From Schmidtea polychroa (lineage: Eukaryota): a stretch of DNA of 64,000 bases. Under the pieces are notes generated by a model. The model was not told the origin of the DNA, searched no databases, and worked only from the letters and a program-made list of their open reading frames with translations. Positions 1 to 64,000 of this stretch are shown piece after piece. A program made the position numbers and the translations under genes. Location of the stretch: NCBI GenBank assembly GCA_044892525.1, contig CM097885.1, positions 22,756,001 to 22,820,000 on the forward strand, in the 5' to 3' direction. The stretch's first letter is position 1. Each line of letters starts with the position of its first letter.

Positions 1-1851
1 GCGAATTGAGAATGTCACTAAAAAAATTGTACAATTGATGCAATGCAACAACGACTCTACTAAACCGAAAAAAAATATTGGCGATCGGTAGTGGAACGAA
101 TTATTCATATAATGCAGTATTTATCAAGACAATGCTTGGCATTTAGAGGTTCATCTAAAAATCTTTTTCAAAACGACAACGGAAACTTTTTGAAATTAAT
201 AGAAACCATAGCTAAATTCGATCCAATAATGTCTGAACATTTACATCGCGTTCAAACGTTTGAGAAAAAGAATATTAGTCATTATTTAGGTGATCAGATT
301 CAAAATGAAATAATTAGCATTATAAGTGATGCTATTAAGAAAAAGATTTTAGAAATGCTCCACTCTTCAAAATATTATTCAATCATTCTTGATACAACAC
401 CAGACATAAGCCATACTGAACAGTTAACGATTGTCATAAGATTTGTTTATCACAATAAATTGAGAAATGTTGCAGAAATTCGTGAGCATTTTTTAGGATT
501 CCAAAGTGTAACTGACACAACCGGTGTAGGTTTATTCGAGTTCATCATTAACCATTTGAAATTAATGAACATTAATATATCAGATTTACGCGGACAGTCG
601 TACGATAACGGAGCTAATATGCGTTGGAGACATAATGGACTTCAACAAAAAATTCTTGAAATAAATTCACGAGCTTCTTTCGTTCCATGCGCTGAACGAT
701 GCAGCTAAAATTTCATTTGAGATGGTAAATATTTTTAGTGTGATTCAAGAACTATATAATTATTTTTCAATTAGTGTGAAACGGTGGGATGTATTAAAAA
801 AATACGTTAAAAACTTAACCCTAAAACCACTTTCTGCAACTAGATAGGAAAGTCGGATAGAAGCCCTGAAACCTCTGAAAATGTATATGTCAGAAATTTA
901 TCAAGCTCCATTAGATATCACTAATGACCACACAAAAGACATGGATTCTAGAGCTCAAGCAAATAATATAATTTCAAAAATTTGTTCTTTTAAATTTTTG
1001 TGTTCTGTCTCAATTTGGTATGATATATTGAATCTTGTCAATATTGTTAGCAAAATAATGCAAAAATCCACATTCAATTTACAATTAGTAACAGAAAATC
1101 TTAATTCAATTTTGAACAACTTAAAAAGTCTTAGAACTGATGATAAATTTGAAGAACTTGTGACGTCTGCAATGGCTAAAGCTAGAGAACTTGATATTGA
1201 GCCTGATTTCCCTGAAACTCGAAAGCGAAAAAAATGAAGTTATTCGATTACGAAGCATCAGATGATACAGTGAAGGATGCGAAACATGATTTTAAAATTA
1301 ACTTCTACTTCGCGATTCTGGACACCACTATATCGTCAATTTCAGAACGATTTCAACAATTGCAACAACACAATGAAGATTTTAAAATAATACACAACAT
1401 CAACCAACTAAAACAATGGGATAATGAGGATTTATTGAAACACTGCAAAGATTTGCAAATAAAATTAACCGACGGTGCAAACTTAAACGATGAAGATATT
1501 GATGGTATAGCTCTAAACGAAGAATAAAAAACCATTCAATTTTTTATAAAATCTGACTTGTCTCCTCACGAGGTTTTAAATTACATTTATAAAAATGCAT
1601 TAAATGAGATCTTCCCGAATATAACTATTGTATTACACATTTTTTTAACATTACCTGTGTCTGTTGCTTCTGGAGAAAGAAGTTTCTCTAAGTTAAAACT
1701 AATTAAAATCTATTTACGGTCTACCATGAAAGAAGCACGATTAACGGACTTATCCATAATATCTATAGAAAGCGATATTTTGGATTCCATAGATATTAAC
1801 GATCTCATAAAAAACTTTGTAGCTGCTAAAGCTAGAAGAGTAAATATGTAA
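1..1851 (+). pseudogene. hAT-family transposase (ZMYM1/DUF4371-like with C-terminal hATC dimerisation domain), fragmented by stops and frameshifts
   Basis: Successive ORFs 91-708, 881-1237, 1234-1527 and 1558-1851 carry LAFRG..GNFL, YSIILDTTPDISH.EQL, LRGQSYDNGANM, TRxESR and LTLPVSVASGERSFSKLKLIK..LRSTM..RL motifs. Confidence 0.9.
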
Positions 1852-2156
1852 AAAGTATTTTGATTTTTGAGTGATGAATAATTATAAAGTAATCTAATTC
1901 TTAATATATGTTTGAGACAAGCAAATTTTATTGATTGCTTAGATTTAGTATTATATATTGTATGTATATAACCCATGCCTGTATATTATCATATTATATA
2001 AGCTGTAATTATTTTTTAAAATAAAAGTATTCATTGGAAATATTCTAATGATTAAATTCATAACAAGTCATAGTTTTTGACATGGGGGTTCAGTTCAGGG
2101 AAGGGCGCTGAAAAAAATCTCGCACAAAGGCGCCTCTTACCCACGCGGCGGCCCTG
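1..2156 (+). mobile_element. Right part of a hAT DNA transposon, ending in the TIR ...GGCGGCCCTG
   Basis: Transposase is followed by a GC-rich subterminal region ending cacgcggcggccctg (reverse complement CAGGGCCGCC, a typical hAT terminus). Confidence 0.75.
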
Positions 2157-5100
2157 TATATATGTTGGATGACAGGGGTCGAAGAATTGAAAAATTCGAG
2201 TTAACAAAGTATTATCAAACAGGCCCGAATCGATACCGGGTGAATATATTCGCAGAAAGAAGACTGTTCCCAAACAATCAAGCGTGATTTAACAATTACT
2301 ATATTAAGAGACAAATGTGATTTAATCCTTCTAACAATAATGAATCTTTGGGATTATATATTTTATAACAATTTATATCCTCATCTTTTTTTTATTGTAT
2401 ATGGTATAAGCTGCATATTTTATTTTAGATTGTAGTAATTTATATCTTTCATTTTTTTATCTTTCTAGTATATGCTGTATAGATTCACATTTTATTTTTT
2501 ATATTGTAGTAATTCATATTTTATTTTTTTACAACGTAGTAATTTATACTCTTATATCCTTTTGTACAATATATTATAATAATTTATATTTTAATTCATA
2601 TCTTTATGGTTGCAATTACATTTAAATAATTCACAAAAGGGAAATATAAATTCTGAATAAATAAAAAAAACAATTTATTAAATAAATAAGAAATACCACA
2701 GTTGGGAAATAATCCATATATAAATTCTAAATAAAGAAAAACAATTTATTAAATAAACAAGAAAAGTAATTTTAAATCCATTTAAATATAAATATTATAT
2801 AAGAACAAATAAATGGAATTTTATTCAATAGATTAAATAAACAAAAATTCAGTATATATACTGAACTCAAAATCACAAAATTCGCCCAAAAAATAAGCGA
2901 TTAGTACTGCTTTAGAAGGTAAATCCTTACAAAGCATTAAAATCAGACAGACACTACAAAAACGTCTCAAGGTTATCACAAGCAACACAACACGCACATA
3001 TAACACGCACACACAAAACACAACACGCATCGTGAAAGTAAATCAAAAAGAGTTTGAAGTGAATAATTGATTGAAAAGAGTTTGAAACGAGAGATTGATT
3101 TTGAAGATATTCAAGCCGATAATTTGAATTGGTAAAAAATTTTATATTAATAAATTTTAGTTACAAATTTGGCCTTTGTGTTTTCATATTTATATATTTA
3201 TATAGTTATAACCAGTGCATGTTGGGTTTCAATAAATATTATTGAGACCTCAACATATATATATATATTTATTATTATATATTATTATTATATATTTATT
3301 ATTATATATTATTATTATATATATATTATTATTATGAACATTATTTTCGACTATCCTACGACTTGAGGGTGGCGTTTATGAGAAAATACCAATTATGCTG
3401 CTGTAAGTTGCTATTAAAGTCTATTACATATATCTGGTTTTATAATTTAGGTTTCAAGTAATTTATTAATATGCTATTAACTATTAAAATTTGATGGGTT
3501 ACAACATACGGCATTTTGCCTAAGGTATGGAAGAAGAAATTGACAGTAAGGCAAAAAAGGAAAAATTAAAGATAAAAAATAGAACTAGCGGAAAGGGAAA
3601 TAAAAGAATCAAGTTAAGTCAAAGGAGTAGATATATTGTTGGAGAATCAAAGCGGTTACAGCGAGACTTATTGAATAGTCAGATTAAGCATTTTATCGCG
3701 ATATTCAGAGTTTTGTAAATTGTAGTTTATACGAATTTGATGCCAATATACGCTGAGTGTTGTTTCTCTAATTGTTTTTACAGAACACGTCGAGTAAAAA
3801 ACACCGACGTTAATATTTTAACGGGTTATATTTTTAATGTTTTCAGTAAAAATCTTTTGGATTTATATTCACCTTTGATCCATTTTTGTTTTCTTTTAAC
3901 ATTTCATTTATTTTCACTACGACCATAAATCAAAAATTTATTTTCCTGTATAATACAAATATTCGATCTATAATCGTTACTGAAAATAAATGAAATTTCA
4001 AATCTTATTGATATTTTTGAAATATTTAATTATTTATTTAAGTAAATAATTATGTAAACAAATGTTATTTGCGAATGAAAAGTAAACAATAAAAACAATA
4101 TTACACACTAACTGATAAAATACATTATAATTACTATTAAAACAAATAAAATTTAAATCTTTATTATTAAATCGTATAACATGTTAAAGTCTTAAAATAT
4201 TTTAATATAATTTGTCTCCTGTGTTTCCAAGCAGCTATCCATATTTTGAAGTGTCTTAATAAAAATATTTACACGAATTTTATAAATAAAAACAAATATT
4301 ACCAAAAAAGTGAAAAAAATTGCAATTGAAAATAAAAAGTGGCAAATGTCTTGAATGTCGTAAAAATCTAAAAATATACATTTCTTGTTTTGTTCTCGAG
4401 ATATTGCCGGATTTTCCTATTGAAATTTGGGAAATTTATTAAATTGTAATAATATATTTACCTGCCAGTTAGACGTTGGTTGAATGAAGCAATAGACAGC
4501 CACTGCCCAACACGAAATGGCAATTATTGTATAGCAAATAGCCGTTTTACTGATAATTTCCTTGTGAAATGTCTACATTTTTATCGTTAATTAGTTTAAT
4601 AAAATAATAAAAATTAAATTTTAAAGAATTAAAATTAATTGGTATAGGCTGCTAAATTTTGAAATGACAATCTATTGAAATAAATGTTGAACAAAATTAT
4701 AAGACAACCGTATTTTTCAAAAAGAGATTAGTAATATATTTCGATGGGGCCTTCAAAGCTCTTGCTCATAATAAATTTCAATTAGACAAGATTTTAGATG
4801 TTGTTCAGTAATTACTATTGGCATTTCTTGCAAATTTACAGCCTCCATAACTCGATTGGAAACAAGTAAACTTTCATTGACATAAGGCATGGAATACGCA
4901 AATTCTTCTTGGAAAATAGATAGCATTGATGAAGGTTGAACGTAAAAATCAGCAAAAAAACCCAGCAGATGTTTTGACCCGCGTTCCAAGCTGATGGTTG
5001 AAGCATACAATGTCATTTGATTGTATGGGATTATAGTCAGAACAAATGAAGAACCGTCATTGCAAACATTATTTTGAACGAGTAAAATCTATTTGCTTCG

Positions 5101-8100
5101 TTCAGTCAACACACTCAGTGAAAGAGGTTTCCGGCCATCTCAGAACGGTATCATTATTGGGGTCCTTGATAAGATGGGGAACCTTATATCGAATAGTTAA
5201 CAAGCAGTTTATCGATTTTAACCTAATATTTTTGCTAATCAGAACCACTTCGGGTTTTAGCAGTTTCGGGAAATTATTTTAGAAAATCCATTTGGAATTA
5301 TTGGTCGGTAAATTATAAATATAGTGGTAAATTATAAATTGTAAAGAATAAATTATAAATTATTTATTAGGGTAAGAGAGTCAGCATACGTTTTTTGTAG
5401 CTGTTTCGCTTCGTTTAAATTAATCAAGTATCAATCAATTCTATGGGTTGATACTATAGCGCAACATTTGGGAAACTACCCTCATCTTTTTCCGTTCACT
5501 TTTGTCAAGCTGTTGGCGCATTTTAGGGCCAGCTTTGACACTTAGTAGTAACCTTCAGGGTGGTTTGTATAACCGATCGGCTTTCCTTTAGAGCAACCAG
5601 TTTACATAGTTTGTTTTATAAGTGTAATTGATTAATACAATTCTTTAAACCATATTTGTTATTTATTAATTTTAACCTACACGCGGTTTAAACTAATTTT
5701 GAGTCAAAACATTAATTGTGTTAGTTCGAATATACACGGATCTAACATTATAGAGAGAAATCACCTAACAATAAAATTCCATGCCGAAGGAATCGTTTAG
5801 ACACACAGGACATTATTTTATGGTATAATCTAGGCAATAATAATGGAAATGCTCCTTCAGATGAATTATATAATATCATTGAAGATTTTAGAGGGGTATC
5901 AAAAAGGATTGTGAAGTACCCAGTGATTTCAAAGTTGGTCAGAAGATTGATTTAAAGTAAGTTCCTACATAATGCACTTCGTGATGGCCCAGCGAGATCG
6001 TTACCGGCATTAATTGGTTCAACAACATCGATATTGACGTAATATACAACGCCACATAGTGGACATCAGAGTACTGCCGACCCAATCCATTGAAACCAGT
6101 GATGTTGAACTCTATTTTGGAAAAAAATTAGATTGATGACGGAAATACAGGAAGATAAACATCCTGTACACACCCAACTAAGCCCTATTATCTTCATAAG
6201 TAAAAGCTGGATTCGTCCCACTGATCACGGCGCAATGTGATAATTTAAGACATTTAAGATTGTTTTAAAAGTTCGTATAGATGAATTTTGAATTGAGAAT
6301 AAATATAATCTTTATTTCGTATTTTTTTTCTCACATTATTTGATTTTTTTGAATCTATTTCATTAATTTTTATTCTTAAAATCACTTGAAAAAGGCAGTG
6401 CTGAAAATTAGTGAATATCAAAATAAACATCGATATATTTACTGATTCATAGTCAAGCTTTTTAATAAATACAATGTCAATGGAAAAGAAATCAATGGTG
6501 AATTTGATTAAAGTTCTTATTATTAGAAAATATTTTTGGAACACGAGAAAAATCATTGGAATACGAAAATAAGTTTTTACTATTACAATTAAATGACATA
6601 CAAAATGGATTGCTTCTTAAAAACCAGGAAAATATTTTAAAAAGACAATGTCAATTTTATTTTTAAAACTGTATTTTATATTGCTCCGTGCAGCTTCTAA
6701 AAGCTTTTTATTTCCTGCTGCATAGCACGAGATTTGTCGCATTTTACTTTTAAATTTTTACAAATTAATAATTCGGCTTTAACATGATCAGGCGTTAAAC
6801 GGTTCCTTTAATCCCACCACATTGAACCCGTTACTGAAACAATTCGTTCGATGAATGAATTACTGGCGGGAATGCTGATTAAAAATACCATTAACTTCCT
6901 CTGAACAGGATATTCTCCTTTCCTTAGTGTTTGTACCCACAATTGTTCCTAGCTTTTTCATTCTCTTCGTTTTCCATGATATATTTAGCTAATCTATCAT
7001 TTGATGAGCATAGCTAGTAGAAGTAATACTTGGATGTGGAATAATGTTTTTTTACATCTTTAACTCAGCAGCACAAGAAAACCTAATGCTGTAATGGTTT
7101 ACAGACTGCTACTATTCTCGGTAAAGCCGCGGACATCGCACATCAGTTACTATATAAATAAGATGTACAGGCGTGCTGGCGTATAAACTAACATGTATAT
7201 ACTTGACTGAAGCTTATTGTTTACACAGTCAAAGTAGGCCATCTGCTTGCTGGGTGTCTGCTTTTACTGTATACTTACTCATATGTTTGTTACGCTAAAA
7301 GCTGGTGCCGGTTGTCATTATGCAGGTTGCCTCCTTTCATTGTGTCAGTGTCCTGACAGTAAACCAGAGAGAAGAGTAAACACGTCACGTTATCTTTGTA
7401 ACTGCCCTTTTTGTGGGTAAAACATCATAATCTCAAATACTTAATAAGATATTGATATTAACATTTATCTATAAAATAAAACGAAATCCGATTTCAAAAA
7501 GATATTTTCTCCAAACATATTTTTTTACTACATTTCTACTGTGTTTCACATTTCAGGTCCGTTTTAATTGTAATTACATTCTGAACGTTATAACGGAGAC
7601 AGATTTTCACTTTATCTTACGTGAATCGAATATTAAATAGTTTAAAATAATGAATGCTGGCTCAATATTTTGTTAGAACTGCCTCCCTTGGCTGCGCCAC
7701 TGTAAATTATAATAAAAGTGTAAAATTGTAGTAACTGATGCCATGTCCACGTGTATACTGTCAAGAGGAAAAGAGTGTACTCTAAAGAGAAGTGACACTC
7801 AACAGTAAAAATGTCACATGATCGGACCCGCGAAGATTGCCGACAAGTTACGAATGGCGCTCTATTAGGCAACTTACGACACGATAACAAGATTGGTCGG
7901 AATGAAGTTCACAAAACTAACATTTTTTAAACTTTGTGTAGACTTTACAAAATAAAAAACAAAACGTCTGTTTTAAAAAATAAATAAAGTTAAAGGACAA
8001 ATCAATGAAATAAAAGACTGTCCTCCTAAAAAGGACGTATGGTCACCGTAATTATAATTTAAGAAGACTGTAAAATAACTTAAATAGAAACTCATAATAA

Positions 8101-8628
8101 TGCTTTTTATGCATAAATTTTAATGTATTTTTAAAAATTTGATTGAAACCAAAATTGTATTTATGGGCCTCTAGCTTACATAGCTCCAATAAACACAAAA
8201 CTAAAATTGAAAGCTTAGACTTGTTAAAATGATGATGTAAAAAGAATGAATAATGAGTTGCTACCTGCATTTCACTCACCACAGAATCAAATATAAAATA
8301 TTTTTTATCATACTTTACATTTTTATATAATTAATAAGTTTTATAAAATGACGATAAAATTGTAACCAGTACAAATCTGTTTGATAGTTTCAGTGATATT
8401 CCTTATATTCTTACCGCTATTTCTATAGGTGACCCCGTTCATTCAATGACAAATAATTCAAGACTATAAATATAATAAATATAACTATAATTATTTCAAT
8501 CGGACGCAACCGTTGTATATTGCATATATTGTTGTCACGCCAGAGTGGCTTACGACCGTTAAGGGTTAAGGAAATTGCTACATTATTAATAATCACAAAC
8601 AATCATTATTTTAATTTAATACTTATAG

Positions 8629-8795
8629 TATAAAGTGATGATTTCTTGGTAGCAGCCTTTATTATTTAAAACAATAAAGTGATAATTTAAGGCTTTTGCT
8701 ACGAAAAATGTATTGCCAAGGATTATCTTATAGTCGAAATTTTTTTCATTAAATACATTATTCACAGCAAAAGGCTTAAATTATCACTTTATTGC
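8629..8795. repeat. Internally deleted fold-back copy of the MITE at 17496-18253
   Basis: Starts tataaagtgatgatttcttggtagcagc, like the 17496 element, and contains the inverted arm cttaaattatcactttattg. Confidence 0.7.
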
Positions 8796-8868
<73 letters not shown>

Positions 8869-9591
8869 GTATAAAGTTTATACTAATAATAATAATAATA
8901 ATAATAAAATTCAAATTGAATGTAAGGACTAACTTTCATGACAAGGTAATATCCAAAATAGGTTAGCAAATTTACAGCTAGAATGGTCAGGAAAAATAAT
9001 GGAAATTCACCCGGTTTCATTAGAACTCCGTAAACGGATCTAAAGAGTAATGTAAACTCAAAAACATATAAGGATTATAATAAGATAATTGTTTTATTAA
9101 ACTACTAACTAGTCATCAGAATCAAGACTTAAATTGTCTAATTTATCTGTTCTTTTTTTCAACAAACCTAAATAACAAAAATCTTTTTTTAATTATTTCC
9201 CTCGATTTGCATTACCATTGTTATTGCATATCGTGGCGTGGAATCGGTAATTGAGCTATTCGGTAGTTACAGCTGTTATTGCAATACATTTTTACATAGC
9301 AAGAGAGTAATTTAAATAGCAAGAACCATGCAACTCGTTATCACTTTTCATTCCTAAGATCTGTTACATCTTTCATTGTTGAAGGGGCGAAAAGCCTTTT
9401 ATCGAGATCTTACGCTAAAGTTTTTGCAGCAGTTTTTGTTGCGTAATCAAAATATTCGTTCGATTGTGGTATAGGTCCGATTTCAAGATATAGTAAAAAG
9501 CGAGTTAAGGTTTTGTCTCTTCTCTGATCCATTCGTTTTTTGATTTCGTTGAGTAAGATTTTACTTAAATCACTGTTGATTTCCGTTAGAG

Positions 9592-10008
9592 CATGGTTTC
9601 CCAAACTACGTTCCGCGGAGCGTAAATAGAAATTTTGCAAAAATTTGGAGTAAATTTAGAAAATTGAACATATTCTACTTCAAAATGAAAGACGACCAAC
9701 GATTAAATTTCATTGATTTTTATGACGTCAAGAGCACACGAAGATTTTTAGTACCTAGAAGTTGCGTACAGTAATAAAAGTTTTTAACAAGTGCCAATAT
9801 TTTTTAATGAGGGAGAAAGACTATCTCTCATCCTGTGCGCATGAAAGAGATGTGGTAAATGGGATTGTTTTTACCTGATTCGCTGATATTTCTTTAATAA
9901 TATTTTTTTTATTTATGAATTAGCCAATCTACAAAATAAGCTAAGTGTTCCGCCAAAATTTTCTGATTTGCCAAGTGTTCCGTCGCTGAAAAAGTTTGGT
10001 AAACCCTG
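9592..10008. mobile_element. Non-autonomous hAT (Charlie-like) MITE
   Basis: Imperfect TIRs catggtttcccaaact / agtttggtaaaccctg; 8-bp TSD cgttagag on both sides. Confidence 0.85.
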
Positions 10009-10121
10009 CGTTAGAGAATTAAATAAAGTGTTGAATTTTCCATGCAAAGTTAATTGACTGCAATTTCAAGTACTTTTGTAAAAAAATGGGTTTTTTTCAT
10101 TCACAGTTTCATAACCTAGAT

Positions 10122-10337
10122 CAGTGGTCTTCAAACTTCAAAAGCTCGCAGAACCCTTATGTGAAATAATGCGTTACAATAAAGATTTTATTTAAGTTTC
10201 TTTATGAGAAATGAAAAATTTTATTGATGTTTTTTGGTGAGAAATGAAGCAATTTCTTTGAAATTATTGATTTTTATTTGGAACCCTTGAGGGATTTCAT
10301 GGAACCCTAGAGTTCCGCGGAACACATTTTGAAGACC
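10122..10337. mobile_element. hAT MITE with eroded right TIR
   Basis: cagtggtcttcaaact ... ttttgaagacc; acctagat repeated on both flanks. Confidence 0.7.
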
Positions 10338-12095
10338 TAGATCAACTAGTGCTTAATTAACGCAATATTTGAGTCGTAAAAATCTTTATACCATCGTATC
10401 CATCAAATTCCATCTTGTTTATACATCGATAAGAAGGCTAAATTATTTATTTTTTCTTGTGATCATATATATTTGAAATTTAATATTTTGGCTGGAAACT
10501 TAGGAACAATCTTTACTATTTTCCGTACCTCATTTATATAGAAGAAATATTTACATTTAACTCCAGTAAACAGAATTCTTTCATAAACCAAAGAAAATTA
10601 TCATTATCATTCTCGAATGGAAAGATTGTATCAAGATAAATTGACTCGGTGTCAGAGGTATTATCATCCCCGTTAGGGAAATTATCTTTGATTTTTCCTA
10701 TTATCTGATTCTCTAATTGAAATGTCATTATCAGATTTCAGATGTTGTACAACAAAAGTATTATTGTATATTTTCTTGCTTTATAAAGAATCCGTTACTG
10801 CTAGGTGCAATGCGTGATTATGGCACAATTACAAAATTGCACTAATATTATTGCCGTATCTAACCATGACAGCCGCGCCATCATGAGTCGATACCACAAT
10901 ATCTGATTCCATATCGGTGTTAAATTCTAAGAGCTTCAGTTTGACGTACATTTCAGTCGTTGTAGCATCCGCTTTTTTTTTAATTTCGACTAAACCTAAC
11001 ACAAAACTCTTATGTAATATTTTGCTGCTATCATAAATTCGTAAGGTTTCATTTAAAAAACGAATAGCGTCCATTCATCCATAGTCAGCGAAAATTTTCC
11101 ATTTCCCATTTTGTACTGATCAAATTGCGTGGTCATTTGATATTTTTTTATAATAACCATCGTATTAATGGAATATTAAACTTCTTATATTCAACATAGC
11201 CTTTAACTGCTTCTGAACATCTGATTGCACGAATGGACACATCGAGATAGTATTTCTCTCAGCGAAGATTGTTTTCGATGAAATCTAAATTGTATGACCC
11301 TCAATTTTAGGCTTTTTCATTAAAATTTCTTGTTCAACAATCGAATTAGTGTAGTGGTAGTTCACCCTTTACATCTTATAACCATTGAACATTTAGTACA
11401 AACTGCTTCCTTATGGTTACCTAACTTTTTAAAATAAGTACAAACATCAAATCTTTTGCCGGTACATTTTGAAGTTATGCCTTGAAAAAATTAACATTTA
11501 AAATTTAAACCATTTCCTATTAAAAATTATGTTAAGAATGACGGTAATGATGGGAAAAGTTAAAATGATAATAAAAATAAAGTTAATATTTTGTAAATTT
11601 TATTTTTAAAATTTTTCAACTTAAAATTAAATTTTGATTGCATGGATTTTATGCTATAATCAGCAGTATTTAATTTATATGTTCAATTTATTATAATTCT
11701 GTCTAGTTTAATGAATTCTGAATAATTTACATGCATTTGCACCTGACACGCGTACAAACAAACAAACAAATTAAAGACGGCTATTATATTATTAATTACC
11801 TTTAAATTAAACTAGAAATCAGTTAACATATAATATTAATATTATTTTTAAATTTCGCGAAGAAAGCAATTCTATTGTTACATTTATTATCCATTTGTGA
11901 AACAAACAACAACCATTGATGAGATGAGCTGTCAAATACAAATAAAATACAGTGTTGCAAATCATAAGATATTGAAGTTTCGAAGTTCGAAAAAGAATGA
12001 AGGGATGGAAAACCATTATATTTTGGGATATAAAAAATATATATTCGTGTAAAAATATTTGAATAACGAATACTTAAAATATATTTAAAAGGCAT

Positions 12096-12879
12096 CTAAA
12101 AGAAATTATAAGGAATATGGCTTATTATTTTGTATACATATTGTCCCTCTTTAATAATTTGTGGTATTTCCAGTATAAATTTTTGGGCAGCCTGTACATC
12201 TGCTGGAGCTCGCTCTCCTTCAAATTTTATATTACGCAAAGAAAATCTTTTTCTTAATTTTTCGAACCACCCTTTACTTTTCAAAAATGATACTTTTGAG
12301 TGCTCTTTAAAAGAATGTTCATCTTGTTTTAAATGGTTGTAAATTCTGAGCGCGTTTTCTATAATAATATTCGTGCTCAAAAGGATATTTTTATCTAAAC
12401 AATCTTCTATCCATATTATAAGAGCATATTCCATTTTTACAATATTTATATCTCGTTTGCGGGATATACGTTTAGCACCTTGCGAACAACCACCACAAAC
12501 ATTTTTTCTAATTTCTTTTTCAACTTTTAATATATACGATCTAAAATTCCTATTTTTTCTTCGAGTGAAATAAATTTTCGTTTAAATTTTTGTTTGTTAA
12601 TTTTGTCAGACATTATCTAAATTTAGGGAACAAAATTAGTTTTACTATAAACATTACAACTTAATTTTTAACATACCTGATATTAAAATTATTATGAACT
12701 TATAGACTTTCAAAAGATGGCCATTATTATTTACTATGTATGAACTTTTATACTATTTACTTTCCAAAATATTGAAAACAATGCAAGCAAAACCTTTATC
12801 AACTTCATTTACAAAGAACAGAGCGATACTGATTTATATGCTATTCGCCTTATTAAACGCAATTTAAAAAAATCAAACG

Positions 12880-12924
<45 letters not shown>

Positions 12925-13463
12925 GTAGGCAAATGGTAATTTTAGGAAAATAACATTTGGCTAGGCAAAAGCCATTTGCCTGGTCAAATAGCTTTAGCTA
13001 TTATTTCATTTCCATTTGATTAGGAAAAGTCATTTTAGCCATTTGGCTAAATCTTTGTTGGGCAAATAATTCTAATGTTATTAATTTCGAGGTTATAAAG
13101 ATATGAAGAAAAAAATTTAAATAACCATTATAATGTATTATTAAACCATAATAATTAACTTTTTTCAAAGTACCTACCTCTATGTTTTATGTAATAAAAA
13201 AAACACGCAAAACAAATTTAAAATTCTAACCTCAAAATTCTACATTCTAGCCAAATGTTATTTTCCTAAAATTACCATGAAATGAAATAATAGCTAAGGC
13301 ATTTGCCTAGCCAAATGTTATTTTCCTAAAATTATCATTTGCCTACGACATATACATAACATATTCAATTTTTGAAAACGTTATGTTATAAATTTCAAGT
13401 CTTATACCGTGTAATATCGAAACCGTGTTATACAAATACCATGTTATACGAGGGACTACTGTA
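12096..13463 (-). mobile_element. Tigger/pogo transposon remnant (CENP-B-type HTH fragment plus TIR)
   Basis: ORF 12096-12434 has ME.AL..WIED...LS..II.E.AL and SKGWFEKLRKRFSLRNIK..GE.A.AD; terminus cgagggactactgta near 13450-13463. Confidence 0.8.
12921..13350. mobile_element. MITE with ~50-bp TIRs inserted in a TA run
   Basis: tgtcgtaggcaaatggtaattttaggaaaataacatttggctaggcaaa at left is the near-perfect reverse complement of the right end; TA flanks. Confidence 0.85.
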
Positions 13464-14029
13464 GTGCGTTTTCAAATTCATCAACTCATTTGTTTTAAAT
13501 ACCTCATTTAATTATATTAAACCATTTTAATTTTTTAAACTAAAATTTTTTAATTAATGTTTGAATTTTAAATTGTAAGTATGTATTTATGAAATAATAA
13601 TTATGCAATAATGCTTTTAAAACATGTCTAAATTCATATACTTTCCTGTATATGAAGGAAATGGATGAATTTACTAATAAAAAATAAGGAGTCAGCAACA
13701 TTTAAAGAAACTGACATATATCTGACATTGACAAGAAAAGGGAGGTCGCAAAAAAAGTACAAAAACAATAGGCGAGATTTCTTAGTTTTCAGGATATTGA
13801 AAATAAATTATCCTCTTAAGTATCACAGGTAACAGTAGGGAGGTAAATGCAAAAGATTCCTATAACAATTAGGAAACAAATTTTCGAGCTAAAACCTCGA
13901 GTTAAATTTGATATTTTAATAATGAGAAAATATTTTCCAAAATTATTTTCCAATTAAGGACGCTACTGTCTAGGTGGCCTCAATGGAAACTGAAAGACGA
14001 AGTCAGTTAAATCAAAAATTGATACGATA

Positions 14030-14224
<195 letters not shown>

Positions 14225-14325
14225 ATTTGGCGTTCTTACTTATATTTAAATCGATGCCATTATTTAGTGACTGCTATAATTAATATAAATGTATTTTTTT
14301 TCATAACAAATGAATATAATTTTAC

Positions 14326-14583
14326 ATCGTTCCATTGATAACAAACGCAAATACCACAATAGCCATCCGATATTTATAAGTTGGTATGAAAGCTTTCCAT
14401 TTGTTTGATTTTATGGCTAAATAAACTTTCTTTGGCATACTAATACCTAAAACATAAAAACAATGAAAAATATAATCACAAAAATACATATTTAAAAAAT
14501 ATATTATAAATAATTAAAATACAGACATGACAAACGAAGTATAGAAATTTAGAAAGAAAAAAATCTTTTTATAAAATTTGTTA

Positions 14584-14658
<75 letters not shown>

Positions 14659-15450
14659 TTTTTTTTATTTTGACAACAGATCAAAAATCAATTTTTTATA
14701 AAACTCAAATTTTCGACTGTCTTTATTAATTTTTGATCTTTTATATTAAAAATAAATGAAATATCAAAAAAAGAAAACAGATCAAAAGTGAGCAAAAAAA
14801 TAATAGATTTTAAACGATATTAATTTTATTATATTTTTATTAAAAACAATATAAAAAAGATTTATCAAAAATTATTTTAAATTGTTACTTACTAATTTTA
14901 CTTTGACCAAAATAGTAAATATTGCACATTAGTATAACAGTCCACATTATGTATAAAACTGTAAATAGCGACCAGAAAATAATTTCTTTAAAAAGCTAAA
15001 GTTTGGGAAAAATTCCAAAATTAATATGAAAAAGAATCTTTTATAGGCGACTTACCTGATGCATTAGACCAATAACGATGAATATGCCCACGACAATGTA
15101 AAACAAATGAGCTGAAGCAGTTATATCAAAATGGCGGAACTGATAGAATTGTATTATCATTATGCAAATAAGTATATACTTGTAAGATTGATCTATATAA
15201 ATTTCATCACAAATATAATTTATCACAAGTATAATTACTAAATATCATATGTCTCTCATTTGGGCAAACGTGATAGGTTCCACCCAAAATTCCTTCCATC
15301 AGAAGAGAAAACCCCATTGCATAATACAGTCCATAATATTTTGGTAACCCATAGTACTATTACTCAATAAGTATTATCATTGTAATTATTGCAAAACTTA
15401 CAAAAATTGACATATCTAACTCATTTTGCCATGCATTATAAAGTCCATGC
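14326..15450 (-). CDS. SID-1/SIDT-family transmembrane protein, membrane-domain exons (15450-15402, 15356-15239, 15192-15056, 14995-14902, 14446-14326)
   Basis: Spliced translation YYGLPKYYGLYYAMGFSLLMEGILGGTYHVCPN...QFYQFRHFDITASA...FWSLFTVLYI...IYYFGQ...PTYKYRMAIV matches SIDT GIPKHFGLFYAMG..LMMEG.LSACYHVCPN / LYQ.RHPDINASA; GT-AG introns with compatible phases. Confidence 0.85.
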
Positions 15451-16149
15451 CTATGAAAATAACACAATCAAAATTCGAAGACAAATAAATCCTTAGAAAC
15501 GCAAGTTATGAACCACTATTTAAAATGTTAGATTTAATTTTTTCAAAAAATTGAAATGTTGAAATGAAGGAGGTTACTGACAATTCGTCGTCCTTGGAAC
15601 TCTAGATGACTGACTTTACCATAGGTCTCGGTGCCCAAGGGTATTTTTTGTGGTTTTTTTTGAAAAACAATTTTTAATGAACTGATTTATTTGTAAACCA
15701 CTGAAAACAGAAAAGCGACACAAACAATTATTAAAATAATAAATTGCTGACCAATAAATAGGAAACGAATGGCAGAAAGACAGAGTAGAGATTTATGGAA
15801 ATTTTTGATTCAAAATTGGAACCAAATATTGCTAAATTACAACAGGAAGGACAACCAATGCTAGCTATCATTAGTTATTAAAGGGGGATTTTATTTTTTG
15901 AAAAAAAATTATTTACTTTTTATTACATATATCAGTACAGCAATACAACAAGTTGTTTGTTTGGCTGTTTTGGAAATTCTTTTGTAAATAATTCTTCATC
16001 AGATTTGAATTTTATTAAAATAGGAATTATTTAAATTTTAAAAATCCCTACGTAGACATTTGTCAATAGCCTTGGGTTTTTACCATAATTTTAATCACAT
16101 TAACATATAAAGTTTTTTTTTTAATTTAAATATATTTTAATATTATAAT

Positions 16150-17250
16150 GTAACAAAAATTGACTACTAATGCATTGTTCAAGTTATTTATTGCTAATCT
16201 TAAATCCTTTGCCTAAGAGAACTTCATCAGTTGAACTACCATTTTCAAGGTCAGATCTAATATCTGGATCTTCTGTGTCAAATATTATAACAATCGGTTT
16301 GAAATATGGATGAAAAACATAAATTGCTTCTCTCATTAAATTAGATACTTTAATATTTTAAGATGTTGTTAATCGAAAAATTCTGCCTTGAAATCCAAAA
16401 GTTTACAATTATTTGAAATAGAGAGTGGCATGAAAAAAACAATATAGAAAATATTTACAAACACCATATAAAGCCCATTGACGGTTGCCCTCCTCTCCAT
16501 TTGGAACATTATTTTCTAAATAATTTGAACAAATGTTTCTGACATTTGTAACAATAAATGTATACCAACATAAATCACATATAATATGTTATTGGTATTG
16601 TTTTATTAAATATCATTTCATTTTGACGGATATTGTTGACCAGGATGTCAGATTATGAACTTGTAAACATTTCACCTGATAGATTAAGTGCCTATATTAA
16701 TTTGTCCCTTAAAAGCAGTCAAATTCTAGGACAAATGAATAGAGAAAATTATTTCACTTTAACTAGAATTTTGCTCATTTGTTTTAAATTCATTACGGAG
16801 AATCTGATAGACATGATCAAATTATATTTTTTAATTCGTTTATAAGTGACAGCTTCATTTCATTACGGTTCTGGAGGAAAGGTTGCTCCAAATCAGAAAA
16901 ACTAGTTACCCAGAGAAATTTCTGTAAGTTTTTAATGATTTGAAAGAAATTTTAATAACTCTTTTGCTAAAGAGTAAATTTTCCTCTCGACAAATAAGAC
17001 CTTCACCGATAATTCTGATGGACTTTGATATATAATGAACATTACACATATATATTGTCTCACTGTGAAAGTTTTAGATCTGACAATGCTTTTTCACTAC
17101 TTTTCGGCAATCTACAATAATGTTTAGCTTACCTCATTTTTTGGTTTTAACATGTTCTTGCAAAATCCAATTTCTTAGTGAAGCCATTCTTAAAATTTTC
17201 ACAATTTCGCTAGTTTTACACCTTTTATTTTATTCCTATTTAGTCTTTCG
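16150..17250 (-). pseudogene. Heavily decayed Charlie/Buster-type hAT transposase
   Basis: Minus-strand fragments IIGEGLI and NEAVTYKRI resemble HTIGE.LI and LSN.TV.RRI; many stops; ends approximate. Confidence 0.4.
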
Positions 17251-17416
17251 GAATTTATAATTTAAGAATACTATTGGTAAATTTCTTGCAACTATATAGC
17301 ATATATTTTCAAATTAGCGTTTGAAAATATTTATTTTTTATTCAGACTTGCTAGCGGCCTGTGCCTAATTACAGAAGTATTTTTTAAGGAATTCAATTAT
17401 TTACATTATAATTTTT

Positions 17417-17495
<79 letters not shown>

Positions 17496-17497
<2 letters not shown>

Positions 17498-18253
17498 TAA
17501 AGTGATGATTTCTTGGTAGCAGCATTTATTATTTAAAACAATAAAATGATAATTTAAGCCTTTTGCTGCAAATAATGTATTTAATGAAAAAATTTTCGAC
17601 TATAAGATAGGACTTGCCAATCTCCTTCTTTAACAATCTTCTTCCCGAAAATACATTTCTATCTTTCTTTTATTTCCTTTTTCTTAATTCTCATTGGTTA
17701 TAAATATAATATATACTTTCTTTTTATGAATTTTTTTATTAAAAATTTCATTTAAAATTCAAAATGACACAAATTAAAATTTTTTAAATTTATATAAAGC
17801 TTCTTGAATTAGCTTCTAGAAGCCTAATAAAATATTTCAAAATATTTTAAAATAAAGCTTCCAATAACTATTTATATACGCTATTTAAATATTTCAATAA
17901 ATGTGTCAATTTTGATTTTTAAATCCTATCTTTTGAAAGTATATTTCCTAAAATTTTCTATATTATTTTAATTATTAGTTTTTAATTTATTATATTCTTT
18001 ATATATTTTCAGTTATTCTCAAGGTCAATGACAACAGATCAAATTAAAAGTTTTTAAAAATTTAAAAATTAAAAAAAATTTAGTTAGAAATGCATTTTCG
18101 GGAAGAAGATTGCTAAATTCCAAGAGATTGAAAAGGACTATTTTAGAGTCGAAAATCTTTTCATTAAATACAATATTTTATCACTTATCACTTAAATTAT
18201 CACTTTATTGTTTTAAATAATAAATGCTGCTACCAAGATATCATCACTTTATA
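17496..18253. mobile_element. Fold-back MITE with long imperfect TIRs, embedded in (AAT)n
   Basis: tataaagtgatgatttcttggtagcagcatttattatttaaaacaataaa is inverted at 18193-18253; further internal inverted similarity. Confidence 0.8.
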
Positions 18254-18270
18254 ATAATAATAATAATAAT

Positions 18271-18676
18271 CAGTGCTCGAAGTGGAACAAAATATGTGCC
18301 GGGATAGGCATGCTGTGGCACCCGGGATTCCAGGCTTTTATGCAGAAATTTTCAGTTGGGGGTGTTGCAGAACAATTTTTTTTGGGGGGGGTGTCCACCC
18401 ATTTAATCATAGGTTTCAGAATATACCTACCTATCCATTACTGCTGCTTGGGAAATTCTTAATTGAATAGAGAATAGAGAATAAAGAATATATATATACA
18501 TACATATATGGATGTACTATGTGTGACCTTAATTGCAGTATTTGTGTGCCTATAAAATGAAATAAGTACCGGGATAAACCTATAGATTATATGAAATGAA
18601 GTGCCGGGATGCAATTCCGCCTACATAATCAATGCCGGGATAATATCCCGGCTATCCCGCCTCACTTCGAGCACTG
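18271..18676. mobile_element. hAT-type MITE inserted into an (AAT)n tract
   Basis: 14-bp TIR cagtgctcgaagtg / cacttcgagcactg; ataataat on both flanks. Confidence 0.85.
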
Positions 18677-18730
<54 letters not shown>

Positions 18731-19074
18731 GAAAACTCCCAAATATAACTCATACCTAGTGTTTCGACAAGTCAGGGGGGGAAGGACATTTACCTCTGAC
18801 TGGCAGTTTGTTTGTTGAATGTTCTCGCGTCTGTGTGCAGAATTATGGTAATATGGATGTGCGCACACAGACGCGAGCAATAGGTTTCTATTTTTTTTGC
18901 ATTGTGAGTTTAATATTAATTAGATTTAGAAAATTGAATTTAATTCTAGTAATTGATTGGTGTTCGAAAAGGTTTTAAACGGATATTTATGCGGAAATAT
19001 TGAATTCTAAGTTTTGTTGGGTTAAATGAATTGATTTGAACTCGATTGGAATTTTTTGTGATCTGGAGTGAAAT

Positions 19075-19683
19075 ATGGAAGATAATGAATGTTTGATATG
19101 TCGTATTTCAATGAGCAATATAGCGAAGGTAATATTTGAAAGTTGTAGACATGCGTTTTGTATCTGTTACGCGAAGAGATGTTTTTTCAGAAGTGAAACT
19201 TGTCCATGTGATTGTGGCTCAACAAGATCGTTGCAAATTATTAATGGAAGTTTATCAAAACGATTGGAAATCAACGATTTTATTTCTGTAAATCATGAAA
19301 TGACAGAAGAGGAACTCCAAGATATTTTTATGAAATTTCCCCAAAAACTTAAAAATATTCGTAAATTATCTGAAACCAATTATGACATTGTGGATAAAAA
19401 GATAAACTTGCTAACTTATGAATATGATATTCTATTTAATCGAGCTCTTAAAAAGATCAACACAACTCAAATGTTTATTAGCCAAAGTGTTGAACAATTA
19501 TCCAATGTTTCAAATTCAATCATGGCTCAATCTCAAGTTATTGGACACGTTAAATGGTTTAACAAACAATGGCTTTGCACAAATAAAGCGTGTGATGCGA
19601 TTAATTACAAAGAAACTCTTCTGATTTGTCTTAGACGAAAACAACTAGAAAAACTAATAATAATTGAATACGATATCAAGTGA
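19075..19683 (+). CDS. Intronless protein with N-terminal degenerate RING-like zinc finger and a coiled-coil-like region
   Basis: 202-aa ORF; CLIC-x13-CRHAFCIC...CPCDC pattern; unusually long ORF for this base composition. Confidence 0.6.
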   Translation: MEDNECLICRISMSNIAKVIFESCRHAFCICYAKRCFFRSETCPCDCGSTRSLQIINGSLSKRLEINDFISVNHEMTEEELQDIFMKFPQKLKNIRKLSETNYDIVDKKINLLTYEYDILFNRALKKINTTQMFISQSVEQLSNVSNSIMAQSQVIGHVKWFNKQWLCTNKACDAINYKETLLICLRRKQLEKLIIIEYDIK

Positions 19684-21179
19684 TTTGAAATTATATTAAA
19701 TTATTTGAATTTCTCACTTTTTCCATGTAATAATGAGAAATAAAATGCCGAAAAGTACATATCCAATGTTTGAAATAATATTATTAAAAGCTGGGAAAAT
19801 GAAAAGTGATCGGAGGCATCGGAAATTATAAAAGCAAACATCTTGATTTCCATTGGTTATAAAATTCTATAAATTGAATTGATTATTCAAAGGTGTCAAC
19901 CATTGAGTACCTTATGGAAGTTTATTATCATTTGTATAACAGAAGGAATATGAAACATGGATATGACAATTAGGTACCTATAACATATGAAAATATAGTT
20001 GAAATAAAATAAAACCCATTTCACCAGATGTACATACAAAACTCTGATTCCTTTTGAATTGGGTTCGTCTTGGATAAATCCGAAAGATAAATTACTTTCT
20101 AAAATAGAAAATTAAAGAAAAGAACTCCCGAGTAGGATAAATAATGAATTAAATTAATAAATTAAATCAACTAAAAGGCTGGGGTAGAATTTTGCACACA
20201 TCTCAAACTTATTTTGGTAATGAAAATATACCAAAAATATTATTAATTTCAATAATAAATTTAAAATTATGTCTGAACGGACGGGGAAATAATTTAAAGA
20301 AAGTTCGAATTTTATTAAAATAATCTTTTATATAAATAATTAAACAAACACTGGAACGGTTTAATTATAAAAAAGTGCCACTCAAACATTCGTTTTATCA
20401 AATATTTCGACAGATTTTCTATTATTATCAATTAGGATGTTTAATTGGCACTTTCAGATAGTCTTTTATAAATTGATATTGTATTTATTAAAAAACTTGA
20501 CTATGAATCAGTAAATATTTCGATGTTTTTTTTGATATTCACAAATTTTTGACACTGCCTTTTTTAAGTGACATTTTAAAGTGATATAATAATTAATCTA
20601 GTTATAACCTGTCAAAATGACGCATTTTCCATGTTCAAATTTCCATTTCAAAAGTATTGGTATAAAACTTGTAAGTGACTCCATTCAGAAAAGTAACAAA
20701 ATTAATGAGTTTTGAAAAAATTTAATAATTATATATAAAATTAATGTAAGCGATGAGATACTTCAAGATTTAATGATTAAATTTGACGGAAATTTCATGA
20801 AAAAATAAAAGAAATATAATAAAAACAAATATTGCTTGAGGCAAGGTTCTGGTGTTCATTTAGACCATTTAATACAGCCGCGCAAAGGCCAATATTTCAA
20901 ATTCCTAACGCAGAAACGATGTTAAACACTTTGTATAGTTCAGGGTTCTTCATAAGGGTTGATTTGTGTAATGTTTAAAAACAGCATATTACACTAAGAA
21001 TAAACATTACCATTTCAATCGGATATCCGGTAAGAAACTAGATAGTGATAATTTAATCAGAATTTGAGGAAGATCACACAATATTATAAATAATTTTTTG
21101 GGAAAATAATAAAAATAATAAAAAACATTATTTCCAATCAGATTGTTTTTAAAAAAACTGAACAAAAAATTTCAGAGCA

Positions 21180-21592
21180 GTGCAAAGATGAAACAAAGTC
21201 AGAATTCTTATGAAGCTGGATTTAAATTACGAGTGGTGGCATTCGCTGAGATAAATGATAACTGAAAAGCTGCCAGAGAAAATAAGGTCAATAAGAATCT
21301 TGTTCGAGACTAGCGAAAAAAGAACATGGAGTTTACTAAAATACCAAAAACTTAACGTGTAAGATGAGACGTTGCATCATTTGTTGATTTAGAAAATGAG
21401 CATTATGAGTGGGTTTTGGAGAGGCAGCGGAAAACACATGGATATGTTTTTTTTGAAGATATCAACATTCTTTGCAATAACTATCTTAAATTTCTTTTAC
21501 TTTTCTTATTTCGACTTATACGCGAGTTTCCAATTTATGATAAAAAAATAACTCAAAAATGTCACTTCGACTTATACGCGAGTAGATACGGT
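21180..21592 (+). mobile_element. pogo-family remnant (Brinker-type DBD fragment plus TIR)
   Basis: SYEAGFKLRVVAFAE...AAR...V..NLVRD.RK; terminus cgacttatacgcgagtagatacggta. Confidence 0.65.
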
Positions 21593-22289
21593 AATCTTCA
21601 CGATGACTCCAAAATTGAAATCATATGTATTGTAATTTGTTAGATCGAGAATTTGTTGTTCCATTAGACAAAGAAAATATTTTAAATTTCATTGTTATTC
21701 AAGCAAATTGTTTATCGATTTTTTACCATTTAAATAATATTTTAATTTTAATATAAAAGTAAATATTTGTATAGTCAATTTTATATCATAAATAAAGTGA
21801 GAATTTATATATGATATAAAAGTTCTAGTATTTTTGTTGAATCTGAGACTATTATGTAATAATGAATATGCAATATGAGACATGATTCAGATATTCAATA
21901 ACATACACTTACATCAAATCATTCATAATGATTATCATACACTTATTATTAGATTAATTATATAATAAAAGACACCTTTCAGATCTTTTAGAGTTAAAAC
22001 AAAATGACAAAGCAATTTCGACCGGCCTAATAGCAAAGAATTTCAACAAATAATACACATAGATATATTAAAAATTTCCATCTAAAACAGTATTTAATGC
22101 ATTTTCAGCCATACTTAAAGTTTGCAGCTTTTATAGTAGAAGGTAGTGTCCCATCTACATCAACCCCCCCCCCCCCCCCTCTGGAAAATATCTAAGTCGA
22201 CTCAGAATTTTATATTGGTAACGAAAATATATGGTGTTTATATATAAAAGATGCTTAGTTTCCAGTGAAATAAGCTCCAAAGTCTCTAA

Positions 22290-23150
22290 GTTAAAAAAAA
22301 AATCCTTCATTATCTAATTTTAATTTAAATTTATAATCTTCATGTTGTAATGGAAAAGACGTGGACGAACCCAAAAGACGAAGCAGGTTTTAGTGGAATC
22401 GAAAAGTTAAAGAAAAGAGTTCTGAATTCAAATGCAGAAACCCACGTACAGTTTGAAAAGCCGATGCTGAAAAGATTTCCAACAAGAGATTATAAAAATT
22501 TGGTATTGCTGATTTATGGCAAATGTATTTGATGGAAATGATACCATATTCAAAGATTAATAAATGATTCAAGTATATTTTGACATGTATTGATGTTTTC
22601 AGTCGTTTTTCTCGAGCAATTCCTACCAAAGCTAAGTCTGCCGAGAAAATATCCAAAGCAATTAAATTCATTATTTTTCTTTTGGAAAGGAATAAACTCA
22701 AAATCAATCATTACTCTGTGCTATCTCAATTCAAAGTCCCTTCAAAATGGCCACAAACAAGTCAATCGTTCTTGGAGTAAATGGTAAATTTATTTTTATT
22801 TTTATTACTTACTTTATTATCATTTAAAAACCTGTCAAGTTAATTCCGAGCAATTTCGAGGCACTTAAATTGATCATCAAGGAAATGGTAAATTTTATTA
22901 TTTTAATTAATTTTAATAATATTATTTTAGATCTTTTTATCGGAGATTGATACGATATCAAGGAGAATGAAGATCTCTTGGATATTTCTAGAATTTTCAA
23001 AAATGGTAAATTATTTTAATTTATTTATATTTTAAAATATGGATTTTTTAGATTTAATTAATCAAGACTTAAATTATGCCCTCACAACTAAGATGAACCC
23101 GAAGATTCTAATAAAAAAAGTGTCGAAAGGGCATCTGATAAATTATCAAC
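22290..23150 (+). mobile_element. Decayed, internally deleted Polinton fragment (integrase 5' part joined to the spliced acidic gene)
   Basis: MEKTWTNPKDEAGFSGIEKLKKRV and TCIDVFSRFSRAIP match the integrase at 45687; followed by exon D*YDIKENEDLLDI, homologous to DWYDVSENEELLDL at 41160. Confidence 0.85.
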
Positions 23151-24823
23151 AACTTATTTTAATATTTTGTAAACAAAAATTATTAAATTTTTAAAATTTA
23201 AAAGGAATTTTTAAAAGTTTTTTAAATATTAAATTTAATAAGAAAATACTTTCTCGTTTTCTGGATTACTGTTCACAACATCTCCTTTAAAACTAACTTA
23301 TATTTTTTATAAGAAATCAAATATCTCACTTTTTCTGGAAATATCTGAATGGGAATTAACCGATGAAAAGTCCGACAATTTTCTGAATCCTACTGGAATT
23401 TCTATAGATTTTCTAAAAAATATTAATATTGACTACCGTCAATTTTATTTATCAATGCTTTAAATTTAAATAGTTTTTATCTTGACGTAGAGATTTTTAT
23501 TCTTATTCATCTGACCTTGGACGATAAATAAATCTTTCAAGCTACCAAGAACATGCAAGCCTCAGATAAAATCGCCACATCTTTTTTTAATGTATTTTCT
23601 AAAATCTAAAATTATTTTAACCGTGACATGTATTCTCGAGATTTGATCTATTTAAACGAGTTACCACTAGTTGGGAGTTAAAATCTCACGGAGTTTAGGA
23701 ATCTGAATTATTACTTAATTTTTCCAAAATTCTTGATACAAAATTTTCTGAAATAATTTATTTTTCCTCTACTTTATTGAAATTTGTAATATAGTTTTCA
23801 TTCGTTTTCTTTCATTTTCTTTTATTTCCTTCAATATTACGACAGGGGAAAATTCATTTCTAACACAATTTCCTTGTTTTCTTTGACTACAACAATTATC
23901 TCACTTTCTACTTTTCCTTCTTACATTTATCTTTAAGTATTTTGGAATTATTTCGAAAAAATGTGAGTCATATATTTTAAATTATAATTAAATAAATAAA
24001 TCAATCACCAAAAATATGTATTTTTCTAAAACATTTTGGGAAAAATCGCCGAATATGAATAAAATGATTTTTTTAATTTTTGTAATTTTTTTTCTGAGGG
24101 GCTTCTTTCAGGAAATCAAATCTGGACTGAAAAGACATTGAATCAAATTAATCTGCTCTTGATAATTTCATTAAAAATATATTTTAAAAAGTTTTCAGCG
24201 ATATTTTTTTTTCTAAAAATTGTCTAAAATAAAGTTATTATAGAAACGTATCTCAGCGGTGCATTTCTATGAATAAAAAATTTGTATGTGTTTTTAAGTA
24301 TATGTCTTGCTAGTGTGCAATTTTTAATTTTTCTTCCACTTTTTAGATTTCTATAGCATAAGATGTATCTCACTACATTATAAATGAGAACATCAGCATG
24401 AAATCAAAGTAAGTATGCATGTTTCTATAATGTAATATTATTGATTTTTTACTTATATTATATGAAACGGTTCTCAGCGGTTTTTGGTAAACACTTACTT
24501 CATTTAACACTAAAATATACATTATTATTCTAACATCAACATAAAATTCTTCAACACATATATTTTAATTAACTTTAATTAACTTTTCATTATGAAAAGA
24601 TCAAAAATTGAATATTCTATGTAACACGCATTTTCGGCACAGACTTTATCAAGGCCTATGTTAAAATTTCCAAAATTTTCATGCATGGCAATGTAAATTT
24701 TGGAAAAAGGTAAATAAATTTGATAATATTGTATAATAAATAATGTTGTAATTATATATAATAGTAAAAATATAATAATATATGAACTAGTAAATAAATT
24801 GCGTTTTAATAATAGAGACTTAC

Positions 24824-24911
24824 ATAAATTGTCCTCCCAACATGATAAGGCAAGCAATAATGAAAAATGAGAGATAAAATCCAATAGGCAATAAAATAGG
24901 AAGAACATAAT
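24824..24911 (-). CDS. SID-1-like gene, exon encoding the first transmembrane helix
   Basis: AG/GT-bounded exon YVLPILLPIGFYLSFFIIACLIMLGGQF resembles SIDT TM1 (LGIFLSFY). Confidence 0.6.
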
Positions 24912-27049
24912 CTAGAATGTATTTAATTTGAAGATAATAAATAAAAATAAGATTACAATATTAATAGAAATTAGAATCTATAAGGCCGTCAAGTGACGGT
25001 CAGAGTTTTTGCAAAAATAATGCAAAATTATTTGTAACTTTAGTATATTTATTAAAAGACAATCATATACACCATTATTATGATTATAATCTATGGGACG
25101 AACACACAGAAAAACCTTGACATTTTATGTACTTATATTGTGACGTTACACATTTAAAATGAATAAATCGATGAGAAATAAGTTTATTTATACAATTTGT
25201 ATGATTTGTAATTGATTATTATAGATGACTCATTATTCGTGATGAAATTGGGTTCATTACTAAGTTTATTTTAGAAATGGCTTTCAAGTAAGATTTTTAA
25301 TTTTAAGTAAACTCAAAGGCTCAAATTTTGAATTTATATAATTATGGGTTCATAATTCAAGCTCTTAAATATTACTTTTTTACAACATAAATTATTTATA
25401 ATTAATTTTTGCAGGATTTTAAAGTATTTAATTCGATACAATGTAATTCTACTATTTTTAAAGTAATTAATTAACAAATATAATTTATTAATCGTCATAG
25501 ATATCAACTTTTTACAAAATTTAAAGAGAAATTCTATAAAAATATTAATTTTTAAATTTATGTTAATAAAATTTAAGATTTTCTAGGTTTTCCCCAATAC
25601 CAACATTGGACAGCGAAGTTTATAAAGATATTTCAGGAAAATGTGGAATACAAAAAAAATATTAAATTTATTAAAAATTAAAGATAAATTTTACGAAATT
25701 ATGTCATCATCATTTTCTGTATAAAATGCGTTTATTCTTTGCAACTCTAAAGCTCAACACACAGGTAAGTTTGTGTGTTTATATAATATAAACATATTTA
25801 TCTTTTAACATTATAGATGCGTCTATAAGTGAATCTTACATTACTCCAACATTTAATAATAAATTAATTTTATCAATTTACTGTGTCGGTTTTGGTCATT
25901 AGTTACAATAGGGTATTCAGCTTTAATAATGAACGAGTTTTCATTACTTTAGGTTTAGGTTAAAAAGTACTGGATCTAATTCCTATATATTTTCCCAATA
26001 AATAGGTTACAACAAGGAATTTATTTTAGCATGTGTCTTTTTATTGATGAATCTTATTCTTATCAATTAGTGTATGGTACAAAGAGTGGCTAACAAGTAA
26101 TGGATAAAGTTGGCTTGCAGTAATAGTCACTCTAAAGTTTATTCCTAAGAAGTAAATATGTAAGTCTATTTTAGCGGCAAAAGAAAAGAGACTAGATGTA
26201 GGTAGTAAACTTTAATTGGGTTAATAAACAAGTAATAAAATAGTCTCAAAATAAATATTGTTAATATGTTAAATAATTAGTAGATGTCAATTCATTCCGG
26301 AATTTTTATCCTCTTAAAATACAGGCGAAACGTCCTTTATTTTTTGACATGAATATCAATGACTAGATAATTTACCATCCTAAGATAGAGAAAAATAAAT
26401 TACGAAAAAAATATTTTAAAATTTTATTAAAATTAATTAAAAAATCTGTATTTCAGCATTTAATTTTTAGTCATATTCAATTAATATAAGAACTTTTTTC
26501 AAATTTCACCACTGATTTCTTTTCAATTGACATTGTATTTATTAAAAAGCTTGACATCAATCAGTAAATATATCAAAAAAACATCGATATTTTTACTGAT
26601 TCATAGTCAAGCTTTTTAATAAATATAATATTCAATTAAACTTTTATTTAATTTAAAAATAATTATCTATTGAAAATGTATAAATTATTGTAAATTATAA
26701 ATAATGAGATATAATCAATTACACTTTAAAAATATAAAAAAATTTAATATAAAAATTCTTATTACAAAAAGCACATTAGTATTTTTTGAAATTCAAATTA
26801 ATTTCTAAAATTTCATATTAATTAATATAATTAATGCAAAAACTAATTATTAAAACAAATCCATCAATCGGTAGAGAAAAGTTAATTTTTAGATAACATT
26901 GAAACTAAAATAAGATTAAAATTAAAATTTATCGTAACATTTATTTCTAAATATTTTAATATAATATTAATGAATCACAGATATATCTAATAAATTATTT
27001 ATCTTAATGGGAAGCGTTTGAGTCATAGCTATATAAATTTTCATTTTCA

Positions 27050-27620
27050 TTTCTGTAAAATAATAGTGGATTTTCGAACAGAGAATAAATCTTTTAGTTC
27101 CAACTCAACGACGTAAGACCTTAGCATGTAACAGAAGAACCAGCTAAAAGTGGTATATGAGTGACCTACGTGGTAAATGTCAATTTTTGTATCCCAATGT
27201 TAGAACACAACATTTTTTCATCAACACATAATTCAGGAACTTGGTGAAGTACAAACTGACATCGTTCTTGTGTCACCAAATTTGTGAAAGTACAAATAAA
27301 GTATGGAATAGTATACGATGGCGGAAATATAATGACTTCAATAAAAGTAATAAATTAATTATTTTATTCTCCACAACAATTTGTTGGCATAATGGAATGT
27401 TGAATTAAAAATATTTTACCCGTTTTCAGTTCCGTAATAACAAAATTGAAATGCTTCATTCTTGGCCAAGGTTCTTATAAACTGATCATTGCTATTATTA
27501 TTATCTCATAAATTTACTTGTGGATAATTTCTGATAATCGCCGCATCTTTCTGACTTGTCATTCAGCATAAATATGATAAAAATGCTATCGCTTGAAATA
27601 AATCTGCCCTTCTGAACATT
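27050..27620 (-). pseudogene. Possible piggyBac transposase remnant
   Basis: Minus-strand PELCVDEKM resembles the piggyBac catalytic xxDExM motif; otherwise decayed. Confidence 0.35.
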
Positions 27621-27675
27621 TGATTGTATTTATCATTAAATATAATTTTTATAAAAATAAATTAACTTTAATTAC

Positions 27676-27750
27676 AAGCGTCGCTTCTTTGGTCAATGTT
27701 TGTTGAATACTATAAGGCTTGACACGTTTGTAATCATCTTCAACTGGTTC
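27676..27750 (-). CDS. Candidate 75-nt exon (EPVEDDYKRVKPYSIQQTLTKEATL), possibly SID-1-like cytoplasmic loop
   Basis: Clean tag/gtaatt boundaries, open frame, phase 0-0. Confidence 0.4.
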
Positions 27751-28189
27751 CTATATATATATATATATAAATTATATTTTTTTATTTAGATAAAAGAAAT
27801 TTTAAATTTTGTTTCCTTATGTTCAAGACCGGATTATCTCATAATCACAATGACACTGGGCCTAGGCAAAGGCGCTGGCAGAATTTTTTGAAAGTTGGTG
27901 CAAAATAAAACAAGGTCTATGGGAAGAGAACTATGTCAAATCTTTTTAGTCCTTTCAACATATTTTAGAGAAAATCGGAGCTCTATGAGACCCAAATTAT
28001 AACTAATTCACTATTTTGGTGTTCAATTTCTAACATAGACTGCAGTCTAATGACCTACAGTAGTATTGTACTGTATAAAATTCAACACTAAGATTTTAAT
28101 ACTTCTAAATTTTTCATGTTGGAAGCATGTTTATTACACATGCTAACATTATTTAAAAACAAACGAACGCACGCACGCAAAATTTACAT

Positions 28190-28460
28190 TTATTAGATAA
28201 GGCTAAAAGATTTTATCCTGCAATTTTTCAAGTTAATAAAATTGGCCTCACTCTGCCCATTACAACATGTAAGGTGGAACACTCATTTAGCTCATTACGA
28301 AAAGTAAAGACATGGACAAGGGCAACCATGTCAGAAGAACGATTTTCAGGTTTATGCATGATGAGCTTAGAAAAAGAATTGATGGCAATGAAGAATTTGT
28401 TAACACTTCCATTTCAAAGTTTGCAGAGAAACCGAGAAGATTGCAATTTTTATTTTTAGA
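28190..28460 (+). pseudogene. hAT dimerisation-domain remnant
   Basis: LTLPITTCKVEHSFSSLRKVKTWTRATMSEERFSGLCMMS. Confidence 0.8.
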
Positions 28461-29556
28461 AAATGACAACAATAAATGACAGGTTTAATTTAAAAATCTT
28501 ATTCTGTTTTGCAAGAGTTATTTTATTATTTTGTTTTAGACTTATTTCTTTGATATTCATATTATATAAATGAATTTTTTAGAACGAAAGTTTGTTTAAA
28601 TGTGTCAATTAAAATTTCAAAAATTTTGTATTGTATTATTTAGAAAATGAACGGTGGTGCACTTGCAAAAACTTATCAAATATAATCAAAGTACGAGAAA
28701 AAAGTTGTACTGATATTAAAATAATTCAATGTGCAAAATAAATTTTATTTATTAATAAAAATCTTTAACTAATACTGGACGTAAAACTCGTAAAGTGAAA
28801 GTGCTTAGAACACACGAAGATGTTAATTCGGATCTAAGCATATGTGAATAAATAGAAGAGATTTTGTTACAAATAAATATTAAATTTTATTAAAATATTA
28901 CGTAAAACTTGAGAAATTTAATAAGCATTAAAATAAGATATGTATTTGTGATATAAAGCAATCTTGTTATTTCTCCAAACTTTGATCATTTTCTAAATAT
29001 GTTTTAAATTTTTGAATTTTTTGCAATAATTTTTCTTAAATGTCAGCAAATTTTGACACAAATTCTACCAAAATTCATGAATTAACTAATTTGTTTATTT
29101 AGAATAATTGGTGATGTGAAAACATAAGAAATTTCTTTGTAAACGTTTGTCATATCTTTTCTATATTGAATATGAGTTTCTTAATTATTGTCAAGAGCCT
29201 TTAATTATTGTCTAAGTGTATTTTATATATTTGATACACATTACACGTTTAATTAACACATGTTTATTTGGAGTGGCCACCTGGTAGCCATAAATCTCAT
29301 TTACTCCCATTTAGTATTTATTTAATTTTTATTGAATATTGATCCAATTTAGAAATATTTTTAAGGTTGACCTAGATTTTTTATATGAAATATCGCTGTC
29401 AAATTTGTTGGAATTTGGATGTAACTTAAAGCTATGTATAAGCACGCATACAAAGTTTAAAAAATATATAAATAAATAAATACAATGACAATGGAAAAAA
29501 AAATCAATGGTGAAATATGAAAAAAAAGTTCTTAAAATAAAAAAAAATAAACTTAC

Positions 29557-29808
29557 CTGTGTGCAAAAATTTAATGTTTCAAAACTTAAAAGTTATTGTT
29601 TTTTTTACATTATACAGATACATTGTGGAGATGCGTTTGTTCACTGCAAACAGGTGTACAGGAATTGAGAAAGTGGCATAAAAATAATTTTACATACAAA
29701 CACAGCACACATAGAAACTACATGGAAATTGTTTATAGCGTTTTTCGGACCGAAATGTAAAAGTAATTATCATATTGTTAACATAGATCGGACAACTCTA
29801 CTTTGAGC
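29557..29808 (-). pseudogene. Degenerate SID-1-like exon (loop plus TM2 region) with stops
   Basis: LKVELSDL...YFMPLSQFLYT...NASPQCIC resembles SIDT LYVADL...FYALPVVQLVIT..N..GNQDIC; bounded by cag / gtaagt; internal stops and frameshifts. Confidence 0.45.
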
Positions 29809-30377
29809 TGTAGAGAAAAATACAATAAAACATCATATTTAGAAAATAATTATAAATTTAATATTTCTTTAGATTTTCAGATATCTCTCTGAAAACGCTG
29901 CCTTTCTACGAAGGTAAAGATCTGGCAATGTAAGATTTATTTATTAAATTACAAATAATTGAAATATTTTATAGTATATTAGATATTTCTTGTCAAGCGC
30001 TGCCATTGTGTCAAGGTAAAATTTGAAATATTGAACTCGGTCCCTCGACATATTTAAATTTGCAGGAAAATATCGAAAATCGTAAATTTTAATAACTTAT
30101 TTAAAAAAAATAATATTTTCATAAAATTACAGAACATGACAAAATTCTACTAATTAATGCCTTTGAAAATGTTGAAAATTACGAAGAATTTGGAAGATTA
30201 CTTGGAATCACCAAAACTCGATTGGAACAATAATTTACAGATATATAAAAATATGGAGAAATTTGCAAAGAGATAAGAGGTATCAGAAAACAAGTTATTT
30301 CAAAAAAACAGGGAAACAATTTGTTGGATTTCGTAGAATCCTATTTTTAAGCATCTTTTGAAGAAATGAGAATTGTG

Positions 30378-30757
30378 GGCGACGCTCTGATATGGGTCAC
30401 CCGATTTTCAAAAAAATATTTAATTAAAATTAAATTAAAATGAAACTATTATAATACTAACAACATAACCAAATTACAACTATATTTATATACATACAAA
30501 CAAAATTAAATTGCCGTTTATTTAGGAGGATAGTATCTACTAATTAATCCCCAATAGATTGAAAGGATATTAGTATTTTCGTAATCCTGACGAGATAACT
30601 ATAATCGAAAATCCAGATAATTGATTTTTTGTTCGAGAGACATCCCTCTCCGTTTCCGCATGTCCACCTTAATATTTCCCCACCAACCTTCAGCCTTGTT
30701 TATATATTTTTTTATATATTTTTTTGAAAATCGGGTGACCCATATCAGAGCGTCGCC
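30378..30757. mobile_element. MITE with ~40-bp TIRs and 8-bp TSD (Merlin-like GG termini)
   Basis: ggcgacgctctgatatgggtcacccgattttcaaaaaaata and its perfect inverse; TSD gaattgtg. Confidence 0.9.
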
Positions 30758-31228
30758 GAATTGTGTTTGGCGATTACATTATTTATTGATAGTTGAAAAT
30801 GAGGATGGCATCTATTTTCAAAAATATTTTGTGTATTCTGTGTGATGCAAAATTTTATTTGACATATTACAAAACTTGTTTTTACATTTAAACTTTCCAG
30901 AGAGAATAATGAGGGAAACTTATTTATAATTAGTTAATTATTAAAATTACAGATGGAATATAAAAGTTTAGTAAATATGCTTAAATTTTGATTATTTTCT
31001 TTAAACAGGAAAAATTTGACCAACTCCGGCACTAAAAATAATTAATGACCCTCTATATGACCCTCTAGTTTTTTAAGCTGAATTGTTATCTTAAAATAGA
31101 AATATCATTTGTCCTGGAGTTGGTCAAAATTTTTGTTGGAAAAAATGATGTCTAAATATTGAAAACAAGCAAAAATACCCCATTAAATAATAAAGTTCCC
31201 ATTTTATTAATGAAAATTCAAATCTTAC

Positions 31229-31581
31229 GACATTATTTTGAATTTCTAAAGTCATACAAATTTCATCTTTCGACCAAACATGAATTTCAATATTTTGTTT
31301 GTTTGAATGAAATTTAAATAAATAATAAATTGGAGTATAAACTGTAATTGAAACAGATTCTTTTTGGTTGACTCTAGGATTTCCAAATGATTTTCTGATA
31401 ACAAAAGTAAGAAACTCACTTTACTAAAAAGTTTTCAATCCATTTCATATGAATTTTAACCGCCATTTCCTCTAAAGAATTTGATGAAACTTCAATAGAC
31501 GTGCTACAATTTGAACTGAAATTATGATTCATTACCTCGTTGAATGGATAAATTGTTCTTTCTGCTTTTACCGACTTCTCA
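31229..31581 (-). CDS. SID-1-like gene, ectodomain exons 3 (31581-31420) and 4 (31373-31229)
   Basis: EKSVKAERTIYP...IEVSS...IENFLVK and ITVYTPIYYLFKF...IHVWSKDEICMTLEIQN resemble SIDT QKVERTLC...VDVST...DDFVLR / QPQYFKYEF...VTS...CSVISIQD; phases consistent. Confidence 0.75.
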
Positions 31582-31994
31582 CTAGAAAATGTAAAATAAA
31601 TATTGGGAATTAATAGTTTCATATAAATTATCGATTTGTTTTAATGCATCGAAAATACATATACATTCAGCAACACAAGGTTCAGTTAAAATCCGCAAAA
31701 AACTCATCTTAATAAGAAGAGAATTTTTCGAGTAATAATTTAATTCGAGTAACAGCATGGAATGACCTACATAATAATGAGAATAATAAAGACAACGTTC
31801 CTGAAGTAAAATTCGTGACCTTTTAGATGGAATACATTATAAGAGAAAATATAAAAGACTTAATTACATTATGATAGTTAATTGAAAATAATTATGGCTT
31901 GAATTAACTAACAAAAGAGCCTTTACGAAATTCACCAGATTGGAAACAATAGATAAAGAATAATAGAATAAAAAGGATGGTATAATTTTGTATA

Positions 31995-32204
31995 CCGTAT
32001 TTTCCAGCAGATAACTCTTAACTCTTATATACCCCACGGTTTTTTAAGTTTTGTGTAAAAATTATTCAATATAATAAATTAACCAATAGGGGTAAGAAAG
32101 GTTTGATATAACCCACGTCCATATATACACCGTACCGCACCCCCATTCCCGACAGGGTATGAAATATTTGGTATAACCCGCGGGTTATATGCGGGAAAAT
32201 ACAG
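31995..32204. mobile_element. pogo/Tc1-type MITE
   Basis: ccgtattttcc ... ggaaaatacag termini with TA flanks. Confidence 0.65.
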
Positions 32205-33135
32205 TAATATACGTATGAAAACACCATAATTATAATGGGGTAATTAAAATAAATATTAAATTTGTTTATAATCAGTAATCGAATTTCTAAGAAGCTTAAA
32301 CAAAATTGAAATCAACTAGCAAAATAAATCAAATTTTATTAAACAATTTTTGTTCAAAAGAAATTATTCATGTCACCCACCATAAATATTTTAATTAATA
32401 AATAAGTTTGCATTTTTGTAATTAAATTTTCAGGAGTCTCAATATCAATTTAATGTTAATTTTTAAATTCTTATTCTCTAAATTGTTTTTTAAATATATT
32501 GAATTTTACATTTTTTTTAATTTTATTTATAATTTTGCACTCAAATTTTGATTTATTTTTGAATTTTTTGTTATATATATATTTTTTAATAATTGATTTG
32601 CCAGACAAGATTAATTATATAAAAATAATTGAATTATAAACTTTAATGATACTTATAAAATCAAAAGCCACAATAACCAGTTTCAGTAATCTCAATTCTC
32701 TTGTTCGGAAAGTGTTTCTTTAACCCAGATGTTGCCAAAACTATTTTATTCAAAAAAAAAACATAAAATTAGTAAAATCTTATTTAAAGTAGCTAAATAA
32801 AGTTATTTTACTTTGATTTTTTTTTATGATTTACGCTTTGGTCATGTGCTAATTGTGATGTGCTAAACACATTCTTATTATAGATATCTCTAAATAACTA
32901 GCGTATGCAAAAAAAAAATATATATAAGGAGCGTTCTTTTAAAAGGACGGTGGCAACATTTGGGTTAAGTTTACATTCCAATCTTTGTGATGTTTTGCAC
33001 TCACTTTTAATTTATTTATTATCAAAGTTTTCAAATGTGATTTATTTCCTTAAATTTCTTTGTTTATGAAGACATTACATTAATTAATAAAATAATAATA
33101 ATAATAATTATATAAAATTAATAATAATATTAATA

Positions 33136-33956
<821 letters not shown>

Positions 33957-34175
33957 GGATTTTAAGGATTATCTTCGATAGATTTTATTGAATAATGGTT
34001 CATTAAAAAGGTCTTGAAGAGCTCTATCCAATGGTTATATATTTGAAGATACCGCCGAAGGGGCTGGGCGGTAGTTTGAAAATTTGGTTTATTTTGAATA
34101 TTATTATTTGATACATAGTTTTATTATTTACAATATTCAAAGTATTAATAACAAAGGTAAAGAAATAAATGTTTA

Positions 34176-34733
34176 TTAAATGTATATAGTATGATACTCA
34201 TTAATATACATTGAACATGCTTTACATTTGCGAACATTTGAATCATGGCATTTAGAACATACAATTACATGTCCGCAAGGTAAAAACAAAACCGATACTT
34301 GATTTTCTTTACAAATGTAACAAGTTAAATACATTTTCCTACCATCATTGAGTTTTTTCCTTAGCTTATTTTCAATCAATTCGGATTTCGATATCCATTC
34401 ATAAATCAATCTACTACTATATCCTGGTTCCAGCCTTAAATCCATACAATTCCAAAAGCATTCATTCAATGAATCATTATCTACTATTGCTTTGTCTAAA
34501 TGCATCAAATAAATCGATAACTTCAAAATGCATTTATTGTAATTAAATAAATCAATCAAATATCCAATGGAGGAATGTTTGAAAATTTCTAAAATTTTTA
34601 TGGTTTCCTTTTCAGTGAAAGTATCATAATTGTTCATAAAATCTTCAACGGTGCAGTTTAAAAACTTGAATGATCTCGTGGTCATCAGTAATTTCTTAAT
34701 AAATTTATGAAAATACTTATATTCTGCACACAT
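34176..34733 (-). CDS. C-terminal IAP-type RING-HC protein (putative E3 ubiquitin ligase), Polinton cargo
   Basis: CYICKENQVSVLFLPCGHVIVCSKC...CKAC...IYI at the extreme C-terminus; no BIR motif visible. Confidence 0.85.
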   Translation of the reverse strand: MCAEYKYFHKFIKKLLMTTRSFKFLNCTVEDFMNNYDTFTEKETIKILEIFKHSSIGYLIDLFNYNKCILKLSIYLMHLDKAIVDNDSLNECFWNCMDLRLEPGYSSRLIYEWISKSELIENKLRKKLNDGRKMYLTCYICKENQVSVLFLPCGHVIVCSKCHDSNVRKCKACSMYINEYHTIYI

Positions 34734-35095
34734 TTATAAGAGATACATTAAAACAACTCATTTATTAAACAAGAAAATAATTTAAAATCAATAATGGTAA
34801 TTTTAAGGATTATCTTCGATAGATTTTATTGAATAATGGTTCATTAAAAAGGTCTTGAAGAGCTCTATCCAATGGTTATATATTTGAAGATATAATGTTT
34901 GTGCACAATATAGTAAGTATTATTATTTTTATTATTATTTTTATTAACAAACTACATTCTAATAAAATACTTTTACACATCAAATTATTAAAAAAAAAAT
35001 CAAAGAAATAAAACCGATAATTATAAAACGAAAAAGAGACTTTACAATAATTTCTATTTTACAAAAATTCAAACAAGTCCGATCACAGAATTAAA

Positions 35096-38000
35096 TTAAT
35101 CTTGTAGATGTTGATTGATGAGATCGGGATCTGCTCCTGATTGAATATCATTATCGTCATTATCAATGACATCAACCCCTAAATAATGACCATATGCAAA
35201 ACTAGAGTTTTTCTCTACCCAAGCTCTTTTATCATCATGATTAGTTAAAGCAATCTTTGAGTTTTTAAAGGTAAAAAGCTGATGATTTCGGGTTCCTATT
35301 CTAGTCTGAGGTACAGAAATAACTGTGTTGTTGTTGTAACAGTCTAAATAGGATTGATGTTTTATATCTGTACCTGGTAATTTTACGCCCTTAGCTCTCA
35401 TAGTAGATTTATTTCCTAAAAGACTGTAGCACTTTGGTCGCAAGAAAACCCACTCACTATATCCTACACCCTTACTCTCATCCTTAAACTTTCCTATAAC
35501 TGAGTCGAGTCTCCTAGAATATAAAGGATGAGAGGAATCATAATTTGAGGTGTCTAACAAGTCATCCGAAATCATCGCTGGCAAAAGAACGTCAAGCTTT
35601 ACATTTTTGACCTCTAAGAAGAAACTATCGGTATCACCCGCAACTATATTTATATCACAGTTAAACTGACTCCTATATTTTGCTAATTCTATGTACTGTA
35701 ATTGATACATCCTTAGTTTGGATAAATCCAGCACTGATTGTCCGATGTAGCTGGGTCTATCCAAACATATAGACTCCTTATTGAGATGTACACCAAAAAG
35801 ATCATCATCAATTTTGATGGTTTTTCTAAATGATGGTTTTGATGAATATGTAATTAATTTTTCCGCGGAATTACATAGTCGTAAATTTAATCTCTTCTTA
35901 AGGTTTTCAACGGATTTACCGTACAAGCTATTATTATACAATTTGAATAAATCTCTGTACAGTTCACTGCTTGCTTCAGCTCTTAGCTGTGTATTTTTAT
36001 TTATATAATTTTTAAAAATCGGTGCTTGCTTGAATTTTATAGCCCTATGGATGTGTACAACTTTGGCACCAAGAGACAAATAAAGCTTGAGAAGCCTCCA
36101 ATGAAGAACATGGTTCTTCTTTGGCCAATGCGTGAGCATCAACTTCTCAACTTTCGAACCAGGCGGGCACATTTTCTCAGGAGCAAGAGGAAAGTCATTT
36201 AAAAAATCATGAAAAATTTCTGGAATATCTATATCCACTTCTATGGTATAACCATAGGGAAGGATTTCAATGTCAGCATTCATGCACTCAAGCAATACAT
36301 CATTCAATTCATCATACACCCAAGTGAAATCAGCAAAAGGAAGATTTTGGCTAAGAGCCCAACCATACAGATTATTTATATCAATATATAATAATTCTGT
36401 ATTATCAGAAGCAGCAACGTAATGTTTGTTAACAAATGTTAACCCACCACGTATTCCTCCTTCGTAAAAATTGAACATTTCTATGTCCTGTAAAAGTTCT
36501 ATAGGCTCAGTTAATGTCATAAGCGCTGAGGCCCATGACATACCCGGAATACCATAAAAGTTTAGAGGTTCTAGACCATTGTATGCAATGGCCTTGGCAC
36601 GGAATTGTTGGAAATAGTCCGCAAGGAGGAATACATCCAATTTTTGATAAGTTAACATATAGTCAGCCAATTTAGTACAACGTTGTTGAGTCCAAATAAG
36701 TTGAGCCTTAGCATACTCATCTTCAGTAACACCAGACCAAATAGGAGGCAATTCATAAGTGGTTTCAAGTACATCCAAATCAGTCGCATAATCATAAGGA
36801 AATATGGCTTTAGCATCTATTATTAGCCTATCAAAAACCGACGAAGTCAAAGGAAGATCAGTTAGAGTTTTTACAGCCTTAGCCAAAGAACAATTAACAA
36901 ATTGTATGCTGTCGATAAAACGAACAGCTAATTTTTTAATGTGAACAATCATCGAGATAAATTTCTCTGTGCTTGTGGGTATTATATTCAAATTCCAAGA
37001 AGGAAAGCCATTGAGACCATATTTTAAAATATGGTGTAAGTCGTAGCCTCGTAAATTATGAAATACAATCGGCAGCTGTTTATAAATTCTGCGAGCCATA
37101 TTACATTTCCTACAGGCTGCACCGAGATAATTACCAGTAAAATGGTCATGATCTCGAACAGCAAGGGATAAAACCTTCTTGCAAAGATAGCAGTTCCTAC
37201 AAGATTTGAATTGTCGTTCCTCAGCAAAAGTCATAGGTCCTAACCGTTTTTTCCCTTCAAGCTCATAATAAGGTAGGACAATTGTGACAGCAATTTGCTC
37301 TACTTTTTTAAGAAATTGAGGTATACAATCAAGACCATAAAACTCGTAATACGATTTTCTATTGTTAAGATTATTTATTAATAAAAGACCTGCTGAAATA
37401 GGTAAATGTATTTGATGATGTTTAACATCTTTAGGTAAAACCGATTCAAAATCGGCATAAAAAACAAAGGGTGGGGTGATTCTCTTTGAATGATTTTGAA
37501 ACACTAAATATTTATTTTCGGGTAAAGTGTAAAGGGTTGTACCCGTTTGATTTTTACTGCATAGGGCCACATGTTTAGTGAAAGCATTGTCCATTCGAAA
37601 ACCGTTAAGACAATGTGGGCACCATTTGCATCTTATTTGAATACTACAGTCATTATTACGATGGCAGTTCATTAAACGTGTAATGTTGGTCACTGCGGTG
37701 TAATGATAATTATCCTTATTTTCCAAGAGTAATAAATAAATTGGAGTACCGCCAGTAACCGTTGATCTGTGAATTATACTTAAGTGGGGGTGTTTAAAAA
37801 CATAGTCATTAGGAACCTGATCATCATCAACTATCACAGTAGGGGTATAAGCCAGAACATTTATGGCGAGATTTAAGTCTAAATTTTTCTTTTCGAATTT
37901 AGGTATATTACACAATTTCATCGGACAATCCGTGACTTCATTGTAATTAAGAATATTTAAAAGATTTTCATATTTTGAAACTCTTTCAGGGTGGCTACCT

Positions 38001-39055
38001 ATTTCATCTTTTTTCAAGAGCGCGAGAATACTATATAGAAAACACTTATGATCCTTATTTTTAACATTTATAATTGCTCCTTTAGATTTCAAATCTGCAG
38101 GTGTACGAATGTAACTATGACCAGATAGGCGACAAATAGGAGCAAATTTAGTCAGAATGAAATCAATCTCTAAGATATTAATTACTCTCCAGCCACTACC
38201 TAAATAGGTAAACTTTTCAATTTTTTCGTTTAACTTATTAACCCCCTCAATTAAAAAGTTATCCGAAAAGATCTCGGCTTTATTTGAAAAGTAGTTGTCA
38301 CGGATTTCCCCATCTTTTTCAAATCTTATAAGAATAGCGAATTGAATTTTGACGCTACCCATGTTATTTATTTCAGATGTTAACTTTTCAGTGATCCTAT
38401 CCGTTATTATAATTTTAATTAATTGTGAATCGGCAATATCAAATCGAATAGTTCGAATGGCGCCATTTAAATTTGATTCTATTATCGGCTCAATCGCTAA
38501 AGATGATCCACCTATTTGATTTATAGTATTTATAGTATTATCATTATTTATATTTTCATTTATAGTATTTATAGTATTAATATTATCATTTATAATATCA
38601 TGATTTATAGTATATATAATATTATTACATTCGTCATCACTGAGTAGAATGACTTCATTTTTAATAATTTCGTCGTCACTGATCTCAATGACTTCAGTTT
38701 TTATAATTTTATTTTTAATTTTAGACACCCTATGTTCAGCAGGTCTTTTGTTAGATTTCTTTTTTGTGTTATTATTTAAAATATTTACAATTTCAATGTT
38801 ATTCTTATTTATTATTTTAAACAGTTCTTGTTTATTTGTTTTGAAAGAATTTAAGTGCTGAGAATGTTGACTATAAAATTCCTTATACCTTACACTCTGG
38901 GAAGTTTTGCATATGGGGCAAATAAAAAAGTTGATGCCATTAAAAGGTTGGCGATAATATTTCTTCATATTTTTGTGGCATATCAAACTATGTCCGATTG
39001 ACGATACACAGTATCGTGGGTAAAATGGACCTGATAAATTATAAATATATATCAA
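35096..39055 (-). CDS. polB: Protein-primed family B DNA polymerase (pPolB); 5' end uncertain and possibly spliced
   Basis: Exonuclease YADFES and FHNLRGYD; embedded endonuclease-VII-like CYLC..RDHDHFTG.Y.GAAC..CN; YIDINNLYG, KLYNNSLYGK, GDTDS, LRPKCY and KG motifs. Confidence 0.97.
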   Translation of the reverse strand: MIYIYNLSGPFYPRYCVSSIGHSLICHKNMKKYYRQPFNGINFFICPICKTSQSVRYKEFYSQHSQHLNSFKTNKQELFKIINKNNIEIVNILNNNTKKKSNKRPAEHRVSKIKNKIIKTEVIEISDDEIIKNEVILLSDDECNNIIYTINHDIINDNINTINTINENINNDNTINTINQIGGSSLAIEPIIESNLNGAIRTIRFDIADSQLIKIIITDRITEKLTSEINNMGSVKIQFAILIRFEKDGEIRDNYFSNKAEIFSDNFLIEGVNKLNEKIEKFTYLGSGWRVINILEIDFILTKFAPICRLSGHSYIRTPADLKSKGAIINVKNKDHKCFLYSILALLKKDEIGSHPERVSKYENLLNILNYNEVTDCPMKLCNIPKFEKKNLDLNLAINVLAYTPTVIVDDDQVPNDYVFKHPHLSIIHRSTVTGGTPIYLLLLENKDNYHYTAVTNITRLMNCHRNNDCSIQIRCKWCPHCLNGFRMDNAFTKHVALCSKNQTGTTLYTLPENKYLVFQNHSKRITPPFVFYADFESVLPKDVKHHQIHLPISAGLLLINNLNNRKSYYEFYGLDCIPQFLKKVEQIAVTIVLPYYELEGKKRLGPMTFAEERQFKSCRNCYLCKKVLSLAVRDHDHFTGNYLGAACRKCNMARRIYKQLPIVFHNLRGYDLHHILKYGLNGFPSWNLNIIPTSTEKFISMIVHIKKLAVRFIDSIQFVNCSLAKAVKTLTDLPLTSSVFDRLIIDAKAIFPYDYATDLDVLETTYELPPIWSGVTEDEYAKAQLIWTQQRCTKLADYMLTYQKLDVFLLADYFQQFRAKAIAYNGLEPLNFYGIPGMSWASALMTLTEPIELLQDIEMFNFYEGGIRGGLTFVNKHYVAASDNTELLYIDINNLYGWALSQNLPFADFTWVYDELNDVLLECMNADIEILPYGYTIEVDIDIPEIFHDFLNDFPLAPEKMCPPGSKVEKLMLTHWPKKNHVLHWRLLKLYLSLGAKVVHIHRAIKFKQAPIFKNYINKNTQLRAEASSELYRDLFKLYNNSLYGKSVENLKKRLNLRLCNSAEKLITYSSKPSFRKTIKIDDDLFGVHLNKESICLDRPSYIGQSVLDLSKLRMYQLQYIELAKYRSQFNCDINIVAGDTDSFFLEVKNVKLDVLLPAMISDDLLDTSNYDSSHPLYSRRLDSVIGKFKDESKGVGYSEWVFLRPKCYSLLGNKSTMRAKGVKLPGTDIKHQSYLDCYNNNTVISVPQTRIGTRNHQLFTFKNSKIALTNHDDKRAWVEKNSSFAYGHYLGVDVIDNDDNDIQSGADPDLINQHLQD

Positions 39056-39184
39056 ATATATTTATAAATTATTGAAAAAATATTAATCATAAAAAGTATA
39101 TTCATAATGTAATTTTATTGTAGAGTTATTGCAATGTTTTTATTCAATATTATTATCATGTATTTATTGATATTTATATGGGGC

Positions 39185-40630
<1,446 letters not shown>

Positions 40631-40845
40631 ATGATCAGAAGACAATAGTTGCATGCTGACTGCAAACTATATGACGATAGAAAAAAAAAATAGCATAAGT
40701 ATGTATATACTGTATATTTTATATACATACTTATATACATCATATACTGACATTATAGTATTAATATTTATTTATATACATTTAAAGCTTATAAAATAGA
40801 TTTAAAATAAACTTTATAAAAAATATACTTAAAAATAAATTAATA

Positions 40846-41256
40846 CTAACAAGTCTCCTCCAAATCTGTTTCCTCCCCAATAGAAACGGGGGCATTAATT
40901 TCTCTTTCCTCCTCAATAGAAACGGTGGCATCATTTTCTGTATCAATAATAATTTATTAAATAATTTAATAAATAAATAAATAAATTTACCTAAAACATC
41001 GTCCTCAATAATAATAATTGAAGCATCGTCATCATCTTCAATTGTTATTGGTTCTAAGACAATAATAATATTAATAACTCAAATTTAAAAAATTCACCGA
41101 AAATATGTTCCAAATCCAACAGTTCTTCATTTTCAGACACATCATACCAATCTAAATTATCTGAAAATAAATAATTAGAAATATTAATAATAATAATAAT
41201 AAATTACCATTGCTGTTCGTTAAGAGAGCACGTAAAATATTACTGGAATTGTTCAT
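40846..41256 (-). CDS. Four-exon acidic protein with SUMO-interacting-motif-like repeats (exons 41256-41208, 41160-41098, 41053-40991, 40937-40851/40846)
   Basis: Three GT-AG introns of 47, 44 and 53 nt, all phase 1, give an open frame MNNSSNILRALLTNSNDNLDWYDVSENEELLDLEHIFEPITIEDDDDASIIIIEDDVLENDATVSIEEE...; intron position conserved in the copy at 22888-22930. Confidence 0.75.
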
Positions 41257-41520
41257 CGAATTTTTGGATTTTGATTTTTCAGAGACAACTTTACGAACTT
41301 ATATAAATAATAAGTTTATATAAACCTGTAAAATTGACATTTTAAACAAATATTTATTCTAATTACTTGCGAATCCGGTCAGTCTTAGAATAAAGTACAA
41401 TTAAATTTATTATTATTATTACCATTACAATTACTATTAATCATGTACGGATCATGCACCGTGCATGACTGAATTTTTTAATATTCTAATAATATAAAAC
41501 ATATTTAAAAATAATAAAAC

Positions 41521-41551
<31 letters not shown>

Positions 41552-41621
41552 TAATAATAATAATAATAAAACATAATAATAATTATAAAATAATAAAAAC
41601 ACATTTTTATAAAAACATTTA

Positions 41622-42025
41622 TTATTTAATAGACATAAGCCATCCTAAACAATGTTGTCCGCACGTACGAGTTAAAGGGTGTTGATACATTGTTTTATTA
41701 TATACAATAGGTTTGCCCATCGTTTGTAGTTTCGAAACCAATAAAGCAGGATAATAGAAACCCATAGGATCGAATACATGTATCTTATCTGGTTTCATAT
41801 AGATTGCAATCCAATGCTCTCCGCCGAGATGAGATGAATGGGTATTGACGATTATGGCTTGATTATTTTTCAAAAATGGTATTTTATCGAGAGGAAAAAC
41901 TCCTAAAAATTCATTTCCTAATATTTGTTTTCCAATTCGATTAACCTGAACAGAACTATTTTAATAAATTAAACAGTATAAAAAACAACTTACTCCATGA
42001 CAACTTTCTGTATTTCTGTATACAT
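41622..42025 (-). CDS. Adenain-like cysteine maturation protease, spliced (intron 41993-41956)
   Basis: NT....GEHWIA, FDPMG and YQ.....TCGQHC catalytic motifs; removing a 38-nt gtaagt...tag intron joins ATG-GA to SVQVNRIG...FLGVFPLDKIP in frame. Confidence 0.9.
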
Positions 42026-43249
42026 TTATACCAGAACGGTTCTATTTGCAGTAATTTGAACTTCATTTTCAAATACTCCATATATTATAACATGCACAGG
42101 TTCTGTAATAGCTTTTGCAAACTTTATATCTAATCGTAAATTTCCATTTTGAGGTAATTGACTCTGATTCAAATCAAAATCTGGGGCCAAAACAAATGTA
42201 AAGAATGGATATTTGGATTTGAATTCTTCAAGAGTTATGCCGCAATTCAAATTTTTATCTAAATATCCCATATTTCTAACAATACTCTGCATATATGTAG
42301 CACAGTAATTGTCACTATCGAAATCTTGAGTATATGTTTCTCGATAATCAGTATTTTTCGACAAAGTTAGAGATGTAACACCAAAGGTTTTGAAAATTGA
42401 GCTGGAGGCACTATATGAACCATTATATTGTGCTTCACCTTGAAATGTTACCAGAATAAAGTTTGGCATTCTTCTATCTCCAAATATTTGTTCCTTATAG
42501 AAGGAAGAAGCACCTTTGGCTATTGCAAATGAAACAATTTCTTTTGTTTTCAGAGGATAGATTGCATGCTTAGAATTAAGACCCAACTGATGACCTGCTA
42601 ATACCGACGGATCAACTCGAACTCTTCTTACTAGTAATTTTGCATCAACTAATTGACATATTGGTTGACCAGCACCACTAGTTAATGATAAAGAAGAATC
42701 GGTTCTTTTCAGTCTAATGTGTACATTGACTCCTGGAAGTAAATATTTTGGTTGATCCATAAAATCGAGTTGTAATGATGAACACATGGTGAAAATCTTT
42801 GAGCCTTTAATCCATTTTTTCCGTTCGTCATCACTTGCTGCAAAACCCATAGGAGTAAGACATGTATTTTTGGTGTCGGTATTATAATTTAAAATAGTTT
42901 CTATTATCGCCTTGTGGATATATGTATTGTTGCCACCTTCAATCTTGATATTATTAAATCCAAGAATAGCATCTTTAAAAAGTGTATGAAACAAAAAAAT
43001 ATTAGGTATTGTAGCATCAGCATCACCCAAAGCCTTTTTATCTTTATCTATAACCTTGATTTGAACAGTCAATAAAGTATCATTCAAATCTAAATATTCT
43101 GTTTGAGAACCATTGATGTAAAATTCTACATCATTTCTACTATCGGTAATTGAATTCATAGGAAAAACTTCCTCAAATGCCCCAAATTCTATTACAGCCT
43201 GGGGCGATGGTCTATCAAATATGCATAATTCAGATTTACCACAAATCAT
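42026..43249 (-). CDS. Major capsid protein (double jelly-roll, Polinton PY)
   Basis: 407 aa; KSEL.IF..P..Q N-terminus, YLDLNDT.L, LF....L..N, QPKYLLPGV...I.L, GNLRLDIKF. Confidence 0.92.
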   Translation of the reverse strand: MICGKSELCIFDRPSPQAVIEFGAFEEVFPMNSITDSRNDVEFYINGSQTEYLDLNDTLLTVQIKVIDKDKKALGDADATIPNIFLFHTLFKDAILGFNNIKIEGGNNTYIHKAIIETILNYNTDTKNTCLTPMGFAASDDERKKWIKGSKIFTMCSSLQLDFMDQPKYLLPGVNVHIRLKRTDSSLSLTSGAGQPICQLVDAKLLVRRVRVDPSVLAGHQLGLNSKHAIYPLKTKEIVSFAIAKGASSFYKEQIFGDRRMPNFILVTFQGEAQYNGSYSASSSIFKTFGVTSLTLSKNTDYRETYTQDFDSDNYCATYMQSIVRNMGYLDKNLNCGITLEEFKSKYPFFTFVLAPDFDLNQSQLPQNGNLRLDIKFAKAITEPVHVIIYGVFENEVQITANRTVLV

Positions 43250-43614
43250 TTTGCAAATATAGTTCCATGTCCTTTCATTCGTTTGTTTATACGTGATATT
43301 CCATGTCTTTTACGTTTTGGAGCTGGAGCTGGAGCTGGAGGTTTTTCTTTTTGAAACATACCTGCAACCCCGGGTAAAACTTTCCCTAATTCAGCTAAAG
43401 CATTTGATTTTAGAGATGGTAATATTTTCTGTTCATTCATAATAACATCTTTTGCAGTTTTCATACCAAAACTACCAATACGTTTAAGAATAGGCAATGC
43501 AAATCTACCAATTGTTCTCAACCATCCCGATCCGTACTGTTTACCAATAAAATATGGTAATTCACCGCCAGATTGGCTATCACTATACATACTAATAATA
43601 TCAGAATTAGCCAT
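43246..43614 (-). CDS. Small virion core/membrane-active-like protein with Q-x-G-x-G motifs and a basic tail
   Basis: QSGG...QYGSGWLRTIGRFALPILKRIG amphipathic segment; typical position between penton and MCP; ATGA overlap with MCP start. Confidence 0.7.
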   Translation of the reverse strand: MANSDIISMYSDSQSGGELPYFIGKQYGSGWLRTIGRFALPILKRIGSFGMKTAKDVIMNEQKILPSLKSNALAELGKVLPGVAGMFQKEKPPAPAPAPKRKRHGISRINKRMKGHGTIFAK

Positions 43615-44674
43615 CTACTTTACGAAAATGTAATGTCAAATGAGTTTTTGAACCTTTTGGAAAGTTTATAAGTTTTCCACTATCATCACGAATATTTATT
43701 TCTATATTGTTTATACATGAACTTGCTATTGGTAAATACATGGGATTATCGATATTTATATTGACAACTTCATCATGTTCATATTTTCCAATCCATACCG
43801 ATTTCAAAAGAGGAACACTGGAATCATCAACAATAATGGGTTCCATAATGTTAGTATATATGAACATTTGTTGATGATGTTCTAGTATTCTTGGTTTGCG
43901 TATACCAGTCGATTTTTCTCTATATTTTTGCTTATCTAATCCAAGTGAATTTGCCAAATTTTTATCAAATGTAACTTCGCAAATATCCTCATTCAAACTG
44001 AAGGTAAACATCAAATCTTTCACAATTTCCAAATTTTTAAATATGTGTGAACAATTGAACTTTAAATATTTAAGTAATACATCAAGTTTATCAAAATATA
44101 ATTCATCAGCAAAGGTGAATGATTCTTCAACTTCATCATTATACGACACAGATATTTTTATTTCTTCTTTCACTATACTGTTTGCTTCAAATAGATTAAA
44201 ACGTAATAAATACTCGGTCTCCATAACAATATTTTTCAGCTTATTGCAACCCATTCGTTTGGCATCTTCAATAGTTTCGAATGTTATTGTAAATGGTTTA
44301 AAATCACAACTGATATTTAATCCATCCTTGTAAAATATATAGCAATGCGAATCTAATATTTGGTTCGGAATATGATATGTTTTATCATAATTACTAATAA
44401 TAAAGATACCGCTACATGTTTTCACAATATTCCTTTTGAAATCAATCTTACATTGACTATAAAATGGGAATGTGTTGTACACGAATGTAAAATCTTGCAG
44501 TGCAACTTCCCAGTCACCATTTAGAGAAATCGGATTCTGGAGATTGACCATAAATTTACTGGCTTGATTGTCTGGATGAATTAATGGGCAACTATTGCTC
44601 GGTAAAATAGTATAAAAATTCACTTTACTAGGTCCTTTGCTGATATCCATGACGGGTTTTGATAACCATGCCAT
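43607..44674 (-). CDS. Minor capsid protein (penton, Polinton PX); start uncertain
   Basis: FY.ILPSNS.....PDN..SKF.V.L..PI.L.GDWEVAL; FIYTNI.EP.IV.D..VPLL; PMYLP...IEINIRD..G..I.F; LHFRK. Confidence 0.92.
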   Translation of the reverse strand: MAWLSKPVMDISKGPSKVNFYTILPSNSCPLIHPDNQASKFMVNLQNPISLNGDWEVALQDFTFVYNTFPFYSQCKIDFKRNIVKTCSGIFIISNYDKTYHIPNQILDSHCYIFYKDGLNISCDFKPFTITFETIEDAKRMGCNKLKNIVMETEYLLRFNLFEANSIVKEEIKISVSYNDEVEESFTFADELYFDKLDVLLKYLKFNCSHIFKNLEIVKDLMFTFSLNEDICEVTFDKNLANSLGLDKQKYREKSTGIRKPRILEHHQQMFIYTNIMEPIIVDDSSVPLLKSVWIGKYEHDEVVNINIDNPMYLPIASSCINNIEINIRDDSGKLINFPKGSKTHLTLHFRKVDG

Positions 44675-45249
44675 TTGACATAGTATTGTTTATCCTTGCC
44701 GACCTTTTTAGTTTTCAATATTTTTTGAATTCTAAATACCTTTGGAGGAGGAATGACTTGTAATTCCTGCTCATAAAATTTCCCTTGTACAATATTATTA
44801 TCACTGTCTTTGATGACATACATTACAGGATTCTGTTTAGTATTTATTTTTGAAATTACAAAGACTTCATCACTCCAATTTGTATCAAAATTTTTAATAA
44901 ATGGTGATGCACTAATTTTACTAATTCTAACACGATCACCGACTTTATATTTAGGTTTTGCAATTTTTACAGATTTCTTAGAATAGAATGTTTTTGATGT
45001 AATATCAACCGGTCTCAATCCATTCAGTCCTCGATGTGATGAATGATTATAACTTGTTATTATTTTCGGTAAAGCATTTACCCATTTTTTATTACCTTGA
45101 TGCACGAATAATTTCTTTAATCTATCTCTCAGTGTTCGATTAAATCTTTCAACATGGGCAGCTTTGTATTGAGAATGTACCGAGTAGTGATTTATTTTCA
45201 GTTTATCGAGGATTTGCTTAACTTTGTTATTGTAGAATTCTTTACCTAA

Positions 45250-45299
<50 letters not shown>

Positions 45300-45687
45300 C
45301 CAAATCTGTTTGCAAGTTATTAGGATGTCAATCTTTAAATAAAATATTAATTGCCTTTGACATTTCATCTGCAGATTTTGCCTTGACTGGTATTGCTCGT
45401 GCAAACCTGCTGAATACATTAATACATGTTAAAATATATTTATTCCCATTGTTAATTTTCGAATACGGTATCATCTCCATCAAATCCATTTGCCATAAAT
45501 CGTCAATACCAAATGTTTTATAGGCTCTTGTTGGAAATCTTTTCCGCATTGGTTTGTTCAAACTGTACGCAAGCTGATCTGTTAACCACTTCTGGGTTTC
45601 TTTTTTCGAATTCGGAACTCTTTTCTTTAATTTTGCCACTCCACCGAAACCGGCTTCGTCTTCTGGGTTCGTCCAAATCTTCTCCAT
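44620..45687 (-). CDS. Retroviral-type (DDE) integrase with C-terminal chromodomain-like region; in-frame TGA at 45330-45328 and a 54-nt intron at 45299-45246
   Basis: LWQMDL, YILTCINVFSRFA, QTDLG|KEF, KAAHVERFNRTLR, NWSDEVF, YYVKWHGY..PSWI; both ORFs are in the same frame. Confidence 0.93.
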
Positions 45688-45745
45688 TACAGCAAGAAGA
45701 TTTAAAATTAAAATTTAAATTAGGTAATGAAGGATTAGCACCCAT
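45518..45745 (-). CDS. Small ORF overprinting the integrase 5' end, with an N-myristoylation-type start
   Basis: MGANPS (MGxxxS) followed by SSCC; ATG three bases after the previous stop; peptide recognisable in the decayed copy at ~22300-22390. Confidence 0.45.
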   Translation of the reverse strand: MGANPSLPNLNFNFKSSCCNGEDLDEPRRRSRFRWSGKIKEKSSEFEKRNPEVVNRSACVQFEQTNAEKISNKSL

Positions 45746-45748
45746 TGT

Positions 45749-46282
45749 TTATGATTGATTTCCTACAACTCCACCTAATAATGATAATGCCAGAGGTATC
45801 AATGCACCAATAAATCCACCTTGTTGTTTATATATAATTTTCCTCATTTGCTTACGATTTTTATTATTTACTAATGATAACAAAGGTTTCCTATGTTTGC
45901 TCAATAAATGCTTTTTTGATTTACTGATTTTAATTTTGCCTTTGACTACTTTAAGTATAATATTGAGTAAATCATCGACAACAAAATTTGGGAATGATTG
46001 CAATATATTCATTCTTTTCATACTCGGGGCCTTTAACAATGCATTAAAAAATGGAAAACTGCGATGATTTTTAATTACTTTTTTACCGGCTTTACGGGTT
46101 TTACGGGTTTCACGTTTAGGTTTAGGATTTTTCGAAATAAGATTCATTGCAGAGAAATTTTCAGTTACAAGTTTTTTAGATGGTGTATAACTAGTTGTTG
46201 GTGGAACCTTTGGAACTTTAATACTCTTTTTAATACTTTTTCTTAATTTCCTAATATTTTTCACCCTTGCTTTTAGAAACAT
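45749..46282 (-). CDS. Basic virion core-like protein with C-terminal QxGGF..L hydrophobic tail
   Basis: K/R-rich 177 aa ending YKQQGGFIGALIPLALSLLGG, a pattern typical of Polinton genes between ATPase and integrase. Confidence 0.75.
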   Translation of the reverse strand: MFLKARVKNIRKLRKSIKKSIKVPKVPPTTSYTPSKKLVTENFSAMNLISKNPKPKRETRKTRKAGKKVIKNHRSFPFFNALLKAPSMKRMNILQSFPNFVVDDLLNIILKVVKGKIKISKSKKHLLSKHRKPLLSLVNNKNRKQMRKIIYKQQGGFIGALIPLALSLLGGVVGNQS

Positions 46283-46300
46283 TATTATTCATAGAGGTTT

Positions 46301-46927
46301 TCAACTTTGTTTATAAACCATGGCACCTTTTGGGTTGAAAATATCTGTTTTTACTCGTAAATCATCGGGACATTGTTGTGTGAAATCAAGAAATATATAT
46401 CCATGAGGTATTTTTGTAGCATCTTGAAATGCACTGATAAGAAAATTACGATTGTTAGGGTATGCTTGACGTGCAAGAAAATCAATCACTGTTGCATCTC
46501 TAGGATTCTTAAAAATAACTAAATATTGTACATTTAAATTACGTGTTCGATGTGCACCACCTTGATGAAATAGATTTTGAGTTATAAAAATAACAGTTAC
46601 ACCAACGTGTCTACTGATTTTAGTAAATAAATTATTGAAATTCTTTTCTTTATTAGCTTCTTGATACAAGTCATCAATAATTATGACATCCCCCTTCTTT
46701 AGTCTACTGGACCAATTTTTATCAAATCCCTCTACTATTTTCATATTTTTCAATTTACAGAAACTTGATTGAGTCAATCCGTGTTCTTGATCAGCACCTC
46801 GATGCCAATAAATTTTGTTGAATTTTGATTCAAATAAATGTGATTTTAGTAATTTGCAAACAAACAAAGTTTTGCCGCTACCACTTGGTCCAACTATTTG
46901 ATATACAGCATCATTTCTTAGTTCCAT
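46301..46927 (-). CDS. A32/FtsK-like DNA packaging ATPase
   Basis: Walker A GPSGSGKT, Walker B IIIDDL, SRH..VTVIFITQNLF, R...LN.QYLVIFKNPRD. Confidence 0.96.
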   Translation of the reverse strand: MELRNDAVYQIVGPSGSGKTLFVCKLLKSHLFESKFNKIYWHRGADQEHGLTQSSFCKLKNMKIVEGFDKNWSSRLKKGDVIIIDDLYQEANKEKNFNNLFTKISRHVGVTVIFITQNLFHQGGAHRTRNLNVQYLVIFKNPRDATVIDFLARQAYPNNRNFLISAFQDATKIPHGYIFLDFTQQCPDDLRVKTDIFNPKGAMVYKQS

Positions 46928-47042
46928 TTTTAATATTTATTTAAAAATTAATTTTGTTTATATCGTAAAGAATAAATTGATTTAATTACTCTATAATATA
47001 ATATATATATATATACTTGATTTTTATAAATATTCAGTAGAA

Positions 47043-47555
47043 ATGTTGACAAATATTAATTATAGAGGTCGTGTGTCTTTGGAAACTGTTGGTATGATGA
47101 ATTTCCCCAAGTGTAAACCACAACAATATGTCGACAAAACTGGAAAATATACTATTATATTTTTCAAAAATGGTAAATGTCGTATAATGGGTTGTAAGAA
47201 GCCTATCGAATTCAAGAATTTGCAATATAATATCAAAGATATTCAAGTTCAAAGTCTTACTATAGCTACCAAGGTTGAACAATCTATTAATTTGAATAAT
47301 TTAGCAAAGTTATTAGATGGAGATTGTATATATGAGCCTGAATTATTTCCCGCTCTGCGTTATACAAAATATAATCCACTATGTGTAAATATATTTTCGA
47401 GTGGTAAAATAGTTGTACTAGGTATTAAAAATTTAGATTTTCATACTATTGTTGAAGGAATTATAAACGATGTAAAGGATTTGATTGGATCTTTAACAAT
47501 TTCTTCAAATATAAGTAATGAGGATTTGCTTGAATATTTATTCAACAATGATTGA
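47043..47555 (+). CDS. TATA-box-binding protein (TBP)-like protein encoded by the Polinton
   Basis: IFFKNGKCRIMGCK (repeat 1) and INLNNLA...YEPELFPALRY...VNIFSSGKIVVLG.K (repeat 2) match the TBP core. Confidence 0.88.
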   Translation: MLTNINYRGRVSLETVGMMNFPKCKPQQYVDKTGKYTIIFFKNGKCRIMGCKKPIEFKNLQYNIKDIQVQSLTIATKVEQSINLNNLAKLLDGDCIYEPELFPALRYTKYNPLCVNIFSSGKIVVLGIKNLDFHTIVEGIINDVKDLIGSLTISSNISNEDLLEYLFNND

Positions 47556-47916
47556 ACATGAAGGTAACTGTTTTTATTTTAAATTTACTGATTTTTGTTT
47601 AGAAACTATACTAAAAATTTTGATTGATAAAATTGAAGATTTTTATCCGAATTTGAACAATTCCTTAATGTATTGTGCTCCAGAAGTTGTGTTTTACAAA
47701 ATTTATGAAATAACTGGAATAAATGTAATAGATTTAATTCATATGGATCATGCTACGATTACATGTTATACCGATGATGTTGAAAATTGTGATTTTTGTA
47801 AAAATAATATGCAGAATACTTGTGGGGATGATAGTTGTACATGTTTTGTAAATCTACAGAAACGAGAAATAATTCATGCATTACTTGTGAAATTGCGAAA
47901 AAATGTATTGTTGTAA
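47548..47916 (+). CDS. Cys-rich hypothetical protein overlapping the TBP-like stop
   Basis: ATG at 47548 (or 47518); C-x7-CxxC-x7-C-x4-CxC cluster. Confidence 0.65.
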   Translation: MIEHEGNCFYFKFTDFCLETILKILIDKIEDFYPNLNNSLMYCAPEVVFYKIYEITGINVIDLIHMDHATITCYTDDVENCDFCKNNMQNTCGDDSCTCFVNLQKREIIHALLVKLRKNVLL

Positions 47917-48118
47917 TAAAATATAATTATATTTGTTTTGTGATAACCTTAACTAACCTATAATATTTCTTTGTGTACAATAAATCATTTCAAACTTTGT
48001 TATTTAGCATAAAATGAACTAGTTGATCACGTTTTGATCATGCCTGTCACTTGAAACTTGTTTACAATGAAATTAGTATAAAATATCTGGTTCAAATTAT
48101 TAAATATTATAACTACAA

Positions 48119-48707
48119 ATGGATAATCAAATTACAGGTTTGTTGTCGTTTACACATATTCCATTTATTAGTTTTTTAATCTAGGAGTTTTGAAGAGAAA
48201 AAATGCAGATGCCGCTCAGGAATTCGGAAAACGGAAATTTAAAGAAGCGACATTATCCTCGGAAACCTTGGTCAATGTTCGAGTGGATACAAAAAAGCCA
48301 GTCGAATTCATGCAATACAAACTAAATTATTTGTATTGTCCAATTTCCTATACATTTAAGGTAAGTTTCTATAAATTATTTTGGATTTTATTATTATTAT
48401 TTATTGTTAGGAACCAGTAACTCTGGAAAAATGTTTCTACAATGTGAGACTTTCCAAAATCAAGTTTCATGACAAGATGCTATTGGGACAATTATTTCAG
48501 AGGATCAATGAAAATATTGAATTTGATGAAGATATGTTCATTAGAAACGATTTGGATATGATTCCCAATGGTGGTAAGATGAGCAAAATAACCTGCATGG
48601 TTACCATATTAATTCAAGGGTATAATGTAAGCAGAGACCGAATCAAACCAATTTGGAAAATTATAAAAGCCGAAGATAAGTTTGAAGAGGAACATTGTTC
48701 ATGTTAA
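48119..48707 (+). CDS. Three-exon hypothetical protein (48119-48137, 48185-48360, 48411-48707)
   Basis: 47- and 50-nt GT-AG introns join ORFs 48190 and 48444 in frame behind an ATG; TATAAAA at 48077-48083. Confidence 0.8.
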
Positions 48708-48779
48708 ATTTATTTAATACATCTTTATTAGTGTTTTGGTGTTTTTAAATCATTGAAAATAACTAAAGTTTCAAATTTA

Positions 48780-49164
48780 TTAATCTTCAATACAATCTCT
48801 TTTCATTATATTTTCAACAATATGATCAATACAATTAGTAGAAACAATAGATTCATCTTCTTTAGATTCATTTGGTAATTTATCTGTTGTAGAATTCTCA
48901 ATACATGACTTAAGTTCTTCACTAGGCAAATCAGTATATTCATCTTCTTGCTGGGAAATATTTTCAGATTCATATGACATATCATCTTCATTAATTTCAT
49001 CGTCTGAATACGGCCATTTTAATTTCTCTGGAACATTCATAAATTCTCTAATTTTTACATTAGATATTTCCTCTAATTTTTCAATCAAAAAGTTGATTAT
49101 ATATGCTAAATAAAAAAAAAAGAATTAATAAACATAAAATTCATATTTTACCTTTTTCCGACAT
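48780..49164 (-). CDS. Two-exon acidic hypothetical protein (49164-49152, 49105-48780)
   Basis: ATG TCG GAA AAA G|gtaaaa...tttag|CA TAT: a 46-nt intron supplies the missing ATG in frame. Confidence 0.75.
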
Positions 49165-49683
49165 GGTTGAAAATAATTAAAATGAAAAAATAATTATGTT
49201 TATACTATTATTCAAAGCAACAAGATGATCGATAGATAGATTATAAGAAAATTAGATATTTCAACACGATACATATAATAAAAAGACAAGCAAACTTGCA
49301 ATGATATTTAACCTTTCAGTTTTTACATTTTTTTTTTAATATTTATTTCAATTATTTCGACAACACAAAAAGTGCCAATTTTTTTTTTACTAATTAATTT
49401 TCAGCCTAACCTACAACTTTTCACAAAAATCCAAAAAAAAAAATGAGACCTTTTTAATGAACCATTATTCAATATAATCTATCGAAGGTAATCCTTAAAA
49501 TTCCAAATTTAAAATGTTCGCAAATGTAAAGCATGTTCAATGTATATTAATGAGTATCATAATATAAACATTTATTTCTTTACCTTTGTTATTAATACTT
49601 TGAATATTGTAAATAATAAAACTATGTATCAAATAATAATATTCAAAATAAACCAAATTTACAAACTACCGCCCAGCCCCTTC

Positions 49684-49758
49684 GGGGCGGGCGGCGGGCA
49701 GCGGGCGGCGGGCGGCTGGCGGCGGGCGGCGGGCGAGCGGGCGGTGGGCGGGCGGCGG
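49684..49758 (+). repeat. G-rich (GGGCGGC)n-like tract
   Basis: Direct reading; more than four GGG runs in an otherwise very AT-rich window. Confidence 0.9.
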
Positions 49759-49806
49759 TTGTGTATGTCGATGATTTTAATTTTTATTAAATGCATTTGT
49801 TTGATT

Positions 49807-49857
49807 TCAGAATTCGATTTGTGTGACTAACCTTGTTAAATTTGAGTTGATGTAAAT

Positions 49858-49924
<67 letters not shown>

Positions 49925-50216
49925 TTAATAATAATAAAGTAATTTCTTATGAAGATTTATATTAAAGTGATTCAAAGCTGATTTATGAAATTGGTTGAAC
50001 CTTTTAAATGTAATTATCCAACAATAAATATTTAATGTAATAATGATCAAATTCACTTAACAAGGCAGTGCCGACAATTTGTGAGAGTCGACAAACATCG
50101 ATATATTACTGATTTATAATCTTCAAAGTCTCTTTTCAATTCAATGGATATTATAATCAGTGGTGAAATTGGAAGAAATAAAAGTTCTTATAATAATAGT
50201 AATTATTTGTAAAAAT

Positions 50217-50276
<60 letters not shown>

Positions 50277-50568
50277 GGAAAAATACTGAATTATTATTGA
50301 TTAAAATATTTGAAGGGATAACATGTGGTATGAAATTATGCGTTAATAATCGATTACATCAACGGAAATTCACATGATTTGCACTATGAACTGTTACTAA
50401 ATCATGTGTGAATGATATCAGTAAATGATATCAGACCTTAAAAAAAAAAATTTGACCTTGACCTTAAAAAATTTGACCTTGACCTTAAAAATTTGACCTT
50501 GACCTTAAAAATTAGACCTTGACCTGTCCTGGATGTGACATGTCCTGGAGGTGACACATCTTACTACT
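49807..50568 (-). repeat. Right terminal inverted repeat of the Polinton
   Basis: Reverse complement of 33136-33956. Confidence 0.95.
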
Positions 50569-51543
50569 TTAATATTATAAAAAATCAACATTAAAAACAT
50601 GATTTTTGAAAATCCCGATATTTCACTCTTTATTTCACTCAAAATTAAAATTTCAATATGCGTTCTCAATGCTATGAAATATTTATTATTACTAAAAATC
50701 ACTATTTTTGTGTGACCAAACGAAACCCTCAATTATGTGATCATGATAATGTTATTATATATTTATATAACATATATTGTAAGTTATAATTACATTATCT
50801 CTTTAATTCGAATACATAAGACTTTGTATTGAAATATGGAAATAACACTAGATTTGACATCAATATTTTTTAAATTAATCCAATGTCCGTGATTGGCCTC
50901 ACAAAATTTGCTTGGCACATACAAACATACAAATATTGGCGAAGTTAATATAGAAAGAGTAAAAATAATAATAATTACAATTATTTATTAAAAAATTGAC
51001 TAAATAAATTGACTAATAATTTATTTAAAATTGAATACTTCCGACACAGCTTTTTCAAATGATTTTGAATGCAATAATAAAAATATAAAAATTAAATTAA
51101 GCAAATTAAAAACCAAAATTAAGAAGAAACATAACATTGATTAAAACAAAAAATTTCGGACAACCTTAAAATGAAGTATGAGGTTACACTGGGTGGAATT
51201 ACGTTCTCGTATTTTGTTTTACACAACATTTTGGTAAAAATTTGAATAGAATAATTCAAAATATCAGTTGGGAAAAGGTGATTATATTATCTTGCAAAGA
51301 GCAATATTTTAATTTATACATATCCTTACGTTAGTCGACACTCCCCAGAGTAATAGGACAACCCTACACTAATTATTTTATTGTCAAACATGAAATATGT
51401 AAAAATTATTTGTAATCTTTTAACTTCTCTTTATAAATGTGCCAAAAAAACTAAAAGACCCATTATTCTCAATTATTCTTTATTTTAGTCCAATTAAAAT
51501 ATAAATAAATGACATAAAAATTAATTTATTATTACTGGCTTAC

Positions 51544-51869
51544 TTTTTACGCTGAAATAATTCCATTGATAATAAAAAAGTATTATCTTGCTTGATTATA
51601 ATAGATAGAAATTCCTCGGTTTCTAGCTCACATTCAATGGAAACCCTTAATGCAGTTTCCTAAATTATCTAGATAATAACATTATTATTGGAATTTGAAA
51701 CAACTTTTGTAGATGAATAATTATATTCATAGAGAATAATTGATGTGTTTGTCGCAGAAATATTAATTTCTTTAACTTCATCAATATTTCCATTATAAAT
51801 ATTATAAAAATGATTTTTCACCGAAGAAAGTTCACAAATAATGATTAAGATAAACAACAGGACTTTCAT
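51544..51869 (-). CDS. SID-1-like gene, exons 1 (51869-51705, signal peptide) and 2 (51659-51544)
   Basis: MKVLLFILIIICELSS signal peptide; ETALRVSIE...LSIIIKQ...FQRK resembles SIDT2 TEGVRVSV...LFVVRQ...FQRK; phase-2 end matches exon 31581. Confidence 0.7.
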
Positions 51870-53959
51870 TATCAAATTTTAAATATTATCATAGTAAAAT
51901 AATTTCAATCTATTTATATTAGCACAAATAATCTTAATATAATTAAAGAGATGTATTTTCAATATTATTAATACAAAACCGGAAGTCTCGAGCCATCGGT
52001 ATTTACATGAAAATTTCATATAAACATGTACAATATAAAATGAAATAAAGTTAAAAATTGATGGTAATTGATGATAAATAATTCTATATGACAATATTAT
52101 TTAATTTATAGGTGAATTTTTATAAAATGAAAAAAAAATTTAAATCTTAAATTAATAAAAATATTCAAGATCCACAATAAAACTCGAACGATTTACTGGC
52201 CATGAAATATTGCAAGGATGAAGAAAATGTTAAATTTGAAACAAATTTTGCTAACTTTGCTGAAGAAAGAACCAAGAAAACTTTTCAACAATATTTTATG
52301 TAATATTTTCAATTGCGGATGGTTCGGTTTTGTAGTCGGAATAAAAAGAATTCAAAATTAATTACTAAATAAATTTTTATATGTTGGAGACCGATTAAAA
52401 ATTTATAAAGAAATAACAACAAATTATAAACAAAATATTTTTTTAATATTATTTTAAAGAATTAATTTTTGATCCTTTGTCATAATGAAAATAAATTAAA
52501 TATCATAAAATAAAGAAAATAGATCAAAAGTGAACAAAAAATTTAAATTTTAAAGTAAATAAAAAAATATTTTAAAAGTATTTGATATGATATTATAAGA
52601 AAAACATGAGCATGTTATTTTTAGAAATTATAAGTTATGATATTATTATAAAATATATCAGGAAAGAAAAAGTGCATTCTTATATAATAAGAGAAATTTA
52701 GTGTCCTTTTACAATTTTAAACTTTAGACTTAAATAACATCTATTTTGGTTACAAATTTAAAAACACGTATAAAATATCATCAATTTTGGAGTTTCGTTG
52801 AAGATTTCCTAAAAGTCCATCTTTAAAATTCAGCTTTCTTCAATATATTTTGAAATAACTTTCATTTTACAATCTTTTAAGTCGATCTGTTTTACTGATC
52901 AATTTTACTACCAGATTTCTAAAGGAAAAATGAAAATAAAATGTAAAATGAGGACTGGTTACGGCAGTTTACTGTCTGCCTGATACAATTCCTTTAACTT
53001 TTTCTCAATATATTTCCAATTTTTAATCATAGAATATATATATTAAAATTTTTATAAAATTATCACCACATAACATAATGAAATAATTATTATAATTAAA
53101 TAATTAATTAAAAATATGTTAAATTAATGAATTAGTTTGTCTAAAATAGAGCAATCTAGATTGATATAGTTTGAATATCAATTCTACCTGACGACGAGAG
53201 TAAGTCTGTCGAAATATATTATAAGAACCTTTTTTATTAAGTTTCACTACTGATTTCTTTTCCATCTTATTTATTAAAAAGATTGGAGACTATAGAATTA
53301 TTCATTAATGGCTACAGAAAAAAAAGAAATTAATTTATTAACACTTATATACTTTTTAAACTTATGAAAAATTCTATTTTAATGAAGATTATTACCACCT
53401 CAGAATAATTTTATCAAAGTTTTCTTCATTTATTTGATTGTTTAAAGATTAATTCCTCATTTGTCACCTTAAAATAATGTTATCAAAGTTCTTATCTTGA
53501 TTTGTGATCATTTGACTGATTTATTCTAATTTTATGACAAAATTTTTAATTCGTTTTATTATATATAGTCTGAGTTTATCCGACAGGATGTTTTGTGGCC
53601 CTATGGGTATTGGTTGTAAGGGTACTGGTCGTAAATCATCTTCAGTTTTAATTATTTTATTTGAATAATAATTTAGGCAAATCTTGGTGTTTTCAATGGT
53701 ATTTTTAGTGTTGATTCTTGATGGTTTTAGTAAATATTTAAATATTTGTCAATTTGATGTTGATTGTAAATACAAATTGATTGCCTAAATCTGGTATTAT
53801 TAAAACAACCGATTTAAATGGCGAATTAATTAATATAATAATAATGATAATTATGCGTACCAGCATTTATACTTATTATACTTTACTATATAATAGTATT
53901 TGATACTTATAATACAATATATATTTTATTTATAAATTAATTATTTAAATATCCCTAAC

Positions 53960-54730
53960 ATCTCCCTTGTTTAAAAGGTTTTAGCCATTCAACATTGTAA
54001 TGTAATGCTAATTTAATGCTTATCCACATCGTAATTAACTTTTAGATAATTGATCACCTTATTACATCCAGCGTGGCACAACATTTTGTGCATGTCTTTG
54101 ACAAATTCTATTCTATTTACTTTTGGAATCCAAATTTTATTTTCTCTTGTTAAAATTAAATCTTCGTTGATTTTAAATCTCGTAGTCTCATTTTTATTAA
54201 TTGCTTTTCTCATATGTTCTATCTCATTATCTTTGTGATATTGCAATCCATGTTTAGTAGCTGCTAACATCTGGTTTTTACTTTCTCTGTCTTTGCATCT
54301 TCATGAATTTCTATACACTGTGTACATCTACCATATTAATCTCTCGATAACGAATCAGCGTTCGAATGGTCAATTCCTTTTCGATATTTAATGTCCATAT
54401 CTAAACTACTCAAGAAGTTTATCCATGTCTAAAATTGCACCATTATAGGTTTTTTAGTTGTCATCATAAATTTTATGGCCTTGTGGTCCGTTCTTAGCTG
54501 AAATCGCTTGCCGTAAAGATAGTGCTTAAAATGCTGTGCAAAATAATAAATTGCTAAAAGTTCTTTTCTCGTGATATAGTATCCTATTTCATGTTTACTC
54601 ATCGTATGTGAACCATAGGCAATAACACGTTCATTACCTAGATCATCAATCTGTGACAAAACAGCTCCTATAGTGTCGAAACTAGCATTCGTATCCAAAA
54701 TAAATTCTTTCTCATAGTCAGGATATACAC
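53960..54730 (-). pseudogene. Ty3/Gypsy pol remnant (RNase H and integrase zinc-finger region)
   Basis: PDYEKEFILDTNAS...IGAVLSQ...ERVIAYGS...Y.ITRKELLAI...FKHYLYG..F.LRTDHKA; H..LCHAG. Confidence 0.9.
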
Positions 54731-55439
54731 CTGTTTGCACTGAAAAAACGCATCTATAATATGGTTTGGTATGTACAACCAATTATAGATGCGTCATTCT
54801 TTATGGTGATTTTTTTTGGAATGCATGTGGTTAATTTAACTACATGCATTCAACTACTCATTTAGCTATTTTATTTAGCTATTTTAACTTTTTGTATTTA
54901 GCCAAATGGCTTTAAAGTAATTTATTTTTATTTAAAGTAAACTTTAAGGTTTAAATATTGATCCATATAGATATGAGATCATAATTCAAGCTCCTAAATG
55001 ATACTTTTTATCAACATTTTTTATTATAAATTATTTTTAATTAATTTTTCAGGAGTTTTAGATGTTATTATTATTATTTGGAATTATTTCAATATAATGT
55101 GAGTTTTATTATTATGTTATTGAGTAATTAGGTACAATTTATTAATTTATTAATAAAATTTATTAATTTTTTTATATTTATAAATTATATTTCTGATTGA
55201 TTCTTTGTGAATTCCTAATAATCGCCCGAAATTATAAAAATCTATAGAAATATTATTTTTTAAATTTATGTTAATCAAATTTACGATTTTCTTATTTTTT
55301 TCCCAACATCGGACGGCAAAGTTGAGATTTCAGGGCAATGTGAAATACAAAAAAACTAATTAATTTATTAAAAATTTAAGATAAATCATACAAAATAATG
55401 TCTTCATTATCTATAGAACTCAAAGTTGAGTTTTCGGAA

Positions 55440-56186
55440 TTTAATAATATTAATAATATTCCCATGCATAGCCCTTTGAACGACCTTTAAAATGAGCTAT
55501 CATTCAATGGTCGGGAACTCACAAAAAATTTCATTTTGAAAATATGACCTTAAAAAATAAAATGACCTTGAAAAATAATAATAATATTCCCTTGCGACAT
55601 ATTAAGTGTGACCAGTACCCTTGTGAGCAATACCCATAGAGGGGCAAAATATCTTGTCGGATAATCTCAGAGTATACCTTTTGTTTGATATACATATTAT
55701 AAGGTTTGAAAAATTCTAAAGTTTTTAACCCTTTGGAGGTTCACCAAAAGGCTTCGAGAGTATACTCACCTCTCAAATACCTTTCGAATGAACCATCGTT
55801 CAATAAAATTCATTGGCGGGAACTCTGAAAATTTAAATTTTAAAAACATGACCTTGAAAAATTAATAATATTTTGAAAAATAATAATATGACCTTGAAAA
55901 AAATGCTGGTCATCAATTGTTAATATCCTTAAAAGGACTAATGATAATAATGATATCTATTGCTCATTGAAAAGGTCTTGCACTGGGCGTAAAATGATCC
56001 ATCGGTCAATACAATCGATTGATAGAAACACTAACTTTTGGGGTGCCAAAAAATAAGTCTCCGCCAGCACAAAGACAATTAAAAAAAATTTATTGACCTT
56101 GACATTAAAAATTTGGACCTTGACCTTTAAAAAGACCTTGAAAAAATTTTTTGGCAGTATCACTGTCCTGGAGGTGACATATCTAC
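55440..56186. mobile_element. Solo Polinton-like terminus or non-autonomous derivative
   Basis: Multiple tgaccttga motifs, ending ctgtcctggaggtgacatatctac, similar to the Polinton end tgtcctggaggtgacacatcttactact. Confidence 0.65.
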
Positions 56187-56377
56187 CTTAAGGCTTAAAC
56201 AAATAAAAATCTTACTTTTAATATTTCATTTTTTTAACCTGAAATCGGTACTATTGATTTCATTTTCATTTACAGTGATTTGTTCTTCCATTTACATTTT
56301 CATTAAGTTTGTTTCCATTGAATTTCCGGTTATGCTGTTTATAAAATCTAAAAGATATTAATAAATTTAATCAATAA

Positions 56378-56441
<64 letters not shown>

Positions 56442-58467
56442 TATGATTATCTACGATTATATACGATTACCTATCCATATGCCGGTTGAACATGTCCACA
56501 TGTCAAGTAAAAATAAATTTTATAATTTTATAATTCCTTTATAATCTTTTCATATTCTAAACTAATATTTTTTATTTATTTACAGCTGATATATACAAAA
56601 TGAAAACAAAAGAAAACAATATTTTACTGATAAATTTCTAGAAAAATTATTAAAAAAAAATATTTTATCGACTAAAATACAAATTAAGTAAATATAATTT
56701 TTAAACTATTTTCAGGAAAACTATTTTACCAATCAACCAGTGCCTGTCCGCCGCACAAACGCTAACGAAATCCGTCCGATTTAACCGTGAGCACATTGCC
56801 GACGAACTGATAATCTCTCACAATTTTTTACCCGTAAATTGTTCGTCCTTCATCCAGCAGTTTGAGTTTAATTATTTTTTTAATATTTTATAACTAACTT
56901 TCATCTATTTGCAATCATTTCATCTATTATCCAATTATATTTGTCGAATTGATGGCTATTGAAATTATTATTTATATCTAGATATTGTTTAAGAAATCCG
57001 GTTTCTTTATTTTTATGGATTATTATGCCATTGATAAGGATATTTCTTTCTAATAAAGTTGAGCAAAAGTTAGAACTGATTTTATTTTTTAATAAAAAAT
57101 GCGGCAATTGGCTGTGAATGCGCCCGATTTGAATTACTAGAATAATTTATCAATATTCGTAAATTATCCAATGCGCATATATTATTTTGTTTAAATCATC
57201 AATATTCATATTTATTGAAAATATAATTATTAATTATTATTAATATTAATATATTTAATTAATATAATTTATTTATGTATTTTTATAAATAATTGGACTT
57301 TGATTAATAATTGCAAATTACTGAGCAACCTCAGACGGCAGCGATTAAATATTGTAATAACTACTAAATATTTTCTCAAAGCCGACCCATTAACAATAAA
57401 TTCGACAGGTTTAACACTCACATGATTGCTGCTTGTAAAGAAAACGTTGGGAATTTTTTTTAAAAACGTGTATTTCTAGTAATTTAAAACCCATTATCAT
57501 TTCTCAATTAATCTCAGCCACATTAATGCACAGATGCATGATGCATTCTCTCTGTAATTCTAGATAGATGATTTTTCTCATATTTTCAGTCATCATCGCT
57601 ACAGAATCATTAAGGAGAATTGTTGACGACAGGAATCACATCGTAAAGTCAGCTGCGGTTGCTCAGAGTCAGTTAGTTGCGTGGCAAAATTAATTTATCT
57701 CCACATAATCTGAAATAATTAGCCTACTCAATTTAATAAATGGCAGTTCTGAAAGGGGGAAAAACGTGTTTAATATTTCAATGCGGTTTTAATTGTTTAG
57801 TGGTTGAATTTTACCAGCTCCAATATATCTAATCGGTACAAAGATTTACAACAAACGAAAAATGCCTATATCTCATTAAGCTCCCTATATCAAATATTAA
57901 GGAAAAAGCGAAGGAACTCTAGCAGATCGAATTCACAAATTAATTTGGTTTTATTGCCGCCCTCCAGCGAGTTAATAAGCAGCAATTACACGAGATTCTG
58001 TAATAGAATGGTTGGCATCGCGTCTGTGTGTATTATATGCGCGCATGTATGTGCATGTGTGTCGAAAGCGCAAAGACAAATGCAAATTGTGAGTATGTGT
58101 GCGGGGAATTGCTTGTTAGTTAAATTGCTGGCATGTCAGCGTACTTAAGAGATTCTCACGTTGATATGAAATCAGGCTATTTTCAATTAAAACAATAGAA
58201 CAACTAAGAAATAGTCTGAATCAGCTTCAACATCACCTGCTTCCTAAAAAAGCGAGCTTGTCATTCTCTCCATTAAAGAGATAAATAGAAATAATGAGAA
58301 GGAAGATATTACTATTATTATTAATATTATTTACCCATTTGTAATAATCGTTGCGAAGTGAATATAGATAATTATTAAACCCAACCTATCAGCATTCAGT
58401 TTGATCGTTTGCGATTATAAGTGAGACTTTTAAAATCACTGCATCTACTTTCAGTTGAGATTTTTCT

Positions 58468-58558
58468 ATGCCTAATCATCCGTTTCAAATAGACAATTTG
58501 CTTTCGAAAACATTAGATGATGAAGGTTCAGCATTCGAAGATTCATATCATTATTCAG
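58468..58558 (+). CDS. Candidate first coding exon of an eh1-motif transcription factor
   Basis: MPNHPFQIDNLLSK... contains FxIxxLL (engrailed homology 1); ends at cag|gtattt donor; preceded by ~1 kb of higher-complexity non-repetitive sequence. Confidence 0.5.
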
Positions 58559-61500
58559 GTATTTTAATGATTTTTTTAAAAAAAATTTTAATAAATTAAA
58601 TTTAAAATTATAAAATTCCTTTAATTCTTTGGATTTTAAATGTAATAATAATAATTTAAAAATTAAAAATTAGTTTTTAAATTTATCAAAATTAATATAT
58701 AATATAATAATTATAATTGATATTTATTTAAAAAAAGACTTTTCTTTTAAAAGCTAATTTTTAAAAATAATAAAAAATATTAAAAATATTTCATATATTT
58801 CTTAACTGAGCTGAAATTAAATTAATTATAATTGTACGAATTTTACTTTTAATTTTATTTTTATTTAACACATTGTCAGAACATAATAAAACAAAATAAA
58901 ATAAATTATCTAAAAACCACTTTCTTTTTTTTTCAATAACAATAGATCAATTAGTTAAATTTGTGTTTAAACTTGACTGAACTTATTGATCTATTGTATT
59001 TTTAGGTGGGGGGGGGGGAAGGAGAAGAAATAAAAATATAAAAATACGTTCACTTTGATAAAGAAATTATTTAATATTAAAATTGTCGTTCTTTTCAAAT
59101 ACAGTAATATTGTTTATTTCTTTGACATTCAACCAAAAAAATAACTAAAATTTTATACAACATTAAATATTTATATTGAAAAGGAAAAATTTTTGATGAG
59201 GATTTAAAATAAAATGAAAATTTGAACTATTTTTTATCATTTAAACTCGAAACAACAGTGTAGTAAAATAAGTTTGGATAATTTATATAATTAGATAATT
59301 ATGTAATTTTTACAAATAAAATTCAAATAAAAAACTTTAAAAAAACCATTTTTGCCGTGTTTAATGAAATATTTCGACCTAAAATATGTTAAATATAGAA
59401 ATTTAACTAATCTTTCTCTCTTTTTTTTCTTTTCTTGCCTAATTGATTCTTTCTATTTCTATTTCTTGTTCTTCACTTGATATCTTTCAAAAAATATAAC
59501 AATATAAATAAATTTAAAATATTTTTAAAAATTAAACTATTAATAATTAAATAGTATCATTATTTGTCATTAGGTCTGACTTAGACTGATTTATATAAAA
59601 TTTAAAATAAAAAAGAATTAAAAATGTCCAAAATAAAATAAAATATTGATTTAAAAAATAATTTTAATTTTATAATTATTATTGACGTGAGCTTAAAAAT
59701 TTCAAAAATTGATAATTTCTATTTAATGGACAAGTTTGAATGAATTGTAAAATATGAAAAGATGACAATTATATTTTCCCCTATCGAAATAAAACAATTA
59801 AAATGTTACTACCGTTCGTTTTGAAATGATGCGTCTCAATTACTAGACTTGGAATTTTGTACATTTAGCCAGCAAATGAATGGCTGAAAAAAATTCTTTA
59901 AATGTTCAGTTAACTAAATTCTTTTTACGTATTTGTGGCTTCACATGGAGCGTGGCAAAAATTTATCTAAAATGATGAATGTTTTGTTACGAGTTTAATT
60001 TTACTTCGGACACTTTCATTCAAAATATTTAAATTTACCAATCGACTCAAATTATTGTTTTAATATGCAAAAAATGCGAAATTAACAATCTTAAAATTAT
60101 TTACGAATTTTAGTAAATGATTGTTTCTTGCTAAAAGCATAAATTAAATACTTAACAAGTAAATGACAAAATAAGCCCTTGTGGTAAAATGTTACAGAAA
60201 GGGCTTATCTTGCCATTTACTTGTTTAATATTTATTGATTGGTATCACACAGTATTAAAATCATTATTATAATTATATTATATTAATAATATTAGAATTT
60301 AAATAAAATATTAATAATATATAGTAACACTCTGAAGTCATAATATTCTAACCTTTTCGCGACGTGTTATTTTCCTATTAAATATGCCTATAAAATGGAC
60401 AGTTTTCGAGGTTTTCGAAATACTAAGGTTCGTATGTCTACTATGAAATAAGAACTACTACTGTCAGATTCATACATGAAAAATAAAATAACAGACAAGT
60501 TTAAACATGTCAATAAACACAAATAAACATATCTAACACATAAAACGAAAGCGTCCGAAAATATAATGAAATCGGACAAATACGGTCTTCGACTATTTGT
60601 CACGATTTTTTTCACGGGAATATTCGGTCTTCGGTGCGAAAAAGTTAATAGAATATTTTGGTTTATATTATTAAAATTTGTCTTAATTTTATTATTTACA
60701 AGTAAAAGAATTCCTAATAATATCTACTACAGAGATGCCCAAAGTGCGACCAGTTACCTTATTTATGCGGACATTACCAATGTGATTAAAATATTAAAAA
60801 CTTTTATTTTGTTACATTTTTTCCCAGAAAATAAAAAATTTATTTTCAATTTAAGAAAATCGATGTGTTCTCTCTCATCTTTATAAATAAGTTTTATTTA
60901 AGAAATAATTAATATATATTAATTTATGTATTGAATTGAATTAAATTTTTTCTGGCCCGAATTTTTGATAATTGTCAATTTTTGGTCAAGTATTCTTTGA
61001 TTTTAGGTACCTTGATATACTAGTATTTCTGTTCAGTAATGTTTAGGCACCCGTATATAGGCACTTTGTCTAAGTTTTATAATTACCAATTTTTTCTTCC
61101 CTTCAGACTAAAGAATAATATTTTCATTTATTAAATACGAATTTTTGAACATAATTTCAAATATTATAAAATATTTTTAAAAGTTTAATGAAGATCACAC
61201 CTCATAGGGTCAGGTGAATTTTTATTTCAATTTAATGAATACATTTAAAGAAACAACATATATTTATTACGATTGTATTAGAAATATTAAAAATTCAAAA
61301 TAGCAATTATTATATGCAATAATTCAATTAAGAATATTTTAGTGCTTTAAACTTTTGTTCCTTAAAATTAAAATTTATTCAAAGATTTCATTTTATTTCA
61401 CAATAAAGAACTTAAATAAATGGAAATTTTGAACCAATTAAATAAATTAAATTATTTAAATTTTAAAAGATTTTAAAAAATAGTTGTCATATTTTTTAAT

Positions 61501-62569
61501 TTTATTAGATTATAAGTTATTAAGAATATTCATCTTATTTCAACAGTGACGTGTTTAAAAAAACCGGGCACTAGGTACAAAAATTTTTGGGACCCTTCTA
61601 AACATATACATTGAGAATCTTAAACTGTTAGTTAGTAAACAGCTTATGTACGAAAGATTGATCAAAAATCCACAATGTTTTAACCCTAAAACTTAGAAAA
61701 TCATCAAACTAAAACTTTCAACACATAAATAGCGACAGACAGTCATTGTGGCTAAGCATGTCGTTTTGTAAAATAATGATTAACCCAAATAATCAAGGGA
61801 AATTATAAATTACAAAAATATATAGCTTTATATGAATACTAAAGTGTAAAAATATAAAATATATAAAATATAGTTTATATTTAAAATAAGTCATTAAAGT
61901 CAAAATTAAAAATATTATTTCTATAATCAACTTTTTATTCCATTTATTTTATTTATTTATTCCATTTATTCCAATTTTAATGATTTTATTTATTGTCATA
62001 TTTCATAAAATAAGTCAATAATAATTTAGGAAAAGGTTTTTATAATTTTAAAACTATTTCAATGTTTTGGAATTATTTGTTTAAAAGGCTTTTAGAAAAT
62101 CATCATTATTACAAACACCAGAAAAAGGCCGTCGGAAATTTATGTTAAATAAATATAAATTTATAAGAAAGCGCCAATCAAACATTCTTTTCATGATATA
62201 TTTCGACAGTTTTCCAACCATCATCAGGTGGGATATATTAACTGTATAAATTAAGGATTTTAAAGCAAATTTATTATTTGTATTATAATTAAATTGTTGC
62301 CATGTATGTTTAACTATTTATTCAAATATAAATTTATTTATAATTTAAAAATGAAAAAAATATTGATTGTTATAATTTTTATTATAATTAAAAAATTAAT
62401 GGCCAGTAGCAAGAACTAATATTAAAATATTTTAATTCAATTCTGCAAAATTTTGATAATCAAAAATTTTCAACTATTACAAATTTCTTTTTACGTAGAA
62501 TTGAAACTTAGCTGATGTTGCAATTGTTCAAAATTATTCTCTTTTCCAGTTTTCTCGTTAACTATTCTT

Positions 62570-63300
62570 TTGAAAATTCAAAGTTTAAACAAATAATGTT
62601 ACTGCCTCCACTGAATAGATTATGCTTTCAAACTCGTGCACGGAGATGATATGCAGTCTTTCCAATGTATGTGACATTACGCCATTACAAGTAAAGTATA
62701 CAAGGTCGAAACACAGTCCTCGCAATATTGTAAAACACTTTAGCAATGATAATTCTAAAATTTTTAAAACCTAAAAGTGGTAAATTTACAGATGAGTCGA
62801 ATGAGTCAATATCATTTAGTACATTAAAGTTAGTATTGTTGTTCTCACAGTATTTTCTGTATTATTTGGAGAAACATTCTCAAAGGAAGCAAACCGGGTG
62901 AAATAATTTTCTCCGCCTCATTTAACTGAGCAATACGTCTATCAATAATTTCACAGGCGATTCGCGGTATTAAATATTTTGAATATTCGCTTTTTATGGA
63001 ATAATTAAACAAAAATTAGCCAAGTCATTAATAGAATCATAATAAATATAATGTACTCCACAGGCTTGATAAACCAATAATTTTATCATATTTCTTTTAC
63101 ATTTGAAATTTCATTTCCTTAAAACTGATGTGGCAAATATTTCCAAATCGCCTTCGGTTTCTGCAAAACTTATGGAAGTAGTTCTAATTCTGTTTCTAAT
63201 CTTTTAAATAGTTCAAGGAATTTGATATTTCTAGCGACTATTTAAAAAGATCTTCCCAAAACTCCGATAATTGTTTATGCCATATTTACAATACAAATGT
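62570..63300 (-). pseudogene. Possible Penelope-like element remnant (GIY-YIG region)
   Basis: Minus-strand TYIGKTAYHLRARV.KH and TSVLRK fragments; many stops. Confidence 0.4.
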
Positions 63301-63349
63301 TAATGTTAGTTTGTGTTATTAATATATTGTTATGTTGTTATGAATATGG

Positions 63350-63706
63350 ACAGGGGCGGCTCAAGAAATTTTTACCAAGCCTAACGCCCTAGGCGAATTT
63401 TAATGAAGCGCCTACCTTAAAGAATGCCAACTGAAACATTAGGTTTTAATGATTTAAATTTCTTAATTCAACGAGTAGGTATTTCATAATAAATTTTTTA
63501 TTGAGGGAAATAAAAAATTTGTCCATTTTAAAATATAATAATATATGCAGTTTCAAAATACATAAATAATAGTACAAAATAATATAGGAGTGACAATTGT
63601 GAAAGAGAAAAATTAAAGATATCATAATAAATAATTTTTTTTATATATTCGAGAAATAATTTAGAAAAATATTTTTGTGCCCTAAAAAATTTTGCGCCCT
63701 AGGCGT
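63350..63706. mobile_element. hAT-like MITE fragment
   Basis: Starts caggggcggctc; repeated cgccctaggcg subterminal motif. Confidence 0.5.
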
Positions 63707-64000
63707 CCTGAATGTGGAGAAGTGTTGTGTCAAAAATTGTTGAACCTAGTCGAGTCACCGATAAAATCTGACATTGGACAGCTGGGTGCTTGCATGTATG
63801 TAATGATTTGTTTGTGTGTTTTAGTCATATTGTATAATAACATATAATAAAATTTATTAAAAACGAATAAAAATAATGTATGTACAGGTTCTTCGGTTGC
63901 ATTCCACAGAACAAGAACATCTTCGGTATTTAAATAACCTGATTCCAACAAAATTTACATTCATTGCAACACCTTTCTAAATTATAGTTACCTTTCTTTT

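Follow-up and report, generated by a model that had tools for sequence, protein, structure and literature searches.

The integrase gene of a full-length Maverick element in the window, the 64,000-nucleotide stretch of Schmidtea polychroa DNA analysed here, is interrupted by a 54-nt tract that consists of GT, (ATT)16 and TTAG and has a GC content of 4%. We put at roughly two in three the probability that this tract is a spliceosomal intron of the short class predicted in the host (45 to 60 nt), which would have been gained in a lineage-specific manner and filled with (ATT)n later. The original prediction had already called the tract an intron; the support that we can add is indirect, in that the break is shared with sister copies and relatives, the length and ends match those of host and element introns, and the variation downstream of the tract is mostly silent.

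The tract lies on the minus strand (45299-45246) and reads as a predicted phase-1 intron with donor GTATTA and acceptor TTTAG. Its repeat (45250..45297) comprises 16 perfect ATT units, which confirms the GT..AG microsatellite insert as first described. It separates an upstream exon (45300..45687, minus), which contains the start codon and the first and second catalytic Asp, from a downstream exon (44620..45245, minus) with the catalytic Glu and the chromodomain. The gene product matches the rve domain, under the curated cutoff when the insert is read through, as well as the chromo domain, and the D-D-E triad is present. The insert falls two codons past the second catalytic Asp. Its placement beside this motif was borne out both by the D-x-G-x-E spacing, which is free of any insert in 120/120 integrase homologues among the matches listed, and by alignment of the motif with LQTDNG of a solved retroviral integrase. 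Retention of the tract adds 18 residues in frame, 16 Ile and 2 others, in agreement with the mostly Ile insertion that had been claimed.

In a register test of the 54-nt cut, GT..AG ends were obtained in 1 of 17 registers. Among the 30 runs of at least five ATT units in the window, GT lies directly 5' in 3 and AG within 6 nt 3' in 4, and the integrase tract is the single run with both splice ends; this count of 1/30, which covers the window only, also served as an introner-type check. The proto-splice context that had been reported held as an observation, since G|GT is present (GG|GT in the window copy), and weakened as evidence for an intron, because the Gly codon at the site imposes G|G in 33/33 intron-less loci. 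AG|GT is found in just 9/33 of these loci.

The original reading of the integrase had overlooked an in-frame TGA (45328..45330, minus) located ten codons 5' of the tract, at a position where P0123 and P0126, the sister proteins, stay open. Full-length integrase is predicted not to be made from the window copy, and the copy to be dead, because no alternative splice skips the TGA without loss of the catalytic Asp; an alternative intron removing the stop was rejected on this ground. As a consequence of the upstream TGA, splicing of the tract would be irrelevant in that copy.

P0123 and P0126 were the only same-family proteins found; they form one 90% cluster and are 93-98% identical over the shared part. 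Neither has the upstream stop, and both leave the motif at the tract codon. After the motif, P0123 jumps to the C-terminal end of the integrase, which is most simply read as a deletion. P0126 continues into an impure Ile-rich tail (INIIIFII); no match was obtained between this tail and either shifted frame of the downstream exon, and P0126 may be a chimera or a deletion. No uninterrupted protein at more than 72% identity was present among the matches listed, though intron-blind gene callers would favour such proteins. Three relatives at 74-75% identity end at the same place: P0139 and P0162, which come from two sources, terminate in LG-KIII-stop and P0140 in LG-N-stop. These ends fit G|GTAA donors, the putative introns of P0126, P0139, P0162 and P0140 being read from peptide ends. 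Among the 21 early-ending matches at least 60% identical to P0001, 6 stop at residues 129-131, in about four independent groups; one of the six, P0143, is probably a contig end. P0143 and P0156, which end at or just past the motif and have no tail, were dropped as likely contig ends because P0143 is sister to the uninterrupted P0007, and P0042 and P0080 were false flags of the motif pattern. The best 150 representatives at 50% identity gave no clear further case, their ends being scattered and several of them chimera-like.

The site was also surveyed in metagenome loci. Of 37 loci, 31 have an uninterrupted motif, 4 stop before the site and 2 are distant full-length relatives; where the tract site is covered, the motif is thus uninterrupted in 31/31, and relative to such intron-less relatives the interrupted gene has lost no exonic residue. 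Six further loci comprise L038 and L039, both uninterrupted, three distant ones, and L040 (1-1009), whose related integrase stops matching immediately past the second catalytic Asp, where unrelated DNA of 740 nt or more takes over. This DNA is more GC-rich and begins with TG, possibly reflecting a retroelement insertion or a chimeric contig. Some breaks at the tract site are therefore not short introns, and L040 and P0123 together suggest that the site may be prone to breaks. A motif pattern search of viral contigs and metagenome contigs returned 0 matches, and protein-based scans of viral contigs found no relative. Since most homologues and loci are uninterrupted, the integrase interruption is, on this distribution, derived and confined to some lineages. 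The two breaking groups separate in quick trees (127 columns), and as between one and two intron gains a single origin is neither shown nor rejected (p-AU 0.42). A degraded second Maverick integrase fragment in the window (22300-22740, plus), about 80% identical, is without the region around the tract.

Variation among copies was classified from a comparison with contigs of runs X1, X4, X11 and X16, none recorded as RNA, over positions outside 45240-45307; from the best 40 rows by support, which are followed by 232 further rows, 34 variants were entered and 33 classified. The downstream exon has 8 silent and 2 replacement variants (P=0.0005 against 75% replacement expected), a silent excess that is compatible with a translated downstream exon, with the proviso that the variants may predate the tract insert. 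The integrase upstream of the tract has 3 silent and 4 replacement variants, without a silent excess (P=0.23). The corresponding counts are 6 and 1 in the next gene, and 1 and 7 in the ORF at 45749-46288. In addition, a contig of X16, a run guessed to be RNA, shows 38 unaligned letters beside 45308, the number expected if the contig continues into the tract and is cut off where the first repeat word common to other loci appears. This contig fits an unspliced form; it is indirect evidence that a further sample carries the tract, and not that the tract is removed. A depth dip beside the tract, which is expected with or without splicing, was not used.

Judging from gene structure, the window Maverick probably uses introns. 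The adenain-like protease gene has a predicted 38-nt phase-2 intron (41956..41993, minus; GTAAGT..AG) after its fifth coding base, and the intron position is common to four of five related loci (L004, L008, L012 and L013), where it measures 37-39 nt with an uncertain acceptor in L012 and L013. The interiors of these five predicted introns are unrelated, those of the four related loci contain in-frame stops, and L024, the most distant related locus, has no protease intron. We regard this shared position as the clearest sign of host splicing in the window Maverick group. The integrases of L004, L008, L012 and L013 are uninterrupted despite the same-position protease intron. Upstream of the polymerase, four predicted mini-exons of 49, 63, 63 and 87 nt (40851..41256, minus) likely encode a polymerase leader. 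The predicted introns between them are 47, 44 and 53 nt long, phase 1 and GT..AG, and an 1820-nt predicted phase-1 GT..AG intron joins the leader to the polymerase ORF, so that the reading frame stays open across all four phase-1 junctions in succession. A short-intron filter gave 4 sites on the coding strand against 1 on the opposite strand, having been set post hoc and thus not forming an independent test. Within this leader region (39031-41256, minus), the 1820-nt intron is rich in AAT/ATT runs and contains inverted repeats (39187-39396 and 39605-39814).

For the host, we examined the multi-exon SID-1 gene (dsRNA channel; 4195-31420, minus), which has predicted introns of 45-60 nt and very long ones. 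Lying in the flank of the Maverick, this gene indicates a host of animal type, with an AT-rich genome; one SID-1 exon had no match in the Atlas. Its predicted short introns measure 45, 46 and 60 nt, in a set that leaves out one 25-nt candidate and two mis-anchored flank candidates. The 54-nt tract falls within the span of 37-60 nt covered by the predicted short introns of host and element.

The integrase gene belongs to a full-length Maverick of about 17.4 kb (33136-50568). Its terminal inverted repeats (TIRs; left, 33136..34176, plus; right, 49564..50568, minus) are about 1 kb long, have AGTAGT ends and are 99.3% identical, right against left, over 716 nt; they are flanked by the target duplication TTAATA (33130-33135 and 50569-50574). 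The element encodes an open protein-primed family B DNA polymerase (pPolB) ORF (35096..39061, minus; PF03175, E 6.6e-24), in which sequence patterns located what we take to be the exonuclease and polymerase motifs. It further encodes the adenain-like protease (main exon 41622..41955, minus; PF00770) and an A32-like packaging ATPase with Walker A and B motifs (46301..46936, minus; PF04665). The ORF at 42026..43243 (minus) has no Pfam match and is likely the major capsid protein, a call made from its Atlas neighbours only (0.98; PF21738, DJR-like, on 30% of one neighbouring cluster), and the gene presumed to encode the minor capsid protein was labelled by position. TIRs with a 6-bp target duplication, pPolB, DDE integrase, ATPase, adenain protease and a capsid-like ORF are thus all found, as in Maverick/Polinton elements. 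Intronless core genes, a described Maverick trait and not part of the definition, are not: protease, polymerase leader and integrase have predicted introns. The family is high-copy, given that 29,246 contigs of run X1 align to 2 kb of it. Other features include a TBP-like protein (46986-47555, plus; PF00352, E 3e-17) that is present in L008 and L009 too, and a RING-finger ORF (34176-34733, minus) whose 3' end is repeated within the TIR at the other element end (49513-49640). GACCTT-rich repeats at 55500-56200 resemble the TIR repeats (family D15) and are perhaps the remnant end of another element. Elsewhere in the window, an ORF at 19072-19683 (plus) weakly matches nudivirus polyhedrin (PF24177, E 1e-5, under the cutoff) and may be part of an endogenous virus.

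The splicing signals of the tract are atypical. A T-R-A-Y branch-like motif is absent from it and present in 9/10 comparison introns. Its donor also stands apart in having T at +4, a position occupied by A in all ten of the others. The looser U-n-A branch core occurs in each ATT repeat unit of the tract. The missing motif and atypical donor would be expected if the tract were an unspliced microsatellite insertion common to the whole family, with GT..AG ends arising by chance and a dead integrase whose elements are mobilised in trans by other Maverick families. The same explanation would accommodate residue 89, which is Asn in the window family and Asp in 120/120 homologues among the matches listed. 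It is further favoured by the stop carried by a young insertion, as dated by near-identical TIRs and an intact target duplication; broken copies therefore either get inserted or decay fast. We nevertheless consider this explanation unlikely, since both splice ends occur in only one of the 30 ATT runs of the window, silent changes are in excess in the downstream exon, relatives end at the same codon with starts that are not ATT, and the Maverick has other predicted introns.

A pure GT-(ATT)n-TTAG intron might be spliced without T-R-A-Y, and its weak, length-variable signals might act on Maverick integration as a brake that is tuned by slippage or specific to tissues, a proposal that we rate as quite improbable. 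We are very doubtful of a related proposal, in which the intron is regulated, retention in most cells yielding an inactive poly-Ile integrase and germ-line or induced splicing permitting integration, as for the third intron of the P element. The weak donor, the lack of T-R-A-Y, the in-frame outcome of retention, the unspliced-looking X16 contig and the P-element precedent (in the portion of PMC7776569 available) all speak for such regulation. However, retention ends in a stop in the relatives, so the in-frame outcome is not conserved, and the X16 run may be DNA. Finally, that the tract reflects decay confined to one dead copy, or a misassembly of it, is extremely improbable and largely refuted: the upstream stop, the window bases that depart from most other copies at several sites in the contig comparison, and the ATT runs throughout the window would suit it, but the sister proteins without the stop leave the motif at the tract codon too, which also disposes of a copy-specific inactivating insertion, the case that had been named as fatal to the original prediction, and no uninterrupted near-identical protein is among the matches listed.

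Regarding the origin of a host-class intron at this site, birth from a microsatellite and takeover by one had both been offered, and the distribution of ATT in non-coding DNA favours takeover. ATT/AAT runs of at least four units are absent from the 9537 coding bases of the Maverick, take up 1023 of its 7896 remaining bases and cover 435 of 46567 bases of the window outside it, and one polymerase-leader intron contains five ATT/AAT units. Takeover of an existing AT-rich intron would be the best fit because the tail of P0126 starts impurely, the relatives begin with Lys or Asn codons, and ATT is non-coding. The Gly codon that follows the catalytic Asp may be where the intron was gained, perhaps through a short duplication or staggered-break repair, which we propose because a short sequence recurs across both junctions (GATTTGG|GTA at the 5' side and ATTTTAG|GTA at the 3' side). 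The repeat is not proof of mechanism, since it would also arise wherever a TTTAG acceptor precedes a Gly codon. In working copies the host spliceosome would routinely remove the intron, and the most common microsatellite of the genome could then overwrite its unconstrained interior. An unspliced message would stay in frame as long as slippage proceeds 3 nt at a time, but an enzyme with 18 residues inserted next to the catalytic Asp would probably be inactive. A repeat family beside ATT runs (8617-8714 and 17484-17581) was examined as a source of the tract, with no link found. This short repeat family (8617-8797 and 17484-17600) has inverted-repeat-like ends, adjoins ATT/AAT runs and is possibly a microsatellite-targeting MITE.

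If the tract is an intron, a Maverick lineage would depend on splicing by the host to integrate, mature its capsid and replicate, and intron-blind screens would score working Maverick copies as broken. A GT-(ATT)n-TTAG intron in a high-copy family would also provide a natural test of the minimal sequence and length tolerance of short introns. Were the switch-like regulation true, it would be a second case like the P element. As far as the available text of PMC7776569 goes, P-element IVS3 resembles the tract as an intron in a mobilising enzyme whose retention would abolish activity. It differs in that its regulation was shown experimentally, with an exonic silencer, piRNA control and a truncated repressor made on retention.

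The remaining comparisons likewise draw on the accessible portions of the sources cited. Introns in integrase-type enzymes are known from Ginger1 transposases, with 1-4 in some families (PMC2836005). New introns produced by tandem AGGT duplication or double-strand-break repair (PMC3443670, PMC4202315) resemble the tract in that their AT-rich interiors lie between junctions marked by a short direct repeat; a single pure-triplet interior, as in the tract, is not described in the consulted parts of these three sources. In the open-access literature, as far as it was accessible, we came across neither a described intron in the integrase of an animal Maverick nor a pure-triplet intron, and the accessible parts of PMC10748475, PMC8502044, PMC12220804, PMC11296320 and 10.1101/2024.03.25.586562 contain nothing on spliceosomal introns in core genes. 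Dinoflagellate introner-bearing Maverick/Polinton-like proviruses (PMC11957031) resemble the window element in combining introns with full length and retained integrase and capsid genes; those introns are copies of intron-generating transposons, whereas the tract contains only GT, (ATT)n and TTAG. Intact vertebrate Mavericks are reported without introns (PMC8097293, citing Kapitonov and Jurka 2006), and Genewise "introns" were treated there as insertions marking decay. Nematode Mavericks are described with intronless core genes and introns in cargo genes only (10.1101/2022.07.12.499685). The closest known system is the adintovirus-type animal Maverick/Polinton (PMC8097293, PMC10748475, 10.1101/2022.07.12.499685), with which the window element shares its size of about 17.4 kb, long TIRs, 6-bp target duplication, pPolB, rve and chromo integrase, ATPase, adenain-like protease and capsid-like ORF. 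In contrast to the vertebrate and nematode Mavericks just mentioned, the window element has predicted short introns in its integrase, protease and polymerase leader.
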